Source: Fidelibacterota bacterium (GTDB taxonomy: Bacteria; Fidelibacterota; Marinisomatia; Marinisomatales; UBA8229). Taken from it: a stretch of 46,821 bases of DNA. Each line of letters starts with the position of its first letter. Position 1 is the stretch's first letter. This document shows positions 1 to 46,821 of this stretch, one piece after another. The position numbers and the translations under genes are program-made. The notes under the pieces were generated by a model. The model was not told the DNA's origin, did no database searches, and saw nothing but the letters and a program-made list of their open reading frames with translations. The stretch covers positions 1 to 46,821 of the forward strand of contig DPYO01000052.1 of the NCBI GenBank assembly GCA_003535775.1, written 5' to 3'.

Positions 1-20
1 ACCAACTGAACTACGATCCC
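1..20 (-). tRNA. 5' end of a tRNA gene running off the left window edge (acceptor strand and D-arm only)
   Basis: The reverse complement of 1-20 reads GGGATCG-TA-GTTC-AGTTGGT. This is a 7-nt acceptor strand, a TA linker and a canonical D-stem/D-loop start. It begins 5 nt after the stop of the 26..262 gene. The anticodon lies outside the window. Confidence 0.5.
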
Positions 21-25
21 AAAAA

Positions 26-262
26 TTACTGTTTCTTTTTATCCCGGTAGATTAATGCAATCGGAATGATAATCAGGTATCCTACAAAAAGCATAATGGG
101 CGCCAGGGTCAGGCTTTGAAAACTGTTTACAGTCCCCGAAACCATAACGACATAACCAAAAATAATTGTTGCCAGACCGATTGCTCCAAAAAAATAATTC
201 TTTTTTGAAAATGTCCAGCCTTCAAATAAATGGATATTTTTCTCTTCTTTTTTCTTATTCAT
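26..262 (-). CDS. small two-TM membrane protein, DUF3098-like
   Basis: 78-aa ORF with a Lys-rich N-terminus, 'FSKKNYFFGAIGLATIIFGYVVM' and a second helix ending 'LIYRDKKK'. This layout is recalled from the DUF3098 family of Bacteroidota-type genomes. Confidence 0.6.
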   Translation of the reverse strand: MNKKKEEKNIHLFEGWTFSKKNYFFGAIGLATIIFGYVVMVSGTVNSFQSLTLAPIMLFVGYLIIIPIALIYRDKKKQ

Positions 263-412
263 AAACTGAGAAAGTTACTGTAGTGAAAAGAAGTGAACCA
301 AACGTTTTTCAATAACCAGATGGATAGAATACACCTTTTTATCTTTATTTACTCTATCTGAACTCTATTTGTTGACTTAAGTCTGATCAATTTTTAAATT
401 TCGCCCGCTAAA

Positions 413-1453
413 ATGGGTCTTTTTCCTTTTCTTAACCATCCTTTGGGCAAACCTGCACTCGTACTTTTAGGGACTATTGCTGTAAGTATCTTTGCTTTTC
501 ATGGAACAATCGTATTCTGGCCCCAGGATAACCCCTTTGAAACAACACAAGTTGAAATTTCAAAAGGAGCTTCCCTTGCGGTAATAGGCAGTAAATTGAA
601 AGAACAAAAAATCCTTACCAATGAAAGAACATTTTTGATGGCAGTAAAAATACTTGGGCATGAAACAAATATCCCCGCTGGTAAATTCACACTCCGGTAC
701 CCTAAAAATAATTACCAAATAATCCGTCAATTGATCGAAGGAAAACCCATATTAAAAAAAGTTACCCTCCTTGAGGGTTGGACAATGGACAAAATTTCGG
801 AAGCTTTAGAGGCAAAACTTGGGCTCAATAAAAAGGGAGTGCTGGCTCTCTGCAAAAACAGGTCATTTGTCAGTAAAACCGGCATCCCGTCAAAATCATT
901 AGAAGGATTTTTATTCCCGGATACGTATTTTTTTCAGGAGGATGTTTCTCCTGAAGATGTCCTCATTCAAATTATAAAGGAATACCAAAAAAATATTTCA
1001 GATGACCTGCGGAAAAGGGCTGATGAAATGGGATTCAGTGAATTGGAAATGATAACCCTGGCTTCTATTATTGAAGGGGAAGCCATTTATGACACAGAAA
1101 GATCAATAATCTCAGCAGTGTATCATAACAGGTTAAAACTCGGGATGAAGCTTCAGGCAGATCCCACCATCCAATATATCATCAAAGACAGCCCCCGCCG
1201 CCTGCTTAACAGGGATCTTAAAATAAATTCACCGTATAACACATACCTGTATGATGGCCTTCCGCCAGGTCCTGTGAACAACCCTGGGAAGGCTTCAATC
1301 CTCGCGGCTTTATATCCCGATAAAAACGATTATCTCTTTTTTGTTGCCCGGGGAGATGGATATCATACTTTTTCTAAAACCAGGGAAGAACATAACCGTG
1401 CGAAAAAGGCTTTCCAAAAAGTCAGACGTAAATACCAAAAAAAACGGGGGTAA
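413..1453 (+). CDS. mltG: endolytic murein transglycosylase MltG (YceG-like)
   Basis: N-terminal TM helix followed by a YceG domain with 'LASIIEGEA', 'QADPTIQY' and 'SPYNTYLYDGLPPGPVNNPG'. Confidence 0.9.
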   Translation: MGLFPFLNHPLGKPALVLLGTIAVSIFAFHGTIVFWPQDNPFETTQVEISKGASLAVIGSKLKEQKILTNERTFLMAVKILGHETNIPAGKFTLRYPKNNYQIIRQLIEGKPILKKVTLLEGWTMDKISEALEAKLGLNKKGVLALCKNRSFVSKTGIPSKSLEGFLFPDTYFFQEDVSPEDVLIQIIKEYQKNISDDLRKRADEMGFSELEMITLASIIEGEAIYDTERSIISAVYHNRLKLGMKLQADPTIQYIIKDSPRRLLNRDLKINSPYNTYLYDGLPPGPVNNPGKASILAALYPDKNDYLFFVARGDGYHTFSKTREEHNRAKKAFQKVRRKYQKKRG

Positions 1454-1463
1454 AAAAAGAAAT

Positions 1464-3650
1464 ATGGCATCAATAAAACTGAATAAAGTACAACAATCTG
1501 CTGTAGAAGCAATAAATGGGCCCGTGCTTATTTTTGCCGGTGCAGGGAGCGGTAAAACCCGGGTATTAACCCATAAAATATCCTACCTGATTGATTCTGG
1601 TAACTATAAACCGGAAAATATTTTAGCAGTGACTTTTACAAACAAAGCAGCTAAAGAAATGAAAATCCGGGTCCAAAAACTATTAAAAATGAAAAAATTG
1701 GAAATGGATATCAGTACTTTTCATTCAATTTGCGCCCGTTTGCTTCGGTCAGAGATTCATCATCTTGGGTATTCCAATACTTTTGCAATTTATGATGTAG
1801 AAGATCAGACAGCCCTTATAAAAATTGTACTGAATAATCTAACTATATCAAAAGATACGTTAACGCCAAAGGTAGCCCGGTCACAAATCAGTTATTTTAA
1901 GAATAAAATGATCACCCCGGTTACTGTCCAGGAAAAAGCCCGTACAAAGCTGGATGGTATGATAGGAGATGTCTATCAGGCATACCAGACAGCCTTAAAA
2001 GAAAATAATGCTGCAGATTTTGATGATTTGCTCATCCTGCCCCTGGAACTATTTAAACACCACCCCGAAATTCTCAAAAAATACCAAAAGAAATGGAAAT
2101 ATATTTTAGTGGATGAGTACCAGGATACAAATCAGGCTCAGTTTTTATTTGTGAGTAAACTGGCAGAAGCCCATCATCAAATATGCGTAGTAGGCGATGA
2201 TGACCAATCAATTTATAGTTGGCGGGGAGCAGATATCAAAAATATCCTGGACTTTAAAAAGAAATTTCCTGGCTGTTCCACGTTCACCCTTGAAAAAAAT
2301 TACCGCTCTACTCAACAGATACTGAGTGCAGCAACAGCAGTAGTTAAAAAAAACAAGGACAGAAAACCGAAAACAATGAAATCGGCTAATGGTGCAGGAG
2401 ATAAAATTGGATTGTTCGAAACCGTGGATGAAATGGAAGAAGCTGATGCGATTGTTTCCGCCTTGGAGAAAGAAATAAACCTGAACAAGCGAACGTTTCA
2501 GGACTTTGCAGTATTATACCGAACAAACGCCCAATCCCGGGCTCTTGAAGACAGTTTTCGGAGACAAGGGATTCCCTATACTATCGTTGGCGGTATTCGA
2601 TTTTATGAACGGGCAGAAGTAAAAAACCTCCTTGCGTATTTGAAATTCATCGTGAACATGAAAGATACTATCTCCCTTCGTAGAATAATCAACTTCCCTC
2701 CCCGGGGGATCGGGTTAAAAACTGTGGATAAATGTGTAACCTATGCTGAAAAAGTGAAAAAGGAATTATTTGAAATTTTACCTGAGGGAACCAAGGTTGG
2801 TGTACGAGGCAAACAATGCGAATCTTTACTGAAATTCCATGACACAATTCAAAAATATAACGATCTTCTGAAGAAGGTCAATGCAGGGGAATTGGCACGG
2901 TCATTGGTAGATGAAATGAAAGTCCTTAGCTATTACAAAAAATTAAATACACCTGAAGATAATGAAAGATATAACAATGTGCTGGAATTATTGAACAGTA
3001 TCGATGCTTTTTTAAAACGAAAGCCAGAAGGCGATATAAGAGAATTTATTGAAGAGGTTGCCCTCTTAACAGATATCGATAACTGGAATGATGAGACCAA
3101 TTCTGTAACACTGATGACACTCCATTCAGCAAAGGGACTTGAATTTCCCGTCATATTTATTACCGGGCTTGAAGATGGACTGCTTCCTTTCTACAATGCG
3201 TTTAATAACCAGAAAGAAATGGAAGAAGAAAGACGATTGTTTTATGTTGGATTAACCCGTGCCATCGAAAAAGTCTATTTATTATATGCCAGGAATCGAC
3301 GAAAAATGGGCTTGGATTATGCAGTGGGCTTGGCATCACGCTTCCTAAAAGAGATACCAGTAAAATACCTTGAAAATATATCTTTCAACTCAGCGTTAAT
3401 GCGGAAAGTTACTACTAGTAATCGAGGAAAGAAAACAAAGGTAAAAGTGACCCGCAGCATTACTTTATTTGATGATTTCATGGCAGGCGATTATGTGAAA
3501 CATGCCATTTTCGGCATCGGAAAAATAATGGCTTTAAGCGGTTCAGGTGAAAACCAGCGGGTTGGAGTAGTCTTCAAAGATGGGCTAAAGAAAAAACTTA
3601 TTGTAAAATATGCAAACCTGAAAAAAGTTGATACTCCAGCTGTAACTTAA
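1464..3650 (+). CDS. uvrD: ATP-dependent DNA helicase UvrD/PcrA family
   Basis: Walker A 'GAGSGKTRVL', 'VDEYQDTN', 'VVGDDDQSIYSWRGA', 'LEKNYRST', 'TLHSAKGLEF' and 'RRLFYVGLTRA'. The ORF-track start at 1341 overlaps mltG. The ATG at 1464 (MASIKLNKVQ...) is the plausible start. Confidence 0.9.
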   Translation: MASIKLNKVQQSAVEAINGPVLIFAGAGSGKTRVLTHKISYLIDSGNYKPENILAVTFTNKAAKEMKIRVQKLLKMKKLEMDISTFHSICARLLRSEIHHLGYSNTFAIYDVEDQTALIKIVLNNLTISKDTLTPKVARSQISYFKNKMITPVTVQEKARTKLDGMIGDVYQAYQTALKENNAADFDDLLILPLELFKHHPEILKKYQKKWKYILVDEYQDTNQAQFLFVSKLAEAHHQICVVGDDDQSIYSWRGADIKNILDFKKKFPGCSTFTLEKNYRSTQQILSAATAVVKKNKDRKPKTMKSANGAGDKIGLFETVDEMEEADAIVSALEKEINLNKRTFQDFAVLYRTNAQSRALEDSFRRQGIPYTIVGGIRFYERAEVKNLLAYLKFIVNMKDTISLRRIINFPPRGIGLKTVDKCVTYAEKVKKELFEILPEGTKVGVRGKQCESLLKFHDTIQKYNDLLKKVNAGELARSLVDEMKVLSYYKKLNTPEDNERYNNVLELLNSIDAFLKRKPEGDIREFIEEVALLTDIDNWNDETNSVTLMTLHSAKGLEFPVIFITGLEDGLLPFYNAFNNQKEMEEERRLFYVGLTRAIEKVYLLYARNRRKMGLDYAVGLASRFLKEIPVKYLENISFNSALMRKVTTSNRGKKTKVKVTRSITLFDDFMAGDYVKHAIFGIGKIMALSGSGENQRVGVVFKDGLKKKLIVKYANLKKVDTPAVT

Positions 3651-3739
3651 TTTCTTTTCCCCCTACTTTTTTCCCGAAATTTAAAAGTACTTTTTAACCC
3701 CTAAACTTCTTTTAGTTTATTATTTTCTTTCCTAACTTC

Positions 3740-3758
3740 ATTGAGACTCAATCTCAAT
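3740..3758. promoter_or_regulatory. 19-bp 7-5-7 inverted repeat ATTGAGA-ctcaa-TCTCAAT just upstream of fur; candidate Fur-type operator
   Basis: The palindrome arms are perfect and the element ends 11 nt before the fur ATG. Its 19-bp length matches classic Fur boxes, but the sequence differs from the enterobacterial consensus. Confidence 0.3.
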
Positions 3759-3769
3759 AGGGGATCATA

Positions 3770-4204
3770 ATGCATAACACAGACATACTGAAACAAATTC
3801 TCCACAAGGAAAATCTTCGCTATACCCAACAAAGACAGGAGGTGTGGGATGAAATCTGTGCTTCAGACGAACATCAGGATGCAGAGAATATTTACAATTC
3901 ATTGCGGAAGCGCCAGATCAAGGTATCCCGTGCTACCGTCTACCGCACCATTGATGTCCTTGTAAAAAATAACCTCGTCCGCCGGTTGAACCTGGGCGAT
4001 GGACGATCCCGGTTCGAGAATAAAATAGGAATTGAACACCATGATCATATCGTGTGTTTGGATTGTAGGAAAATCGTAGAATTTATGGATGAAACGATTG
4101 AAAAGATGCAAATCCAGATTGCCAAAGAACAAGGGTTCGAAATAGTCCGGCATGTACACCAGTTGTTTGGTCGCTGTCTGGATGAAAAATGTCCAAACAA
4201 ATGA
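3770..4204 (+). CDS. fur: Fur family transcriptional repressor
   Basis: 144 aa with a winged-helix N-terminus ('RATVYRTIDVLV'), the 'HHDHIVCLDCRKIVEF' metal-site motif and C-terminal Cys residues. It sits directly upstream of feoAB. Confidence 0.9.
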   Translation: MHNTDILKQILHKENLRYTQQRQEVWDEICASDEHQDAENIYNSLRKRQIKVSRATVYRTIDVLVKNNLVRRLNLGDGRSRFENKIGIEHHDHIVCLDCRKIVEFMDETIEKMQIQIAKEQGFEIVRHVHQLFGRCLDEKCPNK

Positions 4205-4422
4205 CAATTGCTTCATTGGAAGCAGATGAAATTGCTACAATCGAAGGTTATTTGAATGAACAGGTATCCCAATCCAGGTTGGTGGAAATGGGACTTCTTC
4301 CCGGCACCCCGGTACGGTTGATCAAGAAAATACCCTTGAATGGGCCTGTGGAAATTAAGGTGCGGGATTTTTATCTATCTTTGAGACGAAAAGACGCTCA
4401 AAATATTCTGGTTAAGAAATGA
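4189..4422 (+). CDS. feoA: ferrous iron transport protein A
   Basis: 77-aa FeoA/SH3-like protein ('GLLPGTPVRLIKK...GPVEIKV'). It overlaps the fur stop and the feoB start (ATGA). Confidence 0.85.
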   Translation: MSKQMTIASLEADEIATIEGYLNEQVSQSRLVEMGLLPGTPVRLIKKIPLNGPVEIKVRDFYLSLRRKDAQNILVKK

Positions 4423-6584
4423 CTTCAGCATCAGCAATGAAGGATCGAGGCACTAACTGGATTGCCTTGCTGGGGAACCCAAATTCCGGGAAAACGGCGC
4501 TGTTTAATCTCCTCACCGGATTAAACCAGAAAGTATCTAATTACCCAGGGATAACCGTAGAAAGAAAAATTGGGCATGCAGTTTTGAGTGACCAATTCCA
4601 GGTAGAGGTTCTGGATCTTCCAGGGACTTACAGCCTGGCTCCTGAATCTTTTGATGAACGGATTGTGTCAGAGGAAATTCTCTCCTGGCTTCACGGACCT
4701 TCTCCACCCCGGGTCATTGTCTCCGTTGTAGACGCATCCAATCTGGAGCGCAACCTGTACCTCACTTCTCAACTGTTGGACCTGAACATCCCAGTCGTTG
4801 TTGCTTTGACCATGATGGACCTCGTAGAACAAAATGATCACACTATACCTCCGGAAAAATTGTGTGAAGAATTGGAAGCTGCAGAAGTATTACACGTGTC
4901 TGTACGGAAAAATTGGGGTGTGAAAGAATTGAAGGAAGCAATTGCACGGGTGATAAACGAACCTGTAAATGGAAAATCCGACCTGCCACTCACCTTGAGC
5001 GGGCCTGTGCGTTCCTCCCTAGTTCATCTGACGGAATTTTTCAAAAAGGAATTTGGATATGGATCGAGGCTTGCCTGGGCACAGGCTTTAAGAATTATTA
5101 CCCGTGATTCCGTACTGGACGGATTTCTTCAGGCCCAGCTGGATGGACAAAAAATGGGTGATGAGCAGATCAGGGATCTTCAAAAATTACGGGATGCCTC
5201 CAGCGCTGAATTAAAGAGCCAGGGACACCATCCCAAAACTCTTGAAGCCCATCTCCGTTATCGTTGGCTGGATGGGGTCTTAAATCGAGCTGGTAAACCA
5301 AGAAAACTAACTGTGGATCGTTCTACCGTCAGTGAAAAAGCAGACCAGATATTAACTCACCCTTTCCTTGGTCCGGTTATTTTTATTGGACTTCTTACAA
5401 TTATGTTCCAATCAATTTTTACTTGGGCAACAGTACCTATGGACTGGATCACACAGGGCGTTGCCATCCTTGGTGAATGGGTTTTGGTTTTCCTTCCTGC
5501 CGGTATGCTCCGTGATTTAACTGTAGAGGGAATCATTGGGGGTGTTGGTGCTATTCTCATATTTCTGCCCCAAATCATGATCCTGGTTTTTTTTATGACC
5601 CTGTTGGAAGATTCCGGATATATGGCCAGAGTTGCTTTTATGCTGGATCACCTCATGACCAAGATGGGCCTCCACGGACGGTCCGTCTTTCCTATGATGA
5701 CCGGTTATGCCTGCGCTATTCCCGGGATCATGGCAGCCCGGACTATTGACAGTTGGAAAGAACGGCTGGTGACAATTCTGGTTCTGCCGCTCATGAGCTG
5801 TAGCGCCCGTCTCCCTGTTTATGCACTTATGATTGGCGCCTTCATTCCCCATAAAAAAGTACTGGGTCTGTTCAATACGCAGGGACTCACTCTAGTTATA
5901 ATGTATTTGATGGGTACTGTCACTGCACTGGTCTTAGCGAAAATATTTAGTTATTTTATTCATCAAAAAGGACAATCATCCTTCATAATGGAAATGCCTC
6001 CTTACCGCCTCCCGTTAACAAGATCCGTGACACGGCAGGTTATTCTCCGCAGTAAACTGTTCGTCATTAATGCGGGGAAAATAATAATGGCAATTTCTAT
6101 CGTACTCTGGTTCCTGGCATCATATCCAAAGCTTGAAAAAACCAATGAAAATATAAACCCGATTCACCACAGCTATGCCGGTAAAATCGGTCATGCCATA
6201 GAACCTTTTATCAAACCTCTAGGTTTCGATTGGAAAATTGGAATCGGATTGATAACCTCTTTTGCAGCCCGGGAAGTAATGGTAACCACCCTGGCTACCA
6301 TTTACAACGTGGAAGCCGGAGGTAAAGATGTAGTCCTCCTTACACAAGCTTTACAGGAGGACAAAGATCCCCAGACAGGAGAACTTGTATATTCTCCCTT
6401 GGTAGCTCTGTCCCTGATGGTTTTCTTTGTGTATGCTGCCCAGTGTATGGCAACATTCGCCATCGTACGGAATGAGACCAATACCTGGAAATGGCCATTT
6501 TTTATGATTTTTTATATGAACGCTTTAGCTTATTTAGCATCTCTGTGTGTATATCAGGGAGGACAATTGTTGGGGTTCAGTTAA
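4419..6584 (+). CDS. feoB: ferrous iron transporter FeoB
   Basis: N-terminal G domain ('GNPNSGKT', 'DLPGTYS', 'LTMMD') followed by a polytopic membrane domain; 721 aa. Confidence 0.95.
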   Translation: MTSASAMKDRGTNWIALLGNPNSGKTALFNLLTGLNQKVSNYPGITVERKIGHAVLSDQFQVEVLDLPGTYSLAPESFDERIVSEEILSWLHGPSPPRVIVSVVDASNLERNLYLTSQLLDLNIPVVVALTMMDLVEQNDHTIPPEKLCEELEAAEVLHVSVRKNWGVKELKEAIARVINEPVNGKSDLPLTLSGPVRSSLVHLTEFFKKEFGYGSRLAWAQALRIITRDSVLDGFLQAQLDGQKMGDEQIRDLQKLRDASSAELKSQGHHPKTLEAHLRYRWLDGVLNRAGKPRKLTVDRSTVSEKADQILTHPFLGPVIFIGLLTIMFQSIFTWATVPMDWITQGVAILGEWVLVFLPAGMLRDLTVEGIIGGVGAILIFLPQIMILVFFMTLLEDSGYMARVAFMLDHLMTKMGLHGRSVFPMMTGYACAIPGIMAARTIDSWKERLVTILVLPLMSCSARLPVYALMIGAFIPHKKVLGLFNTQGLTLVIMYLMGTVTALVLAKIFSYFIHQKGQSSFIMEMPPYRLPLTRSVTRQVILRSKLFVINAGKIIMAISIVLWFLASYPKLEKTNENINPIHHSYAGKIGHAIEPFIKPLGFDWKIGIGLITSFAAREVMVTTLATIYNVEAGGKDVVLLTQALQEDKDPQTGELVYSPLVALSLMVFFVYAAQCMATFAIVRNETNTWKWPFFMIFYMNALAYLASLCVYQGGQLLGFS

Positions 6585-6739
6585 TGGAATGGCAAACAAC
6601 TATTGCTCTTGTTCTCGGATTTTTGGCATTGGTATATGCCGGGTGGTGTTTTCTACGACAGTTCTTTCAAGTAGAGAAAAAACCTGAGTGTGAGGACTGC
6701 CCTGTTCCCAATCAGAAGGGGAAAAAGAGTAAAGCTTGA
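6585..6739 (+). CDS. FeoB-associated Cys-rich small membrane protein
   Basis: The ATG directly abuts the feoB stop. The 51-aa product has one TM helix ('TIALVLGFLALVYAGWCFL') and a 'PECEDCPVP' tail. The upstream part of ORF 6491..6739 overlaps feoB and is not needed. Confidence 0.6.
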
Positions 6740-6767
6740 AAACCAGAAGTATAGAAATAGATTTCGT

Positions 6768-7259
6768 TCAACTATCCAGCAGGGTTTTCGCCATGGCTAA
6801 GTTGTTTTTCCCTTTTTTCGAAATCAGTTCAAATCCAAGAGAGTTGTAGAGTTTTATTGCCGGCTCATTTCCGGAAAAAACTCTTAAAGTGAGGTTGGTA
6901 CAATTTCTGTCTTTTGCCCAGGATTCAGCTTGATGAATGAGTTTTCGGGCATACCCCCTTTTTCGGTGTTCCCGGTCTACATATAAATGAAATAAATGTC
7001 CCCGATTTTCTTCCGAAACAAAACTCAGGCTCAGGTAAGCAACAATCCATTCATTTTCCCGAAGAATCCAGGTTTTCTTTTCCCCTTCAGAATAGGAAAG
7101 CTTCACCCATTTTTCAAAACGGAAGGGATAATTCATTCGGGGGTCAGTCAAGTTCAATGCTTTTGGATCTGAAAACCAATTTTTCAGACAGGACTGAAGT
7201 ACCTTTCTATCTCGTTGTTTGGAATAACTGACTTTTTTTATTGTAATATTTTCTGACAT
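6768..7259 (-). CDS. GNAT family N-acetyltransferase
   Basis: Acetyl-CoA binding motif 'HRKRGYARKLI' and a typical GNAT beta4-alpha3 region. The internal ATG at 7259 (MSENITIKK...) is preferred over the 7379 start. Confidence 0.75.
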   Translation of the reverse strand: MSENITIKKVSYSKQRDRKVLQSCLKNWFSDPKALNLTDPRMNYPFRFEKWVKLSYSEGEKKTWILRENEWIVAYLSLSFVSEENRGHLFHLYVDREHRKRGYARKLIHQAESWAKDRNCTNLTLRVFSGNEPAIKLYNSLGFELISKKGKNNLAMAKTLLDS

Positions 7260-7363
7260 ATCGTGGTTAAATTTACCCTGTAATTTTTCGTACAACAGAA
7301 ATTTTCTATTGGTGCAAATGAGATATTGACATGGGTTAGAAGATAGGGGAAAATTCTCCTGCA

Positions 7364-8326
7364 GTGAAACAGATAACACCTATTCAAAAATTCAAAGAAG
7401 GTGCAACCATACAGGGATTTTATCTCTGCGTAGAAAAACATCTGCGACACACACGCACTGGGGATTTGTACCTGGACCTAGTTTTACGGGACCGCACCGG
7501 CCAGATTAGCGCAAAAGTCTGGGACAAGGTGGAAGAATATCAACCCAAGTTCACAAGCGGTGATCCCGTTGCTGCTGCAGGAGTGGTGGAATCTTTTCAT
7601 GATCGCCTCCAGCTGGTAGTAAAACGGATCAATAAGGCGACGATTCAGTCCTATGCCCGATATGGTTTTGATCCCGCCCTGGTAGTCCCTGCCTCGAAAC
7701 GGGATCCCAAGGAGATGTGGCAGGAGTTAATGGAGATAGCTAAGGGGATTGAGAACAGGTACCTGCGCCGGCTTGTGGGCCTTATATACCGGGAAAACAA
7801 GAAAGAATTAATGATCCATCCAGCCTCGATTCTGTCCCATTACAGTTACAGGTCAGGATTATTGGAAAGCATTCTCTCCATGGCAACAATAGGTTCTTCA
7901 ATAGGCGATAGTTTTGATTTGGATAAGGATGTATTGATGACGGGTATTTTGCTTCATAATGTTGGGAAACTGAAGGAGTTATCCGCAGGTTTGGAAACGG
8001 ATTGCACCAATGAAGGTAATTTCCTGGGACACCCTGTGCTAAGCAGGGATATTGTTCGGGAGGCAACCGGGAAAATAAAGGGATTCCCAGCATCTCAACA
8101 GCTTAAGCTGGAACACATGATCCTGGCACATCGAGGTAGACTGGAATGGCGGGATAACCTGAAACCAAATAATCTGGAAGCACTTCTCCTGCACCTGATT
8201 CACAATCTGGACAAGCAAATGAATTTGATGAAAAAATCCATCGAAGAAGATGTGGAAGACGGAGAATGGACTGCACGTGTTAACCCTCTATACATACCCC
8301 TGTATAAAGGCAAAACAAAAAAATAA
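7364..8326 (+). CDS. OB-fold plus HD-domain phosphohydrolase (YhaM-like 3'-5' exoribonuclease)
   Basis: GTG start. The N-terminal OB-fold is 'GFYLCVEKHLRHTRTGDLYLDLVLRDRTGQISAKVWD'. HD-domain motifs are 'LLHNVGK', 'GHPVLS' and 'ILAHRG'. Confidence 0.7.
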   Translation: MKQITPIQKFKEGATIQGFYLCVEKHLRHTRTGDLYLDLVLRDRTGQISAKVWDKVEEYQPKFTSGDPVAAAGVVESFHDRLQLVVKRINKATIQSYARYGFDPALVVPASKRDPKEMWQELMEIAKGIENRYLRRLVGLIYRENKKELMIHPASILSHYSYRSGLLESILSMATIGSSIGDSFDLDKDVLMTGILLHNVGKLKELSAGLETDCTNEGNFLGHPVLSRDIVREATGKIKGFPASQQLKLEHMILAHRGRLEWRDNLKPNNLEALLLHLIHNLDKQMNLMKKSIEEDVEDGEWTARVNPLYIPLYKGKTKK

Positions 8327-8378
8327 GATGGGAGACAAACTTTTTCTTTTATCAAATGGAATTCTCCAGGCTTGATCT

Positions 8379-8912
8379 TTGGCTGACAACACAAATCTGA
8401 CTAAACTCGTACGGGCAGCCATGTTCGCTGCTTTAGCGGTTGGGTTGGGTTATTCTCTTATGTTGGTCCCAAATATTGAATTAATTACTGTTATTATTTT
8501 TTTGTCAGGTTTAACTCTGGGAATACGATGGGGAATACTAGTGGGGGCTGTAAGTGAATTTATTTTTTCAGCAATGAATCCTCTGGGATCAAGCCTCATG
8601 TTCCCTCCATTGATAGCCGCCCAAATTATCTCCATGATAATCGTGGGTCTTGCCGGCGGTCTCCTTCGGCCGGTTTTTTTCAAGAAAAAACTTTCATTTT
8701 TTCGGATCGTAACAATAGGCCTTACAGGATTTTTACTCACATTTATTTTCGATTCCCTCACTACACTAAGTTATCCCATTGGCTCTGGATTTGACTGGCC
8801 CCAGACCTGGGGCATCTATCTGTCTGGAATTGGATTCACAATTGTACATCAGTTATCCAATGGAGTTATCTTTGCTGTCAGCGTACCCGGGGTAGTAAAA
8901 TATCTGTCATGA
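8379..8912 (+). CDS. ECF-transporter S-component-like integral membrane protein
   Basis: 177 aa with about 5-6 TM helices. 'AAMFAALAVGLGYSLMLVPNIELITVIIFLSG' resembles the helix1-loop-helix2 signature of substrate-capture S components. The track start is TTG, and an ATG 14 codons downstream is an alternative. No ECF A/T genes are nearby. Confidence 0.45.
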   Translation: MADNTNLTKLVRAAMFAALAVGLGYSLMLVPNIELITVIIFLSGLTLGIRWGILVGAVSEFIFSAMNPLGSSLMFPPLIAAQIISMIIVGLAGGLLRPVFFKKKLSFFRIVTIGLTGFLLTFIFDSLTTLSYPIGSGFDWPQTWGIYLSGIGFTIVHQLSNGVIFAVSVPGVVKYLS

Positions 8913-10540
8913 GGCAACCTGTCCGGTGGGCTCCCTCTATACTTCTGATCATTGGATTGCTCCAGGGAGACAGTTCTCCAAACATACTCCCCTTTGACTG
9001 GAGTGGGCAAAATGGATTGTTATCTGTCAATGGTCAATTATTCTGGAATCATGATTGGATGTCGGGCCCAATGTATTTTGATGGCACCTTTTCAAATTTT
9101 CCCCTTCGGCTTGGTCCATCTTATTTACATTCATTCCAACCTGACAATGCGGGAGAAATTCCAAAGATGGAATCTATTCCTGATTCTGCTCAAATTTCCA
9201 GTTCCTTCGATTACAGAAAAGGAGATTATCTATTTGACCAATTAGATGTTCAGGCAGGCTTCAGTGACGGAACACGTCTCCTCAAAATGAATGGATTCAA
9301 ACGATCCTATGCAGGATCATTTGGACAGTATGTTCAACCGGAGGGAATCCTGACACCAAATCAGCAGTCTTACCGTTTGGATTACCTTACCAGTTTTGAT
9401 ACTGAAAAAGTTCAGGCATCCGTGGCTCATTTTGTTACGAATAGCGGTCTCCCTGATTCAATCATGAATGGACACCATGAAGATATCACTACTGTAGCCG
9501 GAATTTCCTATTCTAAAACTGATACAGCTAAGACTTTCCAGGTTTTTGGTTCTCAGTTTAACCAGGAACGGCGCGTGGAACTTTCATCTATTTTTACATA
9601 TCTCAACCGCACTCATCTCCACTTCCGGTGGACCTGGAATGCGTATAAAACGGTTGGATTTTTCGCTGATAAACAAAGCATCATGCAGGATGAATTGAGG
9701 GATTTAAAGTGGGTAACTATTTATGGCGGTTTAAATGGTGAAAGACTAACAACCAGCTTAGGTGGTTCATTCCTGAGCGAGGAGAAATCCTACGCCATGT
9801 ATTTGAAATCAAGTTTTTCATTACAAGGGAAATCGTGGGAGATGAATATCGGATTATCCTACAACACAAAACCAGCCCACATCGCGCTAATTGACACCTC
9901 TCAAATGTTTGAAACCTGGAGCAGAGTTCACCTTAACATTGAAAAAAGAATCAGATTATTCCGGTTTCAGTCAGAAAATAATTTTGGCTCTGTGGCTCAT
10001 TCGGGGTCCGGTTCAAATCCAAATTATCTTTCCAGTGAACTATCCATGTCATGGGAGATATATTCAAAATGGACAGTTTCAGGAATGGTGGGAATGTATG
10101 AAACACTGTGGAATAATTCATCCTTGGTGGAAAATACCCCTCTCACTGATGGGTTCAGTAGAAAAATTCAGTTTTCCATTAAAGGATCCCAACCGTTTTT
10201 TCATGGAAATATGATGGTCCACACAAAACTCAGGGTTAATGGGAATCTGAACAGAGAACAGAATTATGGATATGATTTTGTGAATTCCATTCCCATTCAA
10301 GAGGAAAATCAAGCCTATCCCCTACCCAATTATTGGGTAGCCCATTTTGAAATCTCAGCGGTTGTTTCCACGATGACACTTATTTGGAAAGTCCAAAATG
10401 TGCTGAATGCATACGAACCCACAGTGAGAGAAATATATTCTGGGCTGAACAATGATTATGTCTGGATCCGTAACAACAGGGACTTTTATCCTATGGGCCA
10501 GCTCATCAGCTTCAGCGTCCTTTGGAATTTTGAGAATTAA
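8909..10540 (+). CDS. hypothetical secreted / outer-membrane beta-barrel-like protein
   Basis: 543 aa with an N-terminal signal-like segment 'APSILLIIGLLQG'. It is rich in alternating aromatic/polar strands, and the C-terminus is '...SVLWNFEN'. The start overlaps the upstream stop (ATGA). No recognisable catalytic motif. Confidence 0.45.
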   Translation: MRQPVRWAPSILLIIGLLQGDSSPNILPFDWSGQNGLLSVNGQLFWNHDWMSGPMYFDGTFSNFPLRLGPSYLHSFQPDNAGEIPKMESIPDSAQISSSFDYRKGDYLFDQLDVQAGFSDGTRLLKMNGFKRSYAGSFGQYVQPEGILTPNQQSYRLDYLTSFDTEKVQASVAHFVTNSGLPDSIMNGHHEDITTVAGISYSKTDTAKTFQVFGSQFNQERRVELSSIFTYLNRTHLHFRWTWNAYKTVGFFADKQSIMQDELRDLKWVTIYGGLNGERLTTSLGGSFLSEEKSYAMYLKSSFSLQGKSWEMNIGLSYNTKPAHIALIDTSQMFETWSRVHLNIEKRIRLFRFQSENNFGSVAHSGSGSNPNYLSSELSMSWEIYSKWTVSGMVGMYETLWNNSSLVENTPLTDGFSRKIQFSIKGSQPFFHGNMMVHTKLRVNGNLNREQNYGYDFVNSIPIQEENQAYPLPNYWVAHFEISAVVSTMTLIWKVQNVLNAYEPTVREIYSGLNNDYVWIRNNRDFYPMGQLISFSVLWNFEN

Positions 10541-10597
10541 GGGAAACCTACACCCGTCCAAAATCAATAAATAGATTGTTATTACTCACTTTTTTTA

Positions 10598-12646
10598 TTA
10601 ACGGAAATCATATCTTAGTCCGATTTTCAAAATCCGTCCCGGTTCAGGATAACCATAGTTAGTCATTGTATTTTCATCCAGCAGATTTTCAACCAATAGT
10701 TTTACAGAAACGATATGGTTAAAAATGTCAAATTCCCAATCTGCACTTCCGTTCACTGAGAGGAAATCTTCGAGAGAATTACCATAAGGATCTTTCCTTT
10801 CTCCGGTATAGAAGAATTGCAATCCCGAATTAATGTTAAATATATCAACAAATAATCCTAACATTCCGGTAAAATCAGGAGTGTAAGCTAATGGTTCTCC
10901 GGTAGATTCATCTTCCGTAATTAATTTTGTTCCATGATATTGAACTGTTAATGGCAGAGGAAACAACTTGTGTTTACCATTAACATTGAAGCTGATTCGA
11001 TTAGATTTATTAATGTTATAGACTTTCCATTCACCCCATAGATTTTCAGGATCTACCGGAGCCCATGATATCAGATCATGGCTTGACTGAACTTTTACCC
11101 TGAAAAGAATATATCCTTGATCAAATACACTCTGTATTTTTGCTGTCTGGTATTGAGTACGTTCTGAATTTAATTCAGGATTACACCTCATCCATGGATC
11201 ATCCCAATAGAGGTCATTAAAAGTGGGATATCGAAAACCGGTTCCGGCAGAATAACTCAATTCCAATTCGTCATTTAAGAAGATAATAGTATTGAAGTCG
11301 TAAGTATCTTCCTTGTAAAATTTATGAATGTAGTCAAAACGTCCGGAGGGAATTATCTTTAACCATTTGACAGGTGCCACTTGAAAACGCATTGCAAAAC
11401 CGGCTGAGGTTCGGGAATGTTTACCAGCATCTGTACCGGAGATATTTTCCTGCTTTACTTCCAGAAGTGATTGCATAAATATTAATTCATTGAATCTGTT
11501 TTCCCATCTGCTTTTGAATGTGTTTGACACTAAGCTATGTTTGCTGTTGGTAGCCCAGATAGAATTTGGATCAACGAATTTCTCATGACTCCCACGACGG
11601 TTGTAATGAAACTTAATAAAACCATTTTTCAGTAGATGACCATAATTAAGTGAGCTTACAAACAGATCATCTGACTTGTAAGCTTTTGGTGTCAGCCCCC
11701 AAACTAAATCACCAGCAACACCTCGATCATTCCAGGAATTCATCTGATATGCTGAAATGAAAGAACGTTTGCTGAGCATTCCTTTTAGAAAAATAGAACT
11801 GAATAACTGTTGAAATCTGTTGTTTTCTCTGATGGCAGATATATCTTCCCATGAATACGGATAATTTCCTTCATCAACAGTACCTCCCGTTTGGAATGTG
11901 TAAGTCCAGTTTTTTATTTTACCGTGAAAATTAGCTGTCGCAGATGAGTAACCGTAACTACCGCTGGTGATTTCGATAAACGTCTGATCAATCCAAGGAT
12001 TGATATTCAGAACACCGTCCATTGCTCCAGAACCCCAAAAAACACCGGGCGATTTCGCAATTGTAACTTGATCAAGAACTTGAATAGGTAATTGCGAAAC
12101 ATCAGTACCACCGTTTTGAGAGCTAGTCAAATCCACTCCTTTCAAGGTCAACTTTGTATGAGAACTGTTACCTCCGTCTAAACTGAAAGAAGTATTTCCG
12201 GCTAAACCGCCTGATGAATTAAAAGTCAATCCTGGAATTCTCTGAAATATTGAGGTTCTGGAATGACTGTCAATAGGCTTATTTATAATGGTTTTTTCGT
12301 TAAAATTAAACTTACTTTTCTGTCCCATAATAATTATAGGTTCTATTGTTATCGGTTCGCTGTTCAAGAGGAATTGATAGCGTGAATCTCTTGTAATTAT
12401 CGCTTCTCTTGTTTCGTAACCGAAGCGTGAGATAGTCAGAGTATCTCCGGGAGATAAGTTTCCTGAAAGATGAAAAAAACCGTTTTCGTCTGACAAATCC
12501 CAATCCCCACTTGACTTGTGGAATACAATTGAATACGGAATCGGATTGTTGTCAGAAGATGTAACTATTCCAGTGATTACATTTCCTGTCAGCAAAGAAT
12601 ATTGCAATAGGATGCACAATAAAGTGCAGAGTGTTTTTTTGAGCAT
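10598..12646 (-). CDS. TonB-dependent receptor (BtuB-like, cobalamin-riboswitch controlled)
   Basis: Signal peptide 'MLKKTLCTLLCILL', then a CarboxypepD_reg-like domain ('GIVTSSDNNPIPYSIV...DENGFFHLSG...ISRFGYE'), a plug and a 22-strand-type barrel ending 'GLRYDFR'. The start is moved to the ATG at 12646, because the upstream 12 codons of the track ORF lie inside the riboswitch terminator. Confidence 0.85.
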   Translation of the reverse strand: MLKKTLCTLLCILLQYSLLTGNVITGIVTSSDNNPIPYSIVFHKSSGDWDLSDENGFFHLSGNLSPGDTLTISRFGYETREAIITRDSRYQFLLNSEPITIEPIIIMGQKSKFNFNEKTIINKPIDSHSRTSIFQRIPGLTFNSSGGLAGNTSFSLDGGNSSHTKLTLKGVDLTSSQNGGTDVSQLPIQVLDQVTIAKSPGVFWGSGAMDGVLNINPWIDQTFIEITSGSYGYSSATANFHGKIKNWTYTFQTGGTVDEGNYPYSWEDISAIRENNRFQQLFSSIFLKGMLSKRSFISAYQMNSWNDRGVAGDLVWGLTPKAYKSDDLFVSSLNYGHLLKNGFIKFHYNRRGSHEKFVDPNSIWATNSKHSLVSNTFKSRWENRFNELIFMQSLLEVKQENISGTDAGKHSRTSAGFAMRFQVAPVKWLKIIPSGRFDYIHKFYKEDTYDFNTIIFLNDELELSYSAGTGFRYPTFNDLYWDDPWMRCNPELNSERTQYQTAKIQSVFDQGYILFRVKVQSSHDLISWAPVDPENLWGEWKVYNINKSNRISFNVNGKHKLFPLPLTVQYHGTKLITEDESTGEPLAYTPDFTGMLGLFVDIFNINSGLQFFYTGERKDPYGNSLEDFLSVNGSADWEFDIFNHIVSVKLLVENLLDENTMTNYGYPEPGRILKIGLRYDFR

Positions 12647-12648
12647 TG

Positions 12649-12678
12649 AAAAACCCCGATAGTTTTCTTGCCTCGGGG
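12649..12678 (-). terminator. intrinsic terminator hairpin forming the riboswitch expression platform
   Basis: The minus strand reads CCCCGA-ggcaagaaaacta-TCGGGG-TTTTT-CA-ATG. This is a 6-bp GC-rich stem and a U5 tract ending 2 nt before the receptor start codon. Confidence 0.55.
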
Positions 12679-12754
12679 TCATGAGATTGGATTAAATACT
12701 TGGAGATATTCAAACTATATCATGATTTTTATCCCGAAAGCCAGTTGATATTTA

Positions 12755-12905
12755 GACCGTTGGGCAGATATCCTGACTTGCACATCACCGGATCCCTTCC
12801 GCCTTCTCATACCGATTTCAATCAGTACAATGGTTTTATGGATGGTTCCTTCGTGCTCACAGTAGCGGGAACTGTGCCCGATTTTACGGGACTTCCCTGC
12901 CTTAA
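12755..12905 (-). promoter_or_regulatory. cobalamin (B12) riboswitch aptamer
   Basis: The minus strand reads AAGGCAGGGAAGUCCCGUAAAAUCGGGCACAGUUCCCGCUACUGUGAGC...GAGAAGGCGG...AGUCAGGAUAUCUGCC. This matches the conserved GGGAA / GUAAAAUC / CCCGCxACUGU core and the B12 box (AGUCAGGAxAxCUGCC). GGCAG...CUGCC closes P1. It lies 5' of a TonB-dependent receptor. Confidence 0.85.
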
Positions 12906-13053
12906 TTGTCTTATTGATTTAAAATAGCATCAAAAGATTAAAGCCCTTCATGATAAAGAACAATAATTATTTGGATCAAATACCATCTTGTTAATGAAGA
13001 ACATGTCAGAATAAATTCTTTACTGAAATTATTTAATAACTGTTTCATTAACT

Positions 13054-13836
13054 ATGTCACTTTTCACTATCAATACATCCGTAGCCGATGTGTACCGTGA
13101 ACCGGATTTTAATTCCACAATGGTAACACAGGCACTGCTTGGAGAATCCTGTGAGGTTCTAAACCAACATAAAAATTGGGTATTAATCCGGCAGTGGGAT
13201 GGATATGAAGGATGGGTGAATCATTTTTTCGGTGTACATTCAGAGGAACCCTACATGTCCTCTCATGTTTGTTATTCTTTGTCCACTCCACTTTTGGATG
13301 AACCAGATGGTGAAGTTTTACGGAAGATTTGTTTTAACTGCAGTCTCAAGGCTGATAGTACTGAAAATGGATATCGTGTAATCCTTCCAGATGGTATGAA
13401 TGCGTGGACAAATATCGAACTTTACTCTGCTCCTGATCCTGCTACCCGTGAAAATATCCTGCAATCTGCATTCCGGTTTCTCGGAACTCCGTACCAATGG
13501 GGCGGAAAAACTCCCGGTGGCATGGACTGCTCCGGTTTTGTTCAAACCGTCTTCAAATCGGCAGGAGTGAATCTTCCAAGGGATGCTCACCAACAGGAAG
13601 AATTCTTGAAAAATGCTCAGGTAGAATTGGAGGAAGCAGGATGGGGAGATCTCTTGTTTTTTAGTGAAAATGGAAGAGTGACCCACGTGGCAATTTGCAC
13701 TGGAGAGATGGGATTCATTAATGCTCGGGGTTGGGTGAGGAAAGAAAGTCTTGAAGAAAATGCTCATAATTTTAACAAAAAATTAAAGAGCCTATTTAGT
13801 TCAGCTCTGAGCATGAAAGATTTATTGATAGCATGA
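13054..13836 (+). CDS. C40 family (NlpC/P60) peptidoglycan peptidase with N-terminal SH3b-like domains
   Basis: 'FLGTPYQWGGKTPGGMDCSGFVQTVF' carries the catalytic Cys, and 'VTHVAICTG' the His. Confidence 0.85.
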   Translation: MSLFTINTSVADVYREPDFNSTMVTQALLGESCEVLNQHKNWVLIRQWDGYEGWVNHFFGVHSEEPYMSSHVCYSLSTPLLDEPDGEVLRKICFNCSLKADSTENGYRVILPDGMNAWTNIELYSAPDPATRENILQSAFRFLGTPYQWGGKTPGGMDCSGFVQTVFKSAGVNLPRDAHQQEEFLKNAQVELEEAGWGDLLFFSENGRVTHVAICTGEMGFINARGWVRKESLEENAHNFNKKLKSLFSSALSMKDLLIA

Positions 13837-14378
13837 ACGCAATAGCAATATCGCTCAATGGATCCATATTGAATCGAGCCGTACTCGTACTTAATTCGAA
13901 TTATGCCCCATTACATGTGTGCACAACAAGAAGGGCAATCTGCCTTTATTATCTTGACAAAGCAGAAATCCTCGAATCATATGAAGAAGCAGCTCATTCC
14001 CCCAGCACAACTCTCTCACTGCCAAGTGTAGTAAAACTGAATAAAATTGTTCATTACAACAGTATGTCAGTAATTCTGAACCGGAGAAATATTGTTCAGA
14101 GAGATCATCATACCTGTCAGTATTGTGGAAAATCCTCCGGCCCGGTCACAGTGGATCATATTATCCCTAAAGAACGGGGTGGCTTGGATTTATGGGAGAA
14201 TCTGACCACAGCCTGCCCTTCCTGTAATTTAATAAAAGGGAATCGGACACCAGGTGAAGCAGGAATGCAGCTAAAAAGACAACCTGTGCGGCCAAATAGA
14301 ATTCATTATTTTCAACAAATTGTACGACAAAAGCAAATTGGCTGGCGACCTTACTTATTTATGGAACCGTTACAATAA
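13833..14378 (+). CDS. HNH endonuclease family protein
   Basis: 'HHTCQYCG...VDHIIPKERGG...WENLTTACPSCNLIKGN' gives an HNH motif with two CxxC pairs. The start overlaps the upstream stop. Confidence 0.8.
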   Translation: MNAIAISLNGSILNRAVLVLNSNYAPLHVCTTRRAICLYYLDKAEILESYEEAAHSPSTTLSLPSVVKLNKIVHYNSMSVILNRRNIVQRDHHTCQYCGKSSGPVTVDHIIPKERGGLDLWENLTTACPSCNLIKGNRTPGEAGMQLKRQPVRPNRIHYFQQIVRQKQIGWRPYLFMEPLQ

Positions 14379-14391
14379 CTCAAAGAATCTC

Positions 14392-15357
14392 ATGAAACGC
14401 GTTTTAAGTGGAATTCAACCATCTGGACAATTACATCTGGGTAACTATTTTGGAATGATGTCCCGAATGATTCACTATCAAGAAGAAAACGATCTATTCG
14501 CATTTATTGTCAACTACCATGCTTTGACATCCATTCAGAATCGGGAAATTCTTAGAGAAAATACTTTTAGTGCAGCATGCGATTTTCTGGCACTCGGTCT
14601 CGATCCGGAAAAATCTACTTTTTGGATACAGGGGGATGTCCCCCAGGCTACGGAATTGACCTGGCTTTTATCAAACGTAGTAAATGTTGGCTTGCTGCAG
14701 CGATCAACATCGTATAAGGATAAAATTGGACAAGGAGTTGCTCCAAGCATGGGCCTTTTTTCCTATCCAATACTTATGGCTGCTGATATACTTTTATTTG
14801 GTTCTGAAAAAGTACCTGTTGGAAAAGATCAAAAGCAACATCTTGAAATGGCACAGGACATGGCAACCCGTTTCAACAATACTTTCGGTGATGTTTTCAT
14901 TGTTCCTGAACCAGACATTGATAAAGAAACACAGCTGGTGCCTGGCATTGACGGTCAGAAAATGAGCAAATCTTATGGGAATACAATTCCCGTTTTCTGT
15001 AATGAAAAAATATTAAAGCAGAAAGTCATGTCCATTGTAACTGATTCCACTCCAATCGATGAACCCAAGGGTACGGATTCTCCGATTTTTCAAATCTACA
15101 GTCTCTTTCTTGATAAAAAAGAGAAAAAAGAATTGACCAATCGATTTAAAACTCCCGGGTTGAAATACGGTGATGTGAAAAAAGAGATTTTTGAACGAAT
15201 CTGGACTCATTTCGAACCATTTCGAAATAAGCGAAATTATTTGACAAATCACAATGACTATGTAAAAAATATTCTAAAGGAAGGTGCTCAAAAAGCTTCC
15301 GCTGTTGGAGATGATTATCTATCAAGAGCTCGAGAAGCAATGGGATTAAACTACTGA
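14392..15357 (+). CDS. trpS: tryptophan--tRNA ligase
   Basis: 'SGIQPSGQLHLGNYFG' (HIGH-type motif), an exact 'KMSKS' and 'GKDQKQHLE'. The start is set at the ATG at 14392 (MKRVLSG...). The track start at 14320 overlaps the HNH gene. Confidence 0.92.
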   Translation: MKRVLSGIQPSGQLHLGNYFGMMSRMIHYQEENDLFAFIVNYHALTSIQNREILRENTFSAACDFLALGLDPEKSTFWIQGDVPQATELTWLLSNVVNVGLLQRSTSYKDKIGQGVAPSMGLFSYPILMAADILLFGSEKVPVGKDQKQHLEMAQDMATRFNNTFGDVFIVPEPDIDKETQLVPGIDGQKMSKSYGNTIPVFCNEKILKQKVMSIVTDSTPIDEPKGTDSPIFQIYSLFLDKKEKKELTNRFKTPGLKYGDVKKEIFERIWTHFEPFRNKRNYLTNHNDYVKNILKEGAQKASAVGDDYLSRAREAMGLNY

Positions 15358-15362
15358 GAAAA

Positions 15363-16085
15363 ATGTATAAGGTGTCTCTTGAAAGTTTTGAAGGACCCCT
15401 TGATTTATTACTCTATTTTATCCGGAGGGATAAGATTAATATTTATGATATCCCCATTGCTAAAATTACCAAAGACTATGTGAAAGCCTTGGATATGATG
15501 AAGGAATTCAATGTAACAGTTGTAGGAGAATTTATCGTCATGGCTGCAACCCTAATGCGAATTAAAGCAAAAATGCTTTTACCCTCTCACGGGAATGATG
15601 AAGACAGTAATGTTGAAGATCCCAGAACCGCTTTGGTACAGCAATTATTGGAGTACCAGCAGTTTAAAGAAGCCGCTGAACATCTGACTGAATTGGCCAA
15701 AAATCAAAATCGGTATTTCCCACGTAAGAATGCTACGGACCTCCCTGAAGTACATGCAGATTTAAAATTTTATTTAAAAGACATTTCATTGTTTGAAATA
15801 GCCCGGTGTTTTAAGATCGCCATGGACAATATGCCTGTGATTTCCACCTATGAACTCCGGAGAGAACAAATAAATCTGGAGGAGCAAAAAGCAAAAATCC
15901 TGGGGTGCTTTGATGGTGATGGGGCACTCCGGTTCTCAGCTTTAATGAGTCGTTTTAACCACAAACTTGAAATCATTGTATCTTTCCTTGCTATCCTGGA
16001 ACTAATCCAGCAAGGTACGATTACTGTTGTACAAAATAAAATTTTTGGTGAAATTGAATTCCACCACTTGGAAAACTTAGCCTAA
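15363..16085 (+). CDS. scpA: segregation and condensation protein A
   Basis: 'FEGPLDLLLYFIRRDKINIYDIPIAKIT' is the ScpA N-terminal signature, with a winged-helix C-terminus 'FLAILELIQQG'. Confidence 0.9.
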   Translation: MYKVSLESFEGPLDLLLYFIRRDKINIYDIPIAKITKDYVKALDMMKEFNVTVVGEFIVMAATLMRIKAKMLLPSHGNDEDSNVEDPRTALVQQLLEYQQFKEAAEHLTELAKNQNRYFPRKNATDLPEVHADLKFYLKDISLFEIARCFKIAMDNMPVISTYELRREQINLEEQKAKILGCFDGDGALRFSALMSRFNHKLEIIVSFLAILELIQQGTITVVQNKIFGEIEFHHLENLA

Positions 16086-16089
16086 AATA

Positions 16090-16626
16090 ATGCAGGAAAA
16101 GGAAAACCAATTAATTATTGAATCCTTACTTTTTGTAACATCGGAGCCTTTGACTCAAAAACAGGTTAATCTTGTTTTCGAGTCAGATTTTCCTAAAATA
16201 TCGGATACTGTAGAACAACTCAATAAAAAGTATAAAATAGAAGAACATTCATTTTACATCAGGAAGATCGCTGATGGGTATCAAATTGCAACCAAACCAG
16301 AATACGAAATTTGGATACGACGGTTATTAAAAAAAAGCGGTCAACTGATGCTTTCAAGAGCATCCATGGAGACAATGGCTATTGTAGCATATAAACAACC
16401 CATAGGCAGATACGAAGTAGAATCCATCCGGGGGGTTGATTGCACAGGAGTATTGAAGACCCTCCTCACGCACAACTTGATCCGAATTCGAGGAAGAGAT
16501 AAAGGTCCCGGAAGACCACTTCTCTATGGCACAACCAAAAAATTCCTCGAAAAATTTGGCTTGAATACAATTTCAGAGATACCCAAATTAAGAGAAATCA
16601 CTGAATTATCAAGTGCAACCGAATAA
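16090..16626 (+). CDS. scpB: segregation and condensation protein B
   Basis: 'IESLLFVTSEPL', 'GYQIATKPEY', 'LSRASMETMAIVAYKQPI' and 'GRPLLYGTTKKFLEKFGL'. Confidence 0.9.
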   Translation: MQEKENQLIIESLLFVTSEPLTQKQVNLVFESDFPKISDTVEQLNKKYKIEEHSFYIRKIADGYQIATKPEYEIWIRRLLKKSGQLMLSRASMETMAIVAYKQPIGRYEVESIRGVDCTGVLKTLLTHNLIRIRGRDKGPGRPLLYGTTKKFLEKFGLNTISEIPKLREITELSSATE

Positions 16627-16752
16627 ACTGAAAAAATAAATCGTGGAAAAAACCAGAAATGTTATTCTGTCTGAAAAATTCAATTTCTTTTCAATTGTAA
16701 TCATTCGAGATACGTCTGTCCTTTTACCAAACATATTTCATTTTTATTCTTT

Positions 16753-17478
16753 ATGAGGCTGAATAAATATCTTGCCAAATCAGGTGTTGCTTCTCGACGA
16801 GAATCAGACAAACTCATTCAAGCTGCAACAACTTTTGTAAATGGAAAACTCATTACAGATCCGGCCTTTAATGTGAAAAAAGATGATGTAGTGAAATATG
16901 ATGGTCAAAAACTATCTTTAGTAACTGAGACAATTGTCATAATGCTGAATAAACCGAAAAATATCATTACAACCGCAAAAGACACCCATAACAGAAAAAC
17001 TGTTCTAGACCTTATCCCCCTGCAAAATCGGTTGTTTCCTATCGGACGATTGGATAAAGACACTACAGGACTGGTTTTTCTCACCAACAATGGTGAATTA
17101 GCAAATTACCTGATGCATCCAAAAAATAGAATCCCTCGGATTTATCAAGCAGAAATCGAGGGTAAACTGAACCAAAAATCAATCATGAAAATGAAAAAGG
17201 GAATCTATATCGGTGACGGCGAATTTGGCCGGTCGGAATTTGTTCGTCAAAAATCCGTGAAAAAAAGATCCATAGTGACCCTAAAATTATACGAGGGGAA
17301 AAAACGTGAGATTCGAAGAATATTCAGGTTTTTAAAAATAAAATTATTTTCCCTTCAAAGAGTACAATATGGTGAAATTATCCTTGGAAATCTTCCCACA
17401 GGACACTGGCGAATTCTCTCAGAAAAGGAAACTAAAATCCTAAAAAATAATTTCACGGATAGAGCTAAAATTGGTTGA
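16753..17478 (+). CDS. pseudouridine synthase, RsuA/RluB family
   Basis: N-terminal S4 domain ('MRLNKYLAKSGVASRRESDKLI') and the catalytic 'GRLDKDTTGLVFLTN' motif. Confidence 0.88.
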   Translation: MRLNKYLAKSGVASRRESDKLIQAATTFVNGKLITDPAFNVKKDDVVKYDGQKLSLVTETIVIMLNKPKNIITTAKDTHNRKTVLDLIPLQNRLFPIGRLDKDTTGLVFLTNNGELANYLMHPKNRIPRIYQAEIEGKLNQKSIMKMKKGIYIGDGEFGRSEFVRQKSVKKRSIVTLKLYEGKKREIRRIFRFLKIKLFSLQRVQYGEIILGNLPTGHWRILSEKETKILKNNFTDRAKIG

Positions 17479-17557
17479 TTTTTTTTTCTAAATGATAATG
17501 TGTAGGTTATCACATTGACAAAAGTTAATTTTATCGGCTTATTGAGAGTTGAATATC

Positions 17558-20167
17558 ATGATATTAGCAATTGACGGTATTGCTGCTTCCGGTAAAAGTA
17601 CTACGGCAAAAATGGTAGCCTCAAAACTGGATATTACCTATCTGGATACTGGTGCAATGTATAGGGCTGTGACGCTGGCGATTTTGGATCAATCAGTTAA
17701 ATTGAATGATGAAGCCGCGTTAAAATCTCTTTTGGAAGATTTGGACTTAGAGGTGAAACCGGATAAAGAAGGGACAAACATCTTTTTAAAAGGGAAAGAT
17801 GTATCCAAGAAAATTCGGTCCGTAGGTGTTACTGAAAACGTTAGTGCAGTTAGCGCCATAGCTATCGTGAGAAAAGCAATGGTTACTATCCAAAGGACTC
17901 TTGGGAGTCAAACGGATTGTATCGTAGAGGGTCGGGATATAGGAACAGTGGTTTTCCCAGATGCGGATTTTAAGTTTTTTATTATTGCTGATGTGAAGAC
18001 TCGTGCCCGACGACGTCAATTAGACTTATTAACCCTTGGAGAAAAACGATCAATTGAGGAGTTGAGCAAGGATTTAAAAACCCGTGATCAGAAAGATTCC
18101 TCCAGGTCTCATTCTCCATTAACAAAAGCCGCTAATGCGGTGGAATTAGATACGACTCATCTTTCGATTGATGAACAGGTAAAATTCATTGTGGAATTCG
18201 TCAAGTCGAAAAATGATAAAAGGAAAGATAAAATGACTGAGAAAGACACAAAAGAAGTGGAAGTTGAAGCAATTGATGTCGAACCATCAATAACTGCCAT
18301 TCCCAAAACTAATATAGGGATTTCAGACCCAGTAGGTGTTGTTGAAAATTTACCTTCTGTTGACTATTTAGACCCAAAATTATTTCAGGACACACCTCTA
18401 GTAGAACGTGAAAACTTGGATCAGGAGACTATTGATGTAATTGTTCCCGAAGAGATTCAAGAACAGTATTTAAGTACGTTCAAAGATATTTCTGAGCATG
18501 AAATGATTAATGGTAGGGTAATCGGAATTACTGATAATGATATTCTCGTAGATATTGGATTCAAATCTGAGGGAATTATTGACCGGTCTGAATTTCCAAA
18601 TGACAAGCTGCCAAAAATCGGAGAAAAAATCGAACTATTTCTTGAAAAACTTGAAGATAAACACGGTCATACAATCCTATCAAAATCTAAAGCTGATTTT
18701 ATGCAGCGTTGGAAACGATTACGAGAAACTTTTGAATCTGGTTCTATATTCACAGGAAAAATTATGCGAAGGACAAAGGGGGGGCTGATTGTGGATATTG
18801 GAGATATTGAAGCATTTCTTCCCGGTTCCCAAATTGATGTTCGTCCGGTTAAAGATTTTGATCAATTCCTTGATCAGGACATGGAATTGAAAATTGTCAA
18901 ATTTAACGAATCACGGAAAAATATTGTTGTGTCCCACAAGGCAATTCTTGAAGAAGATCTCAAAGAATTACGTGAAGATCTTTTTAAGAAAATTCAAATA
19001 GGAGGAATATTGGAAGGACGAGTAAAAAATATCACTGATTTTGGTGTATTTATCGATTTAGGCGGATTAGATGGTTTACTTCATATCACTGATCTGTCTT
19101 GGGGCCGCGTGATGCATCCTTCGGAAATAGTAAAACTGGACGAAGAACTTACAGTAAAAATTATTGATTACGATGAAGAGAAAAAACGGGTATCCTTGGG
19201 ATTAAAACAATTAACACCTCATCCTTGGGATGGAATTGAAAAGAAATATCCCGTAGAATCTACTGTGACTGGTAAAGTCGTGAGCCTAACAAATTATGGG
19301 GTTTTTATCGAAATTGAACCTGGCATAGAAGGATTAATCCATATTTCTGAAATTTCATGGACACGACACATAAAAAATCCGTCTGAATTATACTCTATGA
19401 ATGATAAGGTTGAGGCGAAAATACTCTCCATAGATTTGGAGGACCGAAAAATAAGCTTAGGAGTAAAACAGCTCCAGCCTGATCCATGGGATACAATTAA
19501 AGAAAAATATGCAGTTGATGCAGTTCATAAAGGGAAAGTTATACATTTGACTCAGTTTGGAGCTTTTGTCGAATTGGAAGAAGGGATTGATGGACTCATT
19601 CACATCTCTGATCTTTCTTGGATAAAAGTTGTTCGGCATCCAAAAGAAATCCTTGAAATTAATCAGGAAGTAGAAGTTAAAATATTGGAAATATCCAAAG
19701 AAAATCGGCGAATTGCTCTTGGTTATAAACAGGTTGGAGATGATCCTTGGGCAGAAATCCTAAAGTTCTTTGAAACAGGAAAAGAAGTACAGGGTAAAAT
19801 CATCCGAATTCTTGAAAAAGGAATAATCCTTGAGCTTGAAAAGGACATAGAAGGAATTATTCCGTTCGATAGAAAGAATAAAAAAGAGCAAAAAACTATG
19901 ATGGATAAATATAAACCAGGTGATACTATCACTGGGATTGTCATGGAAGTTAAACCTGAAGAAAAGAAAGTGTTTCTCTACTTTGAAAAATTAATTGATG
20001 AACACAAAAAATCTTCTAATAAGGATTCCATTCATGAGTTCATGGATCAGCAAGAAGACCTCTCCACCGAGAACATAAAAATTCCCACATCCATGGAAAA
20101 TATTGACGAACCTGAAAAAAAGGAAAAAGGTTCAGAGCTGAAAGTTAGCGAGTCAGATAGAGCTTAA
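17558..20167 (+). CDS. bifunctional cytidylate kinase / 30S ribosomal protein S1 fusion
   Basis: One uninterrupted frame. The N-terminal ~215 aa are Cmk ('IAIDGIAASGKST', 'LDTGAMYRA', 'EGRDIGTVVFPDA'). A ~110-aa acidic linker follows, then six S1/OB repeats ('GRVIGI..', 'GKIMRR..', 'GRVKNITDFGVFIDLGG', 'GKVVSLTNYGVFIEI', 'GKVIHLTQFGAFVEL', 'GKIIRILEKG'). The ATG at 17558 is preferred over the TTG at 17549. Confidence 0.85.
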   Translation: MILAIDGIAASGKSTTAKMVASKLDITYLDTGAMYRAVTLAILDQSVKLNDEAALKSLLEDLDLEVKPDKEGTNIFLKGKDVSKKIRSVGVTENVSAVSAIAIVRKAMVTIQRTLGSQTDCIVEGRDIGTVVFPDADFKFFIIADVKTRARRRQLDLLTLGEKRSIEELSKDLKTRDQKDSSRSHSPLTKAANAVELDTTHLSIDEQVKFIVEFVKSKNDKRKDKMTEKDTKEVEVEAIDVEPSITAIPKTNIGISDPVGVVENLPSVDYLDPKLFQDTPLVERENLDQETIDVIVPEEIQEQYLSTFKDISEHEMINGRVIGITDNDILVDIGFKSEGIIDRSEFPNDKLPKIGEKIELFLEKLEDKHGHTILSKSKADFMQRWKRLRETFESGSIFTGKIMRRTKGGLIVDIGDIEAFLPGSQIDVRPVKDFDQFLDQDMELKIVKFNESRKNIVVSHKAILEEDLKELREDLFKKIQIGGILEGRVKNITDFGVFIDLGGLDGLLHITDLSWGRVMHPSEIVKLDEELTVKIIDYDEEKKRVSLGLKQLTPHPWDGIEKKYPVESTVTGKVVSLTNYGVFIEIEPGIEGLIHISEISWTRHIKNPSELYSMNDKVEAKILSIDLEDRKISLGVKQLQPDPWDTIKEKYAVDAVHKGKVIHLTQFGAFVELEEGIDGLIHISDLSWIKVVRHPKEILEINQEVEVKILEISKENRRIALGYKQVGDDPWAEILKFFETGKEVQGKIIRILEKGIILELEKDIEGIIPFDRKNKKEQKTMMDKYKPGDTITGIVMEVKPEEKKVFLYFEKLIDEHKKSSNKDSIHEFMDQQEDLSTENIKIPTSMENIDEPEKKEKGSELKVSESDRA

Positions 20168-20304
20168 CTGTGTGATAAAAAAATCAGTACTCTATTAATA
20201 TAGCCCAATTTTTCAACAGCTTAAACACTGGAGGGAGGAACTTTTAATGACTGATAAACCCCACCACCATCCTGCCCCTTTTTTCTAATAAACTCCCATA
20301 AATC

Positions 20305-21288
20305 GTGAAGTCATTTCATTTAATTAAATCTTTCTCCCTCCAGAAACTTTCCTTACGTCTTGGTGCACTGGGTATGGCTATCGTGCTCTGGCTTTTTGTC
20401 ATGAGCGACAAGGAATCTTCACTCATTATGAAAATTCCCCTGGTAGTTCGAAATATCAGCGCCCAAAAAGCACTAAAGGAGGAAGTCCCTGAATTTGCTC
20501 AAGTTCGATTAATTGGTACTGGAAATGAATTACTAAAAGCATATCTTCTAAAAAACTTTTTTGAGAACTTTAAACTCATCTTGGACTTGGATCATATTTC
20601 AGAAGAGTATGATTTTATCCTGAATGATTACTATTCGAAATATCCGCAGAAAGTTGTAATTCCCCCCTCCTTCCACCTAAAATTTGTCGAAATTGTTTAT
20701 CCAAGGGAAGTTCACATTAGTTTGGACGAGTATCTTGTAAAGTCTGTTCCAATTACCCCACAAATTATAGTTCAACCAATACCTGGATACATTCAAGTAG
20801 GAGATATAAAAATGATTCCATCTTCTGTAAATGTAGCTGGCCCAAATATATTAACGAAGGAAATCACTGAAGTTTTGACAGCAACAGACACTCTGAAAAA
20901 TATCGGGCATTTTACAAACCGAAAGATCTCTCTGAATAAATCTAACCGACTCATCGAATATTCACTGAATGAAATTAATTACCAGGTAGATATTCAAGAA
21001 ATCAGTGAGCGGATAATCAGTGAAGTTCAGATCCAGATAGTCAATGTACCGGATGAATTTCGGGTATTTGTTAATCCACAAACTGTATCTTTAACTATCT
21101 TTGGAGGTGTAAATCGAATTGCCGAAATATACCCTGAAGACATATTCATATACATTGACTTTGAGAAACAATGGGCTCCTAGATCACAGTTTTTTGAACC
21201 TGTCGTGGTGACACCTAACGACATTTTGGAGTGGAAAAATTTATCGCCTAGAAACGTGGAATTAGTCGTTACGAAAGGGACAAGTTGA
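20305..21288 (+). CDS. YbbR-domain protein (CdaR-like)
   Basis: GTG start, an N-terminal TM helix ('LGALGMAIVLWLFVM'), then repeated YbbR-like modules ('IPLVVRNISAQ', 'VPITPQIIVQPIPGY', 'VQIQIVNVPDEF'). Confidence 0.55.
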   Translation: MKSFHLIKSFSLQKLSLRLGALGMAIVLWLFVMSDKESSLIMKIPLVVRNISAQKALKEEVPEFAQVRLIGTGNELLKAYLLKNFFENFKLILDLDHISEEYDFILNDYYSKYPQKVVIPPSFHLKFVEIVYPREVHISLDEYLVKSVPITPQIIVQPIPGYIQVGDIKMIPSSVNVAGPNILTKEITEVLTATDTLKNIGHFTNRKISLNKSNRLIEYSLNEINYQVDIQEISERIISEVQIQIVNVPDEFRVFVNPQTVSLTIFGGVNRIAEIYPEDIFIYIDFEKQWAPRSQFFEPVVVTPNDILEWKNLSPRNVELVVTKGTS

Positions 21289-22280
21289 ACATACTTGGAG
21301 TTGAAACCTCCTGTGACGAGACAGCTGCTGCCGTGTGTGCAAATGGCTCTATTCTGTCAAATATAATTAGTTCACAAAAGATCCACCAATCTTTTGGTGG
21401 TGTTGTTCCAGAACTGGCATCCAGGGAACATGAACGTCTCTTAAACTCACTGGTATTTCAAGCCATTGAAGAAGCTGGAATCTCATTAAGCAGTTTAGAA
21501 GGTATAGCAGTTACAAAAGGGCCCGGTTTGGCGGGAACATTATTGGCTGGCGTTTGTTTTTCAAAAGGATTGGCGCAAGGATTGAGGATTCCTGTCATTG
21601 GGATTAATCATCTTGAAGCCCATATCTTTGCGAGTTTTCTGGAAAATCCAAATTTAACATTTCCATTCGTATGTCTTTTGGTTTCCGGAGGACATACTCA
21701 GGTGTGGCTCATAAATGAAATAGATAACTATGAATTAATGGGAGAAACCAGAGACGACGCTGCCGGGGAGGCTTTTGATAAAGGAGCAAGAATCTTAGGC
21801 CTGGGATATCCGGGAGGACCTGAGATCGAAAAATTAGCACGTAACGGAAATCCAAAAACCATAGATTTCCCGAAGTCATTCATGAAAACCAATGCAATTG
21901 AATTCAGTTTCAGTGGTCTGAAGACATCCTTGCTTTATTATATGGATCACTTTGATGAATCTGATGGCACTATAAGCAGAGAAGATGTTGCCGCCAGCTA
22001 TCAGAATGCAATCATTGAAGTATTGATTCATAAATTGAAACAAACTTTGGAAATTACACATGTCAAAACATGTGTAATAGCTGGTGGTGTGGCTGCAAAT
22101 AATCAACTAAGACAGAAGGCTCATCAGATGCTGCCCGAAATTTCATTGAGTTTCCCTGGCTTGTTATATTGTACTGATAACGCAGCTATGGTTGCTTTTT
22201 TGGGAGAACTGAAATTGAAAGCAGGATATACTTCCCCCATAAATTTTGGGGTCAAGCCTAATTTACAACTCCAAGTCTAA
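21285..22280 (+). CDS. tsaD: tRNA N6-adenosine threonylcarbamoyltransferase
   Basis: 'ILGVETSCDETAAAV', 'GINHLEAHI', 'LLVSGGHTQ', 'DDAAGEAFDKGAR' and 'IAGGVAAN'. Confidence 0.93.
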   Translation: MNILGVETSCDETAAAVCANGSILSNIISSQKIHQSFGGVVPELASREHERLLNSLVFQAIEEAGISLSSLEGIAVTKGPGLAGTLLAGVCFSKGLAQGLRIPVIGINHLEAHIFASFLENPNLTFPFVCLLVSGGHTQVWLINEIDNYELMGETRDDAAGEAFDKGARILGLGYPGGPEIEKLARNGNPKTIDFPKSFMKTNAIEFSFSGLKTSLLYYMDHFDESDGTISREDVAASYQNAIIEVLIHKLKQTLEITHVKTCVIAGGVAANNQLRQKAHQMLPEISLSFPGLLYCTDNAAMVAFLGELKLKAGYTSPINFGVKPNLQLQV

Positions 22281-22348
22281 TCTCAGGTTTTGTGATTCAT
22301 TTCAGCACCATGAAACAACACCACTTTTTTCCCACCTACTCTTAAACC

Positions 22349-24457
22349 ATGTCTCTTGAATTTCTTCGACCCCCCGATCTTTGGTTTTGGGGATTGTTAT
22401 TAGGGGTATGTTCCTTCTCTCTTTGGAGTATTTTTAAACTCTGGCCTATTCATCAAGTGAGAATTCCTGTGCTAATCAGAATTGGTTTATTCAGTTTGCT
22501 TTTATTCAGTCTCCTGCAACCAAAAATCACCCGGGAAACATCGAAGGAATTTCCCCTTAAGTGGCATGTTTATACTGATAATTCGATGAGTATGGGATAC
22601 CACCAGGCCTATTCATTAACAACTCTGAACGAAGAAATAAAAGAATTTTTGAAGAAAATAGAAAACAAAGGAGTTATGATTGATCGTTTTCATTTTTCAA
22701 ATGAGGTAATCCATACCGACTTGTATGAACCATTAAATGCAGGAGGTTCCTCAACTGATCTTGGAATCGTTTTGAATTCAATAAAAGAGGAAGAGAAAGA
22801 TAATCTTGCAGGAGTAATTTTATTTACAGATGGCCAAATCACCCATGGCTTAGACCCAGTGCAAACTTCATCGGAAATCCATGTACCAATTCACATCATT
22901 GGCGTTGGAGAGAACACACCTCTTGTGGATGTTGCCATAAAATCTATAGATGTACCAACCGTTGCTATTAAAGGTGAGGATGTAGAAGCAACAGTGGTTG
23001 TTGTAGCAACAGGTATTATTGCAAATGAAGGAATAAACATAACTTTATCGAAAAAGAAGAAAATAATTGGCTCACGGTTCATAAAAATCCAGGGTGACGG
23101 TGTACAGTCAGATGTACATTTTCAATTTAAACCAGATGACTTAGGGGAAATTACATACCAAGCTCAGGTTTCTTCTCTTGAGAATGAAATAAATGTCCAA
23201 AATAACCGCCAATCCTTTCATTTGACAATCCTGAAAAATAGATACCGGGTCGCTTTACTTACCGGTGCACCGAATTATAATACTTCTGTGATAAAAATGA
23301 TGATGAATAATCAACCACGAGTTAAGATTGATCATTTTATTTTTATCAATGATTCATTCCAGCCAGCTATAAAAAATTTCTGGGAGACTTCATACGATCT
23401 AATCGTCCTTGATAATTATCCTATTCAATCTATTTCTTCACAATGGCAGCGGTTTTTTGCGAAAAAGATTGTGGCTCAAAAAACAGCTTTGGCATGGATT
23501 ATTGGTCCAAGCGTAGATCCATTATCTGCAAAATCTTTTTTTCCCTTTTTTCATTTAAAATGGTTAGAAACAAAAGTTGATGATGAAAAATATTACCAAT
23601 GGTCATTCAATGAAAGAATATTGAATTATCCAATTTTCCCACAAAATGAGGTTCCTCTTAATTCCATTGATCAGACCGAACTTCCGCCTCTAAAACCTGG
23701 ACTTCAGGTTTCTAGTACAAAAAAAATGATCCAATCATTGGCAGACTTAATACCATCCCAACAAATTCCGGTACTCCTTATTGGAGAAGTGGAATCCTTA
23801 CGGACAGTTGTTTGGACAACTCCGGATTTTTATACACTTTATTATAAGTTAACAGGTACCAGAAGATCCGAAATGTTTGCAGGGATCTGGAATGGAATTT
23901 TTGGGTGGCTTATGAGGACCACGGGAGATAACGATATGTATTTTCGATTGGATAAAGATTTATACCAGCAGGGAGAATTAATAAAAGTAATGGGAAATAA
24001 AATCGGGCAAGCATCCCCTGCATCCCACGCTGCAATTACCTTACAGCACGATGGAAATACAATTAATTCAACAGAATTGAGATATAACCCAACTTTTCAG
24101 CGGTGGGAAGGGCAATTATGGGCATCCAAACCAGGTACCTATGACTACGAAATTATTTTTCAAAATGAAAATGCCACTTCTTCCCAAAAAGGGGTATTTA
24201 TTATAAAAGAAAGTCAGATTGAACTTAATAAAGTCTTTCTCAATGATAACCTATTAAGAAAAATCTCATTGAAAACGGGTGGAAATTATTTTCACTGGGA
24301 TTCACGAAATGAACTTATTGACCACATTGAACAACGAACAATTACAAAACGAAAAATGGTTTATATAGAACCACATAATGAATGGTGGATATTAATTGGA
24401 TTTATTGTTCTGTTAACTATTGAGTGGAGCCTGCGTCGAAGAGCAGGCCTAATGTAA
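22349..24457 (+). CDS. large membrane protein with BatA-type N-terminal double-TM anchor and vWA/GATase-like central region
   Basis: 'LEFLRPPDLWFWGLLL' followed by two TM helices resembles the aerotolerance-regulator N-terminal domain. It also has 'GVILFTDGQ' and a C-terminal TM helix ('WWILIGFIVLLTIEWSLRRR'). The function is unknown. Confidence 0.45.
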   Translation: MSLEFLRPPDLWFWGLLLGVCSFSLWSIFKLWPIHQVRIPVLIRIGLFSLLLFSLLQPKITRETSKEFPLKWHVYTDNSMSMGYHQAYSLTTLNEEIKEFLKKIENKGVMIDRFHFSNEVIHTDLYEPLNAGGSSTDLGIVLNSIKEEEKDNLAGVILFTDGQITHGLDPVQTSSEIHVPIHIIGVGENTPLVDVAIKSIDVPTVAIKGEDVEATVVVVATGIIANEGINITLSKKKKIIGSRFIKIQGDGVQSDVHFQFKPDDLGEITYQAQVSSLENEINVQNNRQSFHLTILKNRYRVALLTGAPNYNTSVIKMMMNNQPRVKIDHFIFINDSFQPAIKNFWETSYDLIVLDNYPIQSISSQWQRFFAKKIVAQKTALAWIIGPSVDPLSAKSFFPFFHLKWLETKVDDEKYYQWSFNERILNYPIFPQNEVPLNSIDQTELPPLKPGLQVSSTKKMIQSLADLIPSQQIPVLLIGEVESLRTVVWTTPDFYTLYYKLTGTRRSEMFAGIWNGIFGWLMRTTGDNDMYFRLDKDLYQQGELIKVMGNKIGQASPASHAAITLQHDGNTINSTELRYNPTFQRWEGQLWASKPGTYDYEIIFQNENATSSQKGVFIIKESQIELNKVFLNDNLLRKISLKTGGNYFHWDSRNELIDHIEQRTITKRKMVYIEPHNEWWILIGFIVLLTIEWSLRRRAGLM

Positions 24458-24520
24458 AAAATATGCTTCTGATTAGTTCAGAATATCAATAACTTTTTAT
24501 TCTAATACTAAAGGAATGGT

Positions 24521-25837
24521 ATGAGACACATAGCAATTATTGGAACAGGATACGTCGGGTTAGTCAGTGGTTCGGGGATATCTGACTTTGGACATAAGGT
24601 AATTTGTGCAGATATTGCTGAAGAAAAGATTAAGATGCTTCAAACTGGTAAAATGCCGATTTATGAACCCGGATTGGATGAACTTGTTGACCGTAACACC
24701 AAGGCAGAAAGGTTGTCCTTTTCAACAGATGTTGGAAAAACAATCCGTGACTCAGAGGTAATTTTTATTGCGGTTAGTACACCGCAAAGCGAAAATGGTG
24801 AAGCGGATATTTCTGCTGTGACAGCAGTGGCAAAAACAATCGGACAAAATTTGAATAACAGAAAAGTGGTCTGTACAAAAAGCACTGTTCCGATAGGCAC
24901 CGGAAAATTAGTTACGTCAATCATTAATGAGAATAATCCTGAAAAAATGGAATTTGATTATGTCTCCAATCCGGAATTTTTGCGTGAGGGATCTGCTGTG
25001 AAAGATTTTCTCTGGCCGGATCGTTTGGTAATCGGAACAGAGTCGGAATGGGGATTTGAGGTGATAAGAGATGTATATCGTCCGTTGTATATCAATGAAA
25101 CGCCTATTGTACATACAACAGTGGAAACAGCTGAATTGATAAAATATGCCAGCAATGCCTTCCTGTCGTTGAAAATCAGTTATATTAATGAAATTTCCGC
25201 TTTATGTGAAAAGATTGGTGCTGACGTTCACGTTGTAGCAAAAGCTATGGGATCTGATGGACGAATAAGTCCGAAATTTCTCCACCCGGGGCCGGGGTTT
25301 GGAGGCTCATGTTTCCCAAAGGATACAATCGCTCTCGTCGCTATGGCTAAGAATAAAAATGTGCCCATGCGTACTATTCAGGCAGCCATAGAAACAAATG
25401 CTCATCAAAAGAAAAGAATGGTAAAAAAACTTCAGGCTTTAACTGGAGATTTTTCAGGATTAAAAATTGGTATTTTAGGTTTAGCATTCAAATCCAAAAC
25501 GGATGATGTCAGAGAATCAGCTTCTCTTGAAATGGTAGGATCATTACTGAATGCAGGTGCACAAGTAAAAGCATATGATCCGGAAGCAAATACCAGCTTT
25601 GCTGAATTTTATCCGCAGATCACATATTGTAAAACCTGGGAAGAAGCAGTAAAAGACACAGATGCCGTTGCAGTGATGACGGAATGGAACGAATTCAGAA
25701 CCATAGACGCAAAGACACTAAAGAATCTCATGAAATCTCCGATTATCCTTGATACACGAAACATTCTTTCCCGGAAAGAATTACAAAAAAATGGATTTTC
25801 TTTTGATAATGTTGGTCGGCCAATGGAAACAAAGTAA
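24521..25837 (+). CDS. ugd: UDP-glucose 6-dehydrogenase family nucleotide-sugar dehydrogenase
   Basis: Rossmann motif 'IAIIGTGYVGLV', 'NPEFLREGSAV', and the catalytic 'GFGGSCFPKD'. Confidence 0.88.
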   Translation: MRHIAIIGTGYVGLVSGSGISDFGHKVICADIAEEKIKMLQTGKMPIYEPGLDELVDRNTKAERLSFSTDVGKTIRDSEVIFIAVSTPQSENGEADISAVTAVAKTIGQNLNNRKVVCTKSTVPIGTGKLVTSIINENNPEKMEFDYVSNPEFLREGSAVKDFLWPDRLVIGTESEWGFEVIRDVYRPLYINETPIVHTTVETAELIKYASNAFLSLKISYINEISALCEKIGADVHVVAKAMGSDGRISPKFLHPGPGFGGSCFPKDTIALVAMAKNKNVPMRTIQAAIETNAHQKKRMVKKLQALTGDFSGLKIGILGLAFKSKTDDVRESASLEMVGSLLNAGAQVKAYDPEANTSFAEFYPQITYCKTWEEAVKDTDAVAVMTEWNEFRTIDAKTLKNLMKSPIILDTRNILSRKELQKNGFSFDNVGRPMETK

Positions 25838-25839
25838 TA

Positions 25840-26403
25840 ATGAAAGTTGAAAAAACACAATTGGATGGATTAGTTGTCATTCATCCGGATGTACACGACG
25901 ATAAACGTGGTTATTTTTTTGAAAGTTATAACAAACCACTTTTTAAATCACTTGGGATCCCTTCAGATTTTGTACAGGATAATCAGGCATTGTCAGGAAA
26001 AAATACATTACGAGGACTTCATTATCAGCTCAAATATCCCCAGGGAAAATTAATTCAAGTTCCACTGGGTAAGGTCTATGATATCTCATTGGATATCAGG
26101 CATGGATCTCCCACATTCGGGCAGTATTTTGGTATAGTGTTATCTGATAAAAATTTTAATATTGTATATGTCCCGGAAGGATTCGCCCATGGTTATGCTG
26201 TCTTGTCTGATACTGCAATCTTCCAATATAAATGTACCGAAACCTACCATCCGGAAGATGAACATGGAATAAAATGGAATGATCCATCCGTTCATATTAA
26301 TTGGCAAATAACTGATCCGATTATTTCTGAAAAGGATTTGGCGCTGCCTTCATTAACAGAACTAGGGCCATCTTTATTACCAGCATACAGAGTTCAAAAA
26401 TGA
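25840..26403 (+). CDS. rfbC: dTDP-4-dehydrorhamnose 3,5-epimerase
   Basis: 'DKRGYFFESY', 'LRGLHYQ' and 'VPEGFAHGY'. Confidence 0.92.
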   Translation: MKVEKTQLDGLVVIHPDVHDDKRGYFFESYNKPLFKSLGIPSDFVQDNQALSGKNTLRGLHYQLKYPQGKLIQVPLGKVYDISLDIRHGSPTFGQYFGIVLSDKNFNIVYVPEGFAHGYAVLSDTAIFQYKCTETYHPEDEHGIKWNDPSVHINWQITDPIISEKDLALPSLTELGPSLLPAYRVQK

Positions 26404-27464
26404 AAACCGTTTATTTTGTCACCGGAGGATGTGGTTTTATCGGAGCAAATTTTATCCAGTATTTATTGAATAAGACAAAACCCAATAGTGTCGTCAATCT
26501 AGATAAACTGACCTATGCAGGAAATCAGAAAAATCTTGCAGATTTTGAACAGGATCCCCGCTATATATTTGTGCATGGTGATATCTGCGATGCGGAATTG
26601 GTTTCAAAGTTATTCACCGAATATCAGCCGAATTATATTGTCAATTTTGCTGCTGAAAGTCATGTTGACAGGTCAATAGATGGGCCGGCAGAGTTCATAC
26701 AAACCAATATTGTCGGTACATCTGTTCTCTTGCAGGAAGCACTGAAATATTATTCAACTTTGAAGGGGAAAGAAAGTGAACGTTTCCGGTTTCATCATGT
26801 TTCGACGGATGAAGTTTTTGGAAGTTTGAGTGAATCAGGATTTTTCACGGAAGAAACCCCTTATGATCCCAGTTCCCCCTATTCCGCATCAAAAGCTTCT
26901 TCAGATCACCTTATCCGTGCGTGGCATCGAACATTTTACCTTCCGGTATTGATTTCTAACTGCTCAAATAATTATGGCCCATATCAATTCCCGGAAAAAC
27001 TGATTCCCTTAATGATTCTGAACTGTCTCGAAGAAAAACCATTACCTGTTTATGGGACAGGAGAAAACATTCGAGACTGGCTGTACGTGGAAGATCACTG
27101 TGATGCTATTTATACAATCTTACAAAAGGGTACTATTGGGGAAACATACAATGTTGGCGGTAATAATGAAATCAAAAACATCCAAATTGTAGAAGTGATC
27201 TGTGATATTCTGAATGATATTCATCCGGCAGGCTCAGGTAAATCGTACCATGAATTAATTAATTTCGTTAAAGACAGGCCTGGACATGACTTTCGGTATG
27301 CAATCGATGCATCAAAGTTAAAGAAAGAAATTGGATGGGAACCCAAAGAATCCTTTAATACAGGAATTCAAAAAACTATTGAGTGGTATCTGAAAAATGA
27401 AGAGTGGTGGAAAACAATTCAAGAGGATACGTACAAACAAGAGAGGCTTGGTATCTCTAATTAA
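26400..27464 (+). CDS. rfbB: dTDP-glucose 4,6-dehydratase
   Basis: 'VTGGCGFIGANF', 'AAESHVDRSI', 'YSASKASSDH' (YxxxK) and 'RPGHDFRYAID'. Confidence 0.92.
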   Translation: MKTVYFVTGGCGFIGANFIQYLLNKTKPNSVVNLDKLTYAGNQKNLADFEQDPRYIFVHGDICDAELVSKLFTEYQPNYIVNFAAESHVDRSIDGPAEFIQTNIVGTSVLLQEALKYYSTLKGKESERFRFHHVSTDEVFGSLSESGFFTEETPYDPSSPYSASKASSDHLIRAWHRTFYLPVLISNCSNNYGPYQFPEKLIPLMILNCLEEKPLPVYGTGENIRDWLYVEDHCDAIYTILQKGTIGETYNVGGNNEIKNIQIVEVICDILNDIHPAGSGKSYHELINFVKDRPGHDFRYAIDASKLKKEIGWEPKESFNTGIQKTIEWYLKNEEWWKTIQEDTYKQERLGISN

Positions 27465-27487
27465 ACAAATGTAACCATCCTAATTAA

Positions 27488-30400
27488 TTACCACTCATCT
27501 TCTTCATCCTCAACAATAAAGCCGTACCCTTCTGTCTCCAAGTGGCGTTTGACGATCGCGGATACATCCTGCTGCCCTTCAATCCCCCACAAGTAATCAC
27601 GTAGTGCCTTCAGCATTGCTTCGGAATCCGGATGCAGTTTAGCTACATCCTTTCCCCAGGCTGATTTCACATCTTCTATCTGTTCATCAATTGGCACGTA
27701 AGGTGTCGGCATCTTTGTTCCAGGTATAATTGCTTGAGGATCACGGAGCCAATCCAGAACCCATTCTGAACGCAACCGTTCTTTTGTTAATGATAAATCT
27801 GGTGCCCATGTAAGAGCTGCCTGTTTCGGTTTGGTGGAACCGTAAAAGTGACAGTTATTACAAGCACCCATATCCTGAATAACATCACCTGCCCTGTACG
27901 AGGAGGAAGACTTAGATATTTGATGGGGGTTCTCATACGCTAATGTCTGACCGTCCTTAATCTGAAAATATTTGATGATTTTATTCCAATCTTTATCCGA
28001 AATCACTGCAAAAGTGGGCATCCGTACTTGGAGGTTAGGACGAATCATGGTTGGATGGTTTAAGAAATTAAATAACCACTCCGGTTGGACCTTTCTTCCT
28101 TCTGTGTCCAATATCGGCGGAGCAAAAGATTGGATTAAACTAGGATCCTCTGCAGAACTTGCACCTGCGATATCCCCTAACCAGGTGGCAATTGTAGGCT
28201 GGATTGCACCGCCTTTATCATCAATTATATGGCAACCCAAACAATTATAAATTCGAATTAATTCTTCTCCTGCTTCAATTGCAAGGTTTCTCTCATTTCT
28301 TTCCGGTATTTTCGATTCGGGAATTTCATCTTTTACAAAACCAATCAAAGCTGTAACAATTGCTGCAATTTCATCATCCGTAAAATCATAATTAGGCATG
28401 CGTAATTTTTCATCTGGCAATTTTACTTTTCCCCGGTCAAAAATTCGTGGTTCCTTTAATTTCTGCGTAAACCAAGCTTCCCTTGAATGGGGTATTTCAA
28501 TAAATCCAAAATCAAGTTTTTCAACCAGTTTACTACCCTCAAATGTTAATTCTGTACCTATCGGCTTGTCATTTTCAAAGCCCGGGATGTCATGGCAGCC
28601 AAAACATCCATACATTCGTATTAATTTTTCACCATTATAATCCAGTTTTTCCTCAAAAGTCATTTCCCCTCTTTTTATCCGGGAATCTTTATCTGATTTC
28701 ATTTTCTTAAGAAAATCAAGGGTGATTTCATCAAGAACCTTCTCATTTATACTGGGAATATTCTTTTCGGAAAATCCTTCTTTTGTTAATGAGGATAGAT
28801 ACGAAGCAATATCTGCAGCTTCCTGATTGGTAAGTCGAAGGTTTGGCATTCTGGTTGAAGAAGAATACTTTTGTGGGTCTTTTAACCAGGAATAAATCCA
28901 ATTGAGGGAGGTTTTTGACCCTGTTCCTACCAGGTTAGGTCCTTGTTCTCTTCTAAGTGTTTCTATTGAGGTTGTTTGATTTAATGGATCTGGGGCAATC
29001 TGGTGGCAACCAAAACAGCCTAAAGATGAGACAAGTAGTTCTCCATTCTTCCCATCACCTTTTATGGGAACAGAATCCATTCCATATTCTGAACTATTTT
29101 TAAACAAATAATGAACGATCGCATGGATTTCCTGATTTGTACGATTTTGTGAGTCTTCATCACTGTTATTCGACTGGTTAAAGAAACGAGGCATCCAGGT
29201 ATTATGCCGAAATGATTTGGGATCGCTGATCCAATTATACGCCCACTCCTTAGTCACTTTTGAGGCAACCTTCTCTAAGCTTGGTCCTGCCTTTGGACGA
29301 TCTTTATATTTATCAATTTTATGGCAGCCAAAACATCCTGAACGTTCAATCAAGTTTAATCCCAGATTTAACTTGTCTGCATATTTTACAGAGGTCTCAT
29401 TTGAATGGCATTTAAAACAACTTGCTTCTACATATTGCATTGGAAGCATTGGAGTATCCCAATGATGTAATTGATGCCAGTTATATTTTTCCTCCCATTC
29501 CTTTGCTTGTTCATGCGATGATGGTACATGAACTGTAGAAATAAAATCAGTTCCACGCCCGCGGCCACCATGGCAGCTAGTACATCCAAATTCTTCAACT
29601 GGGTGGGGTGACGTACTTGATAAATATAAATCTAATCTTGGATGTGCTTTAAATGGCTGGATATCACTTTCAAATCCTTGATCAAGAATTCCTTTATGAC
29701 ACGTCATACATCGGTCTACTTTTGGAACTCTAGTAAAATTAACATTATCAGTTATATCTTTAACAACAACCTGTTCTACTTTATAGTATGGAGATAAAAA
29801 ATCAACAAAAGGTAAATCTCTGATTATATTTCCGATCTTGTTTGAAAAATCCATATGAACAGGGTCGAGATTTGTCAATTTTCTTTCAATAAGAGTTGCT
29901 TCTTTTGTCAGCTTTCCTTTTTCTGCTTTAACCTCATTTATTTCTTTACTGAATTGTTTAACCAAAACAGATTGTTCATCATAATCATCTTGTGCAGCTT
30001 CCAATACCAATTGAATTTCCAACATCTCAGTTTGGATTTTTCCCAACTTTTCTTCCAACTCATTTGCTTCTGATAAATGATGTGTACCTGCCTCTTCATA
30101 TTCATATTTAAGAGCATCATATTTCGCCTTTGAAAAGTTGAATTCCTGCTGTACTCTGTATAATACTGCATCCTTTTTTAATAATTCTTCTTCAGTCCGG
30201 GAAATCGCTTCAGATTTTTCGTTATATAATTCCTTAAAATTAGTTAGTCTTTTTTGAATGTCCTTGTATTCAGCAGTCCCTTCATATAATTTAGATGCCT
30301 TCTCAAACTCTTCATTTGTTTTCTCAATTTGAAGTGCTCTGAAATCACGCTGGTAATCTTTCCATGATCTAGAATAATCATCAACAAAAGACCATACCAA

Positions 30401-30496
30401 AACAGCAAAAAAGATTAAACTGGAAATGGCAAACCAGATATTTAAATTTGAAATATTGTATAGTCTCTCTTGAAAGTTCTCTGGTTTTTCTGCCAT
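27488..30496 (-). CDS. membrane-anchored octaheme c-type cytochrome with N-terminal coiled-coil stalk
   Basis: 1002 aa with one N-terminal TM helix (about residues 19-37) and about 170 aa of heptad-like charged sequence. Eight CxxCH motifs follow: CMTCH, CTSCH, CFKCH, CFGCH x3, CLGCH and CNNCH. The last five each sit in a repeated class-I-like module followed by a '(R)MP' putative Met ligand. It is the last gene of the Rieske/cyt b operon. Confidence 0.85.
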   Translation of the reverse strand: MAEKPENFQERLYNISNLNIWFAISSLIFFAVLVWSFVDDYSRSWKDYQRDFRALQIEKTNEEFEKASKLYEGTAEYKDIQKRLTNFKELYNEKSEAISRTEEELLKKDAVLYRVQQEFNFSKAKYDALKYEYEEAGTHHLSEANELEEKLGKIQTEMLEIQLVLEAAQDDYDEQSVLVKQFSKEINEVKAEKGKLTKEATLIERKLTNLDPVHMDFSNKIGNIIRDLPFVDFLSPYYKVEQVVVKDITDNVNFTRVPKVDRCMTCHKGILDQGFESDIQPFKAHPRLDLYLSSTSPHPVEEFGCTSCHGGRGRGTDFISTVHVPSSHEQAKEWEEKYNWHQLHHWDTPMLPMQYVEASCFKCHSNETSVKYADKLNLGLNLIERSGCFGCHKIDKYKDRPKAGPSLEKVASKVTKEWAYNWISDPKSFRHNTWMPRFFNQSNNSDEDSQNRTNQEIHAIVHYLFKNSSEYGMDSVPIKGDGKNGELLVSSLGCFGCHQIAPDPLNQTTSIETLRREQGPNLVGTGSKTSLNWIYSWLKDPQKYSSSTRMPNLRLTNQEAADIASYLSSLTKEGFSEKNIPSINEKVLDEITLDFLKKMKSDKDSRIKRGEMTFEEKLDYNGEKLIRMYGCFGCHDIPGFENDKPIGTELTFEGSKLVEKLDFGFIEIPHSREAWFTQKLKEPRIFDRGKVKLPDEKLRMPNYDFTDDEIAAIVTALIGFVKDEIPESKIPERNERNLAIEAGEELIRIYNCLGCHIIDDKGGAIQPTIATWLGDIAGASSAEDPSLIQSFAPPILDTEGRKVQPEWLFNFLNHPTMIRPNLQVRMPTFAVISDKDWNKIIKYFQIKDGQTLAYENPHQISKSSSSYRAGDVIQDMGACNNCHFYGSTKPKQAALTWAPDLSLTKERLRSEWVLDWLRDPQAIIPGTKMPTPYVPIDEQIEDVKSAWGKDVAKLHPDSEAMLKALRDYLWGIEGQQDVSAIVKRHLETEGYGFIVEDEEDEW

Positions 30497-30508
30497 ATAT
30501 AAGTAAGT

Positions 30509-31624
30509 TTATATATTGAAAAAATACTCTGGAATTGCCACAATATATTTCAAATTAAACATCCATCTGAGATACATTTTTATAGGTAGACTTATTGCAA
30601 ATAAAATTAAAATAATAAAAACACTATAGCGGAGGTTGCCCAACTTCTGATGCAGTTTATTTAACATGCTTTTTGCTAACAATGGGGGTAAAACCATAAA
30701 GTATCCTAAGATCAATAAAAATCCCCACATCTCCCGGATTAAAATATTATCAGGAAGCCCCGAACGGAACCAAATTATATAAATGTATTCTGATAGATTT
30801 ATATTTGTAAGCGGTGCCAATTTGTGAATATCCCAATACTCAAATGGACCGAAAAAATTCCAGTTTGGTCCTCTTAAAAATGTACCAACTATAATTAGAA
30901 GAATCCAAAGTACCAGCCATCCAAACATAAATAAGGATACAGCCATTTTTCTCTGTTTGAAACTATAGTATCCAACTCCTTCCTTATTGATATCTAGATA
31001 AGGAATTGCCATAAGACCAATAATCATGATGGTAGGAAAAAGGACTCCTGCAATCCATGGATCAAAGTACACTAACATTTCCTGCAATCCTAAAAAATAC
31101 CAGGGTGCTTTGGAAGGATTTGGAGACAGGGTGGGATTTGCAGGCTGTTCTAAGGGTGCTGGTAGAGCAATTGACCACACTACTAATAAGACTGTACACA
31201 ACACCAAAGCAATGAGTTCTATGTAAACTAGATCTGGCCAGGTTAATACCTTATCGTCTGGGTCATGATATTCATTTACCTTTTCATTATTATCAATCCG
31301 CTTATCATTTTCAGTGGCTTGTTTCATACTCAGCCATGTAAAAAACGCAACCAGAAAAATTAATCCAACAATAGGTACGTTATCTGGCTTCAAAACAATA
31401 AGTTTGAAATTCTCATCTGTTAATCCAAAAAGAAAAAAGGTTAACAATCCTAATAATATCAGGATTCCACCTTTATTTGTCCAGATAAGATCTAACTTGA
31501 ATTTCTTGTTCCATTTGTAGAACCAATCATTTGGTGGAAAAATGAAAAAGAAAGTTAAGAGAATAAAGGTTAACATAACGGTTGGGGAGGAAACCGTATT
31601 TATTATATGTTTTATTAACTCCAC
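30509..31624 (-). CDS. cytochrome b C-terminal domain / subunit IV-like protein, enlarged (371 aa)
   Basis: GTG start 21 nt after the cytochrome b stop. It carries the quinol-site 'PNPSKAPWYFLGLQEMLVYF' (PEWY-type motif) and multiple extra TM helices on both sides of the motif. Confidence 0.8.
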   Translation of the reverse strand: MELIKHIINTVSSPTVMLTFILLTFFFIFPPNDWFYKWNKKFKLDLIWTNKGGILILLGLLTFFLFGLTDENFKLIVLKPDNVPIVGLIFLVAFFTWLSMKQATENDKRIDNNEKVNEYHDPDDKVLTWPDLVYIELIALVLCTVLLVVWSIALPAPLEQPANPTLSPNPSKAPWYFLGLQEMLVYFDPWIAGVLFPTIMIIGLMAIPYLDINKEGVGYYSFKQRKMAVSLFMFGWLVLWILLIIVGTFLRGPNWNFFGPFEYWDIHKLAPLTNINLSEYIYIIWFRSGLPDNILIREMWGFLLILGYFMVLPPLLAKSMLNKLHQKLGNLRYSVFIILILFAISLPIKMYLRWMFNLKYIVAIPEYFFNI

Positions 31625-31645
31625 TGGTATAAGTATCTCATCAAT

Positions 31646-32449
31646 TTAAAGCGGTGTAGTAATTCCACCATCTTTTCGAATTCTCCAGAAATGTATTGCC
31701 ATAAAAATTATGATAATAAACGGAAAACCAATACAATGCAGTACATAGAATCGTAATAGAGCAGCCTCACCTACAAAACGACCTCCAAGTAATGCAAATC
31801 TCACATCACTTCCTGCATGAACCAGGTTAATATCCCCAATTGAAAGTAAAGCCGCACCAGGTCCTTCGTGACCTAAAAATGGAGTTGCTCTTGCCATATT
31901 TGTTCCCACAGTGATTGCCCATATTGCTAATTGATCCCAGGGTAAAAGATAACCGGTAAAACTTAGTAACAATGTTAAAACGAGCAGAATAACTCCAACC
32001 ATCCAATTGAACTCCCGTCGGTGGCTTATACGATCCAGTCATGAAAACTCTGAACATATGAATCCAAACTGTTATGACCATAAGATGAGCTGCCCAGCGG
32101 TGGATTTCACGCATAATTCCTAATGGAACCTGTTCACCCAAATCCATAATATCTGTATAAGCATATTCAACAGTAGGCCTATAATAAAACATGAGGAGAA
32201 TTCCTGTGATAGTCAATACACAAAAAATATAAAAAGACAATCCCCCAGCACACCATGTGTATTTCAATCTTAACAGCATGACGCGGCATCCTTACCGGAT
32301 GAAGATGGAGGAATACACTATTCAATACAGAAAACATGCGACCACGCCTGTTTACTTGGTACTCCTGATCTAATTATAGATTTCCAAACCTGAGAATCTC
32401 CAAATCTGGAAATAAAGCCTCCCTTTTTTCCCTTTTGATCTTTAGCCAT
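31646..32449 (-). pseudogene. cytochrome b (b6-type, N-terminal four-helix heme domain) interrupted by three +1 frame changes; pseudogene, assembly artefact or recoded gene
   Basis: The conserved sequence is spread over three frames. Segment 1 is MAKDQKGKKGGFISRFGDSQVWKSIIRSGVPSK. Segment 2 is RRGRMFSVLNSVFLHLHPVRMPRHAVK. Segment 3 is LKYTWCAGGLSF...[28 protein letters not shown]. Segment 4 is [12 protein letters not shown]...[15 protein letters not shown]...[26 protein letters not shown]. The junctions lie near 32350, 32268 and 32018. Track ORFs 31827..32279 and 31646..32002 are segments 3 and 4. Confidence 0.8.
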
Positions 32450-32491
32450 ACTTTTTATAATCCTGTTATTGTTACTTAATTTATAAAATCC

Positions 32492-33214
32492 CTAAACAAT
32501 AAGATATGATTCCGGATCTTTCCATTGTCCTTTTTCGTAAGCATATTTCTTCGTTTTATCAATGAGAATCTGACCATCATTTGCTAATGATATTCTAAAC
32601 CGTTCTAAGGGACGTGGTGCAGGACCCTCAAAATTGATGCCGGTTTTTCGGAACCCACTTCCATGGCATGGACATTTAAATTTACTCTCATTTTTTAACC
32701 AATTCGGAGTACACCCCAGGTGTGTGCAAACTGTTGATAAAGCATAAATTTGTTCTGTTGATCTGATTATCCATACACCGAATTTATTTTTTAAATTTGT
32801 AGACACTTCACCAATTGTATAGTCATCAGGATAGCCTGCTTTAAAAGTCTGTTTTGGCTCAAATAAAACATTTGGAAACATAAATCGTAGAATTATTCCA
32901 AAAAAAGTTCCGGTAGCAGCAGTGAATGCCAACCAAGCCAGGGTAAGCCAGGAAAAAAAAGAGCGTCTTTTTATTGGTTCTACTAAAATTGATCCTTTAC
33001 CAATGGAGGCACGTTTTTGAGAAGGATTTTTTTCCGGTTCGCCTTTAGGTACCTCTGGTTTTTTTGAATCCAGGTTCTGTTCATCTACAGAATCCATTTG
33101 GGGATTAGCACTATCACTACTAATTTCATCGGTCTGTCTAGAACTTTGTTCATTTTCTTCAGTATTATTTACATCATTTGGTATGTTTTTATGTTTATCC
33201 ATAGGAAACATCAT
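32492..33214 (-). CDS. Rieske [2Fe-2S] iron-sulfur subunit
   Basis: Cluster boxes 'CTHLGC' and 'CPCHGSGF', a twin-arginine-like 'KRRSFFSWL', then a TM helix. It has a long polar N-terminal extension. Confidence 0.9.
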   Translation of the reverse strand: MMFPMDKHKNIPNDVNNTEENEQSSRQTDEISSDSANPQMDSVDEQNLDSKKPEVPKGEPEKNPSQKRASIGKGSILVEPIKRRSFFSWLTLAWLAFTAATGTFFGIILRFMFPNVLFEPKQTFKAGYPDDYTIGEVSTNLKNKFGVWIIRSTEQIYALSTVCTHLGCTPNWLKNESKFKCPCHGSGFRKTGINFEGPAPRPLERFRISLANDGQILIDKTKKYAYEKGQWKDPESYLIV

Positions 33215-34100
33215 ATTCCATCCACTGGTTAGAAGAACTCGTATTTATTTTTAACACATCCATTGCTGTTTTTCGAATATTAATATTATTTTCCTCATCA
33301 GCCAGTTCTTGAATCTTACTATTAATGATGGGGTCATTTAGAAGTATTCCTGCTCTGATTGCAATAATTCGAGCCTGATCCCGTTCCCGTATATCCACCT
33401 CTGGGAAATTAATGAAAAATTTGCCTTCGATCAATTTTAATATTATTTCACGGCCAGAATCATCTCCAATTTTAGCAAGAGATATAGCTGCATCCCATCT
33501 AATATTTGGTTGACTATCATATAATGATTTTTTTAAATCCTCTATTACTTTTGGATCAGCAATATTTCCGAAAGCAATAACAGTTTGCAAGCGAATGTTT
33601 TCATCTTCATGATCTAAAAATAGTTTCAGTTTTTCGACTGCTTTCCCAGATTTTAAAAGACCCAGCGCTCTTATGATAGCAGGAATATTTTCAGTATTTT
33701 CATTTTCAATTTCAGAAAGTAACGGATCGATATATCTGCTATTACCAGTTCTTCCCATTGCCAGGGCAAGATATTGTCGTACTCGATTATCATCATGTTT
33801 GGACTGTTTAAATATATTGATCATCTCTGAAATAAACCGATCATCCTTTGAGATTTCATCGGAAATGTACAAAACCTTTGAAAGTTCAAAGGCAGATTGC
33901 CAGCGTTTAGTAGCGCCACCAATTTTGATATCATTCAGATAATCATAGGGGGTAGCATCCTCATAGGTCAGAAGACTAAACAAACTATAAATAAACACCA
34001 AAGATGCGGCTACAAGAAAAGGAATAATCACAAATGAGTGAAACAATATCTTAAAAATGGATTTTTCCGGTTCGTTCGGGATTGGGATTTGATCTGTCAT
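33195..34100 (-). CDS. HEAT-repeat (PBS-lyase-type) protein with N-terminal TM anchor
   Basis: TM helix 'FVIIPFLVAASLVFIYSLFSLL' followed by repeated 'xxVRxxAxxALGxxGxxxAxxxL' HEAT-like units ('NRVRQYLALAMGRTG', 'IPAIIRALGLL', 'ENIRLQTVIAFGNI', 'PNIRWDAAISLAKIG'). It overlaps the Rieske start. Confidence 0.7.
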   Translation of the reverse strand: MTDQIPIPNEPEKSIFKILFHSFVIIPFLVAASLVFIYSLFSLLTYEDATPYDYLNDIKIGGATKRWQSAFELSKVLYISDEISKDDRFISEMINIFKQSKHDDNRVRQYLALAMGRTGNSRYIDPLLSEIENENTENIPAIIRALGLLKSGKAVEKLKLFLDHEDENIRLQTVIAFGNIADPKVIEDLKKSLYDSQPNIRWDAAISLAKIGDDSGREIILKLIEGKFFINFPEVDIRERDQARIIAIRAGILLNDPIINSKIQELADEENNINIRKTAMDVLKINTSSSNQWMEYDVSYG

Positions 34101-34182
34101 TAATTACCTAAACCACAAATTGTATCAAGAATCAAATTAAAACTATCTCTAAAAAATTTACAAGAGCAAAAACGGGAACTTA

Positions 34183-35082
34183 TCACCCTAGTTTTTCCCT
34201 TTTTCGAAGGTACTGACTGAGAGCAATATCCAAATCTTGATCTGTAAACAAAGGAATATAATCTATTAATCGTTTTCGGCATTGCTTTCGGTATTTATCC
34301 TGAAATTCAAGCATCAAGTCCTTGTAAGAATTACGAATTTGCCACGGCTCTGTAGTAACCAGTTCCCCTGTTTCCATATCCTTAAACCGGGTGCGGGTGT
34401 TAAAATTGAAGTTCAATTCCTGACGATCAAGAATGTGAAAGACAATTACCTCCTGTTTATTGTATCTGAAATGTTTTAATCCCCCTATAATTGCATCAAA
34501 ATCATCGAAAAGGTCAGAGATCAGAATAACAAGTCCACGTTTCTTGATCCGATCAGCCATTTCGTGTAATACATTTCCAATCTGTGTATCTTCACCAGGA
34601 TTTATCTGATCCAGTTGGGAAAAAATGGTATTTAGATGACTGGATGTTGAGCGAGGAGGAATAAATGACTGGATTTTTTTATCAAATAGAATGAGACCGA
34701 TCCCATCTTTTTGATTAAGCATCAGATAAGAAAGGGCTGCAGTAAGGTAACTTGCATATTCCAATTTGGATATGTTTTTGCTACGGTAAGTCATGGATTT
34801 ACTGATATCCATAATCAGGTACGAACGAAGATTGGTCTCTTCTTCATATTGCTTTACATAATACCGATCGGTTTTTCCATAAAGTTTCCAATCGATATGC
34901 CGAATCTCATCTCCCGGGCCATATGCCCTATGTTCCGCAAACTCTACACTAAATCCATGGTAGGGGCTTTTATGAAGTCCGATGATATATCCTTCAACTA
35001 CAAGTCTTGCTCTTAGTGACATATTACCCAGCTTTGCTGCCACCTCAGGATGAAGGTATTTTCTTTTATCTACAGCGGGCAA
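34183..35082 (-). CDS. DUF58 domain protein (vWA-like partner of MoxR)
   Basis: 'HKSPYHGFSVEFAEHRAYGPGDEIRHIDWKLYGKTDRYYVKQYEEE' is the DUF58 signature, with the vWA-like 'LIMDISKSM'. It begins 3 nt after the MoxR stop. Confidence 0.85.
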   Translation of the reverse strand: MPAVDKRKYLHPEVAAKLGNMSLRARLVVEGYIIGLHKSPYHGFSVEFAEHRAYGPGDEIRHIDWKLYGKTDRYYVKQYEEETNLRSYLIMDISKSMTYRSKNISKLEYASYLTAALSYLMLNQKDGIGLILFDKKIQSFIPPRSTSSHLNTIFSQLDQINPGEDTQIGNVLHEMADRIKKRGLVILISDLFDDFDAIIGGLKHFRYNKQEVIVFHILDRQELNFNFNTRTRFKDMETGELVTTEPWQIRNSYKDLMLEFQDKYRKQCRKRLIDYIPLFTDQDLDIALSQYLRKREKLG

Positions 35083-35085
35083 AAC

Positions 35086-36105
35086 TTAACTCTTTGCTTC
35101 CAACAATTTTACCAGGATATCATCGGTACTTAATCCTTCTGCTTCAGCATTAAAATTGGGGAGAATTCGATGCCTCATAACAGGGAAAACCAAATCCTTA
35201 ATATCATCAATATTTGGTGTTGGGCGACCATCCAAGACCGCTTTTGCTTTTGCACCAAGGATAAGATATTGAGAGGCCCTTGGTCCTGCTCCCCATTCAA
35301 TCCAGTCATTGATAAAATCAGGTGCAACTGCGGATCCTGGCCGGGTTGATGCTACTAAATCTACAGCATATTCCACTACATTTTCCGCCACAGGAACCCT
35401 GCGGATAAGATCTTGATAAGAAAGAAGATCGTTCCTGCCTATAACTTTTTTCAGTGTTTCAGAAGTTTGTCCGGTTGTGGTTTGTACAATGGCTATTTCT
35501 TCTGATCGATCAGGATAATTGATTTTGATATGAAACATAAACCTGTCCAACTGAGCCTCAGGAAGGGGGTAGGTCCCCTCCTGTTCAATAGGGTTCTGGG
35601 TTGCAAGTACAAAAAAGGGTTCCTCTAAAACATAGGAGGTACCTGATGCAGTAACCTTGTGCTCCTCCATCGCTTCCAACAGGGCAGCCTGTGTTTTTGG
35701 AGGTGTGCGGTTAATCTCGTCTGCCAGGATGATATTTCCAAAGATCGGCCCCTTAAAAAATCGAAACCCTCTTTTCCCTGTTGATTGATCTTCATCAATG
35801 ACCTCTGTTCCAGTAATGTCGCTAGGCATAAGATCGGGAGTGAACTGGATCCGCTTGAATTTCAATTCCAAAAGTTCAGCAATTGATTTGATCATCAGTG
35901 TTTTCGCCAAGCCCGGTACACCAACCAGGAGAGTGTGTCCTTTGCAGAATAAAGCAATTAGTATATGATCCAGAACGCTGACTTGACCAATAATTGATTT
36001 CCCAATTTCTGAAAGAAAATGGGTGCGGGCTTCAGTCAATTTTTCAAGTAAGTGTAAATCTTTTTGTTCTTTCATATTATTCCCTGTTTTGATATTTACA
36101 TTCAA
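35086..36105 (-). CDS. MoxR-family AAA+ ATPase
   Basis: Walker A 'GVPGLAKT', Walker B 'ILADEINR', 'VLATQNPIEQEGTYPLPEAQLDRF' and 'GAGPRASQ'. Confidence 0.92.
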   Translation of the reverse strand: MNVNIKTGNNMKEQKDLHLLEKLTEARTHFLSEIGKSIIGQVSVLDHILIALFCKGHTLLVGVPGLAKTLMIKSIAELLELKFKRIQFTPDLMPSDITGTEVIDEDQSTGKRGFRFFKGPIFGNIILADEINRTPPKTQAALLEAMEEHKVTASGTSYVLEEPFFVLATQNPIEQEGTYPLPEAQLDRFMFHIKINYPDRSEEIAIVQTTTGQTSETLKKVIGRNDLLSYQDLIRRVPVAENVVEYAVDLVASTRPGSAVAPDFINDWIEWGAGPRASQYLILGAKAKAVLDGRPTPNIDDIKDLVFPVMRHRILPNFNAEAEGLSTDDILVKLLEAKS

Positions 36106-36188
36106 AAACTAAAGAGGGAAAATTACGAGCCCCTTGTCCCTTTTACAATCTTATTGTCTTGCTCTCCCAATAAAGATTTGAGAAATTC

Positions 36189-37253
36189 ATGTTCATGTTC
36201 AACGTTAAAACAAATGAAAAAGTTCACTGGATAGGCTTGACCCGTAATGAAATGAGGGAACATGTTGCAAAGCTGGGACAACCACATTTCCGAGCAGATC
36301 AAATTTACAACTGGATTTATTCCGGGAAAATTAAATCATTTCAATCCATGGCAAATATTCCCAAATCCTTCCGCACAGTTTTGGGCCAAACATCGGGGAT
36401 TCATCCCCTCTCTTTAGTTAAAATAACCGGTGAGGATTCCTCGCTTACCAGGAAATTTCTCTTCAGGCTGTCCACCGGTGAGATGATTGAATCCGTTTTA
36501 ATGCAGGAAGGAAACCGAATAACTGTATGCTTATCTTCCCAGGTGGGGTGTGCAATGGATTGCGATTTCTGTGCTACAGCGAAAATGGGATTCCAAAAAA
36601 ATCTCTCTGTTGGGGAAATTGTAGATCAATTTCTATTTTTGCAGCAAGAATCTGAAAAAAAAATTACCAATGTTGTATTTATGGGAATGGGAGAACCTTT
36701 CCTGAATTATGCCCGAGTGATAAAAGCTGCTGATCTGTTAAATCAATCAGATGGAATTGATTTAGGCGCACGCAGGATTACAATCTCGACTGTGGGGATT
36801 ATTCCAAGAATAAAGCAGTTTTCCAAAGAGGGTCATCGCTATAAGTTAGCTATCAGCTTGAATGGAACAACCCAGAATCAACGATTACAAACAATGCCTG
36901 CGGCAAAAAAATATCCCATTCATAAGCTGATAGATGCGGCAAAAAACTACTATGAAACAGCAAAACGGTTTCCCACTTTCGAATATGTACTGATGAACAA
37001 TCTTAATGATAGAACTACTGATGCTGAAAATCTCATTAAATTGATTGGAAATCTCCCTTGTAAAGTGAATCTAATTCCCTACAATGAAATTGGAGGAACT
37101 TATAAGCGTCCATCACATGACCGGTTAACACGTTTTATCAATGCACTGAAAAATGTACCGTTTACCGTGACTGTTCGTTGGAGCAATGGTACTGAAATTG
37201 ATGCTGGTTGCGGCCAATTAGCCGTGAATGCAGGAGGTAGTGTTCAATCATAA
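36189..37253 (+). CDS. rlmN: 23S rRNA (adenine2503-C2)-methyltransferase, radical SAM
   Basis: 'FRADQIYNWIY', the radical-SAM 'CAMDCDFCAT', 'GMGEPFLNY' and the C-terminal 'DAGCGQL'. Confidence 0.92.
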   Translation: MFMFNVKTNEKVHWIGLTRNEMREHVAKLGQPHFRADQIYNWIYSGKIKSFQSMANIPKSFRTVLGQTSGIHPLSLVKITGEDSSLTRKFLFRLSTGEMIESVLMQEGNRITVCLSSQVGCAMDCDFCATAKMGFQKNLSVGEIVDQFLFLQQESEKKITNVVFMGMGEPFLNYARVIKAADLLNQSDGIDLGARRITISTVGIIPRIKQFSKEGHRYKLAISLNGTTQNQRLQTMPAAKKYPIHKLIDAAKNYYETAKRFPTFEYVLMNNLNDRTTDAENLIKLIGNLPCKVNLIPYNEIGGTYKRPSHDRLTRFINALKNVPFTVTVRWSNGTEIDAGCGQLAVNAGGSVQS

Positions 37254-37270
37254 ACAAAAAACTCATATCA

Positions 37271-38050
37271 ATGGCTGGGTCTATCCGTTCGTATTCAGGA
37301 TTTCAAGGGAAGAAAGCAGTAATCTTAGGCTCAGGACTTGGTAGTTTACCAGATCAATTCGAAAACAAAACTATTATTCCTTACGAAAAAGTTCCTGGAT
37401 ATCCCAAACCCTCTGTGAAGGGACACTCTGGAGAATTTGTTGTTGGCACTCTGAATGGTGAAGAAATTCTGGCAGCAAAAGGAAGGTTCCATTATTACGA
37501 AGGGTTTGACTTCTCAGAAATTACATTGCCTATCCGTTTATTGCATGAGCTCGGTATTTCATTTGTTATAATCACAAATTCCGCTGGTTCATTACGTAAG
37601 GACTACCATCCTGGAACATTGATGGCTATGAATGGTCATCTTGACTGCACATTTATTGAGGGACCTGAATTACCAACAATAAATAAAAAACCACGTTTTT
37701 ATAATTCTGAAATATTAGCATTAGCAAAAAAATGCTCTCTTGAAACTGGTGTTCAAATAAAAGAGGGAGTTTATTGCTGGACATTAGGGCCAGCTTACGA
37801 AACGCCGGATGAAGTTAAGTTCATACAAAACCTCGGTGGAGATGCGGTAGGAATGAGCACGGTACCTGAAATAAAAATGGCAGGAGAACTTGGAATTAGT
37901 TCATTGGGAATTTCCTGTTTGACAAATTACGCTGCAGGAATTACAAAAAATTCTTTATCCCATGATGAAGTGATAGAGACCGCTGATAAAGTAAAAAATC
38001 AATTTTCAAAACTAGTCGCAAAAATTTTGATTGAAGAAGACACAAATTAA
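37271..38050 (+). CDS. purine nucleoside phosphorylase (trimeric PNP/MTAP family)
   Basis: 'GHSGEFVVG', 'GRFHYYEG', 'ITNSAGSL', 'GPAYETPDEV' and 'GMSTVPE'. Confidence 0.85.
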   Translation: MAGSIRSYSGFQGKKAVILGSGLGSLPDQFENKTIIPYEKVPGYPKPSVKGHSGEFVVGTLNGEEILAAKGRFHYYEGFDFSEITLPIRLLHELGISFVIITNSAGSLRKDYHPGTLMAMNGHLDCTFIEGPELPTINKKPRFYNSEILALAKKCSLETGVQIKEGVYCWTLGPAYETPDEVKFIQNLGGDAVGMSTVPEIKMAGELGISSLGISCLTNYAAGITKNSLSHDEVIETADKVKNQFSKLVAKILIEEDTN

Positions 38051-38151
38051 AATCTATTTGTGAAAAAAGAAAGATTGTATAATTCAAAAAAACTGGATGA
38101 TATTTACTCCCATATAAGAGGAGATTTAGAAAGGATTTAAGAAAATTTACT

Positions 38152-39351
38152 ATGACAAAAAAGCACCAGAAAAATGATTTAACAGTTAATGTAAGATCAG
38201 AAATCTTTGAGATTCAGGATACCATAATTGAAACCCGGAGAGATATTCATAAATATCCGGAATTAGGTTTTGAAGTACACCGTACAGCTGGAATTGTTTC
38301 AGACCGTTTGAATTCATTTGGAATTGACGTTCAAACCGGAATAGGGAAAACCGGGGTTGTCGGGACTCTTCAGGGAGAAAAAGACGGTGCCACCATTGCG
38401 TTGCGTGCAGATATGGATGCACTGCCAATCCAGGAAACAAGTGACATCCCATACAAGTCAGTTCACGATGGGGTTATGCATGCCTGTGGACACGATGGTC
38501 ATACAGCCATGCTTTTAGGGGCAGCAGAAATTATTTCAAAATTTCAGGATACCCTCAACGGTACTGTAAAATTCATTTTCCAGCCGGCTGAAGAAGGAGG
38601 AGGAGGCGCCCGTTTTATGATTGAAGATGGATGTTTGGATGGAGTTGATGAGATCTACGGAATTCATGTTTGGAGTTATCAAAAATACGGAACAATCGGT
38701 GTTAAAGAAGGCCCAACTTTAGCTGCAGCAGATGCATTTACAATAACAATTAAGGGGAAAGGTGGACATGGAGCAGCTCCTCAGGGAACAGTTGATGCCA
38801 TTGTAGTTGCTTCCCATCTTGTGACAGCCCTGCAAACCATCGTAAGCAGGAATACAAATCCTCTGGAAAGTACAGCGCTTACTGTGGGAAAAATTTCAGG
38901 AGGACACAACTTCAACGTTATCGCTGATACGGTTGAACTCAAAGGTACTGCCCGTGCCTATACTGAAGAAAATAGGCAAATGATCAAGAAACGATTAAAT
39001 GAAATAATTGAAGGAGTAGGAAGTACGTATGGTGCAAAAATTGAAATGGATTATTGGGATGGATATCCACCTACTGTAAATCATAAAGTACCGGTGGAAA
39101 GATTAGTTAGATCTGCAGAAAAAATTGTTGGAGAAGGAGTAGGATTCCCATATTTATCTATGGGTGGAGAAGATTTCAGCTATTACACGCAGAAAATTCC
39201 CGGCTGTTTTTTCTTTGTAGGATCAACCCCTCCGGACCAAAAACCAATGAGCGTGCCTCACCATTGTTCACATTTTAATATTGATGAACGGGCGCTTCTT
39301 GTTGGTTCAAGCATTTATGTACAATTAATTGAGGATTTATTAATAAAATAA
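38152..39351 (+). CDS. M20 family amidohydrolase (N-acyl-amino acid / hippurate hydrolase-like)
   Basis: 'LRADMDALPI', 'HACGHDGH', 'FQPAEEGGGGA' and 'GGEDFSYY'. Confidence 0.85.
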   Translation: MTKKHQKNDLTVNVRSEIFEIQDTIIETRRDIHKYPELGFEVHRTAGIVSDRLNSFGIDVQTGIGKTGVVGTLQGEKDGATIALRADMDALPIQETSDIPYKSVHDGVMHACGHDGHTAMLLGAAEIISKFQDTLNGTVKFIFQPAEEGGGGARFMIEDGCLDGVDEIYGIHVWSYQKYGTIGVKEGPTLAAADAFTITIKGKGGHGAAPQGTVDAIVVASHLVTALQTIVSRNTNPLESTALTVGKISGGHNFNVIADTVELKGTARAYTEENRQMIKKRLNEIIEGVGSTYGAKIEMDYWDGYPPTVNHKVPVERLVRSAEKIVGEGVGFPYLSMGGEDFSYYTQKIPGCFFFVGSTPPDQKPMSVPHHCSHFNIDERALLVGSSIYVQLIEDLLIK

Positions 39352-39353
39352 AT

Positions 39354-41054
39354 TTAATATCCTTCCGTTGCGTTTTCACCGCGGGGATCAGCGCCACCGT
39401 AAAACCCCTTCTCCCCTATCATTATTCCATTGGCCTGCCCAATAGTGCCCCAGCGATAAGACCGGATGATGTGACCACGATTAATTAGATTCTGTTCTAC
39501 ATCTTTGGACAAGCTTCTTTGCTCCACAATAATTGCATCAGGTAACCACTGTGAATGGACTCGTGGGACAGAAACCGCTTCCTGAATATCCATCCCGTGA
39601 ATTGCAACATTTAGAATAATTTGCATGACTGTAGTGATGATGGTAGACCCACCGGGAGTACCAATGATCAAAAAAGGCTCACCGTTCTTTAGAACAATTG
39701 TTGGAGTCATGGAGCTCAATGGCCGTTTGTAAGGCTGAATAGCATTGGCTTCATTTCCAATGAGCCCGAAGATATTCGGTGACCCGGGTTTTGCTGAAAA
39801 ATCATCCATTTCATTGTTCAAAAAGAATCCAGCACCCTCTACTAATACACCACAGCCAAAGCCAGTATTCAATGTGGTGGTGACACTCACTGCATTCCCA
39901 TTCTTGTCAATAACGGAATAATGGGTTGTCTCTCGGCTTTCATAAGCTAAAGGATCGCCTGCTTTTACAACCGAACTTTTTGTCGCTTTTTCCATGGAAA
40001 TATTCTGAATTCTCTCGAAAGCATATTCTTTTGAAACCAGCATTGATACCGGCACTTCCCAGAAATCCGGGTCACCCATGTGTTCAGCACGATCCGCATA
40101 GGCCCTGCGTTCAATTTCCGTGAGAAGGTGAATATAATCGGATGAATTCCAGCCTAAAGTATCCAAAGGATATTGTTCTAACATGTTGAGCATTTGGATC
40201 AGGAGAACTCCTCCAGAACTTGGAGGTCCCATAGAAATAAAGTCTAAACCCTTGAAATCTCCGGTAACAACAGTGCGATAAACTGAATGATAATTATCCA
40301 AATCTTCTTTTGTAATGAAACCATTGCCTTCGGCCATTTCTCTTTCAATCAATTGAGCAGTTTTCCCTTCATAAAACCCGGCGCGCCCTTTTCTGGAAAT
40401 CAGCTTCAAAGTCCTGGCTAAATCTCTCTGGACTAACTTATCTCCTGCTCTCCATGGTTCACCGTTCTTTTTAATAAAAACGGCTTTTGCTCCGTCGTCA
40501 TTTATAAAAAAGTCGTGGAAAATATTCAAAACTTGGGCAAACCCATATGAGATGGGAAAACCCCGCTCTGCCAATTGAATGGCAGGAAGCAGCAATTGAC
40601 GCAGGGAAATATTCCCCGAACCGTGATCTCTCCAGATTTTTAATAATCCATCTACTGATCCCGGTGTACCTGCTGCCAGGTGAGAATAAAGAGAAAGGCC
40701 GTGAACCACATTGCTGGAATCATCCAGATACATATCGCGGTGTGCCATACTTGGTGCCATCTCACGAAAATCCAGGCTAAATGATTCTCCGTAGGCCGTG
40801 TGAGCTACTAAAAAACCTCCTCCGCCAATATTTCCGGCCTGGGGATGTGTTACCGCCAACGTAAATCCAGTGGCCACCGCTGCATCTATTGCATTACCGC
40901 CTTTTTTTAATATGTTAACTCCAGCATCTGAGGCCAATCTGCTGGCAGATACCACCATACCATTTTTTGCATATTCCGGTTCTGCATGGGAATATTGAAT
41001 GAGACACAGAAAAATGATTGTCCAAAATATTTTTTTACATTCTATCTTCTTCAT
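39354..41054 (-). CDS. ggt: gamma-glutamyltransferase
   Basis: Signal peptide, then 'GGNAIDAAVA', the autoprocessing site 'ETTHYSVIDKNGNAVSVTTTLN', 'PGGSTII' and 'GGADPRG'. Confidence 0.92.
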   Translation of the reverse strand: MKKIECKKIFWTIIFLCLIQYSHAEPEYAKNGMVVSASRLASDAGVNILKKGGNAIDAAVATGFTLAVTHPQAGNIGGGGFLVAHTAYGESFSLDFREMAPSMAHRDMYLDDSSNVVHGLSLYSHLAAGTPGSVDGLLKIWRDHGSGNISLRQLLLPAIQLAERGFPISYGFAQVLNIFHDFFINDDGAKAVFIKKNGEPWRAGDKLVQRDLARTLKLISRKGRAGFYEGKTAQLIEREMAEGNGFITKEDLDNYHSVYRTVVTGDFKGLDFISMGPPSSGGVLLIQMLNMLEQYPLDTLGWNSSDYIHLLTEIERRAYADRAEHMGDPDFWEVPVSMLVSKEYAFERIQNISMEKATKSSVVKAGDPLAYESRETTHYSVIDKNGNAVSVTTTLNTGFGCGVLVEGAGFFLNNEMDDFSAKPGSPNIFGLIGNEANAIQPYKRPLSSMTPTIVLKNGEPFLIIGTPGGSTIITTVMQIILNVAIHGMDIQEAVSVPRVHSQWLPDAIIVEQRSLSKDVEQNLINRGHIIRSYRWGTIGQANGIMIGEKGFYGGADPRGENATEGY

Positions 41055-41105
41055 TTCAGTACTGATTTATAAGGATAAACTCAATGGATATAATCCAAAG
41101 ACAAA

Positions 41106-41129
41106 GCAAACTAAATCCGCATAGTTTGC
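41106..41129 (-). terminator. candidate intrinsic terminator hairpin
   Basis: Perfect 8-bp stem GCAAACTA / TAGTTTGC with an 8-nt loop. On the minus strand it is followed by UUUGUCUUUGG. It lies downstream of the HMA-lipoprotein gene and upstream of ggt. Confidence 0.35.
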
Positions 41130-41257
41130 AACATATTTTATTATTATCACTCTTTTTATCTTTTATATTAACCCTTGTTTTATTTTTAACAGAAAGGAAT
41201 TAAATAAAAATTGGACAATGGCTCACTTCAGATACGGATGGCAATAAATAGTCTGGT

Positions 41258-41599
41258 CTATAGCATACCGCCGATTTTACAGCAATCAGGAAGATTTTCG
41301 TAAACTATAGGATCCGCCTCTGTATTATTGGCTTGATAACCAAGAGCAGAAACCACTTTTTCTATGGCAGCTAACTCAATAATCGATGCCTTGTAAGTTA
41401 CATGGCCAACTTTTGTATTTAAATCAACGTCAAACTTGCTGATACCGTCAACTTTGGCCATTCCTGATTCAATAGTTTTTTTACACATACCACATTGAAC
41501 GGTACTCAGTGTCACGTCAGCGTGTTTTTCTCCTTCACTGCTACAGGCCATAATTCCAAATAATAGTCCCCATAAAGCGAATATGTTTACTTTCTTCAT
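41258..41599 (-). CDS. heavy-metal-associated (HMA) domain lipoprotein
   Basis: The start is set at MKKVNIFALWGLLFGIMAC (lipobox). The HMA fold has a 'VQCGMCKKTIE' CxxC site and 'VGHVTY'. The tail is an unusual 'PDCCKIGG'. The longer track ORF (to 41734) overlaps the transporter gene. Confidence 0.7.
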   Translation of the reverse strand: MKKVNIFALWGLLFGIMACSSEGEKHADVTLSTVQCGMCKKTIESGMAKVDGISKFDVDLNTKVGHVTYKASIIELAAIEKVVSALGYQANNTEADPIVYENLPDCCKIGGML

Positions 41600-41696
41600 T
41601 TTACACTCCTTGTTAAATAGAAATATTCGAAGAATTTTATTTAACCAGTTTTTCTGTTGCTCAATGACAACTACCGTACCATCCCTGACATATTTT

Positions 41697-42926
41697 TTAA
41701 TTTGGGTATAAAGTTTCACCTTCACTTTTAGCAATTATCGCAGCTCCAATGCTGTCGCTGGTTACATTGACCATAGTTCTAAACATATCCAAAGGGCGGT
41801 CCACTGCCAGCATGGTTCCCACAATAATAGCAACATCAGGATGATCTCCAAGGCCAACGGAATCTAATACCACAAAGATCATTACCAATCCTGCGGATGG
41901 AATGGCTGCTGCACCTACAGATGCTAAAAAGGCTGTCAATACAATGACAAATTGTTGTGCAATGTTCAAGTCGAAACCGATTGCCTGGGAAATAAATAAC
42001 ACTCCAGCGCACTCGTATAAGGCGGTGCCATCCATATTGATGGTTGCACCCAAAGGCAGAACAAAACTGGTTGTTTTATTCGAAACTCCCACTTCATTTT
42101 CAACACAATCCATTGTAACAGGAAGAGTCGCTCCAGATGAACTGGTAGAGAATGCCGTCATGAATGCCGGGGCCATGGCTTTAAAATGCTTGATTGGACT
42201 GATCCGCGTAAAAAGATAGAAAATGACCGGCAGTGTAATCATCCAGTGGATCAGCAAGCCTGTTACAATTGTGATCATATACATCCCCACAGCTTTGAAT
42301 AATTCAAAACCGGAAGTGGCCACTGCTTTGGTAATTAAACCAAAAACACCAATGGGTAATAAAGCAATAATGCCATGGGTGAGTTTCATCATGGCTTGAA
42401 AGCCATAATCGAAAAAATGTGTCAGCATTTCCTGGGGTCTTCCAGATAACCGGGTGATTGCGAAGCCAAAAACGATGGACCAAAAAATTACACCTAACAT
42501 GTCGCCGTCAGCCATGGCTGCAATCGGATTCAATGGAATCATTCGAATGATAATTTCTCCAAGAGATGATGGCTTTTGCAAAGAACTTGGATCAAAAGAC
42601 TGGCTTGAACTTGCATATTCGAGACCAACCCCTGGTTGAATGATATTGGTCAAAATTAATCCAACAAGGATTGCAAAAATGGACGTCGCAAAATAGTATA
42701 CAAATGTTTTGGAGCCTATTCTACCTAATGTACGGCTGTCACCCAAGCTGGCAACACCACTGGTGATAGAAAACAGAATTAATGGAACAATGATCATTTT
42801 TAATAAACGCATGAATATTGTTCCCAGCGGTGCAACAAATAACGAATTTTCACCGAATACAAGTGCAAATATGGTTCCCAGGGCCATAGCGATGAGAACT
42901 TGCCAGTGAAGTTTCAGTTTAAACAT
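41697..42926 (-). CDS. dicarboxylate/amino acid:cation symporter (DAACS family)
   Basis: 409 aa, polytopic, with the family signatures 'AFSTSSSGATLP' and 'GATINMDGTALYE'. Confidence 0.88.
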   Translation of the reverse strand: MFKLKLHWQVLIAMALGTIFALVFGENSLFVAPLGTIFMRLLKMIIVPLILFSITSGVASLGDSRTLGRIGSKTFVYYFATSIFAILVGLILTNIIQPGVGLEYASSSQSFDPSSLQKPSSLGEIIIRMIPLNPIAAMADGDMLGVIFWSIVFGFAITRLSGRPQEMLTHFFDYGFQAMMKLTHGIIALLPIGVFGLITKAVATSGFELFKAVGMYMITIVTGLLIHWMITLPVIFYLFTRISPIKHFKAMAPAFMTAFSTSSSGATLPVTMDCVENEVGVSNKTTSFVLPLGATINMDGTALYECAGVLFISQAIGFDLNIAQQFVIVLTAFLASVGAAAIPSAGLVMIFVVLDSVGLGDHPDVAIIVGTMLAVDRPLDMFRTMVNVTSDSIGAAIIAKSEGETLYPN

Positions 42927-43120
42927 AAATACCCTTTAGTTAGAACCATACACGAGTTAAAGGTACTGCAAATTGTGGAAATAAAAAAAGCCCGAAAGAA
43001 ATCAGTTCACACAGGAATCAAGCATCTGATATCACTTCCTGATTACAAAAACAGTCAATGACTTAGGGGCTGCTGATGCCAATAACAAGGTATTACTAAT
43101 ATACATATAAGAACGGAAAA

Positions 43121-43234
43121 TTTTGGTGTCTATGGCGATTGGGCAGGCCTCTTACCATTCCGAATAGAGAAGTTAAGCCAACTTGCACAGATGGTACTGC
43201 CCTTTTGAGAGTGGGAGAGCATGTGGATGCCACT
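43121..43234 (+). rRNA. rrf: 5S ribosomal RNA (unlinked to 23S)
   Basis: UGGUGUC...GAUGCCA forms helix I. The conserved blocks CCAUUCCGAAUAGAGAAGUUAAGCC, GCACAGAUGGUACUGC and GAGAGCAUGUGG align with E. coli 5S (CCGAACUCAGAAGUGAAAC, GCGCCGAUGGUAGUG, GAGAGUAGG). A T5 run follows. Confidence 0.85.
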
Positions 43235-43248
43235 TTTTATACCTAGAT

Positions 43249-44178
43249 TTAAAATGTTATGTTGTCGAGATTGACATTTCCACCAGAGAGTATAACCCCA
43301 ATATTTTTGGAGTTCAGATCCGAACTTTTATTAATGAGTGCAGCGAAGGCAACTGCTGAGGATGGTTCAATGACAATCTTTAAGCGAGACCAGATCAATT
43401 TAAGCGCAGATAAAATTTGATCCTCGGTTACCAAAACAATCTCTTCAATCCCATTTCGAATAATTGGAAAGTTAATATCACCTAATTGGGTTTTTAACCC
43501 ATCTGCTATGGTATCTGCAGTTTTATTGGTCTCAATTCTGCCAGATTTTAAAGATCTAAAAGCATCATCTGCATTTTCTGGTTCACCACCGTATATTTTA
43601 CAATTAGGTAATCTTTGCTGTACAGCTAAAATTGTTCCAGCAACTAATCCACCACCGCCAACTGGTGTGAAAATGGCGTCTAGGTTTGAATATTTTTCTA
43701 ACAACTCAAAAGCCGCTGTCCCCTGCCCCTTAATAACATCTAAATTATTAGAGGGATGAATGAAAGTGGCACCATTTTCTATCGATATTCGTTCAGCATT
43801 AGTTTCTCTATCTTTCAAAGTTGGTAGACAAATAGTAACCTCTCCTCCATATCCCTTGACAGCATCAATCTTTACTTTTGGAGCAGATGATGGCATCACA
43901 ATATATGCTGTTACACCTAAATTATTTGCAGCAAGAGAAAGAGCCTGAGCAAAATTTCCTGAAGAGTGAGTTACAACACCCTTGTCTTTTTGTTCTTCTG
44001 ATAAGTTAAGAATGGCATTCGTTGCTCCTCTCATTTTAAATGCGCCTATTTTCTGAAAATTTTCACATTTAAAAAACATATTGCAACCGACAATCTCATT
44101 TAAAAGAGTAGAAGTCAAAATCGGAGTTTCATGAATGTATGGCTTGATTTTTTTTGCTACATTTTTGATTGTTTTCAT
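43249..44178 (-). CDS. PLP-dependent serine/threonine dehydratase family enzyme (threonine ammonia-lyase / serine racemase-like)
   Basis: 'FKCENFQKIGAFKMRGA' carries the PLP Lys. It also has 'THSSGNFAQALSLAA' and 'TPVGGGGLVAG'. Confidence 0.8.
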   Translation of the reverse strand: MKTIKNVAKKIKPYIHETPILTSTLLNEIVGCNMFFKCENFQKIGAFKMRGATNAILNLSEEQKDKGVVTHSSGNFAQALSLAANNLGVTAYIVMPSSAPKVKIDAVKGYGGEVTICLPTLKDRETNAERISIENGATFIHPSNNLDVIKGQGTAAFELLEKYSNLDAIFTPVGGGGLVAGTILAVQQRLPNCKIYGGEPENADDAFRSLKSGRIETNKTADTIADGLKTQLGDINFPIIRNGIEEIVLVTEDQILSALKLIWSRLKIVIEPSSAVAFAALINKSSDLNSKNIGVILSGGNVNLDNITF

Positions 44179-44300
44179 AATAGTCTAGAATTTGAAATAT
44201 GAAAATACAAAAAACAGGCCTGACAAATGATAATACATTTTAGATGTTTAAATTAATAATTACCAACCATTGAAATTCTAGAAACTCTTATAATATAGAG

Positions 44301-44513
44301 ATGGGTACAAACGAAACCCCTGAACTTAAAGAAGTTGTCGACGTCATTGTGTTTTGTGGGCAAAGTGGACAGATAAAAGGATCCGGTGTCTGTTGTGTAA
44401 AAGACGCTAAAATGTGTGGGTGTGGCGCACATTCTGGTTCACCAGCCTGCTGCGTGATTCTTGTTGAGGCTCCAGATGACTCAGAGACAACCGACGAAGT
44501 AACCCCCAGATGA
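44301..44513 (+). CDS. candidate 70-aa Cys-rich small protein (strand uncertain)
   Basis: The ORF has 7 Cys (C19, CC31-32, C39, C41, CC50-51) and an acidic tail. By manual count, G is much more frequent at first codon positions on + than on -, which is RNY-like coding bias. The antisense 78-aa ORF shares third positions, which is typical of a shadow ORF. No recognised family. Confidence 0.4.
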   Translation: MGTNETPELKEVVDVIVFCGQSGQIKGSGVCCVKDAKMCGCGAHSGSPACCVILVEAPDDSETTDEVTPR

Positions 44514-44531
44514 TAAATAGACATTTTTTAA

Positions 44532-45806
44532 TTAATACGCCTGTAACCATTTAATAATCCGTTCAATGGCTTCAATAAGGTTAGCACAGACCGGGATGAT
44601 ATCATCGATTGTCATTGTTTTATCAGTGGGAATTTTCCTGCTGATTTTCAGTGCTTTTCTTCCATCAAAATTGATATAGGCTAAACGAGCATTCAGTTCA
44701 GTTGCATCACGTCCAAATTCTGAACCGGATAAAAGAGCTACACCAGTATCCTGTAATAATTGTTCACAAAGTGTAGGTGAATTCGTTATACCCCTTTCAG
44801 TTAATTTTTCTCTGAAGTTTTCGAAATCTGGGAATAAATAAAATGCCCCGGATGGAGCACGAACTCGAACCCCGGCTTTAGCTAAACTATTCGCACAGTA
44901 AGACCCCACTATTGATAGTAGACGACGGGAGTGAATTAAATATTCGTCAACAGTTTTATAATCAGTATAAGCCTGAACGGCTGCATATTGAATGGGAGTG
45001 CTCACACAGGAAAATGTTTCGCTTGAAATAGAAGCTACGACGTTTTTCAGTCCATACAGTTCTCTGGGAAACGCAAAATGTCCCAAACGCCATCCACCAG
45101 CTCCGCACCATTTGGATAACCCCGAACTGACGATAGTCCCTTCAGGATAATACCTGGCAATTGATATATGATCTCCTTGGTGATGCATTCGACCATAAAT
45201 TTCGTCAGATAGAACTAGAACATCATTTTTCCTACACACAGCAGCTAGAGCAGACAATTCTTCTGGAGTGTATGTTCCGCCATCAGGGTTACCTGGATAA
45301 TTTAGAATTAACATGTGAGGACTTTCAATAGAATGGATTGCAGATTCAAGCTGATCAGGAAGAAGTCTCCAGTTGTTTTCATATTGAGTTTGAATATAAT
45401 GAATTTCTCGATGGACGATTTGTCCTTGTGGCCCATAGGACACCCAGCAGGGGGAAGGTATTAATGTTGACCCTTCCATTGCCAATTGTAAGGTGAACAC
45501 CAATTCCTTCGAGCCTGGGCCAATCATGATGCCTTCTGGTTCAAAATCTGTTTTGTCTATTTTTTGATGAAATTCAGCTACAGCCTGGCGTAGAGCATAC
45601 AATCCTTCTACGGGTAAATAATCTTTTCGATAGGCATTTCCCTCCAAGCTAGAAACGATGGAATCCGGAACAGGAAAGGGTGATTGACCTAAACCAAAAC
45701 GAAATATTGTTTTCCCGGAAGTTTCCAATTCTCCACAGTATTTATTGATCGCCAGTGTAGCAGACTGTTTCAGGTTTTGTAAGTGAGGATGGATTTTGTG
45801 GGGCAT
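44532..45806 (-). CDS. class I/II PLP-dependent aminotransferase
   Basis: 'LILNYPGNPDG', 'VLSDEIYG' and 'SGLSKWCGAGGWRLG' (PLP-Lys motif). Confidence 0.85.
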   Translation of the reverse strand: MPHKIHPHLQNLKQSATLAINKYCGELETSGKTIFRFGLGQSPFPVPDSIVSSLEGNAYRKDYLPVEGLYALRQAVAEFHQKIDKTDFEPEGIMIGPGSKELVFTLQLAMEGSTLIPSPCWVSYGPQGQIVHREIHYIQTQYENNWRLLPDQLESAIHSIESPHMLILNYPGNPDGGTYTPEELSALAAVCRKNDVLVLSDEIYGRMHHQGDHISIARYYPEGTIVSSGLSKWCGAGGWRLGHFAFPRELYGLKNVVASISSETFSCVSTPIQYAAVQAYTDYKTVDEYLIHSRRLLSIVGSYCANSLAKAGVRVRAPSGAFYLFPDFENFREKLTERGITNSPTLCEQLLQDTGVALLSGSEFGRDATELNARLAYINFDGRKALKISRKIPTDKTMTIDDIIPVCANLIEAIERIIKWLQAY

Positions 45807-45939
45807 AAATGGACAGTAAACTTAAGAAGTTTCCTTTCTGGATTAAATAAAAAAAGGTTCAACTGTACGGCCAATATTGGAATATTAACTGTAAACCCTT
45901 GCTGTGATAATATCAAAAAACTAGCGGAGGATGGCTCCT

Positions 45940-46821
45940 TCAGCTAAAACTATTAAAAACATCCATATATTTTATTCCACTACCAGTGATAAATAAGACA
46001 ATTTGTTCATCCTTCTGAATTTGTCCGTTTTCCAATAGATTTTCCAAAGCTGCAACAGTTGCCCCGGCTTCCGGAGCAGCAAATACTCCTTCGGTTTTTC
46101 CCAATGGAGTCACACCTTTAAGTAATGCATCATCGCTAACAGCGAGAGCATATCCATTACTATCACGAATCGATTGCAAAATAAGAAAGTCGCCTATCGC
46201 TGATGGAACACGAAGACCTGAAGCCACAGTATTGGCACCTTCAAAAGGTGGAGCATTATCTAATCCTTCATTAAAAGCACGAACTATGGGAGCACATCCT
46301 TCAGCCTGAACAGAAATTATTTTCGGTCGCTTTGAATCAATCCAACCCAATTCTTCCATTTCCTGAAATGCCTTCCACATTCCGATTATTCCCGTACCTC
46401 CACCTGTGGGATAAATAATTACATCAGGTAATTGCCAGTTCAGTTGTTCAGCAAGTTCATAACCCATTGTTTTTTTCCCTTCAACACGATAAGGCTCTTT
46501 CAATGTTGAAATATCAAACCATCCTTCTGCCTCTTTCCTTTTAGCAACAATTTTTCCACAATCACTGATTAATCCATCGATTTTTTCTACAATTGCTCCG
46601 TATTGTTCACACTCGATTTGGAATGCATCTGGAGTATCCTCAGGCATGAAAACATAGGCTTCCTGACCAGCTTTTGCAGCATAAGCAGCTGTAGCGCCCC
46701 CGGCATTTCCTGCTGTGGGGATGGCAATTTTTTTCACTCCCTTTTCTTTTGCCTGCGAGATAGCAGCGCTCATCCCACGGGCTTTAAATGAACCGGTTGG
46801 ATTAAGTGACTCGTCTTTGAG
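45940..46821 (-). CDS. thrC: threonine synthase (5' end outside the window)
   Basis: The frame stays open to the window edge: 'LKDESLNPTGSFKARGMSAAIS' carries the PLP-Lys motif. It also has 'IPTAGNAGGA', 'PTGGGTGIIG' and 'ITGSGIKY'. Confidence 0.8.
   Translation of the reverse strand, partial: LKDESLNPTGSFKARGMSAAISQAKEKGVKKIAIPTAGNAGGATAAYAAKAGQEAYVFMPEDTPDAFQIECEQYGAIVEKIDGLISDCGKIVAKRKEAEGWFDISTLKEPYRVEGKKTMGYELAEQLNWQLPDVIIYPTGGGTGIIGMWKAFQEMEELGWIDSKRPKIISVQAEGCAPIVRAFNEGLDNAPPFEGANTVASGLRVPSAIGDFLILQSIRDSNGYALAVSDDALLKGVTPLGKTEGVFAAPEAGATVAALENLLENGQIQKDEQIVLFITGSGIKYMDVFNSFS

Follow-up and report, generated by a model that had tools for sequence, protein, structure and literature searches.

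A MoxR-DUF58 gene pair beside a five-gene operon for a b6-type Rieske/cytochrome b complex in a marine Marinimicrobia lineage

Do the genes for a MoxR-type ATPase, a DUF58 protein and a HEAT-repeat protein, placed directly in front of those of a quinol-oxidising Rieske/cytochrome b complex, belong with that complex? The question is raised by seven co-oriented minus-strand genes at 27488..36105 of a 46,821-nt contig from a Fidelibacterota bacterium (the whole of this stretch is hereafter the window). The initial annotation had proposed that the first three genes form a dedicated AAA+/vWA/HEAT chaperone module for the complex. Its description of the locus was largely borne out. The spacing that it gave for the seven genes (3, 82, -20, 42, 21 and 12 nt) was matched exactly, the negative value being a 20-nt overlap of the Rieske gene with the HEAT gene, and each of its domain calls was backed by Pfam, with MoxR (AAA_3), DUF58, HEAT_2/HEAT_PBS, Rieske, Cytochrome_B and Cytochrom_B_C matches. 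Thus, genes, spacing and domains stand as described, but cytochrome b is not an intact ORF in the window.

The locus can be read, with good confidence, as two independently conserved modules lying side by side in a marine Marinimicrobia (SAR406) lineage (Table 1). The Module B operon would have come to adjoin the MoxR-DUF58 pair in the ancestor of a narrow Marinimicrobia clade.

Table 1. Features of the locus, in window coordinates.
Feature	Coordinates	Strand	Description
Module A	34183..36105	-	Stand-alone MoxR-DUF58 pair
MoxR-type AAA+ ATPase	35086..36105	-	Pfam AAA_3 (210 bits), AAA_lid_2
DUF58 (vWA-like)	34183..35082	-	3 nt downstream of MoxR; Pfam DUF58 (163.5 bits), VWA_2
DUF58-HEAT spacer	34101..34182	-	82 nt; junction of Modules A and B
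Module B	27488..34100	-	Five-gene operon: HEAT, Rieske, cytochrome b, subunit IV, octaheme c
Membrane-anchored HEAT_PBS-repeat protein	33195..34100	-	301 aa; first gene of respiratory operon; Pfam HEAT_2, HEAT_PBS
Rieske [2Fe-2S] protein	32492..33214	-	240 aa; Pfam Rieske; CTHLGC...CPCH cluster-binding motif
Cytochrome b6-type four-helix cytochrome b	31646..32449	-	Interrupted by three 1-nt insertions
Extended subunit-IV-like protein	30509..31624	-	371 aa; Pfam Cytochrom_B_C; Qo motif APWY in 'SKAPWYF'
Membrane-anchored octaheme cytochrome c	27488..30496	-	1002 aa; Pfam Cytochrom_C, Cytochrome_CBB3, c7, c3
Divergent patch	31733..32894	.	1.16 kb; C-terminal half of Rieske, spacer, most of cytochrome b

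The five-gene operon and its complex

The five genes of Module B form an operon, conserved in many lineages, for a quinol-oxidising Rieske/cytochrome b complex of the b6 type. Its distribution was followed by surveying gene neighbourhoods from two sides at about 160 loci, 80 GTDB loci being anchored on the HEAT protein and 80 metagenome loci on subunit IV. The order HEAT, Rieske, cytochrome b, subunit IV, octaheme cytochrome c was found, co-oriented, in every HEAT-anchored locus with enough DNA. The unit is present in Marinimicrobia, Omnitrophota, Planctomycetales-labelled MAGs, Calditrichaceae, Spirochaetia and others. In other lineages, the genes upstream of this cassette, identified from sequences read by eye and not by profile search, belong to an F1Fo ATP synthase operon (about 40 loci) or encode SecA, an M61 peptidase and other proteins.

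Among solved structures, the best match of the cytochrome b is cytochrome b6 (1vf5, E = 9e-41). The cysteine of its 'YTWCAGG' motif aligns with Cys35 of b6, and the four heme-ligand histidines also align. In b6f, the CxGG cysteine carries the covalently bound heme ci (Cys35 being the heme ci/cn attachment site). All 71 informative sequences of the HEAT-anchored survey have this cysteine, as does every full-length one checked in the subunit IV survey. The complex shares with cytochrome b6f of cyanobacteria and chloroplasts (1VF5, 1Q90) the architecture made of a Rieske protein, b6 and subunit IV. Unlike b6f, it has no cytochrome f, an octaheme cytochrome c standing in its place, its Qo motif is APWY instead of PEWY, an extra HEAT-repeat protein is encoded and the host is non-photosynthetic. 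No PetG/L/M/N or CCB genes were seen at the window's locus.

Judged from its sequence, the complex belongs to the described 'APWY' clade, with a b6-type cytochrome b carrying the heme-ci cysteine. This clade was defined by Kao & Hunte (2014, PMC4122944), who stated at that time that no member had been characterised in vitro or in vivo. Short CxGG-bearing cytochromes b were also placed in subfamilies G, L and M (Dibrova et al. 2013/2017). With that clade the complex of the window has in common a cytochrome b divided between a four-helix b6-like protein and a distinct subunit IV, APWY as Qo motif, W-C-M/A-G-G as putative heme-ci motif and a distribution over many unrelated non-photosynthetic phyla. 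The present complex differs by the enlargement of subunit IV to 371 aa and by a 1002-aa octaheme protein as c-type partner. Marinimicrobia and Omnitrophota are not named in the accessible literature on APWY/CxGG-type cytochromes b.

The other subunits also have distinctive features. The subunit-IV-like protein is 58-93% identical across phyla, has its APWY motif in 72/72 loci and gives weak NCBIfam matches to ExtQ and b6f subunit IV; its GTG start at 31624 is backed by the N-terminus 'MExIKHIIN' found across phyla. The Tat-type Rieske protein is extended at its N-terminus by a long hydrophilic stretch and has a twin-arginine-like motif, KRRSFF, before its TM helix; its nearest NCBIfam models are those of b6f PetC, under cut-offs. 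The eight CXXCH motifs announced for the 1002-aa cytochrome c were found, four close together (residues 263-392) and four in class-I-like domains (494, 631, 752, 879), behind an N-terminal TM helix and a predicted coiled coil. Eight hemes are the rule among its homologues (64/68). From knowledge of these protein families, we infer an electron path and a direction of operation in which the octaheme cytochrome c would replace cytochrome c1/f as electron acceptor from the Rieske cluster, and would pass electrons to periplasmic or terminal acceptors.

The MoxR-DUF58 pair

Metalloenzymes and respiratory complexes are among the targets of MoxR-family ATPases paired with vWA proteins; NorQ/NorD, CbbQ/CbbO, CoxD/CoxE and RavA/ViaA are such maturation pairs. 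The arrangement in the window resembles theirs, with an AAA+ ATPase and a vWA-type partner beside the genes of a respiratory complex. It may be imagined that, in this Marinimicrobia clade at least, MoxR, DUF58 and HEAT form one dedicated chaperone module by which the Rieske/cytochrome b complex is assembled or regulated. Co-orientation and tight spacing (3 nt from MoxR to DUF58, 82 nt from DUF58 to HEAT) are in keeping with this proposal, as is the retention of the arrangement in four separate, closely related lineages (the group L001-L006, L007, L008 and L009). At one distant, unrelated locus (L160), a MoxR-DUF58 pair also occurs, about 3 kb downstream of the cassette.

However, MoxR-DUF58 stands directly upstream of HEAT at only 3/89 informative loci of the two surveys. 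All three are Marinimicrobia with a HEAT protein at least 78% identical to that of the window; being limited to one narrow clade, the adjacency counts as a single evolutionary event. In all remaining lineages, other Marinimicrobia included (L075, L077, L084, L085), the cassette lies beside ATP synthase, SecA or other genes. The pair, for its part, is conserved away from the cassette. DUF58 orthologues at 72-77% identity are abundant in Marinimicrobia, and at orthologous loci the housekeeping neighbours GGT, M20 and rlmN are kept, whereas within 7 kb neither HEAT nor Rieske was called and no respiratory gene follows the pair. The initial annotation had made its proposal depend on synteny being kept in relatives: it is kept for HEAT, directly upstream of Rieske at 102/116 loci of both surveys together, but not for MoxR-DUF58, for which the dedicated module is refuted. 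A joint module, even restricted to this clade, is very unlikely.

The protein family points the same way. The ATPase is, by its domain content, of the MoxR-proper (AAA_3) type. A CbbQ_C domain marks the NorQ/CbbQ type, and none was found by Pfam search in the AAA+ protein of the window, whose partner is a DUF58 protein. The MoxR start is probably at 36075, the gene being called 10 codons further in on near-identical contigs (329 aa vs 339 aa).

Transcription leaves some room for a local connection. No terminator or promoter was called in the 82-nt spacer by a consensus scan in which overall counts were no better than in shuffled sequence, and the fold energy of the spacer is no better than that of shuffles (z = 0.84). 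L007 and L009 have a largely conserved spacer, L008 an expanded one. In cassette-less relatives (L167-L170), DUF58 is followed by a clear hairpin and a convergent TPR gene, in contrast with the window's clade, where no recognisable terminator follows. DUF58 and HEAT may therefore be co-transcribed in the window's clade, and may even have a lineage-specific functional link there. As far as synteny allows one to judge, MoxR-DUF58 is a lineage-specific neighbour belonging to the rlmN-side neighbourhood, outside the respiratory operon, and most probably serves as a general remodelling system of the MoxR type.

A MoxR (AAA_3) gene immediately followed by DUF58 is also found in the Bat/aerotolerance-type MoxR-DUF58-BatA/B operons of Bacteroides and Leptospira. 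Unlike these, neither the window nor its relatives have batA- or batB-like vWA membrane genes after the pair, the relatives having the convergent TPR gene instead. The 702-aa protein encoded 10 kb away at 22349..24457 had been labelled BatA-like. It shows by eye hydrophobic ends and a DNSMS (DxSxS) motif, and has no significant Pfam or NCBIfam match, including no BatA or VWA profile; the label is plausible.

The HEAT-repeat protein

HEAT is thus the one part of the proposed module whose synteny with the complex is kept. Full-length homologues with 44-51% identity occur across phyla, and an H-S-F..P motif is conserved in the transmembrane helix. The AF2 model, a confident one (pLDDT 85.6), has one TM helix (residues 15-45) and an alpha-solenoid. 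Its gene lies as close to Rieske as the core-subunit genes lie to one another: the gap has a median lower bound of 6 nt (n=114), core-subunit gaps being 15-22 nt. Considering this synteny, a role of HEAT as accessory subunit or in assembly is credible, its physical link with the complex being putative. This single-pass protein would either be an accessory subunit present in stoichiometric amount or act as an assembly factor dedicated to the complex, and the conserved transmembrane helix would hold it to the membrane core. No earlier description of a HEAT role with such complexes was found in the accessible literature, and the word 'HEAT' does not occur in Dibrova et al. 2017 (PMC5600118).

A sister subclade of 14 loci, alike in cytochrome b/subunit IV type and also carrying the CxGG cysteine, has no HEAT gene upstream; HEAT would therefore be dispensable for this enzyme type, or encoded elsewhere in the genome. 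These related loci could suggest that HEAT is a mere passenger upstream of Rieske, functionally unrelated to the complex. This is scarcely credible, because order, orientation and near-zero spacing are kept at the large majority of loci, in many phyla, while the genes farther upstream vary, and because the transmembrane helix is itself strongly conserved.

A more specific role may be envisaged, in which HEAT would be the missing maturation factor that forms the single thioether bond between heme ci and the CxGG cysteine of cytochrome b. The model would be the E/F-type (CpcE/CpcF) bilin lyases, which are also HEAT_PBS solenoids and attach a tetrapyrrole to a single cysteine. The cysteine, aligned to b6 Cys35, occurs in every cytochrome b of the family, and the HEAT gene is tightly packed with the rest of the operon. 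The literature leaves a place for such a factor: the CCB system is absent outside oxygenic phototrophs, and heme cn insertion in other lineages 'remains a mystery' (Dibrova et al. 2017, PMC5600118). The repeat type itself, HEAT_PBS, is that of CpcE/CpcF and NblB, and the sole NCBIfam matches are NblB, CpcE and CpeY; CpcE (5n3u_A) also has the highest query-normalised TM-score among the matches listed from PDB (0.60).

These matches, however, lie at 26-35 bits, far under cut-offs of 300-600, and the top Foldseek matches of the model are generic designed alphaRep proteins. Unlike the lyases and NblB, the protein has an N-terminal TM anchor and a context without phycobiliproteins; no catalytic motif was identified in it. 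The cysteine is kept in the HEAT-less subclade, and Bacillus binds heme ci without a known HEAT-type gene in qcrABC. Moreover, since heme ci lies on the cytoplasmic side, the solenoid would have to be cytoplasmic, and the K/R counts around the TM helix (2.1 on its N side vs 1.6 on its C side) do not clearly favour either orientation. Attachment of heme ci by HEAT is on balance improbable.

The cytochrome b reading frame

The initial annotation had counted cytochrome b among the seven genes, but in the window it is spread over three reading frames and has no full-length translation. This is due to three insertions of 1 nt each (at 32354, 32273 and 32017), none of which is present in L004, L007, L008, L009, L171 or L172; the gene is intact on six marine contigs otherwise identical to the window. 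Could the operon be decaying in this strain, cytochrome b being a true pseudogene and the complex not made? The functional reading of the cluster would then hold for the relatives only. Besides the uniqueness of the insertions, this alternative can invoke the window's Rieske allele and a 150-aa cytochrome b fragment, which are not on record elsewhere.

Other observations make such decay unlikely. The insertions lie in a strain-variable patch about 13% diverged from the six contigs. All 150 mismatches to L004 fall inside it, the flanks being identical across 27400..36200, and the other operon genes are intact and identical to those on the six independent contigs. A second assembly (L171) also breaks inside cytochrome b, with a 100-N scaffold gap, and the clustering of the insertions where another assembly breaks fits a consensus or assembly error. 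Such errors are the most likely origin of the frameshifts, very recent inactivation being less likely. When the three bases are deleted, an ORF of 266 aa is restored, which differs from its relatives by 61 nt and 5 residues. As many as 54/61 of these nucleotide differences are at third codon positions, a strong signature of purifying selection; in the Rieske part of the patch, third positions account for 58/79 differences.

Type of the respiratory complex

Seven co-oriented genes are packed on the minus strand between positions 27488 and 36105 of the window. The initial annotation had described them as a tight series running from MoxR to a large cytochrome c, and the gaps it gave (3, 82, -20, 42, 21 and 12 nt) are those found here; each of its domain calls is also backed by Pfam (see the table). 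Walker A and B motifs ('GVPGLAKT' and 'ILADEINR') can be read in the translation of the MoxR ATPase.

Coordinates of the features discussed in the window, with their profile matches
Feature	Position	Strand	Matches and content
MoxR-DUF58 pair	34183..36105	-
MoxR AAA+ ATPase		-	AAA_3 (PF07726), 210 bits; AAA_lid_2, 51 bits
DUF58 protein		-	PF01882, 163.5 bits; VWA_2, 38.7 bits; 3 nt downstream of MoxR
DUF58-HEAT spacer	34101..34182
Respiratory operon	27488..34100	-	HEAT, Rieske, cytochrome b, subunit IV and octaheme cytochrome c genes
HEAT protein	33195..34100	-	Pfam HEAT_2/HEAT_PBS
Rieske protein		-	Pfam Rieske
Cytochrome b		-	Pfam Cytochrome_B; separate gene
Subunit IV		-	371 aa; Pfam Cytochrom_B_C; gene separate from Cytochrome_B
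Cytochrome c		-	1002 aa; eight CXXCH motifs
Diverged patch	31733..32894		Rieske C-terminal half, spacer, most of cytochrome b
1-nt insertions	32354, 32273, 32017		cytochrome b
694-aa ORF	10598..12682
Cobalamin riboswitch	12746..12963	-	Rfam RF00174, 70.7 bits
872-aa ORF	17549..20167	+	cytidylate kinase domain, six S1 RNA-binding domains
Unknown protein and TsaD	20305..22280
702-aa ORF	22349..24457
5S rRNA gene	43122..43235	+	RF00001, 50 bits

Among solved structures, the best matches of the cytochrome b are the cytochromes b6 of b6f complexes (1vf5, 2zt9, 1q90; E ~1e-40). The four heme-ligand histidines, found in 'IHRW', 'WIHMF', 'VLHC' and 'AIHF', align with b6 of 1vf5. In the same alignment, Cys35 of 1vf5 ('IFYCLGG'), where heme ci/cn is bound via one thioether bond, is matched by the cysteine of 'YTWCAGG', and this CxGG cysteine is a putative heme ci/cn site. 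It occurs in 71 of 71 informative sequences of the first of the two surveys described below. In the second, all the full-length sequences that were checked have it, those of loci lacking the HEAT gene among them. Subunit IV carries the Qo motif APWY ('SKAPWYF' or 'AKAPWYF') at all 72 loci, and the Rieske cluster ligands ('CTHLGC...CPCH' in the window protein) are found in 82 of 82 homologues.

The split cytochrome b, with a four-helix b6-like protein and a separate subunit IV, the CxGG cysteine and the APWY motif are the features that define the APWY clade. This clade spans several unrelated phyla, has WCMGG as its putative heme-ci motif, and its members were uncharacterised in vitro and in vivo as of 2014 (Kao & Hunte, PMC4122944). 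In another classification, short CxGG-bearing cytochromes b of this type fall into subfamilies G, L and M (Dibrova et al., PMC5600118). The respiratory operon of the window is a member of this known, uncharacterised APWY clade, with the HEAT protein as a conserved extra component. APWY-clade complexes occur widely in uncultured bacteria from the sea, groundwater and soil. The Rieske/cytochrome b genes of the Caldithrix abyssi genome paper were considered as a possible instance of the same system and rejected, as their arrangement is different and they lie inside a Nap cluster.

The last gene of the operon encodes a cytochrome c with an N-terminal anchor, a coiled-coil-like region, four close hemes and four class-I-like domains. 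Eight hemes are conserved in 64 of 68 homologues. This octaheme cytochrome c would take the place of cytochrome c1/f in receiving electrons from Rieske.

A HEAT-repeat membrane protein heads the operon

Conservation of the cassette was followed in two surveys. In the first, one genome per GTDB species was scanned with a 21-member HEAT alignment, the best 80 loci were taken with 10-kb flanks, and their six-frame ORFs were scored with phmmer. In the second, anchored on subunit IV, a reverse scan of metagenome contigs yielded 80 further loci. Within the best 80 HEAT-anchored loci, labelled Omnitrophota, Planctomycetales, Calditrichaceae, Hydrogenedentota, Spirochaetia, Desulfobacterales, Fidelibacterota or Marinimicrobia, the order and orientation of the HEAT, Rieske, cytochrome b, subunit IV and octaheme cytochrome c genes are constant wherever the DNA suffices. 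When both surveys are considered, HEAT lies directly upstream of Rieske at 102 of the 116 loci having at least 1.3 kb of upstream sequence. With a gap whose lower bound has a median of 6 nt, the HEAT and Rieske genes are packed no less closely than those of the core subunits (15-22 nt).

Thus, the tie between the HEAT protein and the Rieske/cytochrome b complex that was proposed from the window holds across relatives and is strongly supported by synteny. The HEAT protein is probably a dedicated partner of the complex, acting either as an accessory subunit or as an assembly factor. Its gene is the near-constant first gene in one large branch of the APWY clade, and a single-pass HEAT_PBS protein heads the operon in at least eight phylum-level lineages. 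A full-text search, with incomplete coverage of the literature, returned no paper that connects Rieske/cytochrome b operons with HEAT or PBS-lyase-type proteins.

Outside the clade of the window, what precedes the HEAT gene varies. Sequences read by eye include SecA, an M61 peptidase, a galactokinase and others. At about 40 loci, again by eye, a run of F1Fo ATP synthase genes (a, b, delta, alpha, gamma, beta, epsilon), located some 0.2-8 kb upstream, ends directly before HEAT. These loci come from Omnitrophota- and Planctomycetales-labelled MAGs (among L011-L086 of the survey), in which the respiratory operon may be co-transcribed with the ATP synthase operon. On the other side of the cassette, in about 45 loci of the same series, the octaheme cytochrome c gene is followed at 0.2-1.5 kb by two conserved co-oriented genes. 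One product is a polytopic membrane protein (roughly 270-310 aa), the other a small membrane protein that is Cys-rich and zinc-ribbon-like. In 19 loci, a cytochrome oxidase subunit I-like gene is found farther on, at about +9.5 kb. None of these three genes is found downstream of the cassette in the window.

The HEAT family is sharply defined, with about 290 residues and 44-51% identity across phyla. The AlphaFold2 model computed with the family alignment is confident (pLDDT 85.6) and shows an alpha-solenoid preceded by a single long transmembrane helix (residues 15-45). The helix contains a nearly invariant His-Ser-Phe...Pro signature (H21, S22, F23, P27) across phyla. Such conservation is unusual for a simple membrane anchor and argues for specific intramembrane contacts. 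Flanking K/R counts leave the orientation ambiguous under the positive-inside rule (2.1 vs 1.6). Foldseek mainly retrieved designed alphaRep proteins; among the matches listed, the phycocyanin lyase CpcE had the top query-normalised TM-score (0.60). The NCBIfam matches, to NblB, CpcE and CpeY, are all weak. Their scores (35.3, 26 and 24.1 bits) fall far short of the equivalog cut-offs (300, 330 and 600) and give no indication of membership of the E/F-type bilin lyases or of NblB.

These resemblances bear on the maturation of the putative heme ci site. The CCB (system IV) pathway for heme ci is reported to be absent outside oxygenic phototrophs, and insertion elsewhere was called 'a mystery' (Dibrova et al. 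2017, PMC5600118). Among the window genes examined, no CCB1-4 homologue was noticed. By analogy with a membrane-tethered E/F-type lyase, the HEAT_PBS protein could be envisaged as a factor inserting heme ci, or attaching it to CxGG, outside cyanobacteria. Such a role would fit the type of repeat and the universal presence of the CxGG motif. However, the structural matches are generic, and the cysteine is kept in the complexes whose operons have no HEAT gene, so that the protein is an improbable candidate.

The 14 of 116 loci without HEAT upstream of Rieske (including L131, L137-L140, L147, L152, L156, L157, L159 and L160) form a sister subclade with the same type of cytochrome b and subunit IV. 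As this subclade retains the CxGG cysteine, the idea that HEAT presence is tied to that residue was rejected. Its cytochrome c genes are much larger, reaching roughly 3-5 kb where complete, with ORFs of up to roughly 3.6-5 kb in the loci named above, and most of its loci encode a Rieske protein with a long Ala/Pro-rich N-terminal extension, several of which carry repeated 'S(V/I)(A/E)(D/E)ILA(A/M)AR'-like motifs. In place of HEAT, this clade showed no other conserved gene upstream.

The MoxR-DUF58 pair as a separate unit

The initial annotation had placed MoxR, DUF58 and HEAT in a single chaperone module dedicated to the Rieske/cytochrome b complex. For the MoxR-DUF58 pair, this proposal does not withstand the synteny data. 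Of 89 informative loci, only three (L007-L009) have the pair directly upstream of HEAT; these are all from Marinimicrobia with a HEAT protein at least 78% identical to that of the window. The pair also exists free of the cassette. DUF58 orthologues with 72-77% identity are abundant in Marinimicrobia. Two of them were inspected in four loci (L167-L170), which keep the left-hand synteny of the window, with gamma-glutamyltranspeptidase and M20 peptidase genes and then rlmN, which is transcribed away from MoxR-DUF58. There, a hairpin and a convergent TPR gene come after DUF58, with PfkB and other genes beyond them, and neither HEAT nor Rieske genes are found at these four loci. Preservation of this neighborhood without the cassette indicates that MoxR-DUF58 is a stand-alone unit belonging to it. 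The respiratory cassette would have been placed beside the pair in an ancestor of the narrow clade of the window. As a rough estimate, if each genome of about 2,500 genes has one or two MoxR-DUF58 pairs, a single juxtaposition by chance among some 100 lineages would be unremarkable.

Comparison with known systems leads in the same direction. In the NorQ/D, CbbQ/O and CoxD/E maturases, adjacency to the client is conserved across taxa, whereas that of MoxR-DUF58 here is not. The NorQ/CbbQ subfamily combines AAA_5 with CbbQ_C; in contrast, the ATPase of the window is of the AAA_3, MoxR-proper type (210 bits vs 55 bits for AAA_5) and has no Pfam match to CbbQ_C. PADLOC returned marginal generic matches only, with no affiliation to a defence system. 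The AAA_3 type without CbbQ_C, together with this lack of defence affiliation, sets the pair apart from client-specific maturases. The arrangement also differs from that of Bat/aerotolerance operons, in which vWA proteins BatA/BatB (and the TPR protein BatC) come right after MoxR-DUF58, whereas HEAT and Rieske occupy this position here.

A scan of 27300..36400 for promoters and terminators made no call in the DUF58-HEAT spacer, with overall counts equal to those of shuffled sequence, and the RNA fold of the spacer is unremarkable. Read-through over its 82 nt may occur in the clade of the window. Placing MoxR-DUF58 outside the operon corrects its boundary and avoids a false annotation of a MoxR chaperone for bc complexes.

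The only other pair found near a cassette is at the distant, HEAT-less locus L160 (8923-13362), where MoxR-DUF58 lies about 3 kb downstream of the cassette on the same strand, with a 795-aa ORF in between; this proximity is treated as a coincidence. At a further surveyed locus, L153, a lone weak DUF58 match lies at the edge. A second MoxR-DUF58 pair considered within the window, at 20305..22280, was rejected, since TsaD and a protein of unknown type are what BLASTP and Pfam identify there.

The 702-aa ORF itself had been called BatA-like. Its product has no match in Pfam or NCBIfam, nor to any BatA/VWA profile. Both of its termini are hydrophobic, its sequence includes a 'DNSMS' motif (DxSxS, MIDAS-like), and close relatives also have its gene beside the cassette. 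The protein could be a divergent vWA membrane protein.

A diverged patch in the catalytic core, and other features of the window

Cytochrome b had been taken as a single intact gene. In the window, its coding sequence is spread over three reading frames, broken by three 1-nt insertions that an alignment with four relatives shows to be specific to the window; the reading of the raw sequence had passed over these frameshifts, silently 'repairing' them. The gene is intact in the nine close relatives L001-L009. When the window is compared over 27400..36200 with one of these, L004, all differences are confined to a patch of 1.16 kb, with 150 substitutions (~13%) and seven indel positions. The near-identical contigs used here derive from Tara Oceans and JGI marine metagenomes, and exact-sequence matches together with the names of homologues assign the window to marine Candidatus Marinimicrobia / Neomarinimicrobiota (SAR406). 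Six contigs otherwise identical to the window over this interval are likewise ~13% diverged in the patch, mainly at synonymous sites.

Within the patch, 58 of the 79 substitutions in Rieske affect the third codon position. Once the three inserted bases are removed, cytochrome b is a complete 266-aa protein, which differs from its L004 counterpart at 61 nt, 54 of them in third position, and at 5 residues. This bias, with so few residue changes, points to a diverged allele shaped by purifying selection, on which the frameshifts are superimposed. In the patch, the catalytic core (C-terminal half of Rieske plus cytochrome b) seems to be represented by an allele that was imported or co-assembled. 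In exact-sequence look-ups, no record elsewhere was found for the Rieske allele or for the 150-aa cytochrome b fragment of the window. The 118-aa C-terminal fragment has exact matches in two contigs, both without the insertions. In one of them, L171, an independent public scaffold from the same population, a 100-N gap with duplicated flanks (2767-2866) lies inside cytochrome b, suggesting that the gene is a strain-variable spot prone to poor assembly. The three breaks in the reading frame might be taken to mean a true pseudogene. An assembly or consensus artefact is nevertheless the more likely origin of the frameshifts.

Several other features were recorded in the window. The cobalamin riboswitch is located upstream of the 694-aa ORF. 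The 5S rRNA gene is located between two minus-strand ORFs, assigned to the SDF and PALP families by the annotation of near-identical contigs, and the window as a whole yielded no 16S or 23S rRNA match and no tRNA gene. Finally, the 872-aa ORF, with its kinase and S1 domains, looks like a fusion of Cmk and ribosomal protein S1.

Follow-up and report, generated by a model that had tools for sequence, protein, structure and literature searches.

Three +1 frame changes interrupt the cytochrome b gene at 31646..32449 on the minus strand of the window, which is the whole stretch of 46,821 nt of Marinimicrobia/SAR406 DNA that was analysed. These changes are very probably an artefact of mixed-haplotype consensus or polishing that involved two co-occurring Marinimicrobia lineages, designated A and B here. 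Apart from them, the gene is an ordinary cytochrome b of the split type that belongs to a Marinimicrobia Rieske/cytochrome b operon, and in the organism it is almost certainly as intact as in every relative.

The cytochrome b gene and its operon

The gene was located in an operon at 27488..34100 (minus strand), which encoded a HEAT-repeat protein, the Rieske subunit, the N-terminal part of cytochrome b, a 371-aa C-terminal/subunit-IV-like protein and a 1002-aa cytochrome c. The order of the operon was the same in both lineages, and the surrounding genes of the window on the same strand were all open. The members of the operon that were important for the analysis are as follows.

32492..33214, minus strand: Rieske iron-sulfur subunit (PF00355); the ORF is intact but chimeric
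31646..32449, minus strand: N-terminal subunit of cytochrome b (b6/Bacillus-type split; PF00033, E=1.4e-41), in four frame segments
30509..31624, minus strand: C-terminal/subunit-IV-like membrane subunit of cytochrome b (PF00032); intact, pure lineage A, 100% identical to contig L005
27488..30496, minus strand: 1002-aa multihaem cytochrome c with eight CxxCH motifs; last gene of the operon, intact and identical to the protein of NODE_523

The start of the subunit-IV-like gene was ambiguous. The longest ORF began with the GTG at 31624 (371 aa, as in lineage-B contigs), and the gene was called at 355 aa in the near-identical lineage-A contigs L005 and L003. Elsewhere in the window, a 149-aa ORF at 13318..13767 (minus strand) was situated inside and antisense to a 260-aa SH3/NlpC-P60 gene (13054..13836) and is probably spurious.

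The frame structure of cytochrome b was evaluated via three-frame translation of the minus strand over 31600..32520. The ATG was at 32449 and the stop at 31646, and the frame moved by +1 near 32354, 32272 and 32017. The translation thus bore out the original prediction that the gene runs through four segments in three frames with three +1 changes, as well as its statement that the frame is the same in the first and last segments. The shared frame follows from the three extra bases, which sum to +3. The gene had a length of 804 nt in the window, whereas it had 801 nt (266 aa) in all relatives.

The joined 266-aa protein scored 142.9 bits for PF00033 (Cytochrome_B) against a cut-off of 27.2 (E=1.4e-41); the Pfam gathering score was exceeded, and the similarity to the family extended over the full length. 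Compared with the intact public protein P0001, the top hit of the cluster search described below, it had 94% identity at 100% coverage, and residues 34 to 265 were 100% identical. The extra bases were positioned by comparison with intact relatives rather than by the joins that had been proposed at first. Of the bases originally designated to be skipped, those at the second and third junctions gave the right protein. The one at the first junction did not, because skipping a base at 32350 led to VPSK|RRGR, whereas the relatives had VP-RN-RRGR or VP-VN-RRGR. As in the known split cytochrome b of the b6f or Bacillus type, a PF00033 subunit was followed by a PF00032 subunit; the original prediction had already pointed out the two pairs of His and the motifs PREFNW and LPWDQ. 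Once the three artefactual bases were removed, the gene in the window did not differ from that system.

Intact relatives and the mosaic of two lineages

A search of 5.8 billion protein clusters returned thousands of homologues (8000 listed), the best of which were contiguous proteins of 261-290 aa (263-266 aa for the very best) labelled as Marinimicrobia, Neomarinimicrobiota or Fidelibacterota. The 90% cluster of P0001 had 116 members; 40 of them were read, including several 266-aa variants that occurred on many contigs. The intact 266-aa gene was found on 21 contigs in the form of P0121 (lineage A), on 105 contigs as P0122 and on approximately 20 contigs as P0123 (lineage B). The original prediction had proposed that the orthologues of relatives be checked for contiguity. 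Their 801-nt ORFs were unbroken, and the shift sites were conserved in none of them. In the two closest populations, contiguous ORFs were present on over 140 contigs, and the same was true of 120 of 120 homologues among the matches listed. Moreover, the DNA alignment with two intact relatives placed three single extra bases in the window. The closest context was given by L005 (ENA ERZ838136 NODE_523, 51 kb), which carried a 1002-aa cytochrome c exactly as in the window, together with an intact 266-aa cytochrome b. In the species-representative genomes that were scanned, the relatives of the window had at most 84% identity.

The window was a mosaic of the two lineages. The anomalous stretch is described as follows.

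31707..32926, minus strand: lineage-B patch in a lineage-A backbone, extending over the Rieske gene (3' half) and the greater part of cytochrome b

Outside approximately 31707..32926, the window was 99.7-100% identical to at least 12 independent lineage-A assemblies. The assemblies that covered the remaining window came from Tara, JGI, Logan and NCBI; they had 99.7-99.97% identity and no coding indel. Jointly, at least 12 independent assemblies covered 1..46821 and showed no other coding indel, in agreement with the original claim that no other gene of the window is broken. The only other length difference from assemblies that were otherwise 99.7-99.9% identical was an intergenic run of nine T at 17479 (between 16753..17478 and 17549..20167), the length of which varied by 1-2 bases. 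This variation is ordinary homopolymer length variation or error in non-coding DNA.

Over the 23,016 nt aligned between the window and L005, there were 155 mismatches and 7 gap positions. Within approximately 31500-33000 were 150 of the 155 mismatches and all 7 gap positions, and each gap was an extra base of the window. The identity to L005 was 100% outside 31733..32894. The identity to the lineage-B contig L086 (Tara ERR599008) was 96-100% inside 31733..32894 and 50-85% outside it. The same ranges were obtained for the ten contigs L086-L095, which carried P0123, a protein with exactly the N-terminus of the window; these contigs represent lineage B. Beyond the patch, lineage B was approximately 80% identical to the window.

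The B-specific alleles spanned 32894 to 31733, and the switch points between A and B fell in runs where both lineages were identical (32926..32895, 32 nt; 31732..31707, 26 nt). Along the window, the distinguishing sites carried the A allele at 67 positions and then the B allele at 83 positions (pure B through the 3' half of the Rieske gene); they were mostly B through cytochrome b and then A at 38 sites. Inside the patch, there were 157 B-only alleles, and the A-only alleles were confined to the three junctions and the SNPs at 32145 and 31889. One switch fell within the Rieske gene, and the Rieske protein of the window was therefore chimeric: residues 1-107 were those of lineage A, residues 108-240 were identical to lineage B, and there were 18 aa differences from the lineage-A protein.

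Both lineages were present in one Tara sample, ERR599008, as the contigs L104 (A) and L086 (B), both from ENA ERZ908597. Their co-occurrence at about 80% nucleotide identity provides the precondition for a chimera. The flanks thus belonged to one lineage, and the anomalous stretch belonged to another lineage from the same sample type.

Alleles of both lineages at the junctions

Each junction had one extra base, and the window held the union of the A and B alleles there. The three junctions are listed below.

J1, 32354..32356, minus strand: A CCA-AG-AAAC (Arg-Asn), B CCA-GT-AAAC (Val-Asn), window CCA-AGT-AAAC
J2, 32269..32273, minus strand: A GT-AAG-ATT (Val-Arg), B GT-TAA-ATT (Val-Lys), window GT-TAAG-ATT
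J3, 32017..32019, minus strand: A CCACC-GA-GAGAG (Pro-Arg, AGA), B CCACC-AC-GGGAG (Pro-Arg, CGG), window CCACC-GAC-GGGAG
Union strings of the cytochrome b gene in the window: CCAAGTAAACAGG, GCTGTTAAGATTG, CCACCGACGGGAG

At J1, the A at 32356 and the G at 32355 were A-only alleles, and the T at 32354 was absent from lineage A and formed an extra column relative to lineage B. At J3, the G at 32019 and the A at 32018 were A-only alleles, and the C at 32017 was extra. The idea that two synonymous alleles of one codon stood in tandem (Lys AAG/AAA, Arg AGG/CGG) was only roughly right. It was rejected since the unions spanned adjacent substitutions, two of which were non-synonymous between A and B (RN/VN and R/K).

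Intact alleles were at 8051-8851 of L005 (A) and 3362-4162 of L086 (B). Independently of the window, the intact genes of A and B, both 801 nt long and with 76 mismatches between them, were aligned globally under several scorings. Cheap linear gaps, namely, the default of Racon partial-order alignment (3/-5/-4), unit edit cost and a megablast-like scoring, gave three compensating gap pairs and no others across the gene. These were at nucleotides 94/95, 177/179 and 429/430 of the ORF, which correspond to J1, J2 and J3, respectively. Under the affine scorings (defaults of bwa, minimap2 and blastn), no gaps were opened at the junctions in the A/B alignment. Hence, the pipeline must have used an aligner with linear or cheap gaps or a graph consensus. 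When A and B were merged so that bases took precedence over gaps and B over A, the union consensus had 804 nt and reproduced the gene of the window with all three extra bases; there were 10 SNP differences, 6 of which were beyond the 3' border of the patch. The indels could thus be predicted from the parental alignment and contained bases of both parents. In the Rieske part, where A and B were approximately 80% identical, about seven gap pairs were predicted by the same scoring, yet the window was pure B. The unions thus occurred only in the region of about 90% identity, where cross-alignment of the lineages was feasible.

The following mechanism is proposed on the basis of these comparisons. 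The backbone of lineage A switches to lineage B for approximately 1.2 kb (~31707..32926). The A and B sequences could be aligned together because they were approximately 90% identical in the cytochrome b part of the patch. At the adjacent substitutions AG/GT, AAG/TAA and GA/AC, an aligner with cheap gaps would write an insertion and a deletion around the shared base, and a consensus that kept the base on both sides would give AGT, TAAG and GAC, each one base over. The software step may have been, for example, partial-order-alignment or pile-up polishing, or the merging of contigs. If the consensus came from a partial-order graph, a path that visits the allele-specific nodes of both lineages would gather the edge weights of both haplotypes. 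The union path could thus outweigh either pure path, and the commoner allele would win at a plain SNP. Short reads that align ambiguously to strain-conserved regions have been named as a possible source of polishing errors (PMC11552494).

It had been argued that three random errors within 330 nt are unlikely. This argument was correct, and the pattern was far beyond chance. However, it does not favour biology because the errors were not random; their positions were determined by the sites where the two merged alleles differed at adjacent bases.

Other carriers of the frame changes were searched for in public data. The out-of-frame peptides had no match among the 5.8 billion protein clusters, and no other frameshifted copy was found there. 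The J3 union string was not found in an exact scan of JGI metagenome contigs. A scan of metagenome contigs for J2 with zero or one extra base did not find the union form and matched only the pure-B form without the extra base (L108, a JGI contig). The exact chimeric Rieske protein had no record among approximately 15 billion sequences, and exact look-up of the 150-aa fragment and the 694-aa protein of the window also returned no record. A 118-aa fragment on two other contigs (L003 and L004) was considered as a sign of independent frameshifted copies and was rejected, since neither contig had the extra base. L003 had a scaffold N-gap inside cytochrome b, and L004 was a contig that began just upstream. 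In L003 (ENA ERZ23499111 scaffold_421), which is an independent assembly of the same population, the N run was at 8538..8639, about 55 nt were duplicated on both sides of the gap, and the gene caller gave only the 118-aa tail of cytochrome b. Given this gap with duplicated flanks, the locus is a recurrent trouble spot for assemblers.

Competing explanations and implications

Besides an assembly or consensus problem such as strain heterogeneity, which is the explanation that stood, the original prediction had offered a recent pseudogene and recoding; the evidence was strongly against both. In the former case, a lineage-A cell would very recently have gained a 1.2-kb B fragment by homologous recombination and, simultaneously or afterwards, acquired three 1-nt insertions in cytochrome b. 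The switch points in A=B runs of 32 nt and 26 nt were as recombination requires, the lineages co-occurred in one sample, and the given sequence does hold three insertions. However, random insertions would not fall on the exact three gap-pair sites, nor would they restore lineage-A bases. With about 2400 distinct outcomes of a 1-nt insertion in 801 nt, the rough chance is ~6/2400^3, or ~4e-10. Moreover, in-register recombination or mismatch repair cannot make the union of two alleles of equal length. The cytochrome b part of the patch contained no base foreign to both lineages, and the joined protein was that of P0001 over residues 34-265; hence, there was no sign of decay. Mutations unrelated to other alleles and relaxed substitution, which characterize an ordinary pseudogene, were not observed, and a second assembly with the shifts was not found in the searches above. 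A pseudogene is therefore very unlikely. An origin from a paralogue or gene conversion was rejected: the operon of lineage-B contigs had an identical gene order and diverged flanks, indicating that B is the orthologous locus of another organism.

With recoding, full-length cytochrome b would be restored by +1 ribosomal frameshifting at three sites or by editing or slippage of the transcript. The three shifts were all +1 and summed to 3, the conserved segments were all free of stops, and the conceptual product was a perfect cytochrome b. The likeness to frameshifting of the prfB/RF2 type was limited to the +1 direction and the open frames around the junctions; it differed from that type in that relatives did not share the sites, a shift-prone codon with a stop was lacking and a single gene contained three sites. 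The hallmark of programmed frameshifting is a shift site conserved among orthologues, and it was absent, as all close and distant orthologues were contiguous. By inspection, no junction had a slippery or shift-prone codon followed by a stop or a rare (hungry) codon, and the old frame stayed open for another 10, 29 and 63 codons after the junctions. The sequence around the junctions also agreed with the original remark that no junction is a long homopolymer, and no run of the kind associated with transcriptional slippage was present at the three sites. Furthermore, the union structure was explained in full without recoding. The probability of recoding is thus vanishingly small, and real, decoded shifts are essentially excluded. 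A literature search on Marinimicrobia Rieske/cytochrome b complexes returned nothing bearing on the frame changes.

During amplification by PCR or MDA, template switching between A and B molecules would yield a real but non-biological mosaic molecule. Amplification chimeras typically take the form of such a mosaic, in which two co-occurring lineages are joined at a conserved gene, and template switching, which occurs in register at identical stretches, would explain the borders of the patch. However, it leaves the three out-of-register one-base unions within 340 nt unexplained, and the remainder of the 46.8-kb window was clean lineage A; such a chimera is considered extremely improbable. Errors of sequencing chemistry, namely, the homopolymer indels that long-read or flow-based platforms produce, were rejected as well, since the sites had no long homopolymer and the other 45 kb had no coding indel.

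The preferred reading, a consensus or polishing artefact, also has points against it. A pure de Bruijn assembler cannot emit k-mers that are absent from the reads; without a consensus or polishing step after such an assembly, the unions would be in real molecules. In addition, a clean 1.2-kb B patch with switches in short identical runs is also what homologous recombination looks like. In a variant of the preferred reading, the patch would be a genuine recombination import across lineages of about 80% identity, and only the three extra bases would be artefactual. The Rieske cluster-binding domain and cytochrome b would then have been exchanged together as one unit, and the extra bases would have been added when lineage-A reads were later aligned onto the B patch. 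This import is rather unlikely.

As in known mixed-strain or cross-mapping consensus errors of metagenomes, the defect was limited to one conserved locus with perfect flanks, the sequence was a mosaic of co-occurring lineages, and the extra bases were allele unions that depended on alignment. Such errors are usually SNP-level mosaics or homopolymer indels between strains, whereas the indels here were at sites of adjacent substitutions and the sources were lineages of about 80% ANI. Clustered same-direction frameshifts in a conserved metagenomic gene can mimic recoding or a fresh pseudogene and therefore call for caution, as such clusters can be a deterministic by-product of haplotype merging. 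A simple test that needs no reads is a cheap-gap alignment of the nearest intact alleles, which shows whether the gap pairs coincide with the shifts and thereby separates such artefacts from real frameshifts. The chimeric Rieske protein in the record would mislead allele-level or recombination analysis. The frame changes themselves are not a real biological feature and have no biological importance. The unusually large multihaem cytochrome c that accompanies the Rieske/cytochrome b complex could be of interest itself.
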